From positions 1,766-65,765 of the forward strand of contig JBIIIW010000001.1 in NCBI GenBank assembly GCA_044234345.1: a DNA stretch of 64,000 nucleotides. The letters are read 5' to 3'. This DNA is from Minisyncoccia bacterium (GTDB lineage: Bacteria > Patescibacteriota > Minisyncoccia > Phycocordibacterales > PALSA-1337). Below, one piece after another: positions 1-64,000 of the stretch. Under the pieces are notes generated by a model. It did no database searches and was not told the origin of the DNA. It was given only the letters and a program-made list of their open reading frames with translations. Made by a program: the position numbers and the translations under genes. Positions within the stretch are counted from its first letter, which is position 1. Every line of letters begins with the position of its first letter.

Positions 1-717
1 GGGGAATATTAGATCTGTTCCTCCTGTATGTATATCGATACTACTACCTAGTGCATCTATTGCCATTGCTGAACACTCTATATGCCATCCAGGTCTACCT
101 GCTCCAAATGGTGCATCATACTTAATCTCTCCATCTTCATTTGAGTGGAACTTCCATAGTGCAAAGTCTCTAGGGTTCTCCTTCTCATACTCATCATTAG
201 ATATTCTCTCTTGTAGAGTAGTTGTATCTGTACTTGCAATCTTAAGTTTAGCTAGCTCACCATAGTTTTTTGATAGCGCTATACTAAAATATATACCATC
301 CTTAGATTTGTAAGCTATACCTTTTGATATCAATGTAGATATTATATCCACCATCTCTTTGATATAGTCTGTTGCTCTAAGTACTTTGTTTGGTGTAACT
401 ATGTTTAGAGAATGTATATCCGCCAAGAAAAGATTTTCATAGTGTCTAGTCAGCTTCTCAAGTTTGGTATCTTCAGCAATACTTCTCTTAATTGTCTTGT
501 CATCTATATCTGTAATATTCATTACATGATCTACTTCATATCCATTGTACTTGAATATTCTCTTTACAAGATCATTTGTAATGAATGTACGGAAGTTACC
601 AATATGAGCAGTGTCATATACTGTTGGACCACAACTATACATACTTAGTTTGTTCTTTGATATTGGTTTAAACTCTTCCTTTTCTCCTGAGAGTGTATTG
701 TGTATGTATATAGACAT
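1..717 (-). CDS. cysS: cysteinyl-tRNA synthetase, N-terminal part (C-terminus lies beyond the window start)
   Basis: Minus-strand translation from ATG at 717..715 reads MSIYIHNTLSGEKEEFKPI...CGPTVYD..HIGN...GRPGWHIECSAM. These are the class I HIGH motif and the CysRS zinc-binding GRPGWHIEC signature. Absent from the ORF track because the gene is truncated by the window edge. Confidence 0.9.
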   Translation of the reverse strand, partial: MSIYIHNTLSGEKEEFKPISKNKLSMYSCGPTVYDTAHIGNFRTFITNDLVKRIFKYNGYEVDHVMNITDIDDKTIKRSIAEDTKLEKLTRHYENLFLADIHSLNIVTPNKVLRATDYIKEMVDIISTLISKGIAYKSKDGIYFSIALSKNYGELAKLKIASTDTTTLQERISNDEYEKENPRDFALWKFHSNEDGEIKYDAPFGAGRPGWHIECSAMAIDALGSSIDIHTGGTDLIFP

Positions 718-767
718 ATGTTGTAGTATAGCGCTCGCATTGTCTGAAATCAAATTGTTTGAGATAA

Positions 768-1997
768 TTGTATACTATGAACAAAGAAAATATCTCGAAG
801 ATTTCAAATATAGCTATAGTTGCATTCATTGTTGTAATTATCTTCTACGCTGGTGCCTCATACGGAATTGAGAAGGGAAGAGCTAAAGCATTAGTTAGTA
901 TTGCTCCTGAGGGGGTTGATATTACTAACAAGCAATTAGAGCCATTCTGGAAGGTATGGAATATACTAAGTGAGAAGTATGTGGAAGCAACTACTACAGA
1001 TACACAGAAGAGAATATGGGGAGCTATAGAGGGGTTAGCAAGCTCACAGGGGGACCCATACACAATGTTCTTCCCACCTGAGGAGAACAAGCTGTTCCAA
1101 GGTGATATAGCAGGTAACTTTGATGGTGTTGGTATGGAGATTGCTATAAAGGAAAAGATATTGACTGTAGTTGCTCCGCTTAAGAACAGTCCTGCAGAGA
1201 GAGCTGGTGTTAAGGCTGGAGACAAGATAATTAAGATTGATGACAAGATTTCATCTGATCTTTCTGTTGAGCAAGCTGTTAAGTTGATTAGAGGTAAGAA
1301 GGGAACTGCGGTTAAGATTACATTCCTACGTGAGGGAAGTAGCGAACCGATCGAGAAGTCAATTGTTCGTGATGTTATAGATATCCCAACTCTTGAGACT
1401 GAAATTAAGTCTGACATTTATATCATCAAGCTATTCAGCTTCACTAGTCAGTCTCCGGAGTTGTTTAGAAATGCTCTAAGACAATTCCTACAGTCAGGTA
1501 AGAACAAATTAATTATCGATCTACGTGGTAATCCAGGAGGATATCTAGATGCAGCATGGGATATAGCTAGTTGGTTCCTGCCAGCTGGTAAGGTAATTGT
1601 AACTGAAGACTTTGGAGGAAGAAGAGATAACCTGGTATTGAGAAGCAAGGGATACGATGTATTGAACAAGTACTTCGGAAGTAACTACAAGGTTGCAATA
1701 TTGGTTAATAACGGATCAGCTTCTGCCTCAGAGATCCTTGCTGGTGCACTTAAGGAGCAAGGAGTAGCTAAACTTGTTGGTGTAAAGACATTCGGTAAAG
1801 GATCAGTTCAGGAATTAATCAATGTTACTCCAGAGACATCGATAAAGGTAACCATAGCTCGTTGGATGACACCAAGTGGTCATAACCTCTCACATGATGG
1901 TCTAGAGCCTGACTATGAGGTAAAGATCACAGCAAAGGATCTAGAGAACAAGCTAGACCCACAGATGGACAAGGCTATTGAAATTCTAAGTAAATAG
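768..1997 (+). CDS. ctpA: carboxyl-terminal processing protease (S41 family, PDZ domain)
   Basis: 409-aa ORF with an N-terminal TM helix, a PDZ-like segment (GVGMEI...PAERAGVKAGDKI) and S41 catalytic-region motifs (GNPGGYL, FGKGSVQ). Confidence 0.85.
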   Translation: MYTMNKENISKISNIAIVAFIVVIIFYAGASYGIEKGRAKALVSIAPEGVDITNKQLEPFWKVWNILSEKYVEATTTDTQKRIWGAIEGLASSQGDPYTMFFPPEENKLFQGDIAGNFDGVGMEIAIKEKILTVVAPLKNSPAERAGVKAGDKIIKIDDKISSDLSVEQAVKLIRGKKGTAVKITFLREGSSEPIEKSIVRDVIDIPTLETEIKSDIYIIKLFSFTSQSPELFRNALRQFLQSGKNKLIIDLRGNPGGYLDAAWDIASWFLPAGKVIVTEDFGGRRDNLVLRSKGYDVLNKYFGSNYKVAILVNNGSASASEILAGALKEQGVAKLVGVKTFGKGSVQELINVTPETSIKVTIARWMTPSGHNLSHDGLEPDYEVKITAKDLENKLDPQMDKAIEILSK

Positions 1998-2012
1998 GTT
2001 AATATATCAAAT

Positions 2013-2456
2013 ATGAAAATAATATTATTGAAAGATGTTGCTAAGGTAGGTAAGAAGTATGAAGTTAAGAATATCAGTGATGGATATGCACAAAATCTTT
2101 TGATCCCTAAAGGTCTTGCAGTAGCTGCAACTGCAGACGTTATGAAGAGAATTGAGCTAGAGCGCGCACGTGATGAAGGAGAGAAGAGAGTACATATGGA
2201 ACTACTCCTAAAGAATCTTAAGGAAGTAGAAGGTAAGACAATTACTCTTACAGAGAAGGCTAATGAAAAGGGTCACCTATTCGCAAGCGTTAACAAGCCA
2301 GAGGTTATACTAGCAATTCACAAGCAGACAAGAATACAGATTAGTCCTGACAACATGATGTTGGACAAGCATATTAAGGAAGTAGGTAATCATGAGATAG
2401 AGCTTAAGGCTGGAGACAAGAGTGTTAAGTTTACACTAGTCATCAAAGCTGAGTAG
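2013..2456 (+). CDS. rplI: 50S ribosomal protein L9
   Basis: Opens MKIILLKDVAKVGKKYEVKNISDGYAQNLLIPKGLAV, the typical L9 N-domain. 147 aa. Confidence 0.9.
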   Translation: MKIILLKDVAKVGKKYEVKNISDGYAQNLLIPKGLAVAATADVMKRIELERARDEGEKRVHMELLLKNLKEVEGKTITLTEKANEKGHLFASVNKPEVILAIHKQTRIQISPDNMMLDKHIKEVGNHEIELKAGDKSVKFTLVIKAE

Positions 2457-2471
2457 GGAAGGGAACAAAAA

Positions 2472-2491
2472 AGAGAGGCATATGCCTCTCT
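2472..2491. terminator. bidirectional intrinsic terminator between rplI (+) and rpmA (-)
   Basis: Perfect palindrome agagaggca-ta-tgcctctct with an A-run on one side and a T-run on the other. Confidence 0.6.
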
Positions 2492-2497
2492 TTTTTG

Positions 2498-2770
2498 CTA
2501 TACCACACTCACAATCTTCTTTCTCTTTATTGTATTATCGAAATGTGTTTTTCTCTTAGTTCCGAATGATACTTTACCAGCCTTTAGAGCGAATAGGGTA
2601 TGATCTTTACCCATACCTATATTCTTTCCTGGTAGTACGTCTGTACCACGCTGACGAACGATTATAGAGCCAATAGTAACAGATTCCCCGTGATTTACCT
2701 TAACTCCAAGGTATTTAGGGTTAGAATCTCTACCGTTTGCTGACGATCCTCCTGATTTCTTTGTTGCCAT
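2498..2770 (-). CDS. rpmA: 50S ribosomal protein L27
   Basis: [25 protein letters not shown]...[21 protein letters not shown] matches L27. The start is trimmed from the ORF-track ATG at 2809 to the MATKK Met. Confidence 0.9.
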
Positions 2771-2917
2771 AGTTAAAACAGTATATACCAATATACCTAC
2801 AAAATGCAAGTATTTAGGGGTATTTATGGTATTGACAAAAGGACTAAGAAATGCTAGTATATATAGTAATAGCGAGATTACGTTGAACCTTTCAATATAG
2901 TCTCGTTTTTAAATTAT

Positions 2918-3367
2918 ATGATTGAACTTACAACGGGCCTTGTGTTTCTAATGACTTCGCTATACGGAAACGCTAGTACTACCACAGACTCTGTGAATGT
3001 TCAGACATTGAGAGCTAATGTAGGGAATACAGCTTCTGTTGCAGCGAGTGATAGAGCAATCTTTGAAAAGTACGTTAGAGATCATTTTGCAGATACTCCA
3101 ATTCTAGCGGAGATTGCAAGATGTGAGTCGACATTTAGACAGTTCGACAAGAATGGAAATGTTATTAGAGGTTTAGTTGATAACGATGATATTGGTCTAA
3201 TGCAGATCAATGAAAGATATCACCTGGATACAGCTGAGAAGCTTGGTTATGATATCCATACACTAGAAGGGAACATGGCTTACGCTAAGTACCTATACGG
3301 TAAGTCTGGATCAAGACCATGGAATGCATCTAAGCCTTGTTGGGAGAAGACCCTGGCAGTGAAGTAA
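2918..3367 (+). CDS. small secreted lysozyme-like / lytic-transglycosylase-like protein (IagB/IpgF-type?)
   Basis: N-terminal signal-like hydrophobic stretch. IARCESTFRQFDKNGNVIRG...DIGLMQINERYH resembles the catalytic Glu-Ser and GLMQI motifs of goose-type/SLT-like lysozyme folds. Followed by an intrinsic terminator. Confidence 0.45.
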   Translation: MIELTTGLVFLMTSLYGNASTTTDSVNVQTLRANVGNTASVAASDRAIFEKYVRDHFADTPILAEIARCESTFRQFDKNGNVIRGLVDNDDIGLMQINERYHLDTAEKLGYDIHTLEGNMAYAKYLYGKSGSRPWNASKPCWEKTLAVK

Positions 3368-3379
3368 GGATGATAAAAA

Positions 3380-3406
3380 AACCGGATTAAATTCCGGTTT
3401 TTTTAT
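3380..3406 (+). terminator. intrinsic terminator
   Basis: aaccggattaaattccggtt hairpin followed by a T7 run. Confidence 0.7.
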
Positions 3407-3441
3407 TTGTATATAAAAACAATATTTGTTACTATCTCGGT

Positions 3442-3942
3442 ATGTATAAAAAAATAATTATCTTAGCGTTTTTAATAGTAGTTCTCGTAGTGTTCCTGTC
3501 TGTATTTAAAAATCCTTCACATAAAACAGACGTTATAGATATTGATAATTCAATGAAAGATGAATGGTCGAGTCTACCCCCATATATCCTACAAGGAAAC
3601 TATTCAACATACTCATATATCAACGAGGGAATTGAATATATTCCAGAAATAGATCCGAAACCTGCTACTACAACTTGTCCAGTATTCATTGTTACGGATG
3701 GAGATGAAACTAATATATCAAGATATAAGAATATGGTTAATGAAGGTAATGCGGTAAATCACTTAAATGAGAAAGGTGAGTTGGTCATAAACATTGATCC
3801 TACTGACCTTCCATTAGAGCAACAAGAGTCTCTAATGAAATCAACTTCAACTGTATCCATATTGGTGAAGAATAAATTTTTGGATGGTAGAGATGCTAAT
3901 GCCTGTGAGAGTTTTATAAGTCTAGTTTCGATAGAGAAGTAA
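3442..3942 (+). CDS. hypothetical membrane-anchored protein
   Basis: 166-aa ORF with an N-terminal TM helix (IIILAFLIVVLVVFLSVF). No recognisable catalytic motif. Confidence 0.5.
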   Translation: MYKKIIILAFLIVVLVVFLSVFKNPSHKTDVIDIDNSMKDEWSSLPPYILQGNYSTYSYINEGIEYIPEIDPKPATTTCPVFIVTDGDETNISRYKNMVNEGNAVNHLNEKGELVINIDPTDLPLEQQESLMKSTSTVSILVKNKFLDGRDANACESFISLVSIEK

Positions 3943-3963
3943 ATAACCTGTGTATATATTAAT

Positions 3964-4278
3964 ATGAACCCTCCGATTATTAAAGGCTTCTACTATCACT
4001 ACAAGCATAATGCAGAAGGTGAGGTTAATAACTATGCATACGAAGTAACTGGCACAGGACTGCACACAGAGGATAGAACATATTTTGTTATATATCGCCC
4101 TCTATATGCAAACACCTTTCTAGGTTCAGCTGGATACTGTATACGCCCATACGAAATGTTTACAGGTAATGTTGAGATAAATGGAAAATCAGTGAAACGA
4201 TTTGAGAGAATTGAGGATGAAGGCCTCATTCTTAAGCTGAGTCAAATAAAGAGGGAAATGTATGGAGAGGATAAATAA
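3964..4278 (+). CDS. DUF1653-like small protein
   Basis: GFYYHYKHN...YEVTGTGLHTEDRTYFVIYRPLY...RPYEMF resembles the DUF1653 pattern (YRHYKG..YEV...HTE....VVYR.LY). Strong terminator downstream. Confidence 0.5.
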   Translation: MNPPIIKGFYYHYKHNAEGEVNNYAYEVTGTGLHTEDRTYFVIYRPLYANTFLGSAGYCIRPYEMFTGNVEINGKSVKRFERIEDEGLILKLSQIKREMYGEDK

Positions 4279-4284
4279 GTAGGA

Positions 4285-4306
4285 AAGCCGGCACGAGTGC
4301 CGGCTT
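4285..4306 (+). terminator. intrinsic terminator
   Basis: aagccggcacgagtgccggctt hairpin followed by cttt. Confidence 0.6.
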
Positions 4307-4479
4307 CTTTGATCTTCCTTATCCCTCGAGTTCGTCGAGTTTGATCTTAGGAATCTCTGTTCCTGCAATCAGTATTCTGAACGCTTCCAATGTGCCTGCA
4401 ACTGTTCCAGGTTCTCCAGGAACAATTTCATCAATAGGTTCTTCCATAAATGCGAGTAATTTGAGCTACGCCAAATACA

Positions 4480-4535
4480 TGTTACACCAAACGAAAGGGA
4501 AGAGGAATACCCTAAATTATCAATAAAATAGCTAT
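4480..4535 (+). repeat. left copy of an imperfect ~52-56-nt direct repeat (28-nt identical core aacgaaagggaagaggaataccctaaat at 4490..4517)
   Basis: Compared directly with 6178..6229: tgtta-N5-AACGAAAGGGAAGAGGAATACCCTAAAT-[tc]atc-ata..tagctat. Confidence 0.8.
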
Positions 4536-4654
4536 AGACATATCTTGACTTGTGTAGTCTAGTGTGGTACCTTTTGGCAGTATCAGTTAAGAGCCTGCGA
4601 GTGTAGGAATTCAAGACTGAAGTAATAGCACCTTAACAAAGAAAGGAACACGTC

Positions 4655-4966
4655 ATGTACAACGAGGACGAAGCAGTCGAACTCATTGGTTATCTGACTC
4701 GCTCCAAAGCGATCTGGATGAACCCAGAATTGCTCAACCTTGTTGAGTCTGCTCCTAGTCCCACGAAAGCATATGCTCTAGTACTTCAAAGTACTGGAAG
4801 CCAAAAGAAGGCTAAGGCTGGACGTTGGTATGCATGCGCAATTAGAGACTTCGGAAAAGACTCACTAGGTGCACTCACGGCAGTACTCAATTCTCCGCAA
4901 GGTGCGGTGAAATTGGAGGTATTGCTAACAACTACGTACCCCGGTTCACCCCGGAGGGACAAGTGA
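4655..4966 (+). CDS. hypothetical protein (GC-rich cassette gene 1)
   Basis: 103-aa ORF, about 47% GC against the ~34% background, directly followed by the next ORF (AGGAG RBS 7 nt before ATG 4977). Confidence 0.5.
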   Translation: MYNEDEAVELIGYLTRSKAIWMNPELLNLVESAPSPTKAYALVLQSTGSQKKAKAGRWYACAIRDFGKDSLGALTAVLNSPQGAVKLEVLLTTTYPGSPRRDK

Positions 4967-4976
4967 AGGAGATGGT

Positions 4977-6077
4977 ATGATTATCGCGAACATTCCGTTA
5001 GGTATACAACTCGGTGTGATGCTGTTATGCAGTGTAGCTGGTCTCTGGATATTCCACTATTGTGTGATTAGAGTGATCTTACAAGGAGGTCGTCCGCAAA
5101 ATGGTCCGCCAGAGAGTAGGGAAGAGAAATCAACAGAGGTTGCTTCAAAAACTTCGAAGATCCTGCTCGATGAGTTGAAGACAAGCCTGGTTAAGACTCT
5201 AAGAAAGCGTGACCGGGAAAGTCAATGTGATTCAGCGTTCTGGGCATCTTTTTCGCTTGTTGGAGAAAGCGAAGAGTTTGGTGTCGTGGTCTTAAGGGTA
5301 GACACTAACAACTATGGTTATCAAATAAGAACAGGTAACTTTAAAGATTCGAACGCTTGGGAAAATCTGGTAATAGCGACCCGAAAAGGATACTGCTTCC
5401 TTGGAAGAGTGAACCTCTACAAGGGTGCTGTGTATAACGGGCCGTTTCAGATTACAAAATCCGAAAGTGGATCAATTGTAGTTAGCTGGGGACAAGCTTC
5501 GTTCACTATTAAGGACGAGGAGATGAGAGGTGGTTATGATTTTCCATTCGAATTACCTCCGCGTTCTGAGATGGTAAGAACTGTCTACAACCTTAATGGT
5601 GCTATTGTCGTAATCGATGATGATCCAGGCCAAGGTCGGTATGTTCAGTTTTCGGTAGATCAAATGGGTAAGCGACTGAAAGCAGATCGCACAGTCTGGG
5701 ATTTACCGGGTTGCGTTAGGTGTGTCAAAGATGCAATTCAATATTTACCAGATTGTAGTGGTCGTCGTGAACAGGTTAGACTAGTCCTCGTTGACGGCAA
5801 CTTTAGCGGGGATGGAAGAGGTTTCAATACCGGTAGACTCATTCCTGTATTGCGCGAACGATACCCCAATGCACTCCTTTTCGCGAATAGTGGAATGGCT
5901 GAGAATCATACTAACCATACTCCCGAACTATTGGCAGCTGGTTGTGACTGTGCGCTCTCGATCGAAGATTATGGTTATAAGTCAAATCTGACTAAAATCC
6001 TAGCAAGAGTAGCCGAGCTCAAGCCGGAGATTCTTGTGAGTGAGGAACTTGACTTGAATGAAGTTCTAAAAATCTGA
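4977..6077 (+). CDS. hypothetical membrane-anchored protein (GC-rich cassette gene 2)
   Basis: 366 aa with an N-terminal TM helix (IPLGIQLGVMLLCSVAGLWIF). C-terminal region VLVDGNFSGDGRGFNTGRLIP...LLAAGCDCALSIEDYG is of unknown fold. Good RBS and terminator. Confidence 0.6.
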   Translation: MIIANIPLGIQLGVMLLCSVAGLWIFHYCVIRVILQGGRPQNGPPESREEKSTEVASKTSKILLDELKTSLVKTLRKRDRESQCDSAFWASFSLVGESEEFGVVVLRVDTNNYGYQIRTGNFKDSNAWENLVIATRKGYCFLGRVNLYKGAVYNGPFQITKSESGSIVVSWGQASFTIKDEEMRGGYDFPFELPPRSEMVRTVYNLNGAIVVIDDDPGQGRYVQFSVDQMGKRLKADRTVWDLPGCVRCVKDAIQYLPDCSGRREQVRLVLVDGNFSGDGRGFNTGRLIPVLRERYPNALLFANSGMAENHTNHTPELLAAGCDCALSIEDYGYKSNLTKILARVAELKPEILVSEELDLNEVLKI

Positions 6078-6085
6078 CATTACAA

Positions 6086-6111
6086 GCGGGCACTCTACCA
6101 AGGGTGCCCGC
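6086..6111 (+). terminator. intrinsic terminator
   Basis: gcgggcac-tctaccaagg-gtgcccgc hairpin followed by attttct. Confidence 0.7.
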
Positions 6112-6177
6112 ATTTTCTATACAAATATTGGTAAGTAAAACTAAATTAATAAATCAGCGTCATACCAGTACCTGTGG

Positions 6178-6229
6178 TGTTATTCAGAACGAAAGGGAAG
6201 AGGAATACCCTAAATCATCTATTAGCTAT
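6178..6229 (+). repeat. right copy of the direct repeat (core 6188..6215)
   Basis: See 4480..4535. Confidence 0.8.
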
Positions 6230-6610
6230 TCCCCGATATGTTTTAAAAAGAGTTGGCATGGATAACAGAGGAGAATGGAATATTAAATTAGTAATATAAA
6301 GATTATTATATTTCTCAATTAATTCCTTAATGTTTATTTAAAATATGAGCGATCAAGGTATCGATGGGCAAGTAGTAGTTAGCTTCCTTTCTCCTATAGA
6401 GACAACGTCGCACAATATACCTTTTACGATATAGATACACTATAAACCACTCCCCCGATTAAGCTAAAAAATCTGTAAGCGACACTCGCCTATTATTCTT
6501 TGTCATTAATTTAGTCTCTGTAATTAATTTTAAATAAATTTATTTCTAATAATTTATGTATACAAATATTTAAATTATTTTATAAAATTTGCCTCACTAT
6601 TGTTATCTTA

Positions 6611-7039
6611 TTGATATTTCCGTATTTAATGCTAGAATCAGCTCGGTTACAGCTAAAACACTTACATAGGTATTATCGTATGCCACAGATCATTGTTAGA
6701 TATAATCCGAAGCTGATTAGCCCGGATATGCTCAAGCATTTGGACTCAGTCTTTTCACCGGTAGTCGCCAATCTGGCAAGTGTAGCCAGTGGACCGATAT
6801 TTACCGCTAAGGACGTCGACTTTTTCACATACGCAAACGAAACCTCATCCAGATGCCCGGATCTTGCTATCGAGATACGGACAATTGGACATGCGGATAG
6901 AATCGAGTCTTTGAATCAGTCCGCGCAAATACTTGTCGATATTGTCGTAAAGGCATTGATTGTTAAGTGTGGTCTGAATATTCCGCCCCATGGATTCCTT
7001 TGGATCCAGGCAATTAGCCCAGCAGGTGTGCATGTCTAA
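6611..7039 (+). CDS. hypothetical protein, possibly tautomerase-superfamily-like if translation starts at MPQ (6677)
   Basis: Internal Met-Pro start MPQIIVRYNPKL... of about 120 aa is reminiscent of Pro1 tautomerase/CHMI-like proteins. GC-rich and followed by a strong terminator. No SD seen at either candidate start. Confidence 0.35.
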   Translation: MIFPYLMLESARLQLKHLHRYYRMPQIIVRYNPKLISPDMLKHLDSVFSPVVANLASVASGPIFTAKDVDFFTYANETSSRCPDLAIEIRTIGHADRIESLNQSAQILVDIVVKALIVKCGLNIPPHGFLWIQAISPAGVHV

Positions 7040-7063
7040 TGCCATCAGTCACATTCACAAATT

Positions 7064-7085
7064 CCCACGCGAGGCGTGGGTTTTT
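7064..7085 (+). terminator. intrinsic terminator
   Basis: cccacgcgaggcgtggg hairpin followed by ttttt. Confidence 0.65.
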
Positions 7086-7095
7086 CTTTGTATGG

Positions 7096-7371
7096 TTAAG
7101 AAAAAGCATCATTTTGTATGATGCTCGTTTCCCCCCTAATCTTTCCTGTAATTAATTTAACCCCAGGTTTCCAAATATATTCTATAAATACTTCTTTCCA
7201 AATAAATTTTGCTGGTTGTTCTAGATACTTGTTCCACACAAATGATACAACTTCCTTAATATACTCCAAATTAGACTGAGTTACAGGTGAATTTACAGAC
7301 TTACGTATATCTACACCTAGATTACCTAGTATGATGAGAGCTATGATACCTATAACAATCCATTTAACCAT
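7096..7371 (-). CDS. hypothetical small membrane protein
   Basis: 91 aa with an N-terminal TM helix (IVIGIIALIILGNLGV). Confidence 0.4.
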   Translation of the reverse strand: MVKWIVIGIIALIILGNLGVDIRKSVNSPVTQSNLEYIKEVVSFVWNKYLEQPAKFIWKEVFIEYIWKPGVKLITGKIRGETSIIQNDAFS

Positions 7372-7394
7372 AAGGTAATTATATCACAGACTAT

Positions 7395-8672
7395 TTACTT
7401 ATTAAGATATGAAAGTGGATTAAGGTAAGCCTTTAAATCAGCATAAGGGATAGTTACTTTAGAACATGCTGCACTATTAACGTTCTTTGTAATATTTAAT
7501 CCTTCCGTAGCATAAACTCCGAAGTGTAAGTGTGGACCAGTTGAGTATCCAGTATTACCACTGTATCCAATAACTTGGCCAGTATATACCTGCTGATCCA
7601 TTACTACATTTATTAGCGACAAGTGAGCGTATAGCGTTGATAGACCATTTGGATGCTTTATCATAATCCACTTACCAAACGATCTACATTTACCAACATC
7701 TGTATTGCCGGCACCAATAACAATTCCACTCAATGATGCTTTAACTGGCGTACCAATACTTGCTGCAAAATCTATACCAGTGTGACCCTTACCGTTATAT
7801 ACCTGAGGATTTGCCGTAGAGAATGCAGTATTACCGAAATATTGAGTAACTCTTATGTTATCAAGAGGATATTGAAGTATACCTTTACCAGTACTTGGTA
7901 GAAGGCTTGGATCAATAGCTATCTTTAGAGCAGACTCAAAAGCTAGCACTTCCCTCTCGTATTCCTCTTTTTGAGCTTTACGTAATGCAAGCAAACTATT
8001 GTAGCTCGACTCGGAGTTTCTCGTCTCTTTCAATAGGTCATTTTTTTGCTTAGCTGTGTCAGCAATAATTTTAGTTTGGTTCTTTAGATCATTGGTTAGT
8101 GATACCAACTCCAATCTTTTCTTTTCAGTAAGTTTCTTGTTTTCCTCCAGATTAGTCTTAAGGCTCTGTAGATCCTCAATCTTGTTCTGCATACTAGACT
8201 GTAATATAACTAATTGATCAGCATTCCTCCATAGATCAGAGAATGATGTCCTACCAAGTATAGCTTCTATTGCAGAGGCTGAATTAGCTTGATTGATATC
8301 ACTTAGTGATCTAGAGATAACTCGTCTACTATCAGATATTCTCTCACTCTTGTCTCCAATCTGTAGAGATAGCTCCTTAAGTTCAATATTTCTAGAAGCA
8401 ATCTTGTTCTCAGTAACCTTTATATCAGCCTCTAGCTTCTTCTTAGAGATATCTAGTGACTTAATTGTGTTACTAAGAGAATTCTTCTCCTTACCCAAAG
8501 CATCAATCTCCTTCTGGTATTTACTTATCTCCTGTTCTAGACCTTCGATGACATCATTCTTCTCTGCTATCTTACTTCTAAGATCATCAATAGATTGCGC
8601 ACTAGATATAGATGCACAGAGAATAAATATGATTGTTAAAGAAAATATTTTTTTAAAGTAATTCATATGCAA
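7395..8672 (-). CDS. M23-family peptidoglycan metalloendopeptidase with N-terminal coiled-coil (EnvC-like)
   Basis: Signal peptide, a long coiled-coil region, and a C-terminal LytM/M23 domain (GKGHTGIDFAA..GTPV...GNTGYSTGPHLHFGVY). Confidence 0.85.
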   Translation of the reverse strand: MHMNYFKKIFSLTIIFILCASISSAQSIDDLRSKIAEKNDVIEGLEQEISKYQKEIDALGKEKNSLSNTIKSLDISKKKLEADIKVTENKIASRNIELKELSLQIGDKSERISDSRRVISRSLSDINQANSASAIEAILGRTSFSDLWRNADQLVILQSSMQNKIEDLQSLKTNLEENKKLTEKKRLELVSLTNDLKNQTKIIADTAKQKNDLLKETRNSESSYNSLLALRKAQKEEYEREVLAFESALKIAIDPSLLPSTGKGILQYPLDNIRVTQYFGNTAFSTANPQVYNGKGHTGIDFAASIGTPVKASLSGIVIGAGNTDVGKCRSFGKWIMIKHPNGLSTLYAHLSLINVVMDQQVYTGQVIGYSGNTGYSTGPHLHFGVYATEGLNITKNVNSAACSKVTIPYADLKAYLNPLSYLNK

Positions 8673-17283: not shown

Positions 17284-18681
17284 TTTCCCCTCCTTTATCT
17301 CTATCCCCAACTCTATCAATTGCTTGTCAGTAACCTTACCTGGTGCTCCCATCATTGGATCTCTACCTTCTCCAGTCTTAGCGAATGCAATTACTTCACG
17401 AATATTCGGTTCATTCTCAAGTATCATCATCAATCTATCAAATCCCCACGCCATACCTCCATGTGGTGGTGTACCTGATCCTAGGGCTGATAGCATATGA
17501 CCGAAGTTTCTCTCTATTCTCTCATCATCATATCCCATGATCTTAAATACAGTCTTTAGTGCTTCAGGATTATGGTTTCGTATACTACCTCCTCCAATCT
17601 CATATCCATTTAATACTAGATCGTATTGAGTAGTGAATATATCTGCTATATTCTTCTGCTCCATCAAATCCTTCATTGATTCCTTTGTAGGTGAAGAGAA
17701 TGGGTTATGAGTGAATGTCCATTGATTAGTATCTGCATCCTTCTCAAACATTGGAAAATCAATTACCCAAAGGAATGCTAATTCATTAGGGTTGTTCTTG
17801 TCTTTACGGATATCAGGCTTGTCACTGTTGTACTTCTCCATAGCCTCCTTGTATGTCATTACAGGAATTGGAGTTTGTTGTATTTCCTTTGTTGGATACA
17901 GAGTTTTAACTAGATCTAATATCACACTCTCATTCATTTGCATTACGTCCTTCTGCTCTACAAATGACATTTCCATATCTAGTTGTGTAAACTCTGGTTG
18001 TCTATCTCCTCTTGTATCTTCATCACGCATACAACGAGCTATCTGGAAGTACTTCTCGAATCCTGAAGCCATTAATAGCTGTTTGTATTGCTGTGGAGAT
18101 TGAGGGAGAGAATAGAAAGAACCACGCTCTAGACGAGAAGGGACAATGAAGTCTCTAGATCCTTCTGGTGTTGTGGCTGAAAGTAGAGGTGTCTCTATTT
18201 CTGTAAAACCATATTTAGAGAATGCATTTCTGATATGTAGAGTTGCCTTATGTCTATTGATAATATTCTTCTGTAGTCTCTCTCTTCTTAGATCTATATA
18301 TCTATACTTAAGTCTTACCTCTTCATTAATCTCCTTTCCATCAGTGTGTATGTCTATCGGAGGAGTTGTTGCTTCGTTAAGTACTTCAATACCAAGTATC
18401 TCAAGTTCTATCTCTCCATTCTGTTTGTCTTTCTGTATATTCCTCTCTGGTCTCTGATTTACTTTTCCGTGTACCTTAACTACCCACTCACTTCGAAGTG
18501 TAGATCCTACTGTATGAGCATCCTTAGCATTTGGAAGTATTACTCCCTGGACCTTACCAGTTACGTCTCTGAAATCGAAGAAAATTAGTTTACCTTGATC
18601 ACGACGAATGTCTATCCAAGCAGATATGCTTACTTCTTTTCCAATATGACTTGATAGGTCCTTTATATATATTCTTTCCAT
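17281..18681 (-). CDS. aspS: aspartyl-tRNA synthetase, short form lacking the GAD insertion domain
   Basis: N-terminal OB fold (GKEVSISAWIDIRRDQGKLIFFDFRD). Class II motifs CMRDEDTRGDRQPEFTQLDMEMSF and GGSIRNHN. 466 aa. Confidence 0.9.
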   Translation of the reverse strand: MERIYIKDLSSHIGKEVSISAWIDIRRDQGKLIFFDFRDVTGKVQGVILPNAKDAHTVGSTLRSEWVVKVHGKVNQRPERNIQKDKQNGEIELEILGIEVLNEATTPPIDIHTDGKEINEEVRLKYRYIDLRRERLQKNIINRHKATLHIRNAFSKYGFTEIETPLLSATTPEGSRDFIVPSRLERGSFYSLPQSPQQYKQLLMASGFEKYFQIARCMRDEDTRGDRQPEFTQLDMEMSFVEQKDVMQMNESVILDLVKTLYPTKEIQQTPIPVMTYKEAMEKYNSDKPDIRKDKNNPNELAFLWVIDFPMFEKDADTNQWTFTHNPFSSPTKESMKDLMEQKNIADIFTTQYDLVLNGYEIGGGSIRNHNPEALKTVFKIMGYDDERIERNFGHMLSALGSGTPPHGGMAWGFDRLMMILENEPNIREVIAFAKTGEGRDPMMGAPGKVTDKQLIELGIEIKEGK

Positions 18682-18685
18682 AAAA

Positions 18686-19639
18686 TTATTTTACTCCAAT
18701 AGTTGTTTTAATTGCATTCATCTTCTCATCCGCCCTATTCCTTGCATCTATCGCTCCATCCTCAAGTATTCTCTTTACGCTATCAATATCTTTTGCTAAT
18801 TCATTACGTCTATCTCTAAGTGGCTTTATGAATGCATCAATATCCTCAATCAACGCTTCCTTAAGGACCTTGTACTTACCTTTGCTTTCTTCGTATAGAG
18901 ACTTTAGTTCAGCTTCTGATTTAAATAACTTGTGAATATTGTAAACATTAATAGGTGTCTCTCCACTAGAATCTGTAACAATACTCATCACTGCTTTTGT
19001 AATCTCCTCCCTGTCTGCAAACAAAGGAATTGTGTTGCCGTAACTCTTAGACATCTTCTGTCCATCTGTTCCTGGTACGATAGCTACATCCTTCATTATA
19101 TGAGCCTCAGGTAACTTGAATGTCTCTCCAAACGTATTGTTAAACTTTTGTGCAGTATCTCTTGTATATTCAATATGCTGCTTCTGATCCTGTCCTACAG
19201 GTACTATATCTGTATCGTAAAGTAGTATGTCTGATGCCATTAGCATTGGATAGTTGAAGGTACCAACACTAATCTCTCTGTCTTTTGCTTCTGCATCCTT
19301 GAAAGCATGTGCTCTCATTAAGTATGGCATTGTTGTGATTGTATCGAATATCCATGCTAGTTCTGTATGGGCTGGTACATCACTTTGTTTAAATATCTTT
19401 GATTGTTTTGGATCAATACCAATTGCTAGATAGTCTAGAGCAAGATCTAGAGTATTCTGTCTCATTAGATCTGCACTCTGTATGAAGTTAAGTGCGTGAT
19501 AGTCTGCAATCATGAAGTACTTCAACGCATCAGGATTTGTATTCTGTAGATCTACCATTTGCTTCATTGCACCGAAATAGTTACCGATATGAGGTCGGCC
19601 TGTAGGTTTAACTCCTGAAAGTAATATCTTTTTTGACAT
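18686..19639 (-). CDS. trpS: tryptophanyl-tRNA synthetase
   Basis: KKILLSGVKPTGRPHIGNYFGA (HIGH-type motif) and KMSKSYGN (KMSKS). 317 aa. Confidence 0.9.
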   Translation of the reverse strand: MSKKILLSGVKPTGRPHIGNYFGAMKQMVDLQNTNPDALKYFMIADYHALNFIQSADLMRQNTLDLALDYLAIGIDPKQSKIFKQSDVPAHTELAWIFDTITTMPYLMRAHAFKDAEAKDREISVGTFNYPMLMASDILLYDTDIVPVGQDQKQHIEYTRDTAQKFNNTFGETFKLPEAHIMKDVAIVPGTDGQKMSKSYGNTIPLFADREEITKAVMSIVTDSSGETPINVYNIHKLFKSEAELKSLYEESKGKYKVLKEALIEDIDAFIKPLRDRRNELAKDIDSVKRILEDGAIDARNRADEKMNAIKTTIGVK

Positions 19640-19671
19640 GGGTAAATAATAGCAGATTTATAGTCTATGAG

Positions 19672-20523
19672 CTATATCCCCTCTTTCTTCAATTCCTCAA
19701 CTAGTTTCTGTGCACTCTTAGATAGCTTTCTTGGCATATCAACTTTTGTAACAATAAGTAGGTCTCCCCTTCTTCCTCTCTCATCTGGAACTCCTTTCTG
19801 TCTAACTCTAAGTATTTCATTATGTGTAGTTCCTGATGGAATCTTTAACTCTATCTTCCCGTCTAATGTCTCAATATCAAGTGTTGCTCCAAGTAGTGCT
19901 GTTGTAAGCTTAAGATTAAGTTCCATGATCAGATCAAAACCTTGTTTTCTAAATGTCTTGTTCTCCTCAACCCACACACGAACAATTAGGTCTCCCTTTC
20001 CACCAGGACCATCCTCTCCTTTTCCAGTAATTCTTAATCCTTGCCCGTTCTCAATTCCAGAAGGAATAGTTACAACTATTCTCTCTCCATTTACATTAAT
20101 TTCTTTTTCAGTTCCGAATATAGATTCTTTGAAACCAAGTTGGATATCTACAGTAATCTTTGCACCTCTTCTAGGTCGTCTTCCACCTCCGAAGAAATCT
20201 CCGAACATCTCTCCAAGATCAAACTCAAATGATTGACCATTCTGTCCTTGATACTGTTGTGCAAATCCTGAGAAGTCGAATCCTCCGAAACCTTGTCCAG
20301 GATTAAATCCTGCACCTTGATCAGCCGATCCATACGTATCATACCTTTGTCTCTTCTGATCATCAGACAATACAGTATATGCTTCGTTTATCTCCTTAAA
20401 CTTAGCATCATTACCCTGATTCTTATCAGGATGATGTTCGTGAGCAAGCTTACGAAATGCTTTCTTTATCTCGTCTTTTGATGCTCCTTTTTGTATTCCC
20501 AGTGTTTTGTAATAGTCTTTCAT
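19672..20523 (-). CDS. dnaJ: DnaJ-class chaperone (J domain + C-terminal substrate-binding domains, no zinc finger; CbpA-like)
   Basis: [35 protein letters not shown] (J domain with HPD), a G/F-rich linker, and C-terminal DnaJ_C-like repeats. Confidence 0.85.
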
Positions 20524-20656
20524 GTGGGTATAAATATAGCAGAAATTGTTACTGGATTAGTATTGACTTTAGTGATCATTTATGATAAAAAGATAAAAGT
20601 GAATTCAGGATGGATGTCCAGAGTTCTTCGTAAGAAACGACGAATTCTATACCTGT

Positions 20657-20866
20657 ATGACTTGTCCGGTTTGCAATAGTCAATTTTGCGATCACACTCA
20701 TGGTCAGAAAAATGGCGCACGACAGAGAATCAATAAAGGATTAAATCCTGTTGATGTCAGGCATGAAGAATGGTTGTCTGATCCAAGCGGTAATCCATTT
20801 TATAATCCATTGCCTGTTAAGGTAAAGCAACCTGAAGAAGATGGTTATTGGCCAGGGCCAGGATGA
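20657..20866 (+). CDS. small Cys/His-rich hypothetical protein
   Basis: 69 aa (MTCPVCNSQFCDHTHGQ...), GC-rich, with a weak hairpin downstream. Sits between dnaJ and the Fic gene on the opposite strand. Confidence 0.3.
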   Translation: MTCPVCNSQFCDHTHGQKNGARQRINKGLNPVDVRHEEWLSDPSGNPFYNPLPVKVKQPEEDGYWPGPG

Positions 20867-20919
20867 TTCAATTTTTAACACCGAAAACCGGCTTCCTTTT
20901 GAGGACAGTCGGTTTTGTT

Positions 20920-21933
20920 CTACATCAACAAATTTGAAACCAAAGCAACCATAAGTTCTTTGTCCCTAGGATTACTCTCAGCAATGAGTAATGCAAGAGC
21001 TACTAGAGTATTGTCATTTATCTTCTTCTCTCCGTTGTCTCTAATATCCATCCTATTTAGTCTCAGGAAGTAAATGAATACAAATGACCCTATACGCTTG
21101 TTACCATCTGAGAAAGGATGATCTTTAATGATGAAATACAATAAGTGGGAAGCTTTTTCGTTAAGACTTGAGTATAGCTCCTTACCGTCGAAGGTTTGGT
21201 ATATGGTCTTAAGAATACCTTGGAAACTTCCATCCCTTTCGGAACCGAATATATCTGTAGCTTCCTTCTTATCAACCAATACTTCTTTAAGCATATCTAT
21301 CGATCCACGAATGAATTCATAATCAAAACGTCTTTTCTCAATATCCTTACCCTTCCTTAGCTGCAGCTCACCTTCATCATATTCCTTTAGGAACTTCCAA
21401 GAATTCGCATAGTCATGGATAACGGAAAGAAGACTATTAGACTCACCCCTGTCCAATTCTCTGTTTCTAATTGTTCTTTGAATAAAGGAGATCTTTTCAT
21501 CTAAGTCACTAAGTATCTTGTCTGGTAGTTTAGATATTCTTTCGTTGTTAACTACAATACCTTTGATTAGATACTCACGGAGAGTGACGGTGGCCCAGAT
21601 ACGGAACTGAGTTGCTTTCTTGGAGTTAACTCTATATCCAACAGATAGTATTACATCTAAGCTATAGAACCTTACCTTGTAATTCTTACCATCAGCGGCA
21701 GTATGTTCCAAAATGGAACTAACTGAACTTTCGTTAAGCTCACCAGAATCGAAGATATTCTTAAGATGTTTTGTAATTGCTGGTCTTTGCGTTCCAAATA
21801 ACTCTGATATTTGTTCCTGCGTAGCCCAAATCGTCTCCTTGTCCGTATCCGCTCTTAGCTCAACTACCCCATTCTCACCTGTGTATAATACTAACTTACC
21901 GTCCTCATTTATAACGATGTTTTTGTTTACCAT
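20920..21933 (-). CDS. Fic/Doc-family protein with N-terminal RhuM-like domain
   Basis: The N-terminus (LYTGENGVVELRADTDKETIWATQEQISELFGTQRPAITKHLKNIF) resembles the RhuM virulence-protein domain. The C-terminus carries the Fic motif HPFSDGNKRIG. Confidence 0.8.
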   Translation of the reverse strand: MVNKNIVINEDGKLVLYTGENGVVELRADTDKETIWATQEQISELFGTQRPAITKHLKNIFDSGELNESSVSSILEHTAADGKNYKVRFYSLDVILSVGYRVNSKKATQFRIWATVTLREYLIKGIVVNNERISKLPDKILSDLDEKISFIQRTIRNRELDRGESNSLLSVIHDYANSWKFLKEYDEGELQLRKGKDIEKRRFDYEFIRGSIDMLKEVLVDKKEATDIFGSERDGSFQGILKTIYQTFDGKELYSSLNEKASHLLYFIIKDHPFSDGNKRIGSFVFIYFLRLNRMDIRDNGEKKINDNTLVALALLIAESNPRDKELMVALVSNLLM

Positions 21934-22105
21934 ATTTAATTTTGCTAACTATTATTAAAACTTGCAGTTAAATCCCGGGAATGATTACTGAATTGATTGA
22001 GTTAAATCTAGTACAACCTAGATTGACCTCACAATTATATCAATATTAAAAGTAAAAGACCACAATATTTGTGGTCTTTTACTAATTCTATATTCCCTAC
22101 TCTAC

Positions 22106-23989
22106 CTATTTCTTCTCCTTAAACTCCGCATCCTTCACATCCCCCTCTGGTGCCTTCTGTTCACCTGTAGGTGGAGTTTGTTCTGCCTGAGCTTTAGATA
22201 GTATCTCACCAATCTTTGATAGTTCTGCTGATAGGATATCAGTTACTTTCTTTAGATTAGCTTGATCAGTACCATCCTTAGCAGTCTTTACATCAGCAAT
22301 CTTGTCTTCGATTGACTTACGAAGATCTGCTGGAACTTTGTCTCCCGCATCCTTTAGAGATTTCTCTGAAGTATGTATTAGTTGTTCCGCCATGTTCTTC
22401 GCTTCAACCATTTCCTTCTTCTTTGCATCCTCTGCTGCATTCATCTCTGCATCCTTCTTCATCTTCTCAACCTCTTCTTTTGAAAGTCCTGAACTTGCAG
22501 TGATCTTAATACTATTAGCCTTTCCAGTAGCTTTGTCCTTAGCTGTAACTGATAGGATTCCGTTAGCATCTAGATCGAATGTAACTTCAATTTGTGGCAT
22601 ACCTCTCTGAGCTGGAGCTATACCATCTAGGATGAATCTACCCAATGACTTGTTATCACTCGCCATTGATCTCTCTCCTTGAGTAACGTGAATTTCTACA
22701 GATGTTTGGTTATCAGCTGCTGTAGAGAAGATTTGAGACTTCTGGGTAGGTATAGTGGTGTTCTTGTCGATTAATCTTGTAGCTACTCCTCCCATTGTTT
22801 CGATTGAGAGTGATAGCGGAGTAACATCTAGAAGTAGTACTCCCTTAACGTCTCCAGCAAGGATACCTCCTTGTATAGCAGCTCCTACCGCAACCACTTC
22901 GTCTGGATTTACACCAAGATGTAATTCCTTACCGAAGAAATCCTTAACAGCCTTTTGCATAGCTGGCATTCTTGTCTGACCTCCAACAAGTATTACCTCG
23001 TTGATATCGCCAACTTTGAATGGAGATGCAGCCATTGCTCTCTTTGTGATCTCCATTGCACGAGTGATGAACTCTGAAGTAAGTTCCTCAAGCTTTGCAC
23101 GAGTCATAGTTACGAGTAAGTGTTTTGGTCCATCAGCTCCTGAAGTTAGGAATGGAATATTTACTTCTGTCTGCATAGCAGTTGAAAGTTCAATCTTTGC
23201 CTTCTCTGCAGCTTCATCTAGTCTCTGTAGAGCAAGTGCATCCTTTCTAACATCAATTCCCTCTTGCTTCTTGAATTCTTCTGCAAGCCAGTTAATGATC
23301 TTTTGATCAATATCCTTACCTCCAAGATGAGCGTCTCCGTCTGTAGACTTAACTTCAACAACATCATCTCCAACTTCTAGAACTGAGATATCGAATGTAC
23401 CTCCTCCGAAGTCAAACACTACAATCTTCTCATCCTTCTTCTTGTCGAAGCCATAAGCTAGAGCTGCAGCTGTAGGTTCGTTGATAATTCTCTTAACATC
23501 AAGACCAGCAATCTTTCCAGCATCCTTTGTAGCTTGCCTTTGTGCGTCATTGAAGTATGCAGGAACTGTAATTACTGCTTCTGTAACAGGTTCTCCAAGA
23601 CGAGCTTCAGCATCAGCCTTCATCTTACCTAGTATCATTGCTGATATCTCTTCTGGTCTGTACCACTTATCACCCATCTTCACTTCAATTCCTCCAGTTG
23701 CACTCTTTTGCATTTCGAATGGAACAGATGTTCTATCTTTCTGTACTGCAGGATCATCGAAGTTATGACCGATGAATCTCTTGATTTGGTATATTGTATT
23801 CTTAGGATTTGTAACTCCCTGACGCTTAGCAAGAAGTCCCACCATACGATCGCCAGTCTTAGACATTGCGATTATAGATGGAGTTGTACGTGCTCCTTCA
23901 GCGTTCTCTAATATTTTTGGTGTACCAGCTTCCATTACTGCAACTGCAGAGTTGGTGGTACCTAGATCGATTCCGATTATTTTAGACAT
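22106..23989 (-). CDS. dnaK: molecular chaperone DnaK (Hsp70)
   Basis: [33 protein letters not shown] and more. 627 aa. Confidence 0.95.
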
Positions 23990-24016
23990 AGATTTGTTTG
24001 ATTATTATTTTATATT

Positions 24017-24244
24017 TTGATAATGTCGCCCTATATGAGTTCATCTTTTTCCAAACTTGATATTGGCAGGTCTGTCATTTTTAATTCTATACATGGAGAA
24101 TGTGGTATAAACGGTCTTAGGGCTGTGATTAAGGACGTTACGTATGGTTATGAGAACCACGTGACTTTTCCTCAAGGTATCTCGGTATGTATTGAATTTG
24201 AAGACAGACGCATTACTTGGTGTAGGGTTGATGAAATCACTTAA
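24017..24244 (+). CDS. small hypothetical protein
   Basis: 75-aa ORF followed by a clean terminator (24257..24284). Position within the dnaK upstream region makes it uncertain. Confidence 0.3.
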   Translation: MIMSPYMSSSFSKLDIGRSVIFNSIHGECGINGLRAVIKDVTYGYENHVTFPQGISVCIEFEDRRITWCRVDEIT

Positions 24245-24256
24245 ACACCACTGCAG

Positions 24257-24284
24257 ATCCGCATTAATTTGCGGATTCTTTTTA
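24257..24284 (+). terminator. intrinsic terminator
   Basis: atccgcattaatttgcggat followed by tcttttt. Confidence 0.6.
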
Positions 24285-24578
24285 TTTAGCCGGAGCCCTC
24301 GTAGGTTGACTCATAAAGAAGTCTAGAGAGATATATGGAGATATCCTAGATATATATGAAGGAGTTGTATCTAGAGCAAGATCTTCGGCATCAACTGATA
24401 TTGGTAGACATACTACATTCTCAGACTTAGTAACTATAGGTTCAGCAGACACGATCTGAGCTGTAAGCTTTCCATTAACATCAACTACAGTAAAACGAAC
24501 ACGTACAAGTACACCATTCTTGTCGTAGATGATTCTCTCAAAGATGCTATTGAGTTGTTTTGAAGCAATAGCTAACAT
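24282..24578 (-). CDS. hypothetical protein
   Basis: 98-aa ORF with no recognisable motif. Confidence 0.35.
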   Translation of the reverse strand: MLAIASKQLNSIFERIIYDKNGVLVRVRFTVVDVNGKLTAQIVSAEPIVTKSENVVCLPISVDAEDLALDTTPSYISRISPYISLDFFMSQPTRAPAK

Positions 24579-24637
24579 ACAAGTATTATATTATATTTTG
24601 CAAATTTGTCCAACCAAATCCATGCTATGATTACCTT

Positions 24638-24925
24638 ATGCAAACACTTATACACGCAGACATATTCTTCTTCGTAACAACAGTAATAGTTATAGCTTTA
24701 GGACTAATTTCAATAGTCATATTGACCTACATAGCATTCATAATTGCAGATATACGTGAGATATCACGCATAGCTCGTAGAGAGAGTGGAGAGATAGCTG
24801 AAGATATTGCAGAGATTAGAGGTGAGATAAAGAAAGAGATACGTAATAACTCATCAGTTATTACGTCTATATTTAAGGTAATCAAAAACCTATTTAATAG
24901 AAGAGGAAGAGTTAATAAAAAATAA
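24638..24925 (+). CDS. small membrane protein
   Basis: 95 aa with an N-terminal TM helix followed by a charged helical tail (EIAEDIAEIRGEIKKEIR). Confidence 0.4.
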   Translation: MQTLIHADIFFFVTTVIVIALGLISIVILTYIAFIIADIREISRIARRESGEIAEDIAEIRGEIKKEIRNNSSVITSIFKVIKNLFNRRGRVNKK

Positions 24926-25255
24926 ATGAAAAAGAAAAATAATAACAATATAGCTATAGGTATTGGATTAGCTACCCTTGCAGCAACTACAGCTGGAGCA
25001 TACTTCTTGTATGGTACTAAGAAAGGCAAGGTCCAAAGAAAAGCAATTAAGAGTTGGACCCTAAAGATGAAGGGAGACGTAATGGATGAAGTAGAGAAGC
25101 TTAAGGACGTATCTGAGGAGTCATACCATAAAGCTATTGATAAGGTATCAAAGAAGTATAACAAGATGAAGAATATGGATATGGTAGAACTTGCAGAGAC
25201 AGCAGACTCACTTAAGAGTCACTGGAAGGATATAAAGAAGGAGATTGGGATTTAG
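24926..25255 (+). CDS. small membrane protein, YtxH/DUF948-like
   Basis: 109 aa, NIAIGIGLATLAATTAGAYFLYGTKKGKVQRK... plus a long charged helix. Pattern typical of YtxH-like proteins. Confidence 0.45.
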   Translation: MKKKNNNNIAIGIGLATLAATTAGAYFLYGTKKGKVQRKAIKSWTLKMKGDVMDEVEKLKDVSEESYHKAIDKVSKKYNKMKNMDMVELAETADSLKSHWKDIKKEIGI

Positions 25256-25320
25256 ATCTGTATAAAAGTTTGTCCGAGAGATCTTGCGATCCCCCGGACG
25301 ATTTGTAATTCATTATTTGT

Positions 25321-25947
25321 TCATTTTACGATGAGAGTTTCCAGATGTTCCATTACCTTCACCAAGCTATCATTCAAGATTACTGGTGATGTTTTTACAT
25401 TGATACAATCGAGGTTCTCGATGCCGACTGGTATGTATCCTTTTCCGTGGTTACCCCAGTCATTGTGTGACATGTAATCTGCCAGATCCCACATCATGGG
25501 TTTAGTCCTTTCTGGATTATTTAGATCCATTTCATACTCAGCTCTGGCTATGCGTTCAATTTTTGCATACACGGACTCCCATGTAACTCGGATGGCTTTC
25601 ACTCTGTTCCTCTTGCGGAATCCTCCAAAGAACAACTTACCGTTGTTCGATACAAAACCTTCTTTCTGCCTTTCTCCTATCACGTATTCGAGAAAGTAGT
25701 CAGGATGGCAATTTGCTTCATAGAATATCTCAGCTGGTCGGTCAAGCGTCTCTACTGTTATGATTACTCCGTAGCTGTAGGCATCAAATACCCTAATCGC
25801 AATGTCGGTTGTTGGGTCAAATGCGCTATCAGACGGTCTATGACCTCTGGTCATGTATCCGTTAATAGGTTTTCCAACTTCCGGCTCGTATACCGGAACT
25901 ATTTCCGGCGCGTTGCCAATAGGTTTACAACTTCTAGCTCTTTTCAC
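25321..25947 (-). CDS. hypothetical protein, GC-rich ORFan (208 aa)
   Basis: Soluble ORF of higher GC with no recognisable motif. Confidence 0.5.
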   Translation of the reverse strand: MKRARSCKPIGNAPEIVPVYEPEVGKPINGYMTRGHRPSDSAFDPTTDIAIRVFDAYSYGVIITVETLDRPAEIFYEANCHPDYFLEYVIGERQKEGFVSNNGKLFFGGFRKRNRVKAIRVTWESVYAKIERIARAEYEMDLNNPERTKPMMWDLADYMSHNDWGNHGKGYIPVGIENLDCINVKTSPVILNDSLVKVMEHLETLIVK

Positions 25948-26031
25948 GTATCACCCTTGGTTGGTTATTTTTGAATAGGACAATTAAGTGTCCAAATATA
26001 AAATAACATATTTTACATGTCAAGTCAATAG

Positions 26032-26574
26032 CTATTTCCCCTCCCCAATCTTAACCTTAGGAGCCTTCAAAACCTTGCCATTAAGCTCATATCCCTTCTG
26101 TACAACTGTAGTTACTATATCACTCTGTTTACCATCCTCTATAGCTTCATCACGCATAGGGTCAAATGTCTTACCTATAGGGTCGATTTCCTTAAGACCA
26201 AAGTCTTCTAGAGTCTTCTTAAGCTGATTAGCAATATATTCAACTCCCACTCTCCAGTTCTTGTCTGCCTTCTCCCATGCTTCCTTGTTACCCATAGCCA
26301 TATTAAAACTATCTAATACAGGTATTAGTTCAGTAATTAGATTCTCGTTAGAGAAACGAGCAAAATCTTTTTGTGATTCTTGATCACGCTTACGAGCATT
26401 TATAAACTCAGCTTTGTCTTTCTGCCAACCATTTAGATACTCCTGCTTCTCTTCAATAGCTTTCTTAAGCTTCTCCTTAAGTACCTTAACAGTATCTAAA
26501 GCATTCTCTTCGATGACTACAGAGTCATCAATATTCTCATCCCTTTCAATTGTGATATCATTTTCATCTTTCAT
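26032..26574 (-). CDS. grpE: nucleotide exchange factor GrpE
   Basis: Coiled-coil N-terminus and a GrpE core (DFARFSNENLITELIPVLDSFNMA...GLKEIDPIGKTFDPMRDEAIE). Confidence 0.85.
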   Translation of the reverse strand: MKDENDITIERDENIDDSVVIEENALDTVKVLKEKLKKAIEEKQEYLNGWQKDKAEFINARKRDQESQKDFARFSNENLITELIPVLDSFNMAMGNKEAWEKADKNWRVGVEYIANQLKKTLEDFGLKEIDPIGKTFDPMRDEAIEDGKQSDIVTTVVQKGYELNGKVLKAPKVKIGEGK

Positions 26575-26616
26575 ATATTTCTAGTATATATTATAGAGTT
26601 GATTTTGCAATACAAA

Positions 26617-26634
26617 AGGGCGCAAACGCGCCCT
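26617..26634 (-). terminator. intrinsic terminator of gene 26638..27090
   Basis: agggcgcaaacgcgccct hairpin with a U-run on the minus strand (plus: caatacaaaa). Confidence 0.7.
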
Positions 26635-26637
26635 GTG

Positions 26638-27090
26638 TTAATGCTCTAGAAACTCCTCGAGTTCCTTAGACATTTGCTTGACCAAGAGTTCAAGACGAGT
26701 CTTATCTTGCTCAAGATATTGCTTGTATGCCGCACCACCATCGGTATCATCGAGTTTAGGATCAGATAGTTCTTTCTGAACTCTTTCAAGGTTAGCATTG
26801 TGGTTATCCAATACTCGCGTGAATGACTCGAAAGCACTATTCCGTGCTTCATCCAAGCTGAACCTTAAGGCTGACTTTGGTATGTCGTAGAGTCTCATTT
26901 CCTCCAATATCCATAAATACTCCTGAAGCGACTCACCCTCCTCAATTTGCCCCGCATTCATACGGACCAAAAGATCATTGATTTCCTCAATAGCGTGTTT
27001 CCTTCTAACCCACGTTAGTATCCAATACACTACAGGGACGATGATGGCAATTGCACTCAGGACAATTATGAGCGATAGGATTCTGTTCAT
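26638..27090 (-). CDS. membrane-anchored coiled-coil protein, paralog 1
   Basis: 150 aa with an N-terminal TM helix, then RKHAIEEINDLL... Homologous to 27222..27683. Confidence 0.55.
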   Translation of the reverse strand: MNRILSLIIVLSAIAIIVPVVYWILTWVRRKHAIEEINDLLVRMNAGQIEEGESLQEYLWILEEMRLYDIPKSALRFSLDEARNSAFESFTRVLDNHNANLERVQKELSDPKLDDTDGGAAYKQYLEQDKTRLELLVKQMSKELEEFLEH

Positions 27091-27200
27091 GTGTTCTATA
27101 CTCCTTCTGTTGTATTTCTACCACGTGAATGGAGCCTAGTCTAGGTACACGTATACCCACTGTTCATGCCAGCACAAAGAAATATTTTAATCAATACAAA

Positions 27201-27218
27201 AGGGTGCAAACGCACCCT
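27201..27218 (-). terminator. intrinsic terminator of gene 27222..27683
   Basis: agggtgcaaacgcaccct, the same module as 26617..26634 with a compensatory C:G to U:A change in the stem. Confidence 0.7.
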
Positions 27219-27221
27219 CGT

Positions 27222-27683
27222 TCACTCGACACTAAATTGTTGCAATTCATACTCCATTCTTTCTTGTAGTGTGTGGAGTCTCCGTAGCTCGTACCAAAGT
27301 TTTACTTTCCTAGACGATTCATTCTCTCCGTCATTTAATTCTAGACCATTCATCTCTTCTAAGAGTGTCTCTTGCTGGGCTTTGATAGCGTCTATGGCTT
27401 TTTGAAACGAGTTCTTTGCCCACATTTCCACCGTAGGAAGGTTATGCGAGATCTCGGATTGTTCGATTCCATGCAGGCTCATCAGGACAAGTATTTGAGA
27501 AAATATCCTTAGAGAATCTGGATCCCCCTTGTCACAATTCTTGTTAATTAAAGCTATCTCACGGTTGATGTGTTCAATCGCAGCCTTCTTCTCAACCATC
27601 TCCATGAATTTGTAGAACTTAAACAGGATGATGGTGAGTATTGCAATGCAAATCAGTGCGATAGTAAAGCTAACTGGATTCAT
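27222..27683 (-). CDS. membrane-anchored coiled-coil protein, paralog 2
   Basis: 153 aa with an N-terminal TM helix, then KKAAIEHINREI... Confidence 0.55.
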   Translation of the reverse strand: MNPVSFTIALICIAILTIILFKFYKFMEMVEKKAAIEHINREIALINKNCDKGDPDSLRIFSQILVLMSLHGIEQSEISHNLPTVEMWAKNSFQKAIDAIKAQQETLLEEMNGLELNDGENESSRKVKLWYELRRLHTLQERMEYELQQFSVE

Positions 27684-27804
27684 GATGTGCTCCTAAGTTC
27701 ACCGTAATTGGTGGTTCTAAACATATTTTTACCACACGACACAGACAAAGTAAAAGGGACCAAGATTCAATCTTGGCCCCTGAAAATTCACCCAGTTTCT
27801 CCTA

Positions 27805-28461
27805 TCAGAACCAGGAGAAATATACTTTGACTGGTTTGAATTGCAACCCTAACCGATCTCCGAAACACAGGATTGTAGTCAAATGCATACCCCTTGCAAT
27901 CGTGTGCTCGTGACTATCAGCACGCCCAGTATTCTCCAGTAGCTTGATCCACCGTATCAGTTTTCTTAAGGAATCATACTCAAAATGTTCCAATAGTTTG
28001 TTTTCATTTAAGCTACTGTGGTATCCCATTATTACCCCAGCATGACCTTCTGGTTCCATTCTCATTACGGATATCGAGGAGTCATGCCTCGTATTCACCA
28101 CCTCACAGTATTCACGAAAGTGGCGACAGAAATAATTCCAGTAATACGCATCCTGACTCACAGGTCTATTGAAAGCCAGTAGAAGTGATGTGATGATGGT
28201 CAATGCCCCTGTTCCGAGGTAAGGCCACCTTAACACATCTTCATTGTCCCTGAAAACTACCAACACGCTGAGTGCACCAATAAAGGTGATCAATGATAAA
28301 ACGAAACATGCGAATAGCATTTTGTAATGCTCCTTCCTGGTCAGGAATTCATCAGTCTTCCTAAGGATTGACTCAATGTCCTTACCCTCCTTGCCTTCGA
28401 TTTCTAACGTTCGCTTCAGCCACAACGCGAACAGGTCGCGCACCGCTTTGTTGTTCTTCAT
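27805..28461 (-). CDS. hypothetical membrane protein (2 TM), GC-rich
   Basis: 218 aa. Two TM helices (MLFACFVLSLITFIGALSVLVVF, GTGALTIITSLLLAF) and a C-terminal His-rich soluble domain. Confidence 0.5.
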   Translation of the reverse strand: MKNNKAVRDLFALWLKRTLEIEGKEGKDIESILRKTDEFLTRKEHYKMLFACFVLSLITFIGALSVLVVFRDNEDVLRWPYLGTGALTIITSLLLAFNRPVSQDAYYWNYFCRHFREYCEVVNTRHDSSISVMRMEPEGHAGVIMGYHSSLNENKLLEHFEYDSLRKLIRWIKLLENTGRADSHEHTIARGMHLTTILCFGDRLGLQFKPVKVYFSWF

Positions 28462-28653
28462 ATGTCAACGAACCAACTTAGTCAAAATCAGAGGATGGGG
28501 TTTCATACCCACTTTCTAGAACTTTCGATCCTAGAGAGTACTTCATTTACTCCGTGAATAGCTGACTAATCTATCCTACATAACTATATACCATATTTAT
28601 TGATTTGTCAATACTAATAAACATAGCTTATGTTGGGTGTTTTAGTTACAAAA

Positions 28654-28675
28654 AAGACCGATCGGTATCGGTCTT
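28654..28675 (-). terminator. intrinsic terminator after rpsI
   Basis: aagaccgatcggtatcggtctt with a U-run on the minus strand. Confidence 0.7.
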
Positions 28676-28683
28676 TTTTGCTG

Positions 28684-29097
28684 CTATCTCTTACTCCACT
28701 GTGGACTCTTTCTCGCTTTCTTGAATCCGAACTTACGTCTTTCCTTTGCTCTAGGATCACGCTTAAGCATTCCTGCCTTCTTCAATCCTGTTCTTAGTTC
28801 CTTGTCATATTCGATAAGGGCACGAGCGATACCATGTCTTACAGCATCAGCTTGTCCCGCAATACCTCCTCCCTTTGCAACTACAGTGATCTTAAACTTA
28901 GTTTCTGTAAGTTTAGACTCCTTTAGAGACTCCTGAGCCATAAGTTGAAGTTCCTTTGTTGGGAAGTACTCTTCTACTGTCTTACCATTAATATCATATG
29001 AAGTCTTTGAACTTGGAGTAATTCTTACACGAGCAGAAGCAGTCTTTCTACGACCGATAGCTTCAATGTATTTATCTGTTGTTTTAATTGCTGTCAT
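28684..29097 (-). CDS. rpsI: 30S ribosomal protein S9
   Basis: GRRKTASARVRI...GGGIAGQADAVRHGIARAL...KARKSPQWSKR. Confidence 0.9.
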   Translation of the reverse strand: MTAIKTTDKYIEAIGRRKTASARVRITPSSKTSYDINGKTVEEYFPTKELQLMAQESLKESKLTETKFKITVVAKGGGIAGQADAVRHGIARALIEYDKELRTGLKKAGMLKRDPRAKERRKFGFKKARKSPQWSKR

Positions 29098-29102
29098 ATA
29101 TA

Positions 29103-29447
29103 TTATTCTGTAATTGTTAAATTCTTCATTATCTGCTTTCGTAGAGTGTTTGAAGGAAGCATTCTGTATACTGCTCTCTCAAAAACTTCACTTGTACCCT
29201 TACGAGCGATAAGATGCTCTAGAGTCTCTGTGAATAGTCCACCTCTAAATCCTGTGAATGTAACGTAGTTCTTCTCTTTAAGCTTCTTAATATCAAAACT
29301 AGCCTTACTTGTGTTAATTATTGAAACCTTAACATCAGATACCTTGTTTCTAGAAAAACTTACTGAACTCTTACCATTAAGAAGAGCTGCAGCTTCACTA
29401 GCTACTCGTCCCAACTTCTTTCCTTGTGCATCTATAGTGTAATTCAT
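29103..29447 (-). CDS. rplM: 50S ribosomal protein L13 (short form)
   Basis: IDAQGKKLGRVASEAAALLNGK...GFRGG...ERAVYRMLP. Confidence 0.85.
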   Translation of the reverse strand: MNYTIDAQGKKLGRVASEAAALLNGKSSVSFSRNKVSDVKVSIINTSKASFDIKKLKEKNYVTFTGFRGGLFTETLEHLIARKGTSEVFERAVYRMLPSNTLRKQIMKNLTITE

Positions 29448-29458
29448 GTTATTTAATA

Positions 29459-29809
29459 TTATACAAATTCAATCATAGCCATAGGAGCTGCGTCAAGCTT
29501 TCTTGGTGCTAGTTTAATAATTCTAGTATATCCTCCCTTTCTGTCAGCATACTTCTTAGCAAGGTTATCAACAAGAACCTTAACCTCTCTTTCTCCATCA
29601 ATCTTTGAGATTAATACTCTTCTTGAAGCAAGAGTATTAAGTTTAGCCTTAGTAACTAGCTTCTCTACGTATGGTCTAAGCTCCTTAGCCTTAGCTAGAG
29701 TAGTCTTAATCTTGTTTTCATTTATGAGATTTCGCGCAAGAGAACGCATCAAAGCGTTTCTTTGATCCTTCTCTAAACCGAATTTTCTTGTAACTGAATG
29801 ATGTCTCAT
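29459..29809 (-). CDS. rplQ: 50S ribosomal protein L17
   Basis: MRHHSVTRKFGLEKDQRNALMRSLARNLI...GGYTRIIKLAPR. Confidence 0.9.
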   Translation of the reverse strand: MRHHSVTRKFGLEKDQRNALMRSLARNLINENKIKTTLAKAKELRPYVEKLVTKAKLNTLASRRVLISKIDGEREVKVLVDNLAKKYADRKGGYTRIIKLAPRKLDAAPMAMIEFV

Positions 29810-29826
29810 AAAATTTAATTAATTTA

Positions 29827-30792
29827 TTACTTTAATGTTATACCATACTGTGAAAGCACTTTCTTGATTTCCTGTATTCCCTTACTTCCCAATCCTTCGA
29901 TATCAAGAATATCAACTTCCTTCTTTCTTGCAAGACCACCTATTGTTCTGATGTTTGCACTTGTAAGAGCCTTAGCTGTTCTTGGAGAGAATCCAATAGC
30001 ATCTATGCGTGTCTTTAGGAACTCAACATCTAGCTCTTGCTTAGGAGCAGATTCTGAGTCTGAAGAAGTCTCTGACTTTGTCTCCTCAACTACTTCCTCT
30101 TCCTTGAATCCAACAATTGCCTTAAGCTGCATGATCATAAGAGCAATTGAACTTTCTAGAGCTTCGTTAGGAGTTAGAGTTCCGTCAGTCTCGATAGTTA
30201 GTCTCAAACGATTAAAGTCTGTTCTGTCTCCAACACGCATGTTCTCAACTTCGTAGTTAACCTTCTTGATTGGAGTAAATGTTGCATCAAGAGAGATTGT
30301 ACCAATATCAACACGGTCCTTTGTAATGATTTCCTTTGAAACATATCCAAGTCCCTTCTCAACAGTTAGTTCTATATCAACATCTGAACTCTTGTCTGTA
30401 AGAGTAGCTAGGTGTAGCTCAGGGTTTAGTATCTCTACTTGTCCAGGTACTTCTATATCCTTAGCAGTTAGTGTCTTAACACCCTTAGCCTTTAGAACTA
30501 TAGTCTGAGGTTCATCTGTAATTAGCTTGATTCTTAGCTTCTTGAAGTTAAGAATTAGAGCGATAACATCCTCTTTAACTCCATCAATTGATGAAAATTC
30601 GTGTTCAACACCCTTAATTTTAATACGTGTAATAGCTGCTCCAGGTAGAGAAGAAAGGATAATACGTCTTAGAGAGTTACCAAGAGTATGACCATATCCA
30701 GGATATAGACCGTCTATTTCATAAGTACCACTAAAACCTTCCTCGCGGATTATCTTTGGCTTTGATGGAACAATTATTGAATGATTTGACAT
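29827..30792 (-). CDS. rpoA: DNA-directed RNA polymerase alpha subunit
   Basis: GYGHTLGNSLRRILLSSLPG, an NTD and a CTD (LGSKGIQEIKKVL). 321 aa. Confidence 0.95.
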   Translation of the reverse strand: MSNHSIIVPSKPKIIREEGFSGTYEIDGLYPGYGHTLGNSLRRIILSSLPGAAITRIKIKGVEHEFSSIDGVKEDVIALILNFKKLRIKLITDEPQTIVLKAKGVKTLTAKDIEVPGQVEILNPELHLATLTDKSSDVDIELTVEKGLGYVSKEIITKDRVDIGTISLDATFTPIKKVNYEVENMRVGDRTDFNRLRLTIETDGTLTPNEALESSIALMIMQLKAIVGFKEEEVVEETKSETSSDSESAPKQELDVEFLKTRIDAIGFSPRTAKALTSANIRTIGGLARKKEVDILDIEGLGSKGIQEIKKVLSQYGITLK

Positions 30793-30831
30793 ATATTTTT
30801 TATTAAAATTATTTTATACTCTGATAAGCTA

Positions 30832-31443
30832 TTAACGACTATAAAATTCCAATACTGCTCCGACATTAAACTGTAATTCAGAAGGTGCTACATTCGGTAT
30901 TCCAGCAATCTCGACTTCTTTCTTGTCGAAATTGAGCTTTAGCCAAGCAGGAATCTTAACTGTTTTTAGTCTTTCATCAAGAGTGTTGAATAGAGCTTTC
31001 TTCTTACTTCCTTCTCTAATACCTACGATATCTCCTACCTTAACCTGGTATGAAGGGATAGTTACTATCTTTCCATTAATTGTAAGATGACCATGAGATG
31101 TCATTTGGCGAGCAGCTTGTCTTGTTGTAGCAAAACCAGCACGTAGAGCAACGTTATCAAAACGTCCTTCTAGTAGGTGTATTAGAAGATCACTAGAGTT
31201 ACCCTTTGTCTCTGTAGCCTTAGCAACGTAGTTACCAAATTGCTTACTTGTAACACCGTAACTGTATCTAGCCTTCTGCTTTTCGATAAGACCTAGTCCG
31301 TAATCACTTCTTGTCTTAGGCTTAGATGACTTTCCAGCCATTTTCTTTTGCTCACTTCTTACAGCAAATTTCTGAGTTTGAGTTTTCTCAAATACTGGTG
31401 CTCCTAGTCTTCTTGCAATTTTATATCTTGGTCCAATTTTCAT
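30832..31443 (-). CDS. rpsD: 30S ribosomal protein S4
   Basis: [14 protein letters not shown]... and an S4 RNA-binding domain ([34 protein letters not shown]). Confidence 0.9.
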   Translation of the reverse strand: [203 protein letters not shown]

Positions 31444-31455
31444 AAAAATAATATA

Positions 31456-31881
31456 TTATACTCTTCTTGGCTTCTTTGCCTGAGGCCCATTATGAGGAAC
31501 AGGTGTCTCATCCTTTATAGATGAAATAGTTACTCCTCTTGAAATAAAACCACGGATAGCTGACTCACGACCTGATCCAACTCCCTTAACTACCACGTTA
31601 ATATCCTTAAGGCCAAGTGCCTCTGCCTTTAGAGCTAGAGTCTCTCCTACCTTAGCAGCTGCGAAAGGAGTACCTTTCTTGGCTCCCTTAAAACCTAGAG
31701 TACCACATGAAGACCAGATAACAGCGTTACCATCGTTATCAGTTAGAAGAACCTTAGTGTTATTGTATGTAGATTGAACGTACAATATACCAGAATCAAG
31801 TCTCTTTTTTGAAGAGCTTGTAGGTTTTGAAACTTTCTCCTTTGTTTCTCCCTCAGATTTTACTATTTTTTTCTTTTCCAT
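31456..31881 (-). CDS. rpsK: 30S ribosomal protein S11
   Basis: GILYVQSTYNNTKVLLTDNDGNAVIWSSCGTLGFKGAKKGTPFAAA. Confidence 0.9.
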   Translation of the reverse strand: MEKKKIVKSEGETKEKVSKPTSSSKKRLDSGILYVQSTYNNTKVLLTDNDGNAVIWSSCGTLGFKGAKKGTPFAAAKVGETLALKAEALGLKDINVVVKGVGSGRESAIRGFISRGVTISSIKDETPVPHNGPQAKKPRRV

Positions 31882-31898
31882 ATTTTTATATCAGTATT

Positions 31899-32279
31899 TT
31901 ATTTCTTCTCTTCCTTCTTTCTACCTGAACCCATAGTTTTTCTGATGTTTCCTCTTACAGTTCGAGAGTTTGTCTTTGTTCTCTGTCCCCTTACTGGTAG
32001 ATGTCTCATATGGCGAGTACCTCTGTATGTCTTTATATCCTTATGTCTCTTGATGTTAGAAGCTACTTCACGCTTTAGGTCTCCTTCAATCTTGAAAGTC
32101 TCAATGATCTTTCTAATCTCGTTTTCTTGATCAACTGTTAGAGCTTTAGGATCAGTATCAACTGGAACCTTAGCATCCTTAAGGATCTTAAGAGCGCGTG
32201 CACGTCCTACACCGTAAAGAACAGTAAGACCTATGTCTAATCTTTTTGTATCTGGAATTGTTATACCTAGTATTCTCAT
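31899..32279 (-). CDS. rpsM: 30S ribosomal protein S13
   Basis: MRILGITIPDTKRLDIGLTVLYGVGRARALKIL. Confidence 0.9.
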   Translation of the reverse strand: MRILGITIPDTKRLDIGLTVLYGVGRARALKILKDAKVPVDTDPKALTVDQENEIRKIIETFKIEGDLKREVASNIKRHKDIKTYRGTRHMRHLPVRGQRTKTNSRTVRGNIRKTMGSGRKKEEKK

Positions 32280-32291
32280 AGTATTTTAAAA

Positions 32292-32408
32292 TTAACCTTG
32301 TCTTTGCTTATGTCTCGGATTCGACTTACATATAACGTAAACATAGCCCTTTCTACGAACGGTTTTGCACTTTGGACAAATTTTCTTTACTGATGCCTTT
32401 ACCTTCAT
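32292..32408 (-). CDS. rpmJ: 50S ribosomal protein L36
   Basis: Hand-translated 38-aa minus [41 protein letters not shown] with a C-x2-C...C-x4-H zinc ribbon. Below the ORF-track size cutoff. Confidence 0.85.
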
Positions 32409-32436
32409 TTTATTAAAAATCTTTTAAGTTTTGCTA

Positions 32437-32676
32437 TTAAAATCTCTTTGTTATTCGTGCCCTACCTCCGTATGGATCCAACTCAAGTTCTACCTTGTCT
32501 CCGATAAGTACTCTTATGCGATGCATTCGCATTTTACCTGCTAGATACGCCATAATGACTTCTTCTTTACCATCGAGTGCTACTCTAAAGAGAGTATTAG
32601 GTAAAGCTTCTGTTACCACACCAAATGCAGTAGTAGTAGCCTTAACTTTGTCGTTGATATTGATCTTGGAATCCAT
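32437..32676 (-). CDS. infA: translation initiation factor IF-1
   Basis: [70 protein letters not shown]. Confidence 0.9.
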
Positions 32677-32719
32677 TAATTTCGCGTTTACATATACTAC
32701 CAGAAGTACCCAGTAAAAG

Positions 32720-34060
32720 TCAATGCTTATACTCTATTAGTATCTTCTCTACGCTGTCTGGGAAGGATCTCATCCAAAAAGGAGTGATTAAAGTGTATGC
32801 ATTTGCTATGGCTGTATACTTAGCAAATACCGCACTACTGTCTTGGACCTTAAGCCCTCTCAATTCCTCCTTAAGCTTAGCCTCATTGAATGTTCCTGTG
32901 ATTGTAACTGGGCCTTTAAGGGTAAATATCATAGGAGTACCCTTCTTTATAGAGAAATCCTTGATATTAGAGATCTTGAATGCCAGTTCCTTGTCTCCAG
33001 ATATGTCATAGGTATCTGATGGGAACTTTTTTATCTCCTTACTAGCAATATACTTAACTAGAGAGTTGGATTTAAATATAGCACCATATGCAGTTCCCTT
33101 AACTGTGATCTCAGCGTTAGTTGCATCTTTAAATACAGGCTCAGGTGTCTCGTATTCAATGTTGTATGCAGTGTCGTATAGGATATAGTCCTTAGGAACA
33201 TTCTCATTTAGTTTAGTTACTAATTGTTCCTTAAGTAGATCCTGCATAGCAACTATCTTAGCCTTCTTCTGTGTCTCATCTATAACCATCTTGTTGCCAG
33301 AGAATCCTCCAGTGATATTTGTCTTAATTCTCGCATAGAAAGTATCATACTTAGTTGTACCCTTGTATCCAGGAAGCTTAAAGTCACCCTTTAGATCAGC
33401 TACGTTAATGTTATATTTCTCTCCTACCTGATCAGCAACGACAGCAACAGATATACTACCAGGAGTAGTCTTCTTACCAGGTACACTTACTGTAGTAGTT
33501 GTACGATATATTAGCCCTTCTGGTGTAGATATTCTAGTACCCGCCACCAATGTCTGAGCTGTTGCACTATGGTTGTTGTATATAACTACAGTTCCCTTAG
33601 CTTTAGTCTGTATTAACGGACCCTTAGTTGCTGGCATAGTCTCAACTAGAGTGTCAGATACAGTAATCGACTCATATTGCATATCAGTACTAGCTACAGT
33701 ATTACCTTTCTTAGCAGTAAATGTTCCACTAATATCAAAGTCAGCTGTTTTAGGGGTAATAGTTACTGTGGCCTTTGAGTATGAGAGAGATAGAGCTATA
33801 GCTATAACGGCAATAGATACTAAGATGATACCGAAAGTAATTAGGTATCGAGTTTTAGATACAGTTTTCTTAGCCTTTGGTTTCTTAGTAAAGATTGGTT
33901 CTACATTCTCAAATACTTCAGGTTCTTCCACTACCCTTCTTCTCTGAGGCTTAACTTCTACCTCCTCTTCATGCTTAATTGTAATATTTCTAATAGATCG
34001 CTTCTGAGAAGGAACTATATCTTGAACAACTTTTTTAGTGGAATTTTTTCTAATTGCCAT
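32720..34060 (-). CDS. hypothetical bitopic membrane protein (446 aa)
   Basis: About 70-aa basic cytoplasmic N-terminus, one TM helix ([23 protein letters not shown]), and a Thr/Lys-rich beta-rich ectodomain of about 350 aa. Confidence 0.55.
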
Positions 34061-34071
34061 AATCCTAAATA

Positions 34072-35181
34072 TTATAACACATCATGCAATGCAATTGCAT
34101 ACATTTTTACCATGTTGCTAGTATTTGCATACTTATCGAATACAACATTGCTATCCACCTTGATTAAATCGTGTTCAACGATGTTTAGAGTAATTTTCTT
34201 TAGAATACTTTCTTTAAATATATTGAAGTATCCATGTGCTGCCAGGTATACAGTTTTAGGAATATTAGATTCATTAATATTAATTGCTGATACTAGTGAT
34301 GATGTCCATTCTTCCATTATTGGATCTATTATCTTACCAAGTCTTGTCATCTCTGATTCACTTAATTTACCATCTTGGTAGAGGCTTAGGGTTGATTTTA
34401 ATGCTTCTAGATCATGATTAGTTGAGTTGGATAGCTTGTTAAGTATGGTATTTATACCAATTGGATAGCTACCAATGGTCTTACATTGCCCGCTCTTAAC
34501 TACAACAAAGTCTGTTAACTCGCTATGAGTATGTATATATGTATATTCAATGCTGTCAGTAAATATGTTTCGTAGAGCGACGAATTGTAATAGCGAAGCG
34601 GAGTTATATGTGTACTTCTTAGATGTTAAGTGATGTTTAACTGTATCATCCAGTCTACTTATATATTCCTTAGATGCTACCGAACTTGCTACAGATATCT
34701 CTACTGAATGTGCTCTCTTGTTATCGAAATTAGTTGCAACGTAACCGTTTAGCTTAACCTCAAATATCTTCCTATCAATCACAGTTGAATCAGATCCTCC
34801 ACCCTTCTTAAACTCATCATTGATTATCCCCTCAATCAAGTCATTACTAATATCCGTATCCACCCCATACTCGTTCTTTATGGTCTTAATCTTTGAGAAT
34901 ACCCATGGAGAGGATAGTACATAGTTAATGCTATTAATTGTCTTACCAGAAATGTCCTTTGAAATACTGGACACAACTTGATCTACAAGCTTCAAGCTAT
35001 CCTTAGTTAGATGTACCGCATCCTTATGTCTTCTACCAGTACTAGTTTTAGTTACGACTAATGATACATGTAGTTTACCCAGTTCATCCTTCTCTATTAC
35101 TGATCCACGTACTAATCCACTTTGAATATCTAGAATGATATTAAAACTTCTCTTTGAACTATTATTAAAAAGCGAGAACAT
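34072..35181 (-). CDS. hypothetical protein; N-terminus weakly resembles the actin-like ATPase phosphate-1 motif (FtsA/PilM-like?)
   Basis: FNIILDIQSGLVRGSVIEKDELG fits the hhhLDIGT/SxxhKhhhxE pattern of the FtsA/PilM/MreB folds. Other motifs could not be confirmed by eye. Confidence 0.5.
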   Translation of the reverse strand: MFSLFNNSSKRSFNIILDIQSGLVRGSVIEKDELGKLHVSLVVTKTSTGRRHKDAVHLTKDSLKLVDQVVSSISKDISGKTINSINYVLSSPWVFSKIKTIKNEYGVDTDISNDLIEGIINDEFKKGGGSDSTVIDRKIFEVKLNGYVATNFDNKRAHSVEISVASSVASKEYISRLDDTVKHHLTSKKYTYNSASLLQFVALRNIFTDSIEYTYIHTHSELTDFVVVKSGQCKTIGSYPIGINTILNKLSNSTNHDLEALKSTLSLYQDGKLSESEMTRLGKIIDPIMEEWTSSLVSAININESNIPKTVYLAAHGYFNIFKESILKKITLNIVEHDLIKVDSNVVFDKYANTSNMVKMYAIALHDVL

Positions 35182-35232
35182 AGTGTAGATATTATATCAT
35201 CTATGTGGTTATGTTGCGTGTGGAAAAAGAAA

Positions 35233-35255
35233 AGCGGCCGTGTGCAACGGCCGCT
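35233..35255 (-). terminator. intrinsic terminator after the zinc-ribbon gene
   Basis: agcggccgtgtgcaacggccgct with a U-run on the minus strand. Confidence 0.65.
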
Positions 35256-35270
35256 AATGCGTGGACAGCA

Positions 35271-35552
35271 TTATTTCTTTACTGTTGGTTCATCCACAAT
35301 AAAACTCATTCCACTTAGATTCCAGTTTAATTTACATTTAGGACAGTGGTTTGCGTGGTGGAAATAATATCCACCAGGACGGTGTTCATCACGTTTACGA
35401 ACATCGATGGTCTTAGTCCAGAAATTGTTACATTTAGGACAGCGTCCACACATGAGTGAGATAAAAAACCTAATCATGATGAAGACAGCGACAGCCGTGA
35501 AAACAATGATAGTTAATGTGGGGACCATATCTGTTAGAGTGTTCTCTCCCAA
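35271..35552 (-). CDS. small membrane protein with C-terminal zinc-ribbon
   Basis: 93 aa with a TM helix (LTIIVFTAVAVFIMIRFFISL) and CGRCPKC...HCPKC. Confidence 0.45.
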   Translation of the reverse strand: MGENTLTDMVPTLTIIVFTAVAVFIMIRFFISLMCGRCPKCNNFWTKTIDVRKRDEHRPGGYYFHHANHCPKCKLNWNLSGMSFIVDEPTVKK

Positions 35553-35608
35553 CCCTGAAGGAGGTGTTTGTTTAGGGTTACTTTTAAAAGTATACTACAT
35601 CTTATGAG

Positions 35609-37399
35609 CTATGTCAACACTGCCTTTATCCTCCTCACTCCTTGAGAACTAGCTTCCTCCTTCTGTATCTTAAATACTCCAAGCTCTGAAGTATTCTTAA
35701 CATGTGGACCTCCACAGAATTCTTTAGAGTATGCAGTTTCTAGGGAATTACCGATAAAGTATATTGATACTTCATCTCCATACTTCTCTCCGAAGAAATG
35801 TCTTGCTCCAGTCTTAAGAGCTTCTTCTTTCGGAAGAACTACATTCTGCATTGGCAATGCTTGCTTGATCTTCTCATTAACTATATCCTCTACCTTCTTC
35901 TTTTCTTCATCCGTCATCTTCTTGTTGTACGAGAAATCAAATCTTAATCTCTCAGCCGTTATATTAGATCCCTTCTGCCCTACTCCTTCCCCAAGTACAT
36001 CATGTAGTGCCTGGTGTAGTAGGTGGGTCGCTGTATGGTACTTAATCACCATAGGATTAGTATCATCTGCTAGTCCTCCTTTAAACTTCTGTTCTGCTCC
36101 GGATCTAGATAGTTCTTGATGCTTCTTGAACTCCTCATTGTATTTTTCAATATCAACTGTAATACCCTTCTCTTTCGATAGTTCAAGTGTTAACTCTATA
36201 GGAAAACCATAACTTGAGAACAGGGTAAATGCATCTGTACCTTTATCGAATTCCTTAAGCCCCTTCTCAAGTGTCTTTCTAAACTTCTCCTCCTCCTGAT
36301 TAATCTCATTTCTAATATATTCAAGTTTGTCTTGTATGATTGGATATGAGTCCTTGTATGTATTTGCAAAGATATTAACTAAATCCTTTAGTGTATTCTC
36401 TTGTACCCCTAACCTATTAGCATTAACTATAGCTCGTCTCAATAGTCTTCGTAGTATGTATCCTCTATCAGTATTAGATGGAGTAACTCCGTCTGTGATC
36501 AGGAATACAGATGCACGAATATGATCAGCAACAATTCTTGCGGACTTTAGATCAAAGTTCTTAGATACAGAAGATATCTTCTCCATTACTGGTTTGAATA
36601 GGTCGGTATCATATATATTGTCTACTCCTTGTAGAGTCATAGTAAGTCTCTCCAATCCAGCACCTGTATCTACTGAAGGTTTAGGTAAGGTACCGACTAT
36701 AGCTCCATCCTTCTTCTCATATTGCATGAATACATCATTCCATACCTCAACAACAGTTCTCTCATCATCTGCCTTAACATATTCTTCATGAGTTAGTCCT
36801 CTGCCTCCAAATGTATTTGATATATCGTAGAACATCTCCGTATCTGGTCCACAAGGTCCATTGTCTCCAGCCTCCCACCAGTTATTCTTCGCAGGGAGGT
36901 AGTATAGTCTGTTACCTTCAATACCATTTCTCTTGAATATATCCTTCCAGATGTTCGCAGCTTCTTCATCACGAGGAGCTATGCTATCTCCTTCAAATAC
37001 AGTTACATATAGTCTGTTAGGATCAAGTCCTAATCCTTCTTCTTTGTTTGTTAAGAATTCAAAACTCCATTCTATAGCGTCTTTTTTGAAATAGTCACCA
37101 AGAGACCAGTTACCAAGCATTTCAAAGAATGTAGCATGTGTCTTGTCTCCAATATCATCTATATCAACAGTACGAAGACATTTCTGTGTATCAACTAATC
37201 TAGTTCCGTTTGGATGAGTCTTACCAAGTAGGTATGGCACTAGAGGTTGCATACCTGCAGTATTAAAAAGTGTTGAATTAGTTATTCCCTTCTCATCTGT
37301 TGTTACAAGAGATGCTGAAGGTATGACAACATGCCCTCTCTTCTCGAAGAATTTAAGGAATCTAGATCTTATATCGCTACTTGTTAACTTTGGGTTCAT
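35609..37399 (-). CDS. alaS: alanyl-tRNA synthetase, truncated form without the C-Ala domain
   Basis: The N-terminal catalytic domain (FLKFFEKRGHVVIPSASLV...FFEMLGNWSLGDYFK) and the editing domain HxxxH/CxxxH (HTATHLLHQALHDVLG, CGGPHV) are present. Only 596 aa. Confidence 0.9.
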   Translation of the reverse strand: MNPKLTSSDIRSRFLKFFEKRGHVVIPSASLVTTDEKGITNSTLFNTAGMQPLVPYLLGKTHPNGTRLVDTQKCLRTVDIDDIGDKTHATFFEMLGNWSLGDYFKKDAIEWSFEFLTNKEEGLGLDPNRLYVTVFEGDSIAPRDEEAANIWKDIFKRNGIEGNRLYYLPAKNNWWEAGDNGPCGPDTEMFYDISNTFGGRGLTHEEYVKADDERTVVEVWNDVFMQYEKKDGAIVGTLPKPSVDTGAGLERLTMTLQGVDNIYDTDLFKPVMEKISSVSKNFDLKSARIVADHIRASVFLITDGVTPSNTDRGYILRRLLRRAIVNANRLGVQENTLKDLVNIFANTYKDSYPIIQDKLEYIRNEINQEEEKFRKTLEKGLKEFDKGTDAFTLFSSYGFPIELTLELSKEKGITVDIEKYNEEFKKHQELSRSGAEQKFKGGLADDTNPMVIKYHTATHLLHQALHDVLGEGVGQKGSNITAERLRFDFSYNKKMTDEEKKKVEDIVNEKIKQALPMQNVVLPKEEALKTGARHFFGEKYGDEVSIYFIGNSLETAYSKEFCGGPHVKNTSELGVFKIQKEEASSQGVRRIKAVLT

Positions 37400-37450
37400 G
37401 GAAAGAGTTTAGCATAAAATTAGGGGAAAATGAAAATACATTGCGTCAAC

Positions 37451-39241
37451 CTACTTCTTCTTACTAACCAACCTCTCTAGCATATCTACATCCTTTTTAA
37501 TTTCCCCTAATCCCTCACTAAAGAAATTCTTGTCTGTAACATCAATTCCGATACTCTTGTATATATTCTCTGGCGTATCACTACCTCCTGCCTTAAGAAA
37601 CTTTTCAATTGAAGCTATAAAGCTCTTGTCTTCCTTGTATCTCTTAAGCATAACCTTACTAACCAGCATTCCGTATGCATAAGTGTATACATAAAAGAAT
37701 CTTCTAATATGACCCCATTGAACGAAGAAATATCCATCATCCTCTTCCATCTTGAATACTGGACCGAGGTATGCACTCATATTCTTGTTATGAAGATTGG
37801 CTAATTCCTCTTTTGTAACTAGTCCCTTGTTACGTACAACACTATGTATATCAGATTCAAAGTTAAAACATGCTATCTGTCTAAAGATTGTTTGCATTTC
37901 ATCATCTATCTTGTCATGTAAAGCTACAATCTTGTCGCTATCACTTAGAGTCTCAGCGAATGTATCGAATGCTAAACTTTCAAAAAATGTACTCGCGGTC
38001 TCGGCAGTAGTTGTGGAGTATTGGCAATATACTGGACCAGCTTTCTTTGATAGTTCTGTATGGAATGCATGTCCCATCTCATGAGCTAGTGTTGAATATG
38101 AGTTAAGATCATTAATATGATTTAGTAATACAAGTGTAGGGTTCTCGTATGTGCCCCAGCAATACGCTCCTCCGTGCTTACCTTTCTGTGGAGCTACGTC
38201 TATTTGACCGTTATTAACATACTGACTCAACATATCAGCATATTTAGTATCGAACGTATTAAGTGTTGTATTTAGTCTCTTAATCGATTCTTTATATGCA
38301 AAGTCCCCCTTAATCTTCTTGTATGATACAGCTCTATCTGAGTAGTTTAGCTTCTTAAGCTTTAGTAGCTTTGCTTTAATCTTAAAAAACTTATGTGCAA
38401 CTGGAAAATACTTTGTCACACTAGAGACTAGATTTTCTACAACTAGAGGATCATTCCTATACCCTAATATTGTTGCTAGTTGTGGAGTATCAAATCCTCT
38501 TAGTTCATCATCAATCTTTTTGTTGATATATACAGCATTGATTTCTGCTTCTGAGAAGAATGCAATACTTTTAAGTTCAGCATTCACTAATTTAGATAGC
38601 TTAACTCTTTCTGATTTGTTTAGATTCTTAATTAAATTACTAGCCTCTTGTAAAGGAAGCTTCTTACCCTTCCAGTCTACTGTTAATCCTGATATCGCCT
38701 TGTCATGACTATCGTTCCAAAAGTCTGATGACGGTATTCTCTTGAGATTAATGATCTTCTCTTCAGCTTCTGATAGAAGATACTTGGCATCGTCAAAAGT
38801 ACATTTAAGGAAGAAGGTATAGTATGCAAGGTCAGGATCTGATAGCAGCTGTTGTTGAATATCACCACTAATCACTCCAAGCTTGATTGTAAAGAATGTA
38901 ATATTGTTTATACACTTCGTTGTTCTGCTATTGTAAAGGTTTAGCATTGACTGAGCCTTCTCATTCGAAGAATTTTTATGAGTTAAAAAAGTCAGATATG
39001 TTACTGGCTTGGATGGTAGCTTGCCTATAATTAGGAAATAGTCTTCGAGAGATTGTTTAAGTGCTGTTTTGTTGTTCTCAAGAGATTGACTATGGTAATT
39101 GGTATAGAAATCTAGACAAAGTCTCTCCAACTGCTCCATATCAGTCTCTATTCTAGGATCATTTATTGATTTATAGAACAAACTAAAATTCCATTCGGTA
39201 TTAATCTTGTTGTTTTTCATAGTATTTACTCTATCCCACAA
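37451..39241 (-). CDS. pepF: oligoendopeptidase F (M3B family)
   Basis: HEMGHAFH zinc motif and M3B architecture. 596 aa. Confidence 0.85.
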   Translation of the reverse strand: MWDRVNTMKNNKINTEWNFSLFYKSINDPRIETDMEQLERLCLDFYTNYHSQSLENNKTALKQSLEDYFLIIGKLPSKPVTYLTFLTHKNSSNEKAQSMLNLYNSRTTKCINNITFFTIKLGVISGDIQQQLLSDPDLAYYTFFLKCTFDDAKYLLSEAEEKIINLKRIPSSDFWNDSHDKAISGLTVDWKGKKLPLQEASNLIKNLNKSERVKLSKLVNAELKSIAFFSEAEINAVYINKKIDDELRGFDTPQLATILGYRNDPLVVENLVSSVTKYFPVAHKFFKIKAKLLKLKKLNYSDRAVSYKKIKGDFAYKESIKRLNTTLNTFDTKYADMLSQYVNNGQIDVAPQKGKHGGAYCWGTYENPTLVLLNHINDLNSYSTLAHEMGHAFHTELSKKAGPVYCQYSTTTAETASTFFESLAFDTFAETLSDSDKIVALHDKIDDEMQTIFRQIACFNFESDIHSVVRNKGLVTKEELANLHNKNMSAYLGPVFKMEEDDGYFFVQWGHIRRFFYVYTYAYGMLVSKVMLKRYKEDKSFIASIEKFLKAGGSDTPENIYKSIGIDVTDKNFFSEGLGEIKKDVDMLERLVSKKK

Positions 39242-40068
39242 ACCTCCTTAATCTCGGCTATAACCTCCTCTTTCTCTGGAGACTTCATACCAATCTCGTC
39301 TAACACACTCTGATTATTATATATCTCCATACAAAGCACAACACCCTTCTTTAATAGCTCCTTTTTGAATGTATTAGATATAGATACAAGACAAGTAAAA
39401 GGATGTAGATGTAGTTCTTCGATAATGTCCTGTAAGTTACCCTTTGCTGGATAGTTCCATCCCAACATCTTAACTCCATTACACTCTCCGTACTTAATTG
39501 CTTGTTCTGTAAACTTTGTATTAGTAATGAGCCAACCTTCTGTTAGTTTCCTCTGTATCCCTCCATAGTCGAACATATTACCCTTAAGGTCATCGAAACG
39601 AGCTTTGATGTACAGTACAACCTTAAGATCTGACTTCATATCAAGTTCATTATGGAACTTAGCTTCCACCATAACTAACTTGCTATCATTCCATGCTACG
39701 ATATCTACCTCATGAGGAACACATACACCAAGAACACTCTGATCAGTTAATGTCTGATATCCTCTAGCTTCAAACATCTTTGCAATATACTTCTCGAAAG
39801 GAAAACCATCTGGACCAAGTTCAGAGAGAGCTCTGCGAAGCGAATACTTTACAGCAACTGGTAGAGAATGACTTCTAAGTAGCTTAAATGCTCTAGAATA
39901 TATCTCACTAGTTGGCATACCGTCATACATCTCCTTACTTATATGGCCCAGTATTTCTTCTATAACCTCTTCACTACCTCCGGAGTTCTTTAGAGAATCA
40001 ATTAATTTATGTTCTTCGAATAATTCCTTTGTACCATCAGCCTTTGTAATTTGTATTAAGTGATTCAT
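39226..40068 (-). CDS. ATP-cone domain protein fused to an Mrr-like (PD-(D/E)xK) restriction-endonuclease domain
   Basis: The N-terminus (LIQITKADGTKELFEEHKLIDSLKNSG) is an ATP-cone. The C-terminus (VDIVAWNDSKLVMVEAKFHN) is a PD-D/ExK core. The chosen start ATG 40068..40066 overlaps the mnmA stop TGA (40067..40065) as ATGA. Confidence 0.7.
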   Translation of the reverse strand: MNHLIQITKADGTKELFEEHKLIDSLKNSGGSEEVIEEILGHISKEMYDGMPTSEIYSRAFKLLRSHSLPVAVKYSLRRALSELGPDGFPFEKYIAKMFEARGYQTLTDQSVLGVCVPHEVDIVAWNDSKLVMVEAKFHNELDMKSDLKVVLYIKARFDDLKGNMFDYGGIQRKLTEGWLITNTKFTEQAIKYGECNGVKMLGWNYPAKGNLQDIIEELHLHPFTCLVSISNTFKKELLKKGVVLCMEIYNNQSVLDEIGMKSPEKEEVIAEIKEVCGIE

Positions 40069-41114
40069 GCGGATATTATAGCACCACCTAAACATATATT
40101 TCCATCGTACATAACCAGAGACTGCCCTACAGATATATTGTCTTGTACGTTAGTAAACTTAACTGTATTACTGTCTACAAACTCTATCTCCTGTAGTGGT
40201 GCTCTGTATCTAGTACGAGCTAGTATCTTTCTTCCAATAGCTGGTACGCCCTGATTCCAGTTAACGTCCTTCACTTGTATAGTAGTTATTCCATTAGGTA
40301 ACTCACCCTCCAATCCCTTGTTAGCAACAGTTATTGTATTCTTCTCTATATCTTTGGATATTACATAATACGGCTCATCATTAGGAGTCTTCTTGATAAT
40401 ATCAAACCCATGTCTTTCACCTATGGTATAGAAAAAGGAACCATCGTGTGTACCAATTACATTTCCTTGTATATCAAGTACACCTCCTTTGTCTGGAGTA
40501 ATATAGTGAGACAAAAATTCTTTAATATCTATCTTACCTATGAAGCATAGTCCTTGGCTATCCTTCTTTAAAGCATTTGGTAAATCAAATTTCTTTGCTA
40601 ATTTACGTACCTCAGGCTTCTCGATGTTCCCAACCGGGAACAATGTCTTACTCAATTGTTCTTTATTAAGTGTCCAGAGAAAATATGTCTGATCTTTGTT
40701 CTTGTCTTCTCCTGCAACTAACTTTCCATCAATCACTTGCGCATAGTGTCCTGTAGCAACATAGTCAGCACCGTTCTTCATAGCATAGTTATAGAAACCA
40801 CCAAACTTTACATACCTATTACACATCACATCTGGATTAGGTGTTCTTCCGAGTTTATACTCACTAATCATATAGTCTACTACCTCCTCCTTGTATTCTT
40901 TCTCAAGATCTAGAGTTATAAAGGGTATATCAAGCTTAGCAGCTACTCTCATAGCATCTAACCTATCCTCTTTCCACGTACAGTTAATCCAGTCAGGTTG
41001 CCATACTTTAATGAATACACCAGTTACATCATAACCAGCTTTCTTAAGTAGTGCTGCGGATACAGAGCTATCTACTCCACCCGACATCCCTATATATACT
41101 TTCTTAGACTTCAT
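40065..41114 (-). CDS. mnmA: tRNA-specific 2-thiouridylase
   Basis: VYIGMSGGVDSSVSAALLKKAGYDVTGVFIKVW, a PP-loop, and overall MnmA architecture. Confidence 0.9.
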   Translation of the reverse strand: MKSKKVYIGMSGGVDSSVSAALLKKAGYDVTGVFIKVWQPDWINCTWKEDRLDAMRVAAKLDIPFITLDLEKEYKEEVVDYMISEYKLGRTPNPDVMCNRYVKFGGFYNYAMKNGADYVATGHYAQVIDGKLVAGEDKNKDQTYFLWTLNKEQLSKTLFPVGNIEKPEVRKLAKKFDLPNALKKDSQGLCFIGKIDIKEFLSHYITPDKGGVLDIQGNVIGTHDGSFFYTIGERHGFDIIKKTPNDEPYYVISKDIEKNTITVANKGLEGELPNGITTIQVKDVNWNQGVPAIGRKILARTRYRAPLQEIEFVDSNTVKFTNVQDNISVGQSLVMYDGNICLGGAIISA

Positions 41115-41140
41115 ATTTCGAGTATATGTTAAGTTAATAA

Positions 41141-42091
41141 CTATTTCAAATATCTATTTATGTTATTCAAATGAGTGTCATATGTAATTGCATATCTCAT
41201 TAGTCCATCTTTACCAGTTAGGTAGTAATAGTAGTCAGTCTTAATGTAGTTAATTGTATCCTCTATCGCAGCTATACCAGGATTTGATATTGGTCCCTTT
41301 GGTAATCCTTTATATAGGTAAGTATTATAAGGAGACTTAATAGCTAGATCTTGCTTTGTGAAGTTGCCTGGCTTACCAGTTAGGTAATAGAAAGGAGCAT
41401 CAACTTGAAGTAGCATTCCACGATCAAGTCTCTTCCATAATATTCCAGCAATGATCTTCCGATCCTCACTGTTATTAGCTTCCTTCTCCACTATGGCTGC
41501 CATATTAACAATATCCTTTAGACTCCTATTAGACTTACTCAAGTTAATCTTACTTATCTTCTCTTCAAAGTTCTCTCTCATAACCTTAATTATCTCCTCA
41601 GGTTTTGTATTAGCTAAAAAGATATATGTATCTGGATATAGATATCCTTCATATTGTATTGCTAATGATACAAACCTTGCTGCATTAAAGTCATTTAATT
41701 TCTTTAGGAGAATATATGCAATATCGTAGGTATTTGTACCTTCAGGTATTGTGATAGTTACACTTGGTTGCCTCTGTTCCCCATTAATCATTCTTCTTGC
41801 AATACCTATTGTATTTGTAGGCTCGCTGAATCTATAGTCTCCAACTTTAACTCCTTTGTTACCTGACAGTACTATAGCTATAAACTTAAATACTGATTTA
41901 CTTGATATCATATTCTTCTCGTACAGTGATTCTGCTACCTTGATTATCGAATCTCCGCTGTCTATATGGAAATCAAACTGTTGTTTAGGAAAATCCTTTG
42001 GTGGTGTAGATGAGTACCCTATAACAAGTAGGAGAATAGCGAAAATGATAAATGCTAATTTTAGTATTCTTGTATATTTGAAGTATTTCAT
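41141..42091 (-). CDS. mltG: endolytic murein transglycosylase MltG (YceG-like)
   Basis: N-terminal TM helix and the YceG hallmark GYLYPDTYIF. Confidence 0.85.
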   Translation of the reverse strand: MKYFKYTRILKLAFIIFAILLLVIGYSSTPPKDFPKQQFDFHIDSGDSIIKVAESLYEKNMISSKSVFKFIAIVLSGNKGVKVGDYRFSEPTNTIGIARRMINGEQRQPSVTITIPEGTNTYDIAYILLKKLNDFNAARFVSLAIQYEGYLYPDTYIFLANTKPEEIIKVMRENFEEKISKINLSKSNRSLKDIVNMAAIVEKEANNSEDRKIIAGILWKRLDRGMLLQVDAPFYYLTGKPGNFTKQDLAIKSPYNTYLYKGLPKGPISNPGIAAIEDTINYIKTDYYYYLTGKDGLMRYAITYDTHLNNINRYLK

Positions 42092-43359
42092 TATATAGGT
42101 AGATTTGCAGGAGCCTGTGACTTCTTAGAAGGTATACGATTAAGGTTAGGTGTTGATGCAACTGCACCTGGGAAGTGATATAGAGTTGCTAATTCCTCTG
42201 TGCTTAATACAAGCGGTGTACCTGTAAAAGGCTCATAGAAGAATGATCTTCTCTTGTATGCCTCAAGTACAAGTCTACACTGCTTGTTCTCTCTGTACTT
42301 CTTGTAGTCCTCCCAAGGTAGTCCTGAGAACTTAGCTGAGTACTTGTCTCCATTCTGTTTGATTCCGTTAAAGTTCTCACTTGAGAAGTGCTTGAATGCA
42401 GAAAGTATACCTCCCACACCATTTGGTTTGTCGAATACATCCTTCTTACCAATGTACACAGCCCTGATACCAACATCAAAAGCTAGTTTACCCATATTCC
42501 TCTCAACTGCCTTTATGAGTTCCTTCTCTCCATCAGTTAGAGTTGGAGGTATGACTCTTCCAGTCTCCTTGTCCTTCTTACCAACAATTCTAGTCTTAGC
42601 ATCACGCACCATAAGTTTGTTAACAAACTCTTGAGCTTGGTCCTTGTACGCATCAGTTTTCTTCCATAGATGACCAGGTTTGGCTTGTTCCGCAGTGTGA
42701 GCTCTAATCATGAACTGAAACCATACTTGTTGATTAGGACCGACACTTCCAAGAAACTCAATCATGGGAGTCATAGGATCAACTTTGAATTCCTCCTTAG
42801 GATCCTTATCAAGTCCATAATCAACGTATGTCTTTATCGGCAATACATCATTCTTCTGTGTAAACTTAAAGTCTGCACCCCATAGCTTACTTTCTTTAGG
42901 ATCGAAGTGTATACCATGAGTGTAGTCTGGTGCCTCATGTACTTCAATACCTGGGAACTGAGAATATAGCGCTGCCATAACTCCATTCTTTCTTCTGTCT
43001 TCTGTGCGAATGAAGAACTTAACTACACCCTCAACTGATACTAGTTCGAGAGAGTATGTTGGTCTTTTTTCCCCTTTCCAGAATTGGGCAAAGTTACTAC
43101 CATCTGAAGTATTGTGTAATGCGTTCAATACTAATTCCATAGAGAGTGGAGATTTCAGCATCTCTTTAGGAAGTTTAATTTCCAAAAGAGTGTACTTCAT
43201 ATTGGCTATGAAGTCTGATCTAACATAGTTGACCCATAGAGGCCAAAAAAGAACGTAAAGGATTATAGCTAAGAAAATTGGAGATATAGCTATTAGTATT
43301 TGGATGGTATTTGGTAACATTTCACCAAATAGCATTGATTGAAGTTCAACGGGAATCAT
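42091..43359 (-). CDS. hypothetical membrane protein (422 aa)
   Basis: N-terminal TM helices (IQILIAISPIFLAIILYVLFWPLWV) and a large soluble domain of unknown function. Confidence 0.55.
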   Translation of the reverse strand: MIPVELQSMLFGEMLPNTIQILIAISPIFLAIILYVLFWPLWVNYVRSDFIANMKYTLLEIKLPKEMLKSPLSMELVLNALHNTSDGSNFAQFWKGEKRPTYSLELVSVEGVVKFFIRTEDRRKNGVMAALYSQFPGIEVHEAPDYTHGIHFDPKESKLWGADFKFTQKNDVLPIKTYVDYGLDKDPKEEFKVDPMTPMIEFLGSVGPNQQVWFQFMIRAHTAEQAKPGHLWKKTDAYKDQAQEFVNKLMVRDAKTRIVGKKDKETGRVIPPTLTDGEKELIKAVERNMGKLAFDVGIRAVYIGKKDVFDKPNGVGGILSAFKHFSSENFNGIKQNGDKYSAKFSGLPWEDYKKYRENKQCRLVLEAYKRRSFFYEPFTGTPLVLSTEELATLYHFPGAVASTPNLNRIPSKKSQAPANLPI

Positions 43360-43616
43360 ACCTAAATATTATACCATAGAGAATATGGTTTAAACAAAAA
43401 TAGCCCAACATTTTGTAGTCGGGCCCTGATCTCGCCTCTGGAGATCAGTAGGTGTAACCGTCTATGCTGAATGATATCTTAATAATATCTTATCATAGTG
43501 ATGCCAATGCGGTGGAGGTATACGTGTCACTTGACAGTCTAAGTTGCTTCATGTTTAATGGATGACAGACACTACCTGTCATGTCTGCAAAATAACCTAA
43601 ATTAAATGATTCGGCT

Positions 43617-43808
43617 ATGACCCTACTTCAAGAATTTCGTAATGCTAGTAGTAGTGAGCCTGACACGGCTAAAAAAATCTTGTTCACCGTCTTTGTGGAT
43701 CTACTCGCGAGACATGGCTTTTCAAATTGGTGGCACTCGTGCGATGAAAAAATTCAGGACGAGATACTCCAGACCAATCTAGACAAGATTCGAGAGCAAA
43801 TGCAGTAG
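43617..43808 (+). CDS. small hypothetical protein
   Basis: 63 aa, GC-rich, followed by a long terminator hairpin. Confidence 0.35.
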   Translation: MTLLQEFRNASSSEPDTAKKILFTVFVDLLARHGFSNWWHSCDEKIQDEILQTNLDKIREQMQ

Positions 43809-43813
43809 TCAAT

Positions 43814-43860
43814 ACCACCTCCCACGACGCAAAAAACCACGTCGAGAGAGGTGGTTTTTT
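43814..43860 (+). terminator. intrinsic terminator
   Basis: accacctc..cgacg..cgtcg..gaggtggt extended hairpin followed by tttttt. Confidence 0.65.
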
Positions 43861-43889
43861 GTTTAAAATATTTTGACTTAATGAAATAC

Positions 43890-44936
43890 CTACGCCACTA
43901 CCTTAGAATCAGCTGGAGAATACTTACCATCCTTGTTCTTCTTGAAATGCTTCTGGTTCTGGATATTAACCATAATAGTGTTTTCCTTTACATATCTCTC
44001 CTTCATTACCTTTTCGATAATCTCATCTTTAGATAGAGGACCATGCTTCTCTAGTATGCTCTTTATAACATCCTTAACTACTCCTGACATATATCCCCAT
44101 TCACGTAGAGCGTATAGACCACGTCCTACAAGTACAAATCTCTTGTCTTTAATTAGTTCGTTATGAGTTGTTGCGATATGAGCCTTCTTCTTGAATATTG
44201 TAGTAATCTGCTTAGCAACCTCTTTGAAGTGTATAGGTGAACCATGCTTACGGATAACTAGGAATGCATAGTCTCTCATACCCTTTGTCTTGATATTTGA
44301 AGAATGAGATACTCCCCATTCACCCATAGCATTTTTACCAATCATCTTAGAAAGTGATAGCCAACGCTTAACAATCTCCTGATTCTTGTATTTCTCAGAA
44401 ACTTGCTCTAGATGTGACAGGAACTTGTTAACAATCTCTGATTCAACTAGTAGATCGTCATCTGAAAGTTCTCCATATAGCTTTTTTAGAGAGTCTTCAA
44501 CTTGTTTTGAAAGCTCTTCGTTTACATGCCATCTGTGCTTGAATTCATCATCCTCCTTTCTCTTCTTGAATACATCACCAATTACTAGTATGAAGTGTAT
44601 ATGATTCTGTAGTTCTAGATCCTTTGATGCATGTCCAAGGAAATCATCTTCAACAACAATTCCACCAAGAGAGTGTATTAGAGTCTCAAGTTCAGCAAAT
44701 GCAGCCTTCTCAGCCTTATATGCATCTGACTTACGGATATTAGCTAGAGCATAGTTCTCTATCTGACGTACTCTTTCACGAGTAATTCCATATAGTTTAC
44801 CTATAGCATCTAGAGTCATTTTCTCTGTACTCTTGCCTAGACCGTATCTTTTGACAAGGACTTCACGAGCACGATCAGGTAGCACTGAAAGCAGCTTCTT
44901 TGATGTTTGTTTTGGTTTGAATTGGATGTTTGCCAT
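43890..44936 (-). CDS. sigma-70 region-4 HTH domain protein with C-terminal HARE-HTH-like domain
   Basis: The N-terminus (LPDRAREVLVKRYGL...TLDAIGKLYGITRERVRQIENYALANIR) matches sigma70_r4. The C-terminus (HFKEVAKQI...DKRFVLVGRGLYALREWGY) matches the HARE-HTH signature found in the RNAP delta subunit. Confidence 0.6.
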   Translation of the reverse strand: MANIQFKPKQTSKKLLSVLPDRAREVLVKRYGLGKSTEKMTLDAIGKLYGITRERVRQIENYALANIRKSDAYKAEKAAFAELETLIHSLGGIVVEDDFLGHASKDLELQNHIHFILVIGDVFKKRKEDDEFKHRWHVNEELSKQVEDSLKKLYGELSDDDLLVESEIVNKFLSHLEQVSEKYKNQEIVKRWLSLSKMIGKNAMGEWGVSHSSNIKTKGMRDYAFLVIRKHGSPIHFKEVAKQITTIFKKKAHIATTHNELIKDKRFVLVGRGLYALREWGYMSGVVKDVIKSILEKHGPLSKDEIIEKVMKERYVKENTIMVNIQNQKHFKKNKDGKYSPADSKVVA

Positions 44937-45001
44937 GCAATTTAAGTTATTTATATAATTGATACTACATTATCATTGATATTCTGTCAAATTAGTGTCA
45001 A

Positions 45002-48000
45002 TTAGACTACAATATTGATGATTTTGTTCTTAATAATTATTACCTTTTTAATCTCCTTTCCTTCTGTCCATTTCTTCACTTCATCCATATTCATAGCTAT
45101 GTTTTTGACATTCTCATCGCTATCATCCATCACTGTTTTTAGTATTCCTCTAGTCTTCCCATTTATCTGTACTGATATGGTCGCAGTACTTGATACAAGC
45201 ATACCTGGGTCATATTTAGGCCAATAACTGGCATGTACTGAACCCTTGTTCTTTAGCTTCGCCCATAACTCTTCAGTTACATGAGGAGCGAATGGTGCTA
45301 CCAGAGATATAACTACTTCGTAATCACTTTTTGTTATAGAGCTTTCTTTCTCAAATTGATTCAGAAGAATCATGATTGAACTTATCGCTGTATTGAACCT
45401 CATTTCCTCAATATCCTCACCTACCTTCTTTATCGTCTTATGCACCATCACTTGTGTCTCCTCACTAACCTTCGCATCTATACTTACCTTCTCTTGTAGC
45501 TTCCATATTCTTTCTATAAATCTTCTTGATCCAGCTATTGTATTTGTGTCCCATGCTATCGCTTGATCGAATGGACCCATAAACATTTCATGAACTCTTA
45601 GTGTATCTGCTCCAACTGTATTTACTATGCTATCTGGATTAATTACATTTCCCTTTGACTTCGACATCTTCTCTCCTCCTTCTGCTAATATTAGTCCATG
45701 TGATGTTCTCTTCTTGTATGGTTCTTTGGTCGGTACTAGTCCTAGATCGTACAGGAATTTGTGCCAGAAACGAGAGTATAGCAAGTGTAGAGTGGTATGC
45801 TCCATCCCACCGTTGTACCAGTCTACTGGAGTCCAGTATTCTAGATTCTCTTTTGATGCAAACATCTTTTTGTTACCTGGATCTGCATATCGAAGGTAGT
45901 ACCAACTAGATCCTGCCCAGTTTGGCATTGTGTCTGTCTCTCTTTTGGCTTTACAATCAAAATTAAAGTATCTGTGGATATCATCAAAACTTCTTAAGAT
46001 TTGTCTTTCTGGTAGTACTTCATTTAACTTATCAAATCCATTAAAGCCCCAAGAACAACCAATAATTTTTTCTCTATCAAGCAAATTTTCCAACTCAAAC
46101 ACATCTGCCTTAGTGTCAGTGAAGTAATGTATTTGCTTAACACCTACTCCCCAATCTTTGCAGACTCTCTCAATCTTGTCTTCTTTTGATTTCCCATCTT
46201 CGAATGATAGGACGTGTGTAAATTTAATTTTAGATTTTTTAAGTGTGTTCTTCACATACATACCTGATCCAGAAGAAACCACAGCACATTTTATGTTTTT
46301 ATACTTTTTAACTTCATTAATGAAATCCTCGAAAAGGTTGATCTCGTGTCTTATCATTTGTTCGCCAAAACTTCTGGACCATCTTACGTCCCTCTCTATT
46401 TCCTCAGTTGCTTGTACGGAATCTCTAGTGTGATGAGGTTTTTTACCAAAATACTCTTGCAGTTTAGAGATTGTTTCGTTCTTAGATTTATCCTCATCCA
46501 TTGCAAACCTTGCCTCTACTGTTGCATTCCATGTATCTCCTAGAACTCCATCGAAATCAAAGATAAAATATTTAATATCATTCTTCTCGGCTATACATTT
46601 TGGACACTTAGTATTTACCCATTTCTCTATAGAAGCGAGTGGACTCTCTCCAGTCTGACTTGGTTTGTAATTATCTATCTTAGGTAGTAACAGAGGTAAC
46701 TCCTTTTCAGGTAATGGCACTATTCCACACTTCTCACAGTGAACTACAGGTATTGGCTCTCCCCAATATCTTTGTCTTGAGAATATCCAGTCTCTTAGTT
46801 TAAACTTTGTTACCCATTTACCTCCTACGAATTCTGTAATTTCCTCCTTAACCTCTTCTGAGTTCCTGTTATTAAACCTATCAGAATTGATTAGTAGTCC
46901 AGATTCAGTTACTGCATGGTTATCATTCTGTAGTCTGTATAGCCATATATCTAATTCTCCACATTGCATTGTATCCTTACGTATATCCTTAAGTGGAAGC
47001 CATATTGGTTCATGCTTCTCATTCTCTTCAGTAGTTACACTATCTTTCTCTTCATTCTCTAATTCAAAGCATGCCACTTGGAAGTATGCAACTCTATTTT
47101 CATCTTTATGTGCAGCAAAGAATTCACTCTTCACTGTGCCTCCCAGAGTGTTAATATATTTTAAGTTCTTGTATCCTGTTTCCTCTAGTATCTCTCGTCT
47201 TGCTGCTGTCTCTACACTCTCATCTCCCTCTATTCCTCCAACGATGAATGTAGTCCAAGGTTGCTTCTTCCACTTCAGGCATAGTATTTTTCCAGTCTTT
47301 GGATCTCTTACAATTGCTTGTATTGCTCTTCTCTCTACTATCTTCTTCCCATCTCTGTGTGGATTAGTTAGATCGATTCTTACTGGCATAACGACATCTC
47401 GTATCTCAAGGCTATACTTTCTTGCAAAGTCGTAATCTCTTGTATCGTGTGCAGGAACTGCCATAACTGCACCAGTTCCATAGTCATTGAGTACATAGTC
47501 TGCTACCCAAACAGATATCTCTTCGTTATTAGCTGGATTAATTGCCTTTATACCCTTAATCTCTACTCCTGTCTTAACTGTCTTTGCATCTGTTCTCTCA
47601 ATATCTGTCTTCTCCTGTACTTCCTTAATGTATTTTGCAATCTCTATCGTATTCTCTGCATTTTGCATGAATTTAGATACCAGTGGGTGTTCTGGAGCAA
47701 GTACTACATATGTAACACCAAACATTGTATCTGGTCTTGTTGTATATACTTTTATCTTCTCCTCACTCGCCTTTATACTAAATTCAATTTCTGCACCTTC
47801 ACTTTTCCCTATCCAATTCCTCTGTTGTATCTTTATCTTCTCCAGGAAGTCTGTCTCATCTAGATCTTTGTCTAGTCTTTCTGCATATTTAGTTATTGCC
47901 AGCATCCATTGCTCCTTCTCCTTCTGCTCTACTTTTGTACCACATCTCTCACAACATCCGTCTATCACTTCTTCATTAGCTAATCCAATTAGATCCTTAG

Positions 48001-48478
48001 GACACCAGTTAATGGTTAGCTTCTTCTTGTAAGCTAATCCTTTCTTTAGAAACTGTAGGAATATCCATTGTGTCCATTTGTAGTACTTTGGATCTGTTGT
48101 ATCTATCTCTCTAGACCAGTCGAAAGAGAAACCTAATGCTTTTAATTGTCTTCTGAAGTTATCTGAGTTTGTCTTACTCACTATACTTGGCTGTATACCA
48201 GTCTTAATTGCATAGTTTTCTGTAGGTAGACCAAATGCATCCCATCCTATTGGGTAAAGTACATTGTATCCTTCTCTACGTCTCTTACGTGCAATGATAT
48301 CCATTGCTGTGTTACTTCGTATATGTCCTACGTGTAGTCCATCACCTGATGGGAATGGAAACTCTATTAATGCAAAGAATTTCTTCTTGTCCTTATCCTC
48401 CTTAACCTTGTTCGGCTTCTTCGACTCCCATACCTTCTGCCACTTCTTTTCTATTTTTATATGATCGTAGGGCTCCAT
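45002..48478 (-). CDS. leuS: leucyl-tRNA synthetase with inserted NUDIX and HAD-like domains and no canonical CP1 editing domain
   Basis: HVGH, [69 protein letters not shown]. Extra segments: NUDIX box [23 protein letters not shown] (about 46981..47401) and a HAD segment [10 protein letters not shown]...VVSSGSG...FTDTKAD (about 45946..46573). Only about 75 aa lie between TRPDT and GTGAVM, where CP1 normally sits. Confidence 0.9.
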   Translation of the reverse strand: [1158 protein letters not shown]

Positions 48479-48730
48479 GATTCAATCATAATACAATATT
48501 TTTGGGTAAAGTAAAAGCCTGCCGGAATGTGGCAGGCTCTGATGTGGTTCATCTTGGAAATATCCCATGTGCCACTACGGCATACCAGAGGAGTATTAGC
48601 AGGACGACTGTTCTGGGACCAGAGAGTTTGTCTAGTATGGAGGTCATAGCTGGCGAATATACTAGCATTGTTTGGGGGTTAGGGGAAGGGATTAAATTCT
48701 ATACTCGATAGTACTACTATCTTTAACTAC

Positions 48731-48759
48731 TTGACAGAATTGATGATAGGTGCTATGAT
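48731..48759 (+). promoter_or_regulatory. near-consensus sigma-70 promoter TTGACA-N17-(TGc)TATGAT
   Basis: TTGACA at 48731..48736, a 17-nt spacer, and an extended -10 TGCTATGAT at 48751..48759. Confidence 0.5.
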
Positions 48760-48766
48760 TAAAAAG

Positions 48767-48874
48767 TTCAGATTAAGGTCAAAGGTCCGGATACCATTGT
48801 CTGAACATGTCCCGTCAGAAAGGCAGGATATAACCAAATTCTCGACCAGGCGCGTAGGCAACTACGCGCTTTTT
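48767..48874 (+). ncRNA. candidate ~108-nt small RNA of unknown function (SRP RNA-like fragments noted)
   Basis: Bounded by the promoter above and by terminator gcgcgtag-GCAA-ctacgcgc (48850..48869) plus ttttt. No plus-strand CDS follows (ychF is convergent). Contains GGUCAAAGGUCCGGA and GUCAGAAAGGCAGG, loosely resembling SRP RNA domain IV (GGUCAGGUCCGGAAGGAAGCAG). Confidence 0.35.
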
Positions 48875-48879
48875 CCTAC

Positions 48880-49977
48880 CTAAATTCTAAACTCCATCAC
48901 ATCCCCATCCTTCACTATATACTCCTTACCCTCTGTTCTAAGCAGTCCCTTCTCTCTTGCATTAGCAAATGATCCAGATTCAAGTAGTTTGTCCCACTCT
49001 ATAACCTCAGCTCGGATAAATTTCTCTTCGAAATCTCCATGAATAGCTGTGCCAGCTTTAGGTGCTGTCCATCCGCGCCCTATAGTCCAAGCACGAGTCT
49101 CCTTCTCTCCAGTTGTGAAGTATGTAATTAGGTTAAGAAGCTCATATCCTTTCTTGATAAGATCATCAATACCATCATCCTTAGCTCCTAGTCCTTCTCT
49201 AAGTTCCTTCTTCTCCTTGTCATCTATATCCTTCAATTCATGCTCTATACCAGCATCAACTATTACCCACTTTGCATTGTTATCATTAAAAAACTTAATT
49301 AGAGCTTGATATCTCTCATCATTCATTTCATCAAGATTCTTTCCTCCTGCCTTCTTGTTAAGTATGTACATGAATGGCTTAGAAGTAAGTAGATGTAGTG
49401 ACTTAATGAATGGTTTCTCGAATTCATCTGCTACTACTGTAGATGCTAGTTTACCTGCTTCAAGTGCAGTCTTTATCTTCTCTACTAATCCATTCTCTAG
49501 TATTGCTTCCTTTTTGTTTGCTTTTACCTCTCTGTTTAGATTTGCTAATCTCTTAGTTACAGTTTGTAGATCAGCAAGTATTAATTCTAGGTTTATAACC
49601 TCAATATCTTTTAAAGGATTAATCTTTCCATCAACGTGTATGATGTTATCATCCTCGAATATACGAACCACTTCAGCTATAGCGTCAGTCTCTCTAATGT
49701 TTGTAAGGAATTGGTTACCCAGCCCTTCTCCATCTGATGCACCCTTAACTAGTCCTGCAATATCTACGAATTCAACCACAGCAGGTACAATCTTCTGTGT
49801 CTTAGAGAACTCTGAGAGTTTGTACAGTCTTTCGTCTGGTACAGCCACAACTCCTACTGATGGATCTATTGTTGCAAATGGATAGTTAGCGACTAACACA
49901 CTCTTTTTTGTTAGAGCATTGAATAGGGTGGATTTACCCACGTTTGGTAGACCTACGATTCCGATTGATAGTGACAT
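48880..49977 (-). CDS. ychF: ribosome-binding ATPase YchF (Obg family)
   Basis: MSLSIGIVGLPNVGKSTLFNALT (G1) and a C-terminal TGS domain. Start trimmed to MSLS. Confidence 0.9.
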   Translation of the reverse strand: MSLSIGIVGLPNVGKSTLFNALTKKSVLVANYPFATIDPSVGVVAVPDERLYKLSEFSKTQKIVPAVVEFVDIAGLVKGASDGEGLGNQFLTNIRETDAIAEVVRIFEDDNIIHVDGKINPLKDIEVINLELILADLQTVTKRLANLNREVKANKKEAILENGLVEKIKTALEAGKLASTVVADEFEKPFIKSLHLLTSKPFMYILNKKAGGKNLDEMNDERYQALIKFFNDNNAKWVIVDAGIEHELKDIDDKEKKELREGLGAKDDGIDDLIKKGYELLNLITYFTTGEKETRAWTIGRGWTAPKAGTAIHGDFEEKFIRAEVIEWDKLLESGSFANAREKGLLRTEGKEYIVKDGDVMEFRI

Positions 49978-50427
49978 GGCATGAGCATACCATATTTTCA
50001 CTTAAAAAGTCATTATGGTATCATATTCCACCAGATGAAGACTCTACAATACTACGTGCTTGTCTCAGCTATGCTGGGCATACACATTTTGCTCATACCC
50101 CTAGCGTTTCTGTTTATCTGCTCATTAATCGTAATGGCAATAGTTGATTACAAATTCGAATAGATCCTCCATAACCCAATCATTTTGCATCACTAGACTT
50201 ATCATCTAACAATCAGCCCCGTCGTGTTCACGACGGGGCTTTGATTATTTACGTCTCTTTGGACGTTGACGGCGTCTCCTGCAACCTAGATTTTTGAGCG
50301 AGTCTTCTATCGCCCTCATTCTCTGGCTACAAAAAGTAGCACGCTGAATTAAGAGTTGTCCAATTAGGGGTAGTGTGTTTGCACTCATATCCTCAATAAC
50401 TCTACACCTAAAAGTATTTATCGTAAA

Positions 50428-50655
50428 CTACTTCCCCATCACCTTCTTCAACTCATCCTGATGACTCTGCATTACTTGCATCATAGCATCTTGCTGATTC
50501 ATCCCTCCCTTTACCTTCTCCTGTACTTCCTCAGCAATCTTCATAAAGAAATCTGGATTCTTCTCGATCATAGCAAATATCTGATCTTGTTGTTCCTGAG
50601 GGATATCCTTTAACTGCTTCTTTAGCATTTGTTTTAGTAGAAAATTTTGAAACAT
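50428..50655 (-). CDS. small Met/Gln-rich hypothetical protein
   Basis: 75-aa ORF immediately downstream of zwf on the same strand. Confidence 0.4.
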   Translation of the reverse strand: MFQNFLLKQMLKKQLKDIPQEQQDQIFAMIEKNPDFFMKIAEEVQEKVKGGMNQQDAMMQVMQSHQDELKKVMGK

Positions 50656-50677
50656 AAAATTTAAATTTAATTAATAG

Positions 50678-52051
50678 CTATATTACCTCTTTTGTACCCT
50701 TCTTGTATATAGTAAGTGGTACTGTATTCCATGATGATATTACTGAAGTAATATACTTCCATGCATGGAGCACTTCATCTGTACTTGTAAACAATGTTTG
50801 ATCTCCAATTATGGCATCATAGAGCACTCTCTCATATGCATCTGGTAATACTGAATGTGATTCGTAATCACTGTACTTAAACTTAAGTACTTTAGGCTCT
50901 ACATCCATAGTGAAGCCTGGTGTCTTTACCCAGAATCCAATCTTAATTAGTTCATCTGGTTGTATTCGAAATGTTAGTACATTCTGCTTACCTTCCCCAT
51001 CTCCTCCTTTGAAGTATATGTTGATTTCTGTCTTAGTTTCTGACATTTCTTTACCGCTCTCGATATAGAAAGGAACATTCTTCCATCTAGCGTTATCAAT
51101 ATATGACTCGATTCTGAAGTATGTTTCTGTCTGAGTATATTCCTTTACTCCTGACTCATGTCTGTATCCTTCATATTGTCCTCGTACAACCTTAGATTGT
51201 ATGTTGCGTGGAGTAAACATCTGGAGGTGTGAGAGTGCACGAGCTCTCTCCTTACGTATACATTCAGCATTCATGTGTAGTGGAGGTTCCATTGCAACTA
51301 TAGCGAGCATTTGAAGCACATGATTCTGTCCTACATCCTTAAGTGCACCAATTGCATCATAGAATGATCCTCTACTACCTATACCAATCTTCTCTGTTAA
51401 CTTTATATGTACCTTCTCTATATGGTTCTTGTTCCATAGAGGTTCAAACAGTGAGTTAGCAAAACGGAAGGTAAGGATATTCTGTAATGCTTCCTTTGCT
51501 AGATAGTGATCGATTCTAAATATCTGATTTTCATCGAATAGCTCTGCTAGTTTCTTGTCGAGCTTCTTTGCAGTCTCTATATCATTACCAAATGGCTTCT
51601 CAACAAGTACACGAGTCCATCCTTCATTTCCTCCACAAGGTATTGTAAGTCCTGAATTGTGTAGATGAATGAATATTGATTCGTATAGAGATGGAGGAGT
51701 TGATAGGTGGAAGAGTTTGTTTGAACATTGTCCAAAACCATCATCAATATTTTTCAATCTCTGTGCTAATTGAGCATATGATTGTGATGAATCGAAATTA
51801 CCTTGCTCATAATATATATGATCAATGAAGTGCTTAACATCCTCTTCTTTGTATGTACCCGGTTTAACATTTATATGCTCTCTTACGAATGTTCTAAACT
51901 CTTCTCTTGTGAATGGTCGTCTTGAGAATCCTACGATAGCGAACTTATTAGGTAGCTCCTTCTTTACATACAAGCTCAAAAGGGCTGGTAATAGCTTACG
52001 ACCAGCTAGATCTCCTGTTATTCCTAGTATTATAAATATTGTAGGTGTCAT
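50678..52051 (-). CDS. zwf: glucose-6-phosphate 1-dehydrogenase
   Basis: IFIILGITGDLAGRKL (NADP-binding), RIDHYLAKE, RVLVEKPFG. Confidence 0.9.
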   Translation of the reverse strand: MTPTIFIILGITGDLAGRKLLPALLSLYVKKELPNKFAIVGFSRRPFTREEFRTFVREHINVKPGTYKEEDVKHFIDHIYYEQGNFDSSQSYAQLAQRLKNIDDGFGQCSNKLFHLSTPPSLYESIFIHLHNSGLTIPCGGNEGWTRVLVEKPFGNDIETAKKLDKKLAELFDENQIFRIDHYLAKEALQNILTFRFANSLFEPLWNKNHIEKVHIKLTEKIGIGSRGSFYDAIGALKDVGQNHVLQMLAIVAMEPPLHMNAECIRKERARALSHLQMFTPRNIQSKVVRGQYEGYRHESGVKEYTQTETYFRIESYIDNARWKNVPFYIESGKEMSETKTEINIYFKGGDGEGKQNVLTFRIQPDELIKIGFWVKTPGFTMDVEPKVLKFKYSDYESHSVLPDAYERVLYDAIIGDQTLFTSTDEVLHAWKYITSVISSWNTVPLTIYKKGTKEVI

Positions 52052-52163
52052 ATTTTAGAAACCTTCTCCCCACTTCTCCCATTTTGGGAAATATACTGTT
52101 GAGATGAATACACAAGGGAGTATGAATACTCCAGATATTACCCAAAGTGAAAAACTAACTATT

Positions 52164-52715
52164 TTAGTTATTGCTTCCATTAAATTTCTTTGCGTAAGCT
52201 AGTTGAGCCTTCTTGATTAATTCGTAAGCCTCTTTTGGCCCAAGGAACTTACCAATCTTAACTGTTCCTGGTCCTGTCTGAGGTATCTTGTATGTCTCGA
52301 AGAATGTCTGTAGATCCTTTCTCTCATATGGAGCTAGTTCCTCTACATGTGTAATGTGTGAGTATCTTGGATCCTTGTTGTTTACTGTAATTATCTTAAA
52401 GTCTTCTTCATTGTTATCAATCATTTCTAGGGCTCCGATAACACGACCACGAACAAGTGCACCTGGAACTATTGGGTGAGTGCTAAATACTACTGCATCT
52501 AGAGGATCGTTATCTCCCTCATTCCATGTTGATGGCACATCACAGTAGTTTACTGGGTAATAGAAAGGACCAAAAAGAACGCGGTCAAGTTCGATTATTC
52601 CGTAATCCTTGTTGTACTCATACTTATTTGATTCACCTTGTCGTATTTCTACTATTAGGTTTAATATTTCAGGAGCTTTGTCCTGTGGAATTGAGTGAAA
52701 ATGTGTTTTATTCAT
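52164..52715 (-). CDS. ppa: inorganic pyrophosphatase (family I)
   Basis: YYPVNYCDVPSTWNEGDNDPLDAVV and a family-I PPase core. 183 aa. Confidence 0.9.
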   Translation of the reverse strand: MNKTHFHSIPQDKAPEILNLIVEIRQGESNKYEYNKDYGIIELDRVLFGPFYYPVNYCDVPSTWNEGDNDPLDAVVFSTHPIVPGALVRGRVIGALEMIDNNEEDFKIITVNNKDPRYSHITHVEELAPYERKDLQTFFETYKIPQTGPGTVKIGKFLGPKEAYELIKKAQLAYAKKFNGSNN

Positions 52716-52753
52716 ATGGCAAGATTGTAGCCTGATTTTGGCGTTTTTACAAG

Positions 52754-53320
52754 TTAGTACTTGCGTACTACACCCTTAACAATTGCACGTATCTTCATAT
52801 CATTCTCAGGATATATTGGTCCGTAATTCTTATTAGCGGCCTCGAGATATACACTGTTACCTCTCTTCCTGAAGTACTTCATTGTCCATCCACCATCTAC
52901 CTCTGCAATTACTATGTCTCCATCCTTAGGATCATCTCTACGTTCCACTATTACTAGATCACCCTCCATAATTCCTTCTTCAATCATTGAGTCACCTTTA
53001 ACCTCAAGTAGGTATGATGACATCCTGTTTTTGATCAAGTAGCTATCTAGGCTTAATTTATCAAGCTCATTCTCTTCAGCTACTGTGGGTATACCAGCCT
53101 CAACTAGTCCAAGTAGGTTAACTTCCTGGAAAAGATTATTGGGTACTATCTTACCTGTACTATCCTTACTTATGACACCTATATCTATTAGCTTATTAAT
53201 TAATTTATATACTGAGTTCTTAGACTTGAAACCAAGAAGAGACATAACCTCAGCATAGCTGGGCATTCTCTTGTTCTTCTCGTAGAAAGAAAATATTTTG
53301 TTTTTATATTCCTCTATCAT
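52754..53320 (-). CDS. lexA: LexA-type transcriptional repressor (S24 peptidase)
   Basis: N-terminal winged HTH (YAEVMSLLGFKSKNSVYKLINKLIDIGVIS). C-terminal S24 domain with VKGDSM (Ser nucleophile) and WTMKYF (Lys). Confidence 0.8.
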   Translation of the reverse strand: MIEEYKNKIFSFYEKNKRMPSYAEVMSLLGFKSKNSVYKLINKLIDIGVISKDSTGKIVPNNLFQEVNLLGLVEAGIPTVAEENELDKLSLDSYLIKNRMSSYLLEVKGDSMIEEGIMEGDLVIVERRDDPKDGDIVIAEVDGGWTMKYFRKRGNSVYLEAANKNYGPIYPENDMKIRAIVKGVVRKY

Positions 53321-53328
53321 TATTATGA

Positions 53329-53526
53329 TTATAGTACAAAACTTGCAAATACATTAAATGTTCTCTTGAACCAACTTGATTTAGTTGTTTCGTAGAATCC
53401 GTAGAACTGTGATACTAGAAACTTATGTCTTCGAGCTTCTGCCTTGTATGGAAGTCCCTTTATGATTTTAAGATCGATATCATTATTCAATTTCTTTATT
53501 TCTCTAACTAATTGTATTTTACTCAT
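53329..53526 (-). CDS. small hypothetical protein, first gene of the lexA operon
   Basis: 65 aa with a hydrophobic C-terminus. Directly downstream of a LexA box plus TATAAT and 8 nt upstream of lexA. Confidence 0.4.
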   Translation of the reverse strand: MSKIQLVREIKKLNNDIDLKIIKGLPYKAEARRHKFLVSQFYGFYETTKSSWFKRTFNVFASFVL

Positions 53527-53565
53527 ATGTTTTTTAATTAATTTCTCTTATGAATATATTATAGG

Positions 53566-53579
53566 TGAACAATCGTTCA
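53566..53579 (-). promoter_or_regulatory. Cheo-box type LexA operator (tGAACaatcGTTCa) overlapping a TATAAT -10
   Basis: Sequence ggtGAACaatcGTTCacc read directly. It matches the Gram-positive consensus CGAACRNRYGTTCG in 12/14 positions. On the minus strand it is immediately followed by TATAAT and, about 35 nt later, the ATG of the small ORF. Confidence 0.6.
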
Positions 53580-53610
53580 CCTGCAAGAGAAAAGGTGGGG
53601 ATAAGTAAAA

Positions 53611-53631
53611 CCGCATGGGCACTCCATGCGG
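53611..53631 (-). terminator. intrinsic terminator after the sigma factor gene
   Basis: ccgcatgggcactccatgcgg with a U-run on the minus strand. Confidence 0.6.
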
Positions 53632-53643
53632 CTTGTGATTACT

Positions 53644-54540
53644 CTAACCTGCTGCCTCACATACCTTTCTTGCTATAAACGACTCTAGATCTGGGTCTTG
53701 CTCGGCGCTGTCAACATCAATTGCAACTCTGAGCTTCTTGAATGCTGCTGCCTGGATCTGACGAATCCGTTCCCTGGTGACTCCATAGAACTTACCAACC
53801 TCATCCAAGGTCATAGGATCAGAGTCGTCCAGACCGAACCTCAGCGTAAGTATTCTCTGTTCTCTTTTATCGAGTCTGCTTAAATGCTTCCGAAGTAGAC
53901 CAAGAAGATCTGACGATTCAATATCGTCAAATGGCATTTTTGCTGAGTGGTCAGCGAGAATGTCTGCAAGGGAGGTGTTATCGAAATCCCGAACCTGAGC
54001 CTCGAGATGTAAGTTTGGCTGCGCCCACTCAAAAACCATTCTTACATTATCCTCAGTTAGATGCGTTGCCTTTGCAATTTCTGCATGACTTGGTTCATAC
54101 CCGAGTTGCATTTGAAGTTTCTTCTCAGCTTTTCTTATCTTACCGAGACGAATCACCTGGTGAACCGGCATTCTCACATTCCTGACTTGGTTGGCGAGTC
54201 CGCGCTTAATTGATTGTTTGATCCACCACGCAGCATATGTCGATAGTTTCGCACCCTTAGCTGGGTTGAATTTATCAACTGCTCTCATTAGGCCAATATT
54301 GCCTTCGTTGATAAGGTCAACGAGTGGCAAACCGTAGTCGAGGTATTCTCGTGCGATTTTCACCACCAATTTGAGATTGCTTCGAATCATTGTTTCTCTG
54401 GCCTCTTTGTCGCCCATAGCAATTCTTCCTGCCAATGCAGTTTCCTGCTCTGGGGTCAGCAAATCGTGTTGGAGAGCGTCATTGGCATATAGCCTCATGA
54501 GAAAATCGTCGCCATCATCATATGTGCCTTCTTTTGCCAT
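53644..54540 (-). CDS. RNA polymerase sigma factor, RpoD-like (compact, regions 2-4)
   Basis: DLINEGNIGLMRAVDKFNPAKGAKLSTYAAWWIKQSI (r2), PVHQVIRLGKIRKAEKKL (r3.0), LTLRFGLDDSDPMTLDEVGKFYGVTRERIRQIQAAAFKKLR (r4.2). About 44% GC. Confidence 0.85.
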   Translation of the reverse strand: MAKEGTYDDGDDFLMRLYANDALQHDLLTPEQETALAGRIAMGDKEARETMIRSNLKLVVKIAREYLDYGLPLVDLINEGNIGLMRAVDKFNPAKGAKLSTYAAWWIKQSIKRGLANQVRNVRMPVHQVIRLGKIRKAEKKLQMQLGYEPSHAEIAKATHLTEDNVRMVFEWAQPNLHLEAQVRDFDNTSLADILADHSAKMPFDDIESSDLLGLLRKHLSRLDKREQRILTLRFGLDDSDPMTLDEVGKFYGVTRERIRQIQAAAFKKLRVAIDVDSAEQDPDLESFIARKVCEAAG

Positions 54541-54604
54541 ATTCGGTGCCTTGTTTGGTTGTTAGAACATTATCTACCTAAAGATTACATCTAATTATGA
54601 GGAT

Positions 54605-55168
54605 TTGTCAAACTATATTGATGGTATAATGTCAGACAGATTAATCGTTATGGATACCAAGTATTCATGTCCAAAAATGTTCAAAGGGGAGGTCGCAAGA
54701 TTCTTCAATGGACAAATACAGTTTAGAACTGTATACGGAGAAGTTTTTCGTGGTAAACCTCTGTCGATTAGATTCGACGAGCATATACACCCGAAAAGGT
54801 TCTTTATCTGGTTTGAATGGTATGTAGCCGTTAGACCAGTTCTTGTTTCATCCAATGGATTGCTTTTCCTTCGTGGGGATAGTGATAGGATTCATAGATC
54901 ATATACAATGTCATTCGACCTGGAGAAGTTCTATTTTCCAAAGTCATACTTTGTTGAAGTGAGAAGGGGAAAAACTGTCTACGTTAAAAGACCAGACAGG
55001 AGGCGAATGAAATGGACAACCTCAGCCAATGACGAAGAATTCAGATTCATCTTGGGTGATGATCATGCGAGACTTGAGTTTAATGGTGATGGAGATCTTG
55101 TCTCGATGTCCCCTGTCACTCTCGAGGAGCATAACAAAGGAGTCCCGACTCCAATTCAGCGACCATAG
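54605..55168 (+). CDS. hypothetical protein, GC-rich (187 aa)
   Basis: Beta-rich ORF followed by a terminator. A TGGTATAAT extended -10 lies inside the first 10 codons, so the true start may be a downstream Met. Confidence 0.5.
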   Translation: MSNYIDGIMSDRLIVMDTKYSCPKMFKGEVARFFNGQIQFRTVYGEVFRGKPLSIRFDEHIHPKRFFIWFEWYVAVRPVLVSSNGLLFLRGDSDRIHRSYTMSFDLEKFYFPKSYFVEVRRGKTVYVKRPDRRRMKWTTSANDEEFRFILGDDHARLEFNGDGDLVSMSPVTLEEHNKGVPTPIQRP

Positions 55169-55170
55169 CA

Positions 55171-55198
55171 AATCCCGCCAAACAGGCGGGATTCTTTT
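55171..55198 (+). terminator. intrinsic terminator
   Basis: aatcccgccaaacaggcgggatt followed by cttttat. Confidence 0.65.
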
Positions 55199-55334
55199 AT
55201 CCCTCATCCAATCACATTGTCACAAGTTAAATTACAATTAAACTAAAGCAGATATTCCTGCAAATTAAAAACCGCCACCAATTAAGGTGCGCGGTGTGTG
55301 GAGGATGGAGAGTTAAGTATCCTCTTGGTTAAGT

Positions 55335-56039
55335 TTACATAACCATACCATCTTTTGCTTTTCGGAAAACATCTGGTTCATCTAGCTTAATGTCGAGGTC
55401 AGAAGCGAGGGTAACTGCAAACTCTCTAAAGTCACTCTCACATTTCTGGACGTGTATTCCAGTCTCAATTAAACGATTTCTTCCACATTCTTTTCTCCTT
55501 CGTCGCTGATCAAACTCCACTTGCGCCCAGATAGTATTACGTGCCAGTGTTATCGCCATTCCATGAATGTATTTATCATCAATCATGTTGCGATTACTAT
55601 TTCCACGTCTGGCAGGATTTAGTGACAATAGTGACCTCTGTAGATTTTCAAAAACGAGGTCACAAATCTCGATTTCTCTATTCTGTTTATTCCAGTTACT
55701 TTCATTCCTGATGATGAAGACGCAGGTTGGTATGATTGTAAGCAGAAGGCAAACAAAGTAGATGACCATACTGTCCTTCATAGGTGGAAGCAAAAACCAC
55801 TGACACAGAAAAGCAATGGGTATGGTGAGATACAAGAACTTCAATATCTTGCTACAGTTTTCCTTAGTGACTATAGCAGACTCACGAGATTTCCTAAGCT
55901 CCAGCAAACATCTACCGTCATATCTTCGAGCCTCCCATTTTTTGCGAAGGGGCTCTGACATAACACGGAGCATACGCTCAATTTCCTGATCATTCATCTT
56001 TGAATGCCATAATATGAACTCATGGGGCTTGCAACCCAT
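55335..56039 (-). CDS. hypothetical membrane protein (2 TM), GC-rich
   Basis: 234 aa with two TM helices in the centre, an Arg-rich C-terminus, and topology similar to 27805..28461. Confidence 0.5.
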   Translation of the reverse strand: MGCKPHEFILWHSKMNDQEIERMLRVMSEPLRKKWEARRYDGRCLLELRKSRESAIVTKENCSKILKFLYLTIPIAFLCQWFLLPPMKDSMVIYFVCLLLTIIPTCVFIIRNESNWNKQNREIEICDLVFENLQRSLLSLNPARRGNSNRNMIDDKYIHGMAITLARNTIWAQVEFDQRRRRKECGRNRLIETGIHVQKCESDFREFAVTLASDLDIKLDEPDVFRKAKDGMVM

Positions 56040-56196
56040 TTCTACAAGCGGGCAGCCTGTAGAAATACTTCATGTAATTCAGAATAGATAGGCAGCTACT
56101 CTGTAATATACTATACAATAGATACTAAAATAGTCAATTTTGTGGACTCTAGTTTTAGTTTTTTGGACTGAAGCGTAAAGGATAATTTACACGATT

Positions 56197-56481
56197 CTAT
56201 CGAGATTTACTAAAAAATATACTGATAATTGTAAGTATAAGTAGAAAGCCTCCTAATAGCACAGAACGATTCATACTCTCACTTATATGATCACCATAGT
56301 AAATAAATTGTGTGGATATAATTATGCCAACAATAAGATAAGATAATCCGAGTATTCGTGCTACTTTCCTCGTGATCTCTCGACTAGATGATACTACTAA
56401 CCGACTATCCTTAAGTAGCTTGAATGCAACATAAAATATAAATGCTATTGGAAGTAAAATAAAAACAAGCAATATTCCCAT
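56197..56481 (-). CDS. small hypothetical membrane protein
   Basis: 94 aa with 3 hydrophobic helices. Confidence 0.4.
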   Translation of the reverse strand: MGILLVFILLPIAFIFYVAFKLLKDSRLVVSSSREITRKVARILGLSYLIVGIIISTQFIYYGDHISESMNRSVLLGGFLLILTIISIFFSKSR

Positions 56482-56526
56482 TTAATTGTATTTAAAAATA
56501 TAATACTTATTATAACACCAATTCTG

Positions 56527-56599
56527 TGGACTCGAGGAGATTCGAACTCCTGACCTTTCGCTTGCAAAGCGATTGCTCTACCAACTGAGCTACGAGCCC
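56527..56599 (-). tRNA. tRNA-Ala (anticodon UGC)
   Basis: Minus strand reads GGGCTCGTAGCTCAGTTGGTAGAGCAATCGCTTTGCAAGCGAAAGGTCAGGAGTTCGAATCTCCTCGAGTCCA. It folds as a cloverleaf with a G3:U70 pair, a TTCGAAT T-loop, anticodon TGC, and no encoded CCA. Confidence 0.9.
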
Positions 56600-56623
56600 G
56601 TATATTTACTAAATGATTCTAAC

Positions 56624-57541
56624 CTATTTTCTAGTTATTGCAAGTCCTATTATATGCTCCAGGAAATGTGATACTGATGCCCCTACTGATGTTAATGATC
56701 TAGCGATAATAGACTTCTCGGAAAGATCTGGATGTGGTGTAGTCCCAACCACAAATACGCCTCTCTTTGGATGTATGACAAAATTAGAATGAGAGTAGTG
56801 TTCCATACCTAATGCCTTGTGTGCACTCTTTGCAATATTCTCAATCTCCTTCTTCTGCTCTGTTGAGAAGCTAGTATTATGTATTTCTTCCATTCCTGTG
56901 TGTTTGTACGGGTCAATTTCAACTGGTGGAAATGCATAGAGCCCTTCCCCTCTGAAATCATCGAGTATGCTACATCCTGCACCTTTACCAGATATATACT
57001 CCTCAATCATAACTGACTTGCTATACTCAAGTGTCTTCTTTATCGCTTCTTCTAGCTCAGGAAAACCCTTAGCTACTGTCATACCACTACCAGAACTAGG
57101 TCTTACGACAACTGGTAAGGGAAACTTTCTAAATACCTCATGTGCTTCCTTGCTTATGTTAACTAGGTTGTCTAATAGTATTGATTGTGGAGTCTTAATT
57201 GCATTCTTCTTAAGTATATCTCTAGATATACTTAAGTTATTGGATGTTGTTGAAGAAAATGATCCAGAACCTGTAAATGGTATTCCATGAGTTTCAAAGA
57301 TATGCTGGATCTTACCGTCGTTTGTATGTAATGCGTTTATAACTATATCAAGACGAGATAGTATGTCATGTGGTTGTGATGGTATACCATGCATATGCCA
57401 TATACCACTCATATCTATTAGAATATCTCTAACATCATATCTATCTGATGAGAGATTCTTAATTATATTTGCTCCAGTTAGCAGAGATTCGGAATATCCA
57501 TTATGTCCACCACGTATTACTCCAATTCGAATCTTATTCAT
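56624..57541 (-). CDS. ddl: D-alanine--D-alanine ligase (ATP-grasp)
   Basis: IRIGVIRGGHNGYSESL..., PVVVRPSSGSGMTV, and an ATP-grasp C-terminal half. A TGcTATAAT promoter lies just upstream. Confidence 0.75.
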   Translation of the reverse strand: MNKIRIGVIRGGHNGYSESLLTGANIIKNLSSDRYDVRDILIDMSGIWHMHGIPSQPHDILSRLDIVINALHTNDGKIQHIFETHGIPFTGSGSFSSTTSNNLSISRDILKKNAIKTPQSILLDNLVNISKEAHEVFRKFPLPVVVRPSSGSGMTVAKGFPELEEAIKKTLEYSKSVMIEEYISGKGAGCSILDDFRGEGLYAFPPVEIDPYKHTGMEEIHNTSFSTEQKKEIENIAKSAHKALGMEHYSHSNFVIHPKRGVFVVGTTPHPDLSEKSIIARSLTSVGASVSHFLEHIIGLAITRK

Positions 57542-57579
57542 CTAAATATTATAGCATGCATATTTTATATAAAGAAAAA

Positions 57580-57613
57580 GGCCGAGTCGCAACACAGAAA
57601 ATGCGACCGGCCC
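57580..57613 (-). terminator. strong hairpin plus U-run in the GC-rich uvrC-ddl intergenic region (terminator or leader/sRNA 3' end)
   Basis: ggccgagtcgca-acacagaaaa-tgcgaccggcc with a U-run on the minus strand. Preceded about 30 nt upstream (minus sense) by a second hairpin ACGCG..CUCC-UUUUUG-GGAG..CGCGU and a TGGTATAAT -10-like element (57648..57656). Confidence 0.5.
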
Positions 57614-57785
57614 GACGCGGGTATTCTCCCAAAAAGGAGCTTCGCGTATTATACCATGACTCCACCCAGGGGGGACCAAATTTGAAAAAGGTGGTTGATC
57701 GGGTTCTTCTGCAGAACGAACATCGCCTGCGATACCTGTAAGGCCTTCGGAACTTAATCACTGAAAAAACCATACCACAATATAG

Positions 57786-59009
57786 CTATTTCTGCAACTT
57801 TATGAAGTTCTTTGTTCTTAAATTCTTATGATATGCAATTGCAAATCTATGAGCTTCGGAATTGGCTAATAGTATTGATTCGATATGGTCTTTATTTGTC
57901 TCTATATCTCCAAGATAGTGATCTGGCTTATGAGCGTCATTCTTAACCACTGAGACAATTGGTATATTAAGTGCGAATGAATCCATTACTTCCTTCGCTG
58001 CATTGTATTGCCCTATACCCCCATCAATTACTATGAGATTAGGCATTCTCCATTCAGGATGAGTGAATCTTCGTCTAAGTATCTCTCTAAGTCCTCCTGT
58101 ATCGTTATTAGCATCCTTACTAAGCTTAAATTTCTTGTATTCTCTCCTATTGGCCTCCCTATCAGTAACTACTGTCATTACACCCACAGTGTCTTTACCA
58201 GACATATGCGCTACATCATAAGCTTCAATCCTAAATCCAGTATCGCTATCACGCTCATTCTTGATTAATGATACGTCTTGTATGTGATTTAATGCATATA
58301 TTGTATCTCTAGTCTTCTTAGCTTGTTCGAAGTTCTCTATCTTGGCATACTCATCCATTTCTTTCTCTAGAGTTGATATGAGTTTAGATTTCTTACCTTC
58401 GAAGAAGAGTACTAGGTTACGTATTGTTTTCTTGTATTCATCACGTGCCTCTGGAGACTCTGTATTTGGCGACAAACCAAGGGATTTGTAGAAAGACTCT
58501 TGATGCTTAAGCTTAGCCTTCTCATCTCTATATGGAAATATCTTCCTAATTATCTTAAGTGCATCACGAAGAAGAGAACCCTGTGGATATGGTCCGAATT
58601 GATACTTAATCTTAAACCCTATCTCATCCTCATTAAGCTTATCCAACTCTCTACCTCTTACCATTACTAGTCTAGGAAACTCTTCATCAGTTATGACGAT
58701 ATAGTTATAGCTTCGGTTATCCTTCTCTTTGGTATTGTAATATGGTAAATGCTTCTTTATCTCATTACTCTCAAGAATTATTGCTTCTAGTACTGAGTCC
58801 GTCTGTATATATTCTACAGTACTAGCTTTTGTCACCATATCAACCAGTAGAGGTCCTCTAGTAGCTATCAAATCACTAGAGAAATAGCTTGAGACACGAT
58901 CATATAGAGAAGTAGCACGACCTATGTATAGGATGCTGTCTTCATTCTTGAAAAAGTATACTCCTGGAGTTTCTGGAAGATTTAGTTTTTTAAAATCTTC
59001 TAATTTCAT
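57786..59009 (-). CDS. uvrC: excinuclease ABC subunit C, short form lacking the C-terminal (HhH)2
   Basis: N-terminal GIY-YIG (PGVYFFKNEDSILYIGRATSLYDRVSSYF), a UvrBC-interaction region, and a C-terminal RNaseH-like endonuclease (LIVIDGGIGQ). 407 aa. Confidence 0.85.
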   Translation of the reverse strand: MKLEDFKKLNLPETPGVYFFKNEDSILYIGRATSLYDRVSSYFSSDLIATRGPLLVDMVTKASTVEYIQTDSVLEAIILESNEIKKHLPYYNTKEKDNRSYNYIVITDEEFPRLVMVRGRELDKLNEDEIGFKIKYQFGPYPQGSLLRDALKIIRKIFPYRDEKAKLKHQESFYKSLGLSPNTESPEARDEYKKTIRNLVLFFEGKKSKLISTLEKEMDEYAKIENFEQAKKTRDTIYALNHIQDVSLIKNERDSDTGFRIEAYDVAHMSGKDTVGVMTVVTDREANRREYKKFKLSKDANNDTGGLREILRRRFTHPEWRMPNLIVIDGGIGQYNAAKEVMDSFALNIPIVSVVKNDAHKPDHYLGDIETNKDHIESILLANSEAHRFAIAYHKNLRTKNFIKLQK

Positions 59010-61642
59010 TACTTTCTTTTTAATATTTTCTTCAGATACTGTCCTGTATATGACTTATCATTTTTTGCAACATCCTCAGGTGTACCCCTGGCTACTATCT
59101 TACCTCCTCTAGCTCCACCATCAGGACCAATATCAATTATATAGTCTGCTGACTTTATCAAATCTAAGTTGTGCTCAATTACTACCACAGTATTACCCTT
59201 ATCAACCAGTCTCTGTAATATCTCAATTAATTTCTTAACATCTTCATAATGTAGTCCTACTGTAGGTTCATCAAGTAGATATATTGTCTTTTGTAGATGA
59301 GCTCTGTATAGCTCAGAAGATATCTTAACTCTCTGTGCCTCTCCACCAGACAATGTTGTAGCTGATTGTCCTAGTTTTAAGTATCCTAGTCCCACTTCCT
59401 GTAAAGTCTGCAATCTATCTGAAACAGCAGGAATATCCTCAAAGAATTTCAATCCTTCCTCTACTGTCATTTCTAGTATGTCATACACACTCTTACCTCT
59501 GTACTTAACCTCAAGAGTTTCTTTCATAAATCTCTTACCATTACATACCTCACAAGGTACATACACTGTAGGAAGGAAGTGCATCTCTACTGCAATTTCT
59601 CCATTACCCTGACATGCTTCACATCTTCCACCTTTAACGTTGAAAGAGAATCTTCCAGGACCCCAACCATGAGCTTTGGCTTCTGAAGAGTTAGCGAATA
59701 GGTCACGAATGTGAGTCCACGATCCTGTGTATGTCACTGGATTTGATCTTGGAGTACGACCAATTGCACTTTGGTCAATCAATATTGTTCTTCCTAGGTA
59801 TTCAGCTCCAGAAAAACTCTCACAATTGAATATCTTAGCTGTTCTATGTCTAAACTCTAGTTTAGCTTCTAGATTCTTATGCAATATCTCATACATAAAT
59901 GATGATTTACCTGATCCAGATACTCCGGTTATGACATTAAGACAGTTTAGAGATATATCTGCATCCATGTTCTTAATATTGAATACATTACCTCCTCTTA
60001 CAGATATCTTACCCTTAGGTTCTCGTCTGTTTTCTGGTACTACAATACTATTCTCTCCTCTTAGGTATGACAAAGTTAGTGAATTACTATCATTCTTCTT
60101 TGCTGTAAGTAGCTCATCTAGATATCCAGATACAACTACATTACCTCCATGTACTCCAGCTCCTGGTCCAATGTCTATGATGTAATCTGAGGCAAACATT
60201 GTATCCTCATCATGCTCTACAACAATAATTGTATTACCAAGATCACGAAGACTTGTAAGAGTCTTAATTAATCTATCATTATCTCTCTGATGTAGACCTA
60301 TAGTTGGTTCATCAAGTACGTATAGCGCACCTACAAGTCCTGATCCTAATTGAGATGCAAGTCTAATTCTCTGTGCTTCTCCTCCTGAGAGAGTGTGAGC
60401 ACGACGATCTAGTGTTAGGTACTCTATACCAACATTAACCATAAACTGTAGTCTTGCCTCGATCTCTCTAAGTATCACCTTAGCAATTTCCTTCTCAGTA
60501 TCAGATAGCTTTATATCCTCGAAGAACTTCTTACTTTCCTCGATAGACATTGCTGTAACTGAAATGATATTAACACCACTTACTTTAACGTTAAGTGCTT
60601 CCTCTCTAAGTCTTGCTCCCTTACATACCTCACAGTCCTCATTACTGAAGAATTCCTTAGTACCAAGTCCATTACATGTAGCACAAGCACCGTATGGTGA
60701 GTTGAATGAGAAGAGTCTAGGCTCAATCTCAGGATATGAGAACCCATCGTATGGACACATGAACTTAACTGACATAAGTTTCTCTTCATCAGGGAATTCA
60801 ATCTTGATTAATCCCGATGCTTCTTCAATTGCTTTCTCAAGAGATTCAGATAGTCTCTCGCGAGCATTATCTACCTGTTTGTTCCTCTCACTGTTACCCT
60901 TACTTGCAGGCTTAAACTCACTTAGAAACATTTCATCAACAAGTACATCAATATCATGCTTCTTGTTCTTGTCGAGAATTATCTGCTCTCTAAGTCTCAT
61001 TACCTTTCCATCCACCTTTACTCTGTCATATCCTTTACCAAGTAGGTCATATAGCAATTGGTAATATTCTCCCTTTCTACCAACTACAATTGGAGCATAT
61101 ATCTTAACCTTCTGTTCATTAAGCTCAACTCCCATGACCTTCTTACCAGTCTTATTATGATTACTTACTTGCTTAATTATTGTCTCTAGTATCTCTTCCT
61201 TAGATATTCTGTGTATCTCCCTATTACATACCAAACAATGTGGCTTACCTACACGGGCAAAGAGAATACGTAGATAGTCATATATCTCCGTAATTGTAGC
61301 CACAGTTGATCTTGGATTGTTTGATCTAGATTTCTGATCGATAGATATGGCAGGAGAAAGCCCTATAATCTCATCTACATCAGGTTTCTGCATCTGCTTA
61401 AGGAATTGTCTTGCATATGATGAGAGTGACTCAACATATCTTCGCTGTCCTTCAGCAAATATCGTATCGAATGCAAGAGAAGACTTACCTGAGCCTGATA
61501 GTCCTGTTATGGCTACCATCTTGTTTCTAGGCATTTCTACACTTATATTCTTTAGGTTATGTGTCCTAGCACCTTTAACGATGATCTTTTCATCACCGCG
61601 TTCAGTATATTCTAGACCCTTGTTTATTGGCTTTTTAGACAT
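59009..61642 (-). CDS. uvrA: excinuclease ABC subunit A
   Basis: Two ABC ATPase modules (GLSGSGKSSLAFDT, GVSGSGKSS), zinc fingers, LSGGEAQR signatures. 877 aa. Confidence 0.95.
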   Translation of the reverse strand: MSKKPINKGLEYTERGDEKIIVKGARTHNLKNISVEMPRNKMVAITGLSGSGKSSLAFDTIFAEGQRRYVESLSSYARQFLKQMQKPDVDEIIGLSPAISIDQKSRSNNPRSTVATITEIYDYLRILFARVGKPHCLVCNREIHRISKEEILETIIKQVSNHNKTGKKVMGVELNEQKVKIYAPIVVGRKGEYYQLLYDLLGKGYDRVKVDGKVMRLREQIILDKNKKHDIDVLVDEMFLSEFKPASKGNSERNKQVDNARERLSESLEKAIEEASGLIKIEFPDEEKLMSVKFMCPYDGFSYPEIEPRLFSFNSPYGACATCNGLGTKEFFSNEDCEVCKGARLREEALNVKVSGVNIISVTAMSIEESKKFFEDIKLSDTEKEIAKVILREIEARLQFMVNVGIEYLTLDRRAHTLSGGEAQRIRLASQLGSGLVGALYVLDEPTIGLHQRDNDRLIKTLTSLRDLGNTIIVVEHDEDTMFASDYIIDIGPGAGVHGGNVVVSGYLDELLTAKKNDSNSLTLSYLRGENSIVVPENRREPKGKISVRGGNVFNIKNMDADISLNCLNVITGVSGSGKSSFMYEILHKNLEAKLEFRHRTAKIFNCESFSGAEYLGRTILIDQSAIGRTPRSNPVTYTGSWTHIRDLFANSSEAKAHGWGPGRFSFNVKGGRCEACQGNGEIAVEMHFLPTVYVPCEVCNGKRFMKETLEVKYRGKSVYDILEMTVEEGLKFFEDIPAVSDRLQTLQEVGLGYLKLGQSATTLSGGEAQRVKISSELYRAHLQKTIYLLDEPTVGLHYEDVKKLIEILQRLVDKGNTVVVIEHNLDLIKSADYIIDIGPDGGARGGKIVARGTPEDVAKNDKSYTGQYLKKILKRK

Positions 61643-61679
61643 AATATCTAACTATATCAATCTTTGGATAATAGGCAAA

Positions 61680-62477
61680 CTATGCCCTATACCTTTGTAT
61701 TAATGTATTAACCTCGTTAATTATCTCTGCAGGTGATACTGTAGCTTTAGTTATGAACTTATCAGCTCCTAATTCTATGCATTCTTCAATTATTCCATGT
61801 TTGTGGTTGTTTGATAGCATAATTATAGGTATCTTTTTAAACTGGGGTTTTGATCTGACCTTAACTAATATATCCAATCCAGTCATATCTGGGAGATTGA
61901 TATCAAGTATCATGATATCAGGCTTAGATATATCCAAGAATTCTAAAAATTCCTTACCGGTACTACCTTTAAGTAGTGTAAAACCACTTGATTGAAACTT
62001 CTTAGACAATATTGTACTTAGTAACTTATCATCATCTACCCACAATATCGTTTTACCCTTACCTATACTTGAACTTTCAGTAGTTTCGCTCTCAACTAGC
62101 GGTCCTCTACCAAAAACCTTATCAATCTTCTCCGCTACCTCCTCCGGAGCTACATGTAGCTTGATGATATAGTCTTTAACAACTGGTGTAGAAGGTATTT
62201 TCTTAATATGTATCGCTTCTCCTGAGTTAGAGATGATGATTACAGGTATCTTGGTGACATCTCTATCAAAACTCTTCTCATTTAGAACATCATACCCACT
62301 CTTGTTTGGTAATACTGTATCGATTAGTAGGATACTTGGTTTAAAATCCTTTAGACTTGGTATTACTGCATTTCCATCAGATACAGAACTTACTACATAT
62401 CCTGAGTTCGATAGATATGCTACTAGTCTCTTAGACAATTCTGGATCACTTAATGCAAGTAATACCTTTTCTTTCAT
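61680..62477 (-). CDS. response regulator with two tandem receiver (REC) domains and no output domain
   Basis: The second REC is canonical (ILWVDDD...IMILDINLPDMTGLDIL...IIMLS..K). The first REC is degenerate (LLIDTVLPNKSG). Confidence 0.75.
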   Translation of the reverse strand: MKEKVLLALSDPELSKRLVAYLSNSGYVVSSVSDGNAVIPSLKDFKPSILLIDTVLPNKSGYDVLNEKSFDRDVTKIPVIIISNSGEAIHIKKIPSTPVVKDYIIKLHVAPEEVAEKIDKVFGRGPLVESETTESSSIGKGKTILWVDDDKLLSTILSKKFQSSGFTLLKGSTGKEFLEFLDISKPDIMILDINLPDMTGLDILVKVRSKPQFKKIPIIMLSNNHKHGIIEECIELGADKFITKATVSPAEIINEVNTLIQRYRA

Positions 62478-62485
62478 TTGTAATA

Positions 62486-64000
62486 TTATACCATTCGTTT
62501 CTTAAGTGTAGCAATCTCATCTCGTATCAATGCTGCGGTTTCGAAGTCTAGTACTTTAACTGCTTCATTCATCTCTTCTTCCTTCATCTTAAGTAACTTC
62601 TTAGGATTCTCTGCTAACATCTTCTCATCTATTCTAACTAGTTCTTTTACAGCCTTATCATGTTCACTCTCTAGTTGATCAGTGATGTCTTGAATCTTCT
62701 TGATAATTGTTTTAGGAGTAATACCATTCTTAGTATTGTAATCAATCTGAATCTTTCTTCTTCTCTCTGTCTCCTTTATTGCATAGTTTAATGCATCATT
62801 CATGAAATCTGCATAAAGTATCACTCTTCCGTTTATATTTCGTGCTGCACGACCAATTATCTGTATTAGAGATGTTTGTGATCTTAGGAATCCTGCCTTA
62901 TCAGCATCAAGAATACCAATTAATGATACTTCAGGTAGATCAAGTCCTTCTCTAAGTAGGTTAACACCAACGAGGACATCAAACTTTCCTCTTCTAAACT
63001 CTGTAAGTATTGTAATTCTATCTATTGTCTTGATATCACTGTGCAAGTATTCTGATTTAATACCTTTCTCCTTAAGATATTCACTTAGATCCTCGGCCAT
63101 CTTCTTGGTTAGAGTTGTTGCAATTACTCTGTCTCCAGCCTTAATTACCTTCTCAGCTTCATCAATGAAATCAAATATCTGTCCCTTGTAACTACCATTC
63201 TCTGCTACAGGCTTAACAACCACCACTGGATCAATTAGTCCTGTTGGTCTTATAACCTGCTCAACTATCTGCTCACTATGCTCTATCTCAAACTTACCTG
63301 GTGTGGCAGTTGTATATATTACTTGTCCTACTGCTCTCTCGAATTCCTCAAACTTCATTGGTCTGTTATCTCTAGCTGAAGGTAATCTAAATCCATACTC
63401 TATTAGTGTATCTTTTCTGCTCGCATCTCCTGCGTACATACCTCCAATTTGAGGTACTGTAACGTGAGACTCGTCTATAACGGTAAGGAAGTCTGGAGTA
63501 CCATCTTTTTTATGTGGGAAGTATGATAGCAGTGAGTCAGGCGCTTCTCCTGGCTTCTTGCCAGAGAAATGTCTTGAATAGTTTTCGATTCCGTTACAAT
63601 ATCCAACCTCACGTATCAGTGCTAGGTCGTACTTTACTCTCCTCTTCAATCTCTCTGCTTCAAGATTCTTCCCAGCCTTCTCCAATTCCTTTAGTCTAGT
63701 CTCTAGTTCTGCCTTAATTGTCTCAAATGCCTTCTTGCTTTGTTCATCAGTACTTATGAAATGCTTTGCTGGGAAAAGAAATATCGTAGTATGCTCTTTC
63801 TTGATCGCCATTGTTACAGAATCTAGCTCTATAATCTTAGATATTGTACTAGCATCATACTCAATTCTGTATACAGTTCTCTCATTTACCGGCATTATCT
63901 CTATCATATTACCTAATGCTCTAAATTGCCCTGCGTTAATATCAGAATTAGTTCTTTCAAAGTGTATATCTATTAGTCTGCGTATTAAATCTGCTCTTGA
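62486..64000 (-). CDS. uvrB: excinuclease ABC subunit B, C-terminal about 500 aa (gene continues beyond window end)
   Basis: Helicase domain 2 motifs (VLVGVNLLREGLDLPEVSLIGILDADKAGFLRS, QIIGRAARN) and the UvrB C-terminal UVR motif (ETAALIRDEIATLKK). The reading frame stays open to position 64000 (...RADLIRRLIDIHFERTNSDINAGQFRALGN). Confidence 0.9.
   Translation of the reverse strand, partial: SRADLIRRLIDIHFERTNSDINAGQFRALGNMIEIMPVNERTVYRIEYDASTISKIIELDSVTMAIKKEHTTIFLFPAKHFISTDEQSKKAFETIKAELETRLKELEKAGKNLEAERLKRRVKYDLALIREVGYCNGIENYSRHFSGKKPGEAPDSLLSYFPHKKDGTPDFLTVIDESHVTVPQIGGMYAGDASRKDTLIEYGFRLPSARDNRPMKFEEFERAVGQVIYTTATPGKFEIEHSEQIVEQVIRPTGLIDPVVVVKPVAENGSYKGQIFDFIDEAEKVIKAGDRVIATTLTKKMAEDLSEYLKEKGIKSEYLHSDIKTIDRITILTEFRRGKFDVLVGVNLLREGLDLPEVSLIGILDADKAGFLRSQTSLIQIIGRAARNINGRVILYADFMNDALNYAIKETERRRKIQIDYNTKNGITPKTIIKKIQDITDQLESEHDKAVKELVRIDEKMLAENPKKLLKMKEEEMNEAVKVLDFETAALIRDEIATLKKRMV

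Follow-up and report, generated by a model that had tools for sequence, protein, structure and literature searches.

What does a strong promoter serve when it lies on the plus strand between two minus-strand genes and is followed, about 90 nt later, by a terminator? The question is raised by the 401-nt gap between ychF and leuS in the 64,000-nt stretch of DNA from a Minisyncoccia bacterium that we analysed (the whole stretch is referred to below as the window). An earlier note, made from the letters of the window, had proposed an orphan small transcription unit, a candidate sRNA, lying there between convergent ychF and leuS. The unit stands at the sequence level, and in relatives, too, small units are driven by this promoter module, but the description of its neighbours has to be corrected: ychF and leuS are arranged in tandem, both on the minus strand, and only the small unit converges with ychF, while it points away from leuS. 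The product of ychF begins with MSLSIGIVGL and is 100% identical to P0001 (source name 'GTP-binding protein YchF'), and for both the LeuRS and the YchF of the window the best relatives belong to Patescibacteria of the Paceibacteria/Parcubacteria type. Downstream of ychF, the nearest YchF relatives (L081-L083 and L161/L162) have other content or reach the contig end, with no shared synteny. The features discussed below are collected in Table 1.

Table 1. Features of the leuS–ychF region, with positions counted from the first letter of the window.
Feature	Position	Strand	Description
leuS	45002..48478	-	1158 aa; inserted NUDIX and HAD domains
leuS promoter	48485..48515	-	TTTACT-16-TATTAT, overlapping TATGAT; consensus scan
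Intrinsic terminator upstream of leuS	48506..48540	-	Hairpin 48514-48540, -17.2 kcal/mol, z = -6.4
39-codon hydrophobic ORF	48549..48668	-	MLVYSPAMTSILDKLSGPRTVVLLILLWYAVVAHGIFPR; context, outside the cassette, between the cassette and the minus-strand terminator
Relic copy of the last ychF codons	48693..48729	-	9-bp core 48693-48701; relic stop TAA 48694-48692
Putative cassette	48702..48880	+	179 bp (188 bp with one copy of the 9-bp repeat); absent from L169
Palindrome	48707..48721	.	Perfect 7-1-7, GATAGTAcTACTATC; part of the relic, 10-24 nt ahead of the -35 box
Sigma-70-type promoter	48731..48759	+	-35 TTGACA 48731-48736, 17-nt spacer, TG 48751-48752, -10 TATGAT 48754-48759
Predicted small RNA	~48766..48874	+	~108 nt; from promoter and terminator positions and folds
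Intrinsic terminator of the small unit	48848..48874	+	10-bp stem, GCAA loop, U5
ychF	48880..49977	-	365 aa; true start ATG 49977, stop TAG 48882-48880; Pfam MMR_HSR1 and YchF-GTPase_C
Functional ychF 3' end	48881..48917	-	One copy of the 37-nt direct repeat; 9-bp core TAAATTCTA at 48881-48889

The signals of the plus-strand unit are as strong as the earlier note had made them out to be. In a consensus scan the TTGACA-17-TGcTATGAT promoter scores 11/12 plus the TG extension, a quality matched by only 11 sites on both strands of the 64-kb window, which itself encodes a sigma-70 family factor. The terminator with its GCAA tetraloop and T5 was located as well: the hairpin AGGCGCGUAG-GCAA-CUACGCGCUU (48848-48871), followed by the U tract, has a folding energy of -16.9 kcal/mol (z = -4.6), and none of 200 shuffled sequences was equally stable. 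It ends 6 nt short of the ychF stop codon and, when read on the minus strand, has no U tract. Both this terminator and the minus-strand one upstream of leuS were missed by our consensus terminator scanner, presumably because a G-U/A-U stem extension consumes part of the T tract. The RNA predicted between these signals would consist of a 5' stem GUUCAGA/UCUGAAC (48766-48806), a second hairpin (48807-48831), a single-stranded linker of 16 nt (48832-48847) and the terminator; the fold of the whole unit has z = -4.7, and the RNA body alone is modestly structured (z = -2.3). The earlier note had also claimed that no plus-strand coding sequence could be served by the promoter, and we likewise find no credible one between promoter and terminator: the sole ATG-initiated ORF of the unit has 8 codons and no Shine-Dalgarno sequence, and a 50-codon frame (48731-48883) starts inside the -35 hexamer and crosses the terminator. 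We infer that transcription of the unit yields a noncoding RNA; the support is indirect, in that promoter and terminator have retained their high quality across several genomes with saturated synonymous sites and that the same module drives a tRNA-like gene elsewhere (see below).

The origin of the unit becomes visible in the comparison with the sister genome L169. Its alignment to the window contains a clean gap of exactly 188 nt, which removes the whole promoter-RNA-terminator unit. The empty site of L169 reads ...GGAGTT|TAGAATTTAA|TCCCTTCCCC, that is, its ychF ends in ...GGAGTT TAGAATTTA A TCCCTTCCCC, and the filled site of the window reads ...GGAGTT TAGAATTTA G GTAGGAAAAAGCGCG ... CGAGTA TAGAATTTA A TCCCTTCCCC. 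The insert is thus bounded by a 9-bp direct repeat that corresponds to the last ychF codons, and a repeat search extends it to 37 nt (70% identity, copies 188 nt apart) and detects no terminal inverted repeats at the insert borders. Direct repeats of the target at both ends, together with an empty site in a relative, are the marks of an integrative element. A miniature transposon of the MITE type was considered and rejected: the 9-bp flanking repeat is there but terminal inverted repeats are not, and a search for further copies found none, either elsewhere in the 64-kb window or, at sites other than ychF, among 169 loci from genomes and metagenomes. Any function of the unit is dispensable, as the sister genome lives without it.

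The copy of the repeat that lies away from ychF is a relic, a degenerate version of the last 12-16 ychF codons placed directly upstream of the -35 box, which itself occupies former ychF codon positions. It reads VKDSSTIEYRI*, as compared to VKDGDVMEFRI* at the real ychF end; 10/30 nt differ and 5/10 residues are retained. It also contains the perfect palindrome of Table 1, a possible operator. Since the relic is too diverged to have decayed in place after the split of the window and L169 lineages, whose flanks are 94-100% identical, it would either travel with the cassette or be old. The YchF proteins of the two genomes differ at 1/365 residues, with nucleotide identities of 93.8% in ychF and 95.9% over the stretch from the spacer into leuS. 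The identity is a mosaic (85-88% in the small ORF, 99-100% for the ~700 nt that span the leuS start and 89-99% beyond), which shows frequent homologous exchange at the locus. An insertion in the lineage of the window and a deletion between the repeats in that of L169 would fit this pair equally well, the empty-site evidence being this one comparison.

The arrangement recurs in other genomes. A six-frame fuzzy search detected extra in-frame copies of the YchF C-terminal decapeptide downstream of ychF in the window and in L003, L010, L091, L093, L094, L112 and L168, so that ychF-end relics are present in 8/100 loci holding a genuine ychF end; with L166 as a ninth case, there are nine cassette-bearing loci including the window, all from Patescibacteria. 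The relatives have one to five such copies per locus, the five being found in L010. A promoter is kept next to a ychF-end copy in 5/8 of the further loci: homologous promoters are located at the same position in L166, L003, L010 and L091, and the promoter-plus-relic architecture is also seen in L168. The -35 box, the 16-17-nt spacing and the TG-extended -10 box are preserved at 10-11/12 in at least five units from four other genomes in which synonymous sites are saturated, and a strong hairpin followed by a U tract has likewise been retained in each of these units. In L166, whose leuS is 71% identical and has the same NUDIX and HAD insertions, an identical TTGACA-17-TGcTATGAT lies on the strand opposite leuS; a ychF-like end directly adjoins the terminator there, and behind the promoter stands a relic of the ychF end. 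This locus was found only after targeted contig look-ups; blastn and nhmmer, run with the 401-nt spacer as query on 80 genomic leuS loci and 80 metagenomic ychF loci, gave no match.

In L003 and L010 the ychF-end copies separate tandem units, each composed of an A-rich stretch with a hairpin (an opposite-strand terminator), a cargo of 90-400 nt and a promoter of the form TTGACA-16/17-TGnTAnnnT; the -35 region CTACTTGACAAATTCT is identical in the two. What is conserved is a border of ~95 nt, single or arrayed, which runs from the -10 and -35 boxes through a ~48-nt ychF-like stretch and a stop codon to GYAARAAAAA. A profile built from seven borders, with that of the window left out, matches the window at 48758..48692 with E = 6.5e-7, the top match in 128 kb, and the real ychF end of the window ranks behind it (E = 0.003). 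Among the 169 genome and metagenome loci no full-length border was found away from ychF, and in viral contigs the border motif had three chance coding matches only, with none for two sRNA motifs.

The ychF-end copies also carry a record of their history. Summed over 11 pairs, the differences between real and relic ends at codon positions 1/2/3 are 26/15/57, and in the L003 relic and one of the L010 relics they are confined to third positions; much of the divergence therefore arose while the sequences were coding. Furthermore, the relics share states that are missing from the adjacent real ends, namely a G as first base, which gives Glu in place of Lys, and the Gly codon GGT. The codon-position bias and these shared derived states fit ychF-end copies that would travel with the cassettes. 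Stop codons add a polarity: in the window, L168 and L093 the cassette-adjoining end has TAG followed by an A-rich stretch that starts with G (GYAAR), and the displaced ychF ends use TAA, as does the empty site of L169, which suggests that the cassette next to ychF would be the newest. The border and stop-codon patterns fit recombination in the last ~10 nt of ychF, and are no proof of a site-specific enzyme.

In contrast to the borders, the cargo is heterogeneous across genomes: some of it consists of small RNAs unrelated to one another, some of small proteins, and one cargo is a tRNA-like gene. The tRNA-like gene (detected by ARAGORN, and by Rfam at 42.9 bits) belongs to an L010 cassette with the same promoter and terminator layout, and shows that the border module serves small RNA genes. 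The cargo further includes a membrane peptide of 57 residues and an ORF of 148 residues in which a NUDIX-box-like motif was recognised by eye. Apart from the L010 tRNA, no cargo was assigned to an Rfam family (in E-value mode for L166 and L003, at the gathering threshold for 14 related loci); a hammerhead-like string in the L166 cargo, CUGAAUGAG...CGAAAC, had no Rfam support and was rejected. As to the covariation analysis with homologous intergenic regions that the earlier note had called for, one homologue could be found, the L166 cargo being the only one detectably related to the window RNA (nhmmer E = 0.19, ~58% identity), but its own fold is not significant (z = -1.3) and the consensus of these two sequences gives a weak fold and no usable covariation.

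How do other explanations of the unit fare against this background? The lead offered by the earlier note was SRP RNA. The window RNA has a length about right for 4.5S and a loose GGUC...GGUCCGGA resemblance to the small bacterial form (RF00169); GGUCAAAGGUCCGGA is loosely like SRP domain IV, and unit b of L003 holds GUCAGGUUCCUGGAAGGAUGGA. The unit might thus be a divergent SRP RNA, or another housekeeping RNA (6S, an RNase P fragment, a tRNA-like RNA), missed by the Rfam models in Patescibacteria. Neither the models nor the comparative evidence bear this out. At the gathering threshold the only Rfam match in the whole window is tRNA-Ala (56527-56599), and cmscan at E up to 10 over 48380-48980 finds no SRP (RF00169 or RF01854), 6S, T-box, RNase P or tRNA, its best match being a ylbH leader with E = 0.98, so that the Rfam check assigned the unit to no family. 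The cargoes of L166 and L003 are likewise free of SRP, 6S, RNase P and tRNA matches in this mode, ARAGORN finds no tRNA in the window unit, and membership in the 6S, tRNA, tmRNA or RNase P families was not detected by either program. The predicted fold lacks the GNRA-capped helix 8 with its conserved loops. The SRP RNA gene is essential and is present in every genome of a lineage. The unit of the window is dispensable and its locus is occupied by different cargo in different genomes; L169 lacks it altogether, a loss that a sole SRP RNA gene could not tolerate (a second ffs elsewhere is possible). The SRP lead is therefore not supported, and we give a housekeeping role next to no credence. Scarcely more probable is the reading from the opposite strand, in which the region would be a leuS leader, whether a T-box or some other attenuator, and the signals on the plus strand would be incidental. 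A 401-nt gap before an aminoacyl-tRNA synthetase gene and a strong terminator ~35 nt before the leuS ATG invite it, and the hairpin that the earlier note had seen there is real; its hint at a leader was a misreading, since the leuS promoter follows the hairpin. The -10 box of this promoter ends 6-9 nt ahead of ATG 48478; as a Shine-Dalgarno sequence is also lacking, the leuS mRNA looks leaderless. The order of terminator, -10 box and ATG is common to the leuS genes of relatives, with unrelated sequence upstream, and L169 keeps both terminator (stem unchanged, loop changed) and promoter but not the cassette. Given the position of the leuS promoter and the same order in relatives, the hairpin is a terminator of the upstream ychF/small-ORF unit and not an attenuator. 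Neither Rfam search returned a T-box, a sequence that the earlier note had not found there either, or any other credible leader.

Coding explanations have similarly little in their favour. A micro-peptide, either the 8-codon MSRQKGRI or the product of a TTG-initiated 28-codon frame, would find a parallel in the 36-codon ORF of the L166 cargo, which also begins with MSR; the window and L166 ATGs are, however, not aligned, the short frame has no Shine-Dalgarno sequence, the longer one runs through the terminator, and nothing comparable is encoded in the cargoes of L003 and L010, all of which makes this reading very improbable. The 39-codon hydrophobic ORF on the minus strand, beside a strongly promoted RNA of the opposite strand at a strain-variable spot, is reminiscent of a type I toxin-antitoxin pair in which the unit would be the antitoxin RNA. 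The two do not overlap, though, and L169 retains the ORF without the sRNA. The duplex score of the ORF start ranks 6th of 71, with even the best score no better than shuffles, and in relatives such ORFs lie on the ychF strand without an antisense promoter; this arrangement, too, is quite improbable. The simplest alternative is that the unit is a functionless scar, left when the 3' end of ychF was locally duplicated or underwent illegitimate recombination, and that its promoter- and terminator-like signals are under no selection for an RNA. It would account for the absence of the unit from L169 with no visible compensation, for cargo sequences that are not conserved among cassettes and covary weakly or not at all, and for the poor state of the window relic. 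It does not readily account for promoter elements that have outlasted the saturation of synonymous sites in four other genomes, nor for the hairpin and U tract kept in every such unit, one of which carries a tRNA-like gene. We regard a scar as unlikely, if a good deal less so than the readings above.

We therefore favour, with reasonable though far from complete confidence, an accessory small-RNA cassette that would be gained or lost by recombination at the ychF end and might act in cis, as an antisense, on ychF read-through, as opposed to a housekeeping RNA. According to this proposal, a small-RNA gene resides on a mini-cassette that would enter and leave within the last ~10 nt of ychF, the recombination partners being the chromosome and a cassette with a ychF-like arm of its own. 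The recombination could be site-specific or rely on short homology. Within a population, the cassette would spread through homologous exchange of the flanks. Among 14 proteins of the leuS-ychF neighbourhood (42.1-57.5 kb, a selection of the ORFs of that span) scanned against Pfam, no recombinase was detected. An integron cassette was rejected, as the borders have no inverted repeat, the cassettes carry their own promoter, and no integrase is found near the locus in the same set of 14 proteins.

Once inserted, the cassette would be transcribed by the housekeeping sigma factor into the ~108-nt noncoding RNA. Any ychF transcript that continues past the end of the gene in the direction of the small ORF and leuS would be a perfect complement of the predicted RNA. 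Antisense pairing, together with interference from convergent transcription, could thus uncouple ychF from the small ORF and downstream genes. The small ORF is open in L169, with 11/39 residues changed, and in relatives this position is taken by other small membrane ORFs; by eye, the L169 ORF has no convincing promoter of its own and is therefore probably co-transcribed with ychF. This probable co-transcription, and the perfect complementarity of the RNA to ychF read-through past a hairpin that has no U tract on that strand, are the reasons for which we favour an effect in cis, although, even given that the RNA is made, the uncoupling itself is put forward tentatively, as a possibility that we judge to have the odds against it. 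Targets in trans are possible. None stands out, as a duplex scan against the 71 gene starts of the window scored no better than shuffled controls, and two short 'complementarities' of the sRNA found by blast were rejected because they lie on the wrong strand of coding genes.

Patescibacteria have tiny genomes in which regulatory RNAs and changes in gene content are almost unstudied, and the locus offers a concrete and testable case. Should the cassette reading hold, the border profile is a searchable signature for accessory small RNAs and micro-genes in uncultivated bacteria, and it points to recombination on the last codons of a protein gene that leaves the gene intact. Should it fail, a well-delimited orphan sRNA candidate remains, cleared of the SRP and leader readings. 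There are known examples both of orphan sRNA genes and of integration at the 3' ends of conserved genes. The literature we searched describes neither the ychF 3' end as an attachment site nor Patescibacteria sRNAs of such kind (a pneumococcal prophage site lies upstream of ychF), and in it we found no description of a miniature promoter-bearing cassette in Patescibacteria that has the last codons of its target, forms arrays and often carries RNA cargo.

With the orphan intergenic sRNA genes of other bacteria, whether trans- or cis-acting and including horizontally acquired ones borne on islands, the unit shares a length of about 100 nt, a strong promoter of its own, an intrinsic terminator, the lack of an ORF and its variability between strains. 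It differs from them in that no family, chaperone context or target has been identified and in that the 179-bp cassette carries a copy of the 3' end of the neighbouring gene.

Some integrative elements insert at the 3' end of a conserved gene, where they give rise to direct repeats or tandem arrays; examples are the islands at tRNA and tmRNA genes and SCCmec at the 3' end of rlmH. The ychF cassettes resemble them in the repeat of the last bases of the target, the restored frame and stop codon, the empty site in a relative and, in L010, the several displaced 3'-end copies in a row; unlike them, they measure 0.15-0.5 kb, have a conserved promoter of their own and often a small-RNA cargo, and no recombinase was found on or near them. 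It is conceivable, if on our estimate rather unlikely, that some Patescibacteria possess an undescribed cassette system at the ychF stop codon, in which units of 0.15-0.5 kb are inserted serially by a site-specific recombinase encoded in trans. If so, a conserved border (promoter, ychF-like recombination arm and terminator U tract) combined with variable cargo would build integron-like, independently transcribed arrays, and the sRNA of the window would be one such cargo beside tRNA-like genes and micro-proteins. The ychF cassettes are set apart from integron arrays proper by the absence of a visible intI and of attC-type imperfect palindromes, by their own promoters and terminators, and by a border derived from the 3' end of a protein-coding gene; what the two have in common is short heterogeneous cargo, a conserved border between the units and one fixed chromosomal anchor.

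We compared the ychF–leuS locus of the window with that of L169, the sister-genome contig that lacks the sRNA cassette. A stretch of ~700 nt comprising the leuS promoter and 5′ end (47809–48509) is 99–100% identical between the two, with the surrounding identity outside this block being 85–97%; as judged by this identity profile, the block is the signature of recent homologous exchange. The small hydrophobic ORF that separates the cassette from the leuS promoter is still open in L169 even though 11 of its 39 residues are changed: nucleotide identity is 83% within the ORF vs 94–100% in its flanks. Other small membrane ORFs occupy the same position in relatives. Immediately upstream of ychF synteny is lost, with genes for GH130 (glycoside hydrolase family 130) and PMM (phosphomannomutase) in L169 and G6PD in the window. 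On the other side of the gene, three contigs (L161, L162 and L084; one of 120 kb) end no more than ~100 nt past the stop codon of ychF, and L161 and L162 terminate in an inverted copy of GAAGATGGTAGTG, of the type seen in the relic, the decayed ychF 3′ end beside the cassette promoter (see the table). These contig ends fit population heterogeneity or repeats at that spot.

A consensus promoter and terminator scan of the window returned three weak terminator-like sites (48014–48039, 48291–48307 and 48649–48666) and overlooked both strong terminators, that of the cassette (48848–48874, plus strand) and that ending the unit of ychF and the small ORF (48506–48540, minus strand), we think because extension of the stem by G-U and A-U pairs consumes the T tract. 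The leuS mRNA looks leaderless because of the spacing between its −10 box and ATG and the lack of a Shine-Dalgarno sequence, and TATGATACTCACTACTTATG immediately follows a terminator upstream of leuS in relatives L163, L164, L165 and L167. The ychF mRNA is probably likewise leaderless, given the TGgTATGCT motif, which was deduced by back-translation of the protein and not from the DNA itself.

Within the sRNA, the single-stranded linker TAACCAAATTCT (48831–48842) repeats the core at the ychF stop codon (compare 48877–48888) for a third time, in degenerate form. It could pair with AGAAUUUAGGU of the ychF mRNA (10 predicted bp, one bulge), and this may be due to chance. In L010, a relative with an array of such cassettes, one cassette carries as its cargo an odd tRNA-like gene whose variable arm is long, together with the promoter and terminator common to cassettes.

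Features of the ychF–leuS locus and of related contigs (window positions unless a contig is named)
Feature	Position	Strand	Details
leuS product LeuRS, 1158 aa	45002–48478	−	NUDIX, residues 383–501; HAD, residues 635–793
leuS start region	48476–48515	−	−10 box ends 6–9 nt 5′ of ATG; no Shine-Dalgarno sequence
39-codon hydrophobic ORF	48549–48668	−	
ychF start region	49975–50001	−	TGgTATGCT (back-translated) just 5′ of ATG 49977
Terminal inverted copy of relic-type sequence	L161 3599–3621; L162 3599–3615		at contig end
tRNA-like gene, 83 nt	L010 2470–2552	−	ARAGORN: Ile, anticodon AAT; Rfam tRNA, 42.9 bits

The length of the window LeuRS is explained by its NUDIX and HAD domains, both inserted after the editing domain. 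We found no description of such a LeuRS in the literature searched. NUDIX is present in ~110 of the 120 best-matching relatives (909–1722 aa), with or without HAD or α/β-hydrolase inserts, the ~10 proteins without it being 766–981 aa long.

What the first reader, a model, noticed from the sequence alone, without database searches (positions are those of the whole stretch)
53329..53600. Canonical Cheo-type LexA box overlapping the promoter of a small-ORF-lexA operon
ggtGAACaatcGTTCacc (53564..53581) matches the Gram-positive LexA/DinR operator GAAC-N4-GTTC. On the minus strand it abuts a TATAAT -10 that drives a 65-aa ORF (hydrophobic C-terminus) followed 8 nt later by lexA. This indicates an autoregulated SOS operon whose first gene may be an SOS-induced small membrane-active protein, for example a YneA/SulA-like division inhibitor. 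It also gives a concrete operator motif with which to search the rest of the genome for SOS regulon members, which is of value if this lineage is poorly characterised. No similar box was seen near uvrA or uvrB inside this window.
Basis: partly seen in the sequence, partly recalled or inferred. Interest (0 to 1): 0.55.

Follow-up and report, generated by a model that had tools for sequence, protein, structure and literature searches.

The report
LexA operator and small-gene–lexA operon
The palindrome is very probably the LexA repressor's binding site in the promoter of a DNA-damage-inducible two-gene operon in an uncultivated candidate-phyla-radiation (CPR) bacterium, and its first gene encodes a conserved 65-residue protein of unknown function that is always found directly upstream of lexA.

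Summary
On the minus strand, the perfect palindrome GGTGAAC-GATT-GTTCACC (53581..53564) fills the spacer between a weak -35 (TTGCAG) and a consensus -10 (TATAAT). This promoter precedes a 65-codon gene, and lexA follows 8 nt later. The host is a Paceibacteria-type Patescibacteria (CPR) bacterium.

- **Operator:** A weight matrix built only from other species' lexA promoters scores this site at 30.7 bits. The next best site in the 64 kb scores 11.1, which is shuffle level. The same -35/palindrome/-10 layout recurs upstream of lexA in about 30 of 36 related genomes, and the operator flanks co-vary with the LexA recognition helix.
- **Small gene:** It is real (dN/dS 0.07; 359 clusters at 50% identity). 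It has no match in any family or structure library. It sat immediately upstream of lexA in all 28 other loci examined.
- **Small protein:** It is a very basic helical hairpin with an amphipathic tail and no transmembrane segment. It is not a YneA or SulA homologue. Its role, as a division inhibitor or a LexA/RecA cofactor, remains open.
- **Extra element:** A DnaA-box consensus (TTATCCACA) lies upstream of the -35 at most of these lexA promoters.

An SOS network in Patescibacteria was already published in 2017, so the operator itself is ordinary. The small-protein family and the DnaA-like box are the new leads.

The parts
53611..53631 (-). Intrinsic-terminator hairpin (CCGCATGG-AGT-GCCCATGCGG, then TTTTAC) that ends the upstream sigma-70-family gene (54540..53644). 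It marks the upstream edge of the lexA-operon control region.
   Evidence: Sequence. Listed by the terminator scan (9 pairs, 6 G-C).
53596..53604 (-). DnaA-box-like element TTATCCCCA, one mismatch from TTATCCACA, 9 nt upstream of the -35.
   Evidence: locates it. TTATCCACA with at most one mismatch, on the same strand, occurs at 28 of 34 related lexA promoters against 0.31 expected, and at 7 of 12 independent metagenome lexA promoters (6 on the same strand, 1 inverted). Its spacing to the operator clusters at 4-7, 12-16 and 23-25 nt. Binding by DnaA is inferred and was not tested.
53581..53586 (-). -35-like hexamer TTGCAG (3 of 6 matches to TTGACA). Orthologous promoters mostly have TTGAC here.
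53564..53581 (.). LexA operator: the perfect palindrome GGTGAAC-N4-GTTCACC, which fills the promoter spacer and touches both hexamers.
   Evidence: Scores 30.7 bits against 11.1 for the next best window site. Conserved at lexA promoters in about 30 of 36 Patescibacteria loci. Its flanks co-vary with the LexA alpha3 helix.
53558..53563 (-). -10 hexamer TATAAT. Its first T is also the outermost base of the 20-nt extended palindrome.
   Evidence: TATAAT or TATACT occupies the same position in the orthologous promoters.
53329..53526 (-). First gene of the operon: a 65-aa, strongly basic helical-hairpin protein with an amphipathic C-terminal tail. It belongs to an unnamed family restricted to a Paceibacteria subclade.
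   Evidence: ORF. Family of 557 clusters at 90% identity and 359 at 50% identity. dN/dS is 0.07 against L002. AlphaFold2 gives pLDDT 81 with helices 3-23, 28-49 and 52-64. No hit in Pfam, NCBIfam, PHROGs or PDB. Always directly upstream of lexA.
52754..53320 (-). lexA (188 aa): an N-terminal winged-helix domain and a C-terminal S24 self-cleaving peptidase domain.
   Evidence: TIGR00498 scores 124.2 bits against a cut-off of 110.95. PF00717 scores 94.5 bits. A75-G76, S111 and K148 are invariant.

Best explanation
This is the control region and coding part of a LexA-autoregulated SOS operon in a Paceibacteria-type CPR bacterium.

**How it most likely works**
- A LexA dimer binds the 18-bp palindrome GGTGAAC-N4-GTTCACC. 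The palindrome occupies the whole spacer between the -35 and -10, so bound LexA blocks RNA polymerase. This step is inferred from the anatomy and its conservation.
- After DNA damage, RecA-stimulated self-cleavage at Ala75-Gly76 by the Ser111/Lys148 dyad removes LexA. This step is inferred from the conserved residues and from established knowledge of the LexA family.
- The operon is then transcribed, producing the 65-aa protein and new LexA. Re-accumulating LexA shuts the operon off again.

**The small gene**
- It was inserted between the operator and lexA in one subclade. It thereby acquired SOS control without needing an operator of its own.
- Its product is a basic alpha-helical hairpin with an amphipathic Trp/Phe-rich tail.
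- My leading guess (about 0.35) is an SOS effector that acts at the membrane or divisome, delaying cell division.
- Nearly as likely (about 0.3) is a LexA or RecA accessory factor.

**Second input**
- A DnaA-box-like element about 9 nt upstream of the -35 probably adds a second regulatory input to this promoter. This is inferred only.

The confidence given below refers to the operator and autoregulated-operon claim, not to the small protein's function.
For: - **LexA identity:**
- **Operator strength:** a perfect palindrome at the promoter, scoring 30.7 bits on a matrix trained on other species, with the next best window site at background level.
- **Conserved architecture:** the same -35/palindrome/-10 layout occurs at lexA in about 30 of 36 related genome loci, with exactly one strong site per locus. 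It also occurs at 11 lexA loci recovered by an independent metagenome pattern scan.
- **Position follows the promoter:** the palindrome lies 250-440 nt from lexA when the small gene intervenes and 27-47 nt away when it does not.
- **Co-variation:** recognition-helix variants match operator variants. SKNAVYKL goes with GTGAAC, TKSAVHY with TAGAAC, and several helix changes go with GTAC-N4-GTAC.
- **Relatives with the same core:** the next most similar LexA proteins outside Patescibacteria in this scan, from Gallionellales and other Betaproteobacteria, carry GAACG..CGTTC upstream of their own genes. GAAC-N4-GTTC is the published LexA motif of Firmicutes, Actinobacteria and Gallionellales (PMC4951493).
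- **One other SOS-type target:** the same 18-mer directly precedes a Y-family polymerase gene on metagenome contig L162.
- **Small gene is real and linked to lexA:**
Against: - No binding, cleavage or expression data exist for this organism. All regulatory steps are inferred.
- The -35 is weak (3 of 6), and the generic promoter scan did not call the promoter.
- Only one site was found in 64 kb, and none at the uvrB-uvrA-uvrC cluster. Regulon-wide enrichment could not be shown here.
- The training sites were chosen by a GAAC-N4-GTTC pattern, so the conservation of the core in the matrix is partly circular. The conservation of the flanks and of the position is not.
- For the division-inhibitor guess: the protein has no transmembrane segment and no homology to any known inhibitor. 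Some family members lack the tail altogether.
Confidence: 0.88

Rival explanations
1. The small protein is a LexA (or RecA) accessory factor made in a fixed ratio with LexA. It would bind LexA to strengthen operator binding or slow self-cleavage, as phage GIL01 gp7 does. Alternatively it would act as a co-repressor, like Acinetobacter DdrR with UmuDAb. On this reading it is not a cell-division effector.
For: - The gene is always the first gene of the lexA operon and was never found elsewhere. This held in 28 loci besides the window, whose flanking genes are otherwise unrelated.
- The spacing to lexA is tight: 8 nt here, and overlapping in L004.
- The small helical-hairpin fold would suit a protein-protein adaptor.
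- There are precedents for small partners of LexA-type repressors: PMC4551915 and PMC7273328.
- Tail-less family members exist, so the conserved hairpin is the functional core.
Against: - No sequence or fold similarity to any solved or viral structure was detected. All Foldseek E-values were 0.4 or higher.
- Sister clades run the same promoter, operator and LexA without this gene.
- An amphipathic Trp/Phe tail is odd for a DNA-bound cofactor.
Confidence: 0.3
2. The small protein has some other role, unrelated to both division and LexA. Examples are a nucleic-acid- or ribosome-binding stress protein, or a toxin-like membrane peptide, that merely rides on the lexA promoter.
For: - The mean net charge is about +7.6 and the motif ARRHK is conserved.
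- The best, non-significant, PDB sequence match is ribosomal protein bS20, a basic RNA-binding helical protein, at E = 0.4.
- The function cannot be read from homology.
Against: - Nothing positive supports it, and the bS20 match is at chance level.
- The strict linkage to lexA argues for a role tied to DNA damage.
Confidence: 0.3
3. The palindrome is not a LexA site. It would instead be an RNA hairpin (a terminator or attenuator for the upstream sigma gene) or the site of another regulator.
For: - In unrelated low-GC metagenome contigs, the same 18-mer occurs between an A-run and a T-run. That is the layout of a bidirectional terminator.
Against: - The sigma gene has its own G+C-rich terminator 30 nt upstream.
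- Here the palindrome is flanked by the -35 and -10, not by T-runs.
- The arm sequence is conserved across species whose upstream genes are unrelated, while the 4-nt centre varies freely.
- The operator changes track changes in the LexA recognition helix.
Confidence: 0.03

Closest known systems
Firmicutes/Actinobacteria LexA (DinR) with the GAAC-N4-GTTC 'Cheo' box and an autoregulated lexA gene
   Same: The GAAC-N4-GTTC dyad core is the same. The operator overlaps lexA's own promoter. LexA has the same architecture of a winged helix plus an S24 peptidase with an Ala-Gly site and a Ser/Lys dyad (motif as stated in PMC4951493).
   Different: The extended arms here are GGTGAAC/GTTCACC, whereas the Bacillus box quoted in the GIL01 paper is flanked as CGAAC...GTTCG. 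There is a single operator exactly filling the promoter spacer. The LexA N-terminal domain is divergent: PF01726 gives only E = 0.009, below its cut-off.
Patescibacteria SOS network (Sanchez-Osuna, Barbe and Erill 2017, Environ Microbiol 19:3465)
   Same: The superphylum and the question are the same. The paper is cited as having documented the SOS response and a LexA-binding motif in this group (PMC8565304).
   Different: The paper is not in the held library. I could not check whether its motif equals GGTGAAC-N4-GTTCACC, or whether it noted the small gene or the TTATCCACA element.
Non-canonical LexA of Gallionellales and other Betaproteobacteria (Sanchez-Alberola et al. 2015)
   Same: Outside Patescibacteria, these were the most similar LexA proteins returned by the genome scan, at 31-41% identity. 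They were recovered through the same recognition-helix peptide pattern SKN[AS]VYKL. They carry GAACG..CGTTC upstream of lexA. GAAC-N4-GTTC is reported for Gallionellales (PMC4951493).
   Different: The flanks differ ((A/C)(A/G)GAAC rather than GTGAAC). They often have two tandem sites, and they have no small upstream gene.
SOS cell-division inhibitors encoded next to lexA (YneA, SosA, ChiZ/Rv2719c, DivS)
   Same: These are small, lineage-specific proteins under LexA control, and each is encoded adjacent to lexA. Adjacency to lexA was the clue that led to SosA (PMC6851548).
   Different: SosA is transcribed divergently from lexA (PMC6851548), and from my own knowledge so are YneA and ChiZ. Also from my own knowledge, they carry a transmembrane segment, and YneA and ChiZ carry a LysM domain. 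Here the gene is co-transcribed as the first gene of the operon. It has no transmembrane segment (best 15-residue Kyte-Doolittle mean 0.67) and no LysM or other domain.
Small partners of LexA-type repressors: phage GIL01 gp7 and Acinetobacter DdrR
   Same: These are very small proteins that work with a LexA-family repressor. gp7 binds LexA, enhances its DNA binding and inhibits RecA-mediated cleavage (PMC4551915). DdrR acts as a co-repressor (PMC7273328).
   Different: No detectable sequence or fold similarity. gp7 is phage-encoded, and DdrR is restricted to Acinetobacter.
DnaA boxes acting at promoters (TTATCCACA-type DnaA-regulated genes)
   Same: Thirteen of 34 related lexA promoters carry the exact 9-mer TTATCCACA, and 28 of 34 carry it with at most one mismatch. 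The strand is fixed and the distances to the operator are phased.
   Different: I found no report of a DnaA box at a lexA promoter in the held library. DnaA binding was not tested, and the window copy has one mismatch (TTATCCCCA).

Membership tests
LexA repressor (TIGR00498) | The full-length profile match exceeds the curated cut-off. | tested here: met
   124.2 bits against a cut-off of 110.95, covering residues 11-187.
LexA repressor (TIGR00498) | C-terminal S24 peptidase domain with a Ser/Lys dyad and an Ala-Gly cleavage site. | tested here: met
   PF00717 scores 94.5 bits. A75, G76, S111 and K148 are invariant in 24 aligned relatives.
LexA repressor (TIGR00498) | N-terminal LexA-type winged-helix DNA-binding domain (PF01726). 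| tested here: inconclusive
   PF01726 gives E = 0.009 and 16.2 bits, below its 23.7-bit cut-off. The region does align with the recognition helix of relatives.
LexA repressor (TIGR00498) | Binds a dyad operator in its own promoter (autoregulation). | tested here: met
   This rests on comparative evidence only. The palindrome is conserved in the promoter spacer of lexA across the clade, and it co-varies with the alpha3 helix. No binding assay was possible.
LexA repressor (TIGR00498) | RecA-stimulated self-cleavage after DNA damage. | not testable with these tools
   Only the catalytic and cleavage-site residues could be checked.
Cheo box / Gram-positive-type LexA operator | GAAC-N4-GTTC inverted repeat. 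| tested here: met
   GAACGATTGTTC on the - strand at 53578..53567.
Cheo box / Gram-positive-type LexA operator | Bacillus-type flanks (CGAAC...GTTCG, a 14-bp site). | tested here: not met
   The flanks here and across the clade are GGTGAAC...GTTCACC. The Bacillus form is as quoted in PMC4551915.
YneA/ChiZ-type SOS division inhibitors | Single transmembrane segment. | tested here: not met
   The best 15-residue Kyte-Doolittle mean is 0.67 in the window protein and 0.72 on average in the family. The tail is about 16 residues long and amphipathic.
YneA/ChiZ-type SOS division inhibitors | LysM domain, or sequence homology to YneA, SosA or ChiZ. | tested here: not met
   No Pfam or NCBIfam hit, for the single sequence or for 43 family members.
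YneA/ChiZ-type SOS division inhibitors | LexA-controlled and encoded next to lexA. | tested here: met
   The gene shares lexA's operator-bearing promoter and is always adjacent to lexA.
YneA/ChiZ-type SOS division inhibitors | Blocks cell division when expressed. | not testable with these tools
   This needs an expression experiment.
SulA | Homology to the SulA family. | tested here: not met
   No Pfam hit at E up to 1.
GIL01 gp7-like LexA cofactors | Sequence or fold similarity to gp7. | tested here: not met
   No gp7 entry appeared among the PDB profile hits at E up to 10, the PDB and viral Foldseek hits, or the PHROGs hits.
GIL01 gp7-like LexA cofactors | Physical binding to LexA. | not testable with these tools
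   No multimer prediction or assay was available.
DnaA box | Match to the 9-mer TTATCCACA. | tested here: met
   The window has TTATCCCCA, one mismatch. Thirteen of 34 orthologous promoters are exact and 28 of 34 have at most one mismatch, against 0.31 expected.
DnaA box | Bound by DnaA. | not testable with these tools
   No DnaA gene or origin lies in the window, and no assay was possible.

The most novel reading that the evidence does not exclude
In one Paceibacteria subclade, the SOS master operon has acquired a previously undescribed small helical-hairpin protein. It would be either a new kind of SOS checkpoint effector or a built-in LexA/RecA cofactor. In addition, lexA promoters across the wider class carry a phased DnaA box. 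This would wire replication-initiator status directly into SOS control, a link I did not find reported for any lexA promoter.
Probability: 0.3. Interest if true: 0.7.

Novelty: new variant of a known kind. Interest (0 to 1): 0.45.

Why it matters
CPR/Patescibacteria are uncultivated, have very small genomes and have few recognisable regulators. A firmly anchored operator, with the consensus AGGTGAAC-N4-GTTCACCT, gives a usable matrix for mapping their SOS regulons in metagenomes. The small protein is one of very few CPR genes of unknown function for which both the inducing signal (DNA damage) and the regulatory partner (LexA) can be named. It is therefore a tractable target. Expressing it in a model bacterium, or testing its binding to LexA, RecA, FtsZ or FtsA, could reveal how these ultra-small cells arrest or recover after DNA damage. 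If the TTATCCACA element binds DnaA, it would be an example of replication-initiation status feeding into lexA transcription.

Tried and rejected
- **Generic promoter scan:** It missed the promoter because of the weak -35. I relied on cross-species alignment instead.
- **Other exact GAAC-N4-GTTC copies in the window:** All three are intragenic, in dnaK, leuS and an unknown ORF, and score at background. I rejected them as operators.
- **recA or other SOS genes in the window:** None found.
- **uvrB promoter on an overlapping contig (L083):** No box.
- **Family and structure searches for the small protein:** Pfam, NCBIfam and PHROGs, on the single sequence and on 43 members, a PDB profile search, and Foldseek against PDB and BFVD all found only generic helical hairpins at E of 0.4 or higher. 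The afdb50 library was unavailable.
- **Exhaustive profile search of 1.84 billion representatives:** It found only stand-alone small proteins of 48-147 aa. The longer ones are upstream-extended ORF calls that translate the operator as G-E-R/H-S/T-F-T-Y. There are no domain fusions to hint at function.
- **Metagenome scan with the 18-mer:** Most of the 120 hits were chance matches in high-GC contigs or terminator-like hairpins. Eleven contigs carried lexA beside the palindrome, one more (L121) carried only the small gene at its cut end, and one was a dinB-like promoter. The scan could not define the regulon.
- **The 2017 Patescibacteria SOS paper and the 2015 Betaproteobacteria paper:** Neither is held. 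What I say about their content beyond their titles and how they are cited is from memory and unverified.
- **TTATCCACA as a general promoter element of this genome:** Rejected. The window has 14 near-matches against 20 expected, and only this one lies at a promoter.

Full report
**1. What is in the sequence**

Read on the minus strand, the region has the following order.
- A sigma-70-family gene (54540..53644) ends with a G+C-rich terminator hairpin (53631..53611).
- Next comes TTATCCCCA (53604..53596).
- Nine nucleotides later comes TTGCAG (53586..53581).
- The perfect palindrome GGTGAAC-GATT-GTTCACC (53581..53564) follows.
- TATAAT (53563..53558) abuts the palindrome.
- About 30 nt further on is the ATG of a 65-codon ORF (53526..53329).
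- Eight nucleotides after its stop, a 188-codon ORF begins (53320..52754).
- Inorganic pyrophosphatase and glucose-6-phosphate dehydrogenase genes lie downstream.

**2. The 188-aa protein is LexA, and the host is a CPR bacterium**
- The protein passes the curated LexA equivalog model (TIGR00498, 124.2 bits against a cut-off of 110.95). It has an S24 peptidase domain scoring 94.5 bits.
- In an alignment with 23 relatives, the Ala75-Gly76 cleavage site, Ser111 and Lys148 are invariant.
- The Pfam model for the LexA DNA-binding domain matches only weakly (E = 0.009), so the N-terminal domain is divergent.
- The named relatives come from Candidatus Taylorbacteria, Zambryskibacteria and Paceibacterota. 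The window therefore comes from a Paceibacteria-type member of the Patescibacteria/CPR.

**3. Is the palindrome more than chance, and is it the LexA operator?**
- Exact GAAC-N4-GTTC occurs four times in the window against 0.68 expected. Three of these lie inside dnaK, leuS and an unknown ORF and lack the extended arms.
- I collected lexA loci from 36 Patescibacteria genomes. GAAC-N4-GTTC, nearly always as GGTGAAC-N4-GTTCACC, lies upstream of lexA in about 30 of them. Most of the rest have a one- or two-base variant.
- The architecture is the same each time. TTGAC or TTGC comes first, the palindrome fills the 17-18-nt spacer, and TATAAT or TATACT follows. The sequences between and around these blocks do not align.
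- A weight matrix built from the 33 sites of other species scores the window site at 30.7 bits. The next best site in 64 kb scores 11.1, and the maxima of shuffled sequences averaged 11.7.
- Each related locus has exactly one strong site, at the lexA-operon promoter.
- The operator follows the promoter rather than lexA itself. It lies 250-440 nt from lexA where a small gene intervenes and 27-47 nt away where none does.
- The operator co-varies with the LexA recognition helix. SKNAVYKL goes with GTGAAC...GTTCAC. TKSAVHY-type helices go with TAGAAC...GTTCTA. Several independent helix changes go with GTAC-N4-GTAC.
- Outside Patescibacteria, the most similar LexA proteins in this scan are from Gallionellales and other Betaproteobacteria. 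They carry GAACG..CGTTC upstream of their own genes.
- GAAC-N4-GTTC is the published LexA motif for Firmicutes, Actinobacteria and Gallionellales (PMC4951493).

Taken together, this is strong comparative evidence that the palindrome is the LexA operator. Because it occupies the promoter spacer, bound LexA would exclude RNA polymerase. Binding, cleavage and induction themselves are inferred and have not been shown.

**4. The regulon question**
- The window holds no recA or translesion polymerase gene.
- uvrA and uvrC lie in a uvrB-response regulator-uvrA-uvrC cluster whose promoter is beyond the window end.
- On an overlapping contig, the 190 nt upstream of uvrB contain no site. Nucleotide excision repair therefore does not appear to be under this operator here.
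- A metagenome-wide scan with the 18-mer was dominated by chance matches and terminator-like hairpins. It recovered 11 more contigs with lexA beside the palindrome, one with only the small gene at its cut end, and one low-GC contig (L162) where the palindrome directly precedes a Y-family polymerase gene.
- Genome-wide enrichment could not be tested with the data available.

**5. The small gene**

It is a real gene.
- Homologues occupy the same position in 19 of the genome loci.
- They also occur in three further contigs with unrelated flanking genes and in six metagenome contigs.
- No homologue was found away from lexA.
- dN/dS against the closest locus is 0.07.
- The family has 557 clusters at 90% identity and 359 at 50% identity. 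All members are stand-alone proteins of 48-147 aa, labelled 'hypothetical' where named, and all come from this lineage.
- Three over-extended ORF calls translate the operator itself (G-E-R/H-S/T-F-T-Y). This shows that the box is present in those distant members too.

The gene is absent from more distant Paceibacteria (LexA identity of about 56% or less), whose lexA promoters are otherwise the same. It was therefore inserted between the operator and lexA in one subclade.

The consensus is MSKxNLEKxLRxELExLNxxIDxKIIKGLSYxREARRHKFLLSQL...SxWFxRSFxxxSxFxx. E9, N14, I17, D18, I21, G24, Y27, R33 and H34 are invariant.

AlphaFold2 with this alignment gives a confident helical hairpin (helices 3-23 and 28-49, pLDDT above 90). 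It also gives a low-confidence C-terminal helix.

The protein is strongly basic, with a mean net charge of about +7.6. Its tail is about 16 residues long, rich in Trp and Phe, and amphipathic (hydrophobic moment 0.44 in the window protein). The tail is too short and too weakly hydrophobic to span a membrane, and some members lack it.

Nothing significant was found in Pfam, NCBIfam, PHROGs, PDB sequences, or the PDB and viral structure libraries.

**6. What the small protein might do**

Two known patterns fit.
- **Division inhibitor.** SOS-induced cell-division inhibitors of Gram-positive bacteria are small, lineage-specific and encoded next to lexA. That adjacency was the clue that identified SosA (PMC6851548). 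The amphipathic tail could target the membrane or act as a degradation signal. However, SosA is transcribed divergently from lexA. From my own knowledge, the known inhibitors also carry a transmembrane segment, and YneA and ChiZ carry LysM. None of these features is present here. The protein is therefore not a member of those families.
- **Repressor partner.** Small partners of LexA-type repressors exist. GIL01 gp7 binds LexA, enhances its DNA binding and slows RecA-mediated cleavage (PMC4551915). DdrR is a co-repressor with UmuDAb (PMC7273328). Strict co-transcription and tight spacing with lexA fit this pattern, but no similarity to gp7 was detectable.

I put the division or checkpoint effector reading at about 0.35, a LexA/RecA cofactor at about 0.3, and something else at about 0.3-0.35.

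**7. An unexpected second element**

The 9-mer TTATCCACA, the textbook DnaA-box consensus (from my own knowledge), lies just upstream of the -35 at these lexA promoters.
- It is exact in 13 of 34 genome loci and within one mismatch in 28 of 34, always on the same strand. Only 0.31 loci would be expected from the background rate in the same loci.
- In the independent set of 12 metagenome promoters of lexA or its small-gene operon, it occurs in seven, one of them inverted.
- It is present whether or not the small gene is present.
- Its distance to the operator falls into three groups: 4-7, 12-16 and 23-25 nt. There is nothing in between, which suggests helical phasing. The loci are phylogenetically related, so this is not a formal test.
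- It is not a general promoter element of this genome. The window has 14 near-matches against 20 expected, and only this one lies at a promoter.
- It is absent from the dinB-like promoter on L162.
- No held paper mentions both 'DnaA box' and 'lexA promoter'.

The window copy is TTATCCCCA. DnaA binding was not tested.

**8. Novelty and verdict**

An autoregulated lexA gene with a GAAC-N4-GTTC-type operator is a well-known arrangement. The SOS network of the Patescibacteria has been published (Sanchez-Osuna et al. 2017, cited in PMC8565304). I could not read that paper, so I cannot say whether it reports this exact motif.

Three things appear to go beyond the ordinary.
- The lineage-specific extended consensus, and the way the operator exactly fills the promoter spacer.
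- An unnamed small-protein family that was always the first gene of the lexA operon in the loci examined.
- The DnaA-box-like element.

I rate the finding as a new variant of a known kind and of moderate interest.

Noticed in passing
window 53596..53604 (- strand), and upstream of lexA in L002-L034, L052, L084, L086, L088, L106, L142, L161, L172, L178, L181 and L209: The DnaA-box consensus TTATCCACA lies just upstream of the -35 of lexA promoters. It occurs in 28 of 34 genome loci with at most one mismatch against 0.31 expected, and in 7 of 12 independent metagenome promoters. Its distance to the operator clusters at 4-7, 12-16 and 23-25 nt. It is not a general promoter element in the window.
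   Followed up: partly
window 45002..48478 (- strand): A leucyl-tRNA synthetase ORF of 1158 aa has NUDIX (residues 383-501) and HAD-like hydrolase (639-793) Pfam matches. They lie between the editing domain and the anticodon-binding domain, which is an unusual insertion or fusion.
   Followed up: no
window 57786..64000 (- strand); L083 1..7303: The nucleotide-excision-repair genes form a uvrB-response regulator (two receiver stretches)-uvrA-uvrC cluster. No LexA box lies upstream of uvrB, and a regulator-like gene is embedded in the cluster. This hints at LexA-independent control.
   Followed up: partly
window 39226..40095 (- strand): An ORF combines an ATP-cone domain with an Mrr-type restriction-endonuclease catalytic domain.
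   Followed up: no
window 43890..44936 (- strand): A 348-aa ORF has a sigma-70 region 4 match at its N-terminus and a HARE-HTH domain further on. This is an unusual combination.
   Followed up: no
L021, L035, L039, L042, L046, L059; L029, L032, L034, L052: Operator variants track changes in the LexA recognition helix. GTAC-N4-GTAC replaces GAAC-N4-GTTC in six loci, and TAGAAC flanks go with a TKSAVHY-type helix in four loci. This is a natural specificity-switch series.
   Followed up: partly
L162 6784..8077: GGTGAACAACTGTTCACC lies directly before a Y-family (IMS/DinB-like) polymerase gene on a 38% GC metagenome contig. It is a likely second member of this kind of SOS regulon. No TTATCCACA lies upstream of it.
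   Followed up: partly
L183 4794..4825: The same 18-nt palindrome lies 3 nt from a TTATCCACA (on the opposite strand of the locus), upstream of an N6/N4 DNA methyltransferase gene.
   Followed up: no
L096, L140, L150, L171 (also L144, L173, L188): In unrelated low-GC metagenome contigs the palindrome is flanked by A6 and T6 runs, which makes a terminator-like hairpin. In L096, L140, L150 and L171 it is preceded by a repeated sequence, gttaagttcatggtagatttggggc, and it occurs twice per contig in L150 and L171. This may be a repeated element.
   Followed up: no
window 53644..54540 (- strand): The gene upstream of the operon is a 298-aa group-1/2-like sigma-70 factor. It falls below the RpoD and RpoS equivalog cut-offs and lies in a stretch with slightly higher G+C than its surroundings.
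   Followed up: no

Follow-up and report, generated by a model that had tools for sequence, protein, structure and literature searches.

A compositionally atypical sigma-70 gene in a variable tRNA-Ala–lexA interval of a Minisyncoccia bacterium, displaced in situ in a sister lineage

Related systems

Gene displacement in situ, or xenologous gene displacement, is a concept from the comparative genomics of operons, in which near-identical orthologous flanks surround a gene diverged far beyond its neighbours. The locus described here, in a 64,000-nucleotide stretch of DNA from a Minisyncoccia bacterium (the window), shows the same arrangement, but the displaced gene encodes a sigma-70 factor, the lineages are approximately 95% identical, the boundaries lie no more than 14 nt from the ends of the open reading frame (ORF), and no donor was found, with xenology and old paralogy both possible. 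The group 1 and group 2 sigma-70 factors (RpoD/SigA, RpoS and the cyanobacterial and actinobacterial group 2 proteins) possess the same regions 1.2, 2, 3 and 4 as the window protein. However, the latter comprises only 298 residues, lacks region 1.1 and the non-conserved insert, and is encoded in a variable region, with foreign codon usage and a 53%-identical replacement in the sister lineage.

With tRNA-associated islands the locus shares a neighbouring tRNA 3′ end, a direct repeat, variable content and atypical composition. Here, however, an integrase is lacking and the repeat spans only approximately 369 bp of AT-rich DNA; the GC-rich genes lie beyond it, two of them being residents of the locus in relatives. 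As in modules of ECF-type sigma factors and membrane anti-sigma factors, the sigma gene here has a gene for a membrane protein nearby, but the sigma factor is of group 1/2 rather than ECF type, and the transmembrane (TM) protein carries no anti-sigma domain, forms its own transcription unit and has a homologue in L015 without a sigma neighbour.

Architecture of the interval

The variable zone extends from tRNA-Ala(UGC) to the LexA box and promoter of the 65-aa gene–lexA operon, which form its fixed right-hand edge. The features are as follows.

56526..56599, minus strand: tRNA-Ala(UGC) (ARAGORN; Rfam tRNA 71 bits), its 3′ end toward the variable region
56519..56536, minus strand: proximal att-like core CTCGAGTCCACAGAATTG, comprising the final 11 nt of the tRNA and 7 nt downstream
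56153..56518, minus strand: AT-rich, strain-variable remnant (29% GC) between both att-like copies
56197–56481: 94-aa ORF inside the remnant, with three hydrophobic segments
56135..56152, minus strand: distal att-like copy CTAGAGTCCACAAAATTG
56110..56137, minus strand: promoter-like TTGACT-16-TATAGT (10/12, a consensus match only), 5′ of the 234-aa gene and abutting the distal att-like copy
55335..56039, minus strand: 234-aa protein gene, with a two-TM hairpin at residues ~65–113
55171..55193, plus strand: intrinsic-terminator-like hairpin and T-run, 3′ of the 187-aa gene
54605..55168, plus strand: 187-aa protein gene (start TTG here, ATG in L001)
53632..54554, minus strand: sigma cassette (46% GC), coextensive with the segment that is non-homologous between the sister lineages
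53644..54540, minus strand: 298-aa sigma-70 family gene, regions 1.2, 2, 3 and 4
53611..53631, minus strand: sigma-gene terminator hairpin CCGCATGGAGTGCCCATGCGG followed by TTTT (minus-strand reading)
53567..53578, no strand: LexA (Cheo-type) box GAACGATTGTTC, within the TTGCAG-17-TATAAT promoter of the 65-aa gene–lexA operon
52754..53526, minus strand: conserved 65-aa gene–lexA operon (65-aa gene 53329–53526, lexA 52754–53320)

The hairpin at 53611..53631 was reported by the scan on the plus strand; its T-run lies on the minus strand and was read directly from the sequence. The sigma, 187-aa and 234-aa genes constitute three independent units of transcription that each end in a terminator of their own. 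The Rfam scan returned the tRNA only, and no integrase or recombinase domain was detected in the five ORFs of the interval (Pfam, PHROGs and PADLOC, and NCBIfam for three of the five).

The sigma-70 family protein

The preliminary description of this DNA had recognized a compact RpoD-like sigma factor, and the gene at 53644–54540 on the minus strand indeed encodes one, with Pfam scores of 25.5 bits for Sigma70_r1_2, 66.2 for r2, 57.8 for r3 and 64.1 for r4, all above the gathering scores. Region 1.1 is absent: region 1.2 begins at residue 16 of 298, with nothing before it. The best PDB matches, B. subtilis SigA, E. coli RpoD and RpoS, align end to end, with residues 102–358 of B. subtilis SigA covered at 44% identity. 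Among the NCBIfam models, only the superfamily model TIGR02937 passed, and no RpoD, RpoS or SigA equivalog cut-off was reached (RpoS TIGR02394, 279.6 with a cut-off of 378.7; RpoD PRK05658, 263.6 with a cut-off of 555; RpoD_Cterm, 250 with a cut-off of 354). Judged from its sequence, the protein is a member of the sigma-70 family of group 1/2 type. The region 4.2 helix (TRERIRQ) is canonical and region 2.3/2.4 (YAAWWIKQSI) is near consensus; because the canonical determinants of region 2 and region 4.2 are kept, the protein is predicted to bind core RNA polymerase and to initiate at ordinary −35/−10 promoters.

No other complete sigma factor was found within the 64-kb window, in which the sole partial resemblance is a region-4 domain in the unrelated protein encoded at 43890–44936. 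We estimate that the protein is somewhat more probably an additional, group-2-like sigma factor than the only principal sigma factor of the cell. The literature on sigma-factor counts in CPR bacteria yielded nothing usable.

Several other assignments were considered and rejected. A phage origin is not favoured by the relatives in IMG/VR, which are at most 39% identical, by PHROGs, which gave the generic sigma family only, or by GenBank phage matches, which reach at most 45% identity and resemble ordinary rpoD-like genes. Membership of a defence system was discarded, the PADLOC result being a generic similarity to the MzaA sigma domain only and the neighbouring genes giving nothing. Hypermutation of the sigma ORF, whether diversity-generating or targeted, was likewise set aside: apart from the region-4 domain there is no second copy of parts of the gene in the window, the divergence between alleles (see below) spans the whole 0.9 kb, and synonymous sites are saturated.

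Base composition and codon usage

The GC content had been described as approximately 44–48% from about 53600 to 56100. The rise is real but was overstated: the sigma cassette (53632–54554) has 46.0% GC, whereas 54555–56135 has only 40.1%. The whole block (53632–56135) has 42.3% GC compared with a window mean of 38.0%, which places it in the top 0.4% of 2.5-kb windows (s.d. 1.5%). All three genes of the block stand out in the comparison with ribosomal protein genes that the preliminary description had proposed. GC3 is 0.445 for the sigma gene and 0.40 and 0.42 for the other two, compared with 0.25–0.33 for core genes, and the codon-usage z-scores of the three genes are −7.7 (sigma), −3.4 and −5.2. 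The data support a segment that is compositionally foreign, with a GC signal that is composite rather than that of one unit. GC is raised in the 187-aa family of most relatives too, and high GC may here be a lasting feature of these gene families and not a mark of recent transfer.

The shift had also been attributed tentatively to expression level. This cause is excluded because rpoA, dnaK and the genes for ribosomal proteins show the usual low GC3 (0.25–0.31) and typical codon usage, with positive z-scores. The same values weigh heavily against a native, vertically inherited housekeeping rpoD with GC raised by high expression or by amino-acid composition. Such a gene would fit the full group-1-like domain set, with region 1.2 and a canonical region 4.2, the lack of another complete sigma factor in the window, and the apparent paucity of sigma genes in CPR genomes, only two further complete ones having been found in approximately 1.2 Mb of the relatives' loci. 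In view of this composition and of the comparisons with relatives and with the sister lineage described below, we regard a native rpoD as very unlikely.

Integration at the tRNA-Ala end

The 3′ end of tRNA-Ala(UGC) faces the block, and the tRNA was rightly singled out in the preliminary description as an integration site. Among relatives, L013 has the tRNA-Ala 3′ end in two more direct copies (one of 21 nt and perfect, one with 1 mismatch) and L009 in one; in this Paceibacteria clade the tRNA is a genuine hot spot of integration. Two degenerate copies of the tRNA end had been proposed as att remnants of the GC-rich island. The first (56141..56152) is real and better than stated, since CTAGAGTCCACAAAATTG (56152–56135, minus strand) matches CTCGAGTCCACAGAATTG (56536–56519, minus strand) at 16 of 18 positions and is the only other copy in 64 kb at three or fewer mismatches. 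The second (56164–56173) matches at 8 of 10 positions and is indistinguishable from chance. A search from 52700 to 56134 gave only chance-level 14-mers, and the lexA-side boundary of the block has no tRNA-end copy.

The real copy does not bound the island for which it was invoked. It lies 384 bp from the tRNA and encloses only the approximately 369 bp of AT-rich DNA outside the GC-rich block, which stops at about 56135 and not at the tRNA. Between the att-like copies, L001 has unrelated sequence and a scaffold gap (N-run), and its alignment with the window resumes near the distal copy (window ~56170–56140). No homologue of the 94-aa ORF was found in any fetched locus.

A tRNA-Ala-integrated island carrying an alternative sigma factor and membrane partners, with the degenerate tRNA ends as its decayed att sites, would draw on the hot spot, the atypical composition, the variation of the region among relatives and the one real att-like copy. 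Yet the absence of a tRNA-end copy at the lexA side and of an integrase among the interval ORFs means that the GC-rich block is not a tRNA-integrated island. The position of the repeat, the separate transcription units of the three genes and the presence of the 187-aa and 234-aa genes in sigma-less relatives point the same way, and we consider this reading highly improbable.

A plasticity zone with resident genes

Nine relatives (Paceibacteria/'Taylorbacteria' metagenome-assembled genomes (MAGs), with LexA 73–81% identical) keep the order ddl–tRNA-Ala and 65-aa gene–lexA–ppa–zwf–ychF, and ddl–tRNA-Ala is conserved in all close relatives. The content of the intervening 1.7–5.1 kb differs in all nine MAGs, and this stretch, from tRNA-Ala(UGC) to the SOS-controlled 65-aa gene–lexA operon, is a plasticity zone of the clade. 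Between the 187-aa and 65-aa genes, the slot is either empty or occupied, by genes for a 91-aa TM protein and a bPH_2 protein or by the sigma gene. A sigma gene is absent from the locus in all nine relatives, even by profile search at E ≤ 10, and none of the relatives has a sigma homologue above 54% identity although their core proteins are 75–90% identical; both observations count against the native rpoD discussed above and support the sigma gene as a lineage-specific insertion, not a conserved syntenic rpoD. A scan of metagenome contigs with a 24-mer from the SOS box and promoter found distant loci only (LexA 51–55%), with no sigma gene beside lexA. In another Paceibacteria MAG, L074, a tandem pair of compact sigma genes with elevated GC lies immediately upstream of lexA; their products are only 32–42% identical to everything else.

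The 187-aa protein had been described as an ORFan with its own terminator. The ORF and the hairpin with T-run are present, but the protein is a member of a fast-evolving family (15–28% identity) found at the same position and strand beside 65-aa gene–lexA in six relatives (L004, L007, L009, L012, L013 and L015), none of which has a sigma gene. L016 probably carries a further member, which was placed in the alignment by eye, with no BLASTP link. A HMMER search of 1.84 billion representatives with the 187-aa protein recovered only the sister-lineage orthologue and one 35% match, and a scan of metagenome contigs recovered no relatives. Relative to the sister lineage its dN/dS is 0.29; a two-sequence AlphaFold model has a pLDDT of 35.6. 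The 234-aa protein, described as a two-TM ORFan, does contain a two-segment hydrophobic hairpin, with both termini predicted on the same side of the membrane, but it has one homologue (36%) in L015, which lacks a sigma gene. It is 93% identical in the sister lineage, with dN/dS of 0.23. Neither protein matched a family in Pfam or NCBIfam, and neither has an anti-sigma domain. The two genes are clade-restricted, fast-evolving, under purifying selection and resident in the zone in relatives as well. They had been suggested as possible membrane partners of the sigma factor; because homologues of both occur without it, they are not functionally tied to it.

Replacement of the sigma gene in a sister lineage

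In a sister lineage of approximately 95% DNA identity, the cassette is replaced, gene for gene and from ribosome-binding site to stop codon, by a 53%-identical sigma homologue, a further point against a native rpoD. The swapped block begins 14 nt before the ATG and ends 12 nt after the stop codon. The promoter side is unchanged and shared up to −14, and the terminator hairpin at 53611..53631, identical in both lineages, forms the 3′ boundary. Identity to L001 and L002 is 84–99% per 100 columns outside two segments, namely 54554–53632 (50–72%) and the tRNA-adjacent stretch that includes the L001 scaffold gap. Between the alleles the sigma gene has pS of 0.78 (saturated) and dN of 0.40, and regions 3–4 are unalignable; the flanks have dS of 0.08–0.21 and dN/dS of 0–0.29. 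With orthologous flanks, a sigma gene far more diverged than its neighbours and sharp boundaries, this is a case of in situ gene displacement. The preliminary description had proposed synteny in relatives, with the same GC offset, as evidence against an island-borne sigma factor. The outcome is split: synteny and GC offset are the same in the closest lineage, which nevertheless has a different sigma allele, and more distant relatives have no sigma gene at the locus at all.

The window-type allele is present in the window, L091 and L102, and the other type in L001, L002, L103 and one 4018-bp contig, with linked flank single-nucleotide polymorphisms (SNPs) specific to each type. The N-run beside the tRNA in the L001 scaffold and the several contigs that terminate within the sigma gene might suggest an artefact of metagenome assembly or binning, such as a chimeric contig or collapsed strains. 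However, three or four independent assemblies from different samples and pipelines (JGI, ENA, Logan and NCBI) place each allele on the same flanks, the flank SNPs are consistently allele-linked and both ORFs are intact, which leaves an artefact barely credible. The sister species L003 has a window-type 3′ end, and the window type is on this ground the older allele at the locus.

Origin of the two alleles

The nearest homologues are 50–54% identical to the window allele and 57–60% identical to the L001-type allele. Among 5.8 billion proteins nothing was closer than 54% or 60%, respectively, and no donor was found for either. An exact search with the window's sigma sequence matched no record. 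The labelled nearest homologues are nearly all from Verrucomicrobia/Verrucomicrobiota (P0132, P0209, P0228 and P0266). Two homologue contigs were inspected, both high-GC (58–66%), one with PSCyt/PSD1 domains typical of PVC bacteria and the other rich in glycoside hydrolases. The 'Pacebacteria'-labelled P0058 was not used as evidence, being on a 3.6-kb contig of 47% GC with doubtful binning. With 59% identity, P0007, P0003 and P0009 are closer to the L001 allele than is the window allele (53%). In neighbour-joining (NJ) bootstraps the two alleles, both on long branches, are sisters in 79% of replicates without the L074 sigmas and in 32% with them; the alleles could represent an old CPR-internal lineage rather than PVC imports. 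Their pairing with the L074 tandem sigmas was judged to be probably long-branch attraction.

The approximately 100-bp flanks of the cassette show no imported divergence, which is not as simple homologous exchange with a diverged donor predicts. Being as similar as the rest of the genome, they would fit reciprocal loss, in which a recent ancestor carried old tandem paralogues a and b upstream of 65-aa gene–lexA, and the window lost a and the sister lineage b. The tandem arrangement in L074, the sisterhood of the alleles in some NJ analyses and the frequent breaking of contigs within the sigma gene would be compatible with such a history. Against it, no contig carries both alleles, the pairing of the L074 sigmas, at 32–42% identity, with the alleles is probably long-branch attraction, and the shared upstream flank and shared terminator would require two very clean deletions. 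Reciprocal loss is an unlikely alternative, and homologous exchange is about twice as likely.

The account that we consider probable is a composite of three layers. The approximately 369-bp AT-rich remnant with its duplicated tRNA 3′ end would be an integration scar at the tRNA-Ala hot spot; the 234-aa two-TM and 187-aa genes are residents of the zone; and a monocistronic group 1/2 sigma gene with its own terminator was inserted between the 187-aa and 65-aa genes in this narrow lineage only. Its composition and codon usage suggest a foreign source, the nearest known proteins being RpoD-like sigma factors of Verrucomicrobiota type. In the sister lineage the cassette has been displaced in situ by the 53%-identical homologue, with promoter side and terminator retained; the more probable route is homologous exchange with a relative not yet sampled, by way of the conserved flanks.

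Discussion

The earlier reading of a tRNA-integrated sigma island with partner genes is corrected by this analysis, and tRNA-Ala(UGC) is documented as a hot spot of integration in the Paceibacteria clade. What occupies the locus is a compositionally foreign group 1/2 sigma gene in a plasticity zone, exchanged ORF for ORF between lineages of approximately 95% identity.

A more far-reaching possibility is that the gene encodes the sole sigma-70 of a reduced CPR genome and that this principal sigma factor is itself exchangeable as a cassette, having been acquired from a Verrucomicrobiota-like, non-CPR source and later swapped again between near-identical lineages, with the two deeply divergent alleles kept apart by selection despite recombination in the flanks. 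We regard this as quite unlikely; were it true, phage-encoded anti-sigma proteins targeting regions 3–4 would be a candidate source of that selection.

The transcription programme as a whole is set by sigma factors, of which CPR bacteria with genomes of approximately 1 Mb have very few. If the window protein is an accessory sigma factor, the locus would be an ordinary example of regulatory gene flux. If it is the only sigma factor of the cell, a core informational gene would have been displaced, and the two lineages would provide a natural experiment on the compatibility of sigma factors with core RNA polymerase.

Gene content of the lexA–tRNA-Ala interval

The minus strand of the window carries typical CPR core genes in the order ychF, zwf, ppa, lexA, then ddl, uvrC and uvrA, with ychF, zwf, uvrC and uvrA named from a reading of the translations and from their places in a gene order that annotated relatives share.

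Features from tRNA-Ala(UGC) to lexA
56526–56599, minus strand: tRNA-Ala(UGC), the single tRNA found (ARAGORN and Rfam)
56481–56197, minus strand: 94-aa hydrophobic ORF, between tRNA-Ala and lexA
56039–55335, minus strand: 234-aa ORF with a two-segment hydrophobic hairpin
54605–55168, plus strand (opposite to its neighbours): 187-aa ORF, followed by a terminator-like hairpin
54540–53644, minus strand: 298-aa sigma factor (Pfam regions 1.2, 2, 3 and 4)
53631–53611, minus strand: hairpin and T-run 3' of the sigma gene
53526–53329, minus strand: 65-aa ORF
53320–52754, minus strand: lexA

Searches of Pfam, PHROGs and PADLOC matched none of the non-sigma ORFs of the interval, and NCBIfam matched neither the 187-aa nor the 234-aa protein. 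The sigma factor aligns end to end with Bacillus subtilis SigA (44% identity) and with Escherichia coli RpoD and RpoS, lacks region 1.1, and scores below every curated equivalog cut-off for RpoD, RpoS and SigA. It belongs to the sigma-70 family and is of group 1/2 type; identity as RpoD is not demonstrable. Apart from this gene, the window holds a single sigma-like sequence, a 348-aa protein (43890–44936, minus strand) with an N-terminal Sigma70 region 4 and a HARE-HTH domain resembling RNA polymerase delta. Region-4 matches in a comparable position 3' of ychF in two of the compared loci (L005 and L016) are probably the same gene.

Two sigma alleles in near-identical lineages

Two metagenome contigs of a sister lineage, L001 and L002, share the gene order of the window and align with it globally at 84–99% identity per 100 columns, mostly at least 90%, over most of their length. 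Across window positions 54554–53632, identity is only 50–72%. This divergent block begins 14 nt 5' of the sigma ATG and ends 12 nt 3' of the stop codon; conservation of the upstream flank and of the terminator hairpin holds right up to its edges. The tRNA-adjacent stretch is also unalignable to L001, a difference that is only partly informative given a run of Ns in the L001 scaffold.

Amino-acid identity between the window and the sister lineage
65-aa gene, ppa and zwf: 100% (flank dS 0.08–0.21)
lexA: 99% (flank dS 0.08–0.21)
ddl: 96% (flank dS 0.08–0.21)
187-aa and 234-aa proteins: 93% (dN/dS 0.23–0.29)
Sigma factor: 53% (pS 0.78, saturated; dN 0.40)

The dN/dS values identify the 187-aa and 234-aa ORFs as real genes under purifying selection. 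Saturation of synonymous sites rules out positive selection since the lineage split as the cause of the sigma divergence. The window-type allele is present in the window, in L091 (100% identical) and in L102, and the other allele in L001, L002, L103 and a 4018-bp contig. An assembly artefact is ruled out, as several independent assemblies place each allele between the same flanks and single-nucleotide polymorphisms in the flanks are linked to the sigma allele. The contig of the closest GTDB species, L003 (lexA 92% identical), starts within the 3' end of a window-type sigma gene, which makes the window type the older allele at the locus and the L001 type its displacer. Approximately 380 bp just 3' of the sigma cassette (53248–53631) are 99–100% identical between the window and L001, compared with 92–97% elsewhere; this suggests a recent recombination between the lineages that would have halted at the non-homologous sigma gene.

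The interval in relatives

GTDB genomes were scanned with lexA as the anchor, which gave 80 loci in Paceibacteria or ‘Taylorbacteria’-type metagenome-assembled genomes (MAGs). In nine relatives (lexA 73–81% identical), ddl and tRNA-Ala lie on one side and the 65-aa gene, lexA, ppa, zwf and ychF on the other, and the intervening 1.7–5.1 kb is unlike in every one. No sigma-like ORF was found in this interval in the nine relatives by profile search (E ≤ 10).

The 187-aa protein, previously described as an ORFan, proves to belong to a family resident at the same position and strand beside the 65-aa gene in six relatives (L004, L007, L009, L012, L013 and L015). Members share the motifs GGQxQ, RGE, GRxKxW and FFxxDDHxNL at 15–28% identity, and single-sequence searches with the 187-aa protein found almost nothing. 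A probable seventh member, in L016, was aligned by eye and has no BLASTP link. The 234-aa protein has a 36% identical homologue in L015. The slot between the 187-aa and 65-aa genes is empty in L009, L012 and L013, contains a 91-aa transmembrane protein and a bPH_2 protein in L004, L007 and L015, contains a bPH_2 gene in L016, and holds a sigma gene only in the window lineage. On this comparison of gene order, the sigma gene is a lineage-specific insertion. The slot contents also make the 187-aa and 234-aa genes residents of a variable zone, present in relatives that have no sigma gene there, and not partners of the sigma factor, a possibility that had been raised; nor do they form a sigma/anti-sigma module with it.

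In almost every one of the 80 loci the 65-aa gene lies immediately 5' of lexA, and it has the appearance of a conserved but uncharacterised SOS-operon gene. In insert-free relatives it is divergent from the 187-aa family gene, with a common intergenic region of approximately 120–130 bp.

Base composition and codon usage

The preliminary description of a GC-rich segment holds in part: the rise is real and uneven. Relative to 38.0% GC in the window, the whole block (53632–56135) has 42.3%, a value within the highest 0.4% for 2.5-kb windows, with 46.0% in the sigma cassette (53632–54554) and 40.1% in the remainder (54555–56135). The 369 bp adjoining tRNA-Ala have only 29% GC; the block therefore stops short of the tRNA. 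GC3 is 0.445 for the sigma gene, 0.40 for the 187-aa gene and 0.42 for the 234-aa gene, compared with 0.25–0.33 in core genes. In a codon-usage test of each gene against simulations preserving its amino-acid composition, these three genes have z-scores of −7.7, −3.4 and −5.2, respectively. Ribosomal protein genes, rpoA, dnaK and aminoacyl-tRNA synthetase genes score approximately +1 to +4, a typical codon usage that leads us to reject expression level as the source of the shift. The 187-aa family is also GC-elevated in most relatives, so its composition is no sign of recent transfer into this genome.

Four further patches were flagged by the codon test (4655–7039, 15995–17236, 25321–25947 and 26638–28461), with ORFs of no Pfam family, GC3 of 0.40–0.52 and z-scores of −4.7 to −9.8. 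Approximately one-sixth of the window genes constitute a second compositional class, solely of lineage-specific proteins. A RhuM/Fic-DOC family gene between dnaJ and dnaK (20920–21933, minus strand) may be a toxin or mobile-element remnant.

tRNA-Ala as an integration site

Two degenerate copies of the tRNA 3' end had been proposed as att remnants; the first stands, and the second (8/10) is indistinguishable from chance. The 18-mer CTCGAGTCCACAGAATTG comprises the final 11 nt of tRNA-Ala and 7 nt downstream, and its second copy, CTAGAGTCCACAAAATTG (56152–56135, same strand, 16/18), is the sole other match at up to three mismatches in 64 kb. Comparable repeats are frequent in the region in an all-against-all comparison, so that the 16/18 match alone is unconvincing; it gains credibility because the alignment with the sister lineage resumes near this distal copy (window approximately 56170–56140) and because relatives carry clear copies. 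In L013 (5047–7630), the tRNA-Ala 3' end recurs twice more in direct orientation (one perfect copy of 21 nt and one with a single mismatch); these copies delimit two small islets, one of which encodes an APH-type kinase (phosphotransferase), and L009 (5183–6250) has one weaker copy (14/16). These islets 3' of tRNA-Ala are 1.0–1.6 kb long with one ORF each, and no integrase was found in them. From these copies, tRNA-Ala is a genuine integration hot spot of this clade. In the sister lineage the hot-spot content may exceed the assembled size, because the run of Ns in L001 (approximately 1620–1720) directly follows tRNA-Ala.

The GC-rich block itself is not a tRNA-integrated island, contrary to the earlier proposal: the window repeat pair spans only the AT-rich segment with the 94-aa ORF, there is no tRNA-end copy at the lexA-side end of the block, and the interval contains no recombinase gene.

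Origin of the alleles and route of the swap

Among 5.8 billion proteins, no homologue exceeds 54% identity to the window-type or 60% to the L001-type sigma factor. Labelled top matches are from Verrucomicrobia/Verrucomicrobiota, except P0058, labelled ‘Pacebacteria’, which was discarded as evidence (3.6-kb contig, 47% GC, doubtful binning). Of two homologue contexts inspected, one has 66% GC and encodes PSCyt/PSD1 proteins of the kind typical for PVC bacteria, and the other has 58% GC and is rich in glycoside hydrolases. A phage or defence-system origin was unsupported by searches. The L001 allele is 59% identical to Verrucomicrobiota-type sigma factors, compared with 53% to the window allele.

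Another Paceibacteria MAG, L074, carries tandem sigma genes at 399–2304 (285 and 278 aa; 46.5% and 41.8% GC, compared with 39% for the locus). Their products share only 32–42% identity with one another and with every other sigma factor compared, and one has a non-canonical region 4.2. Both alleles form long branches, and their neighbour-joining sister bootstrap is 79% without the L074 sequences and 32% with them. Because of these long branches and this dependence on the taxon set, three origins cannot be separated: two imports, one old import with divergence in unsampled relatives, or old paralogues.

For the swap, we favour homologous exchange through the conserved flanks, which would have involved an unsampled relative of the same locus architecture. 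Reciprocal loss from an ancestral tandem of both sigma genes, the less likely route, better fits flanks without imported divergence and has a parallel in the two compact, GC-elevated genes directly upstream of lexA in L074; it needs two very clean deletions, and no contig with both alleles was found.

Role of the sigma factor

Both alleles retain the region 4.2 helix TRERIRQ and near-consensus regions 2.3/2.4, and would thus be functional initiation factors at ordinary −35/−10 promoters, the gene probably being transcribed as its own unit. Such promoters include TTGCAG-17-TATAAT with the embedded LexA box GAACGATTGTTC (53567–53578) upstream of the 65-aa gene, and the promoter-like TTGACT-16-TATAGT upstream of the 234-aa gene.

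We lean slightly towards an accessory role. The relatives have no sigma gene at this locus and must therefore keep their essential one elsewhere; the gene has foreign codon usage, is replaceable, and encodes a protein without region 1.1. That it is the principal sigma factor has somewhat less than an even chance, given its group-1-like domain set, the apparently very few sigma genes of CPR genomes, the occupied slot in all seven contigs, and exchange for a homologue in place of loss. In-situ gene displacement is a known evolutionary pattern, and the swap is an instance of it that affects a CPR sigma factor; its interest would be much greater if this were the only sigma factor of the genome.
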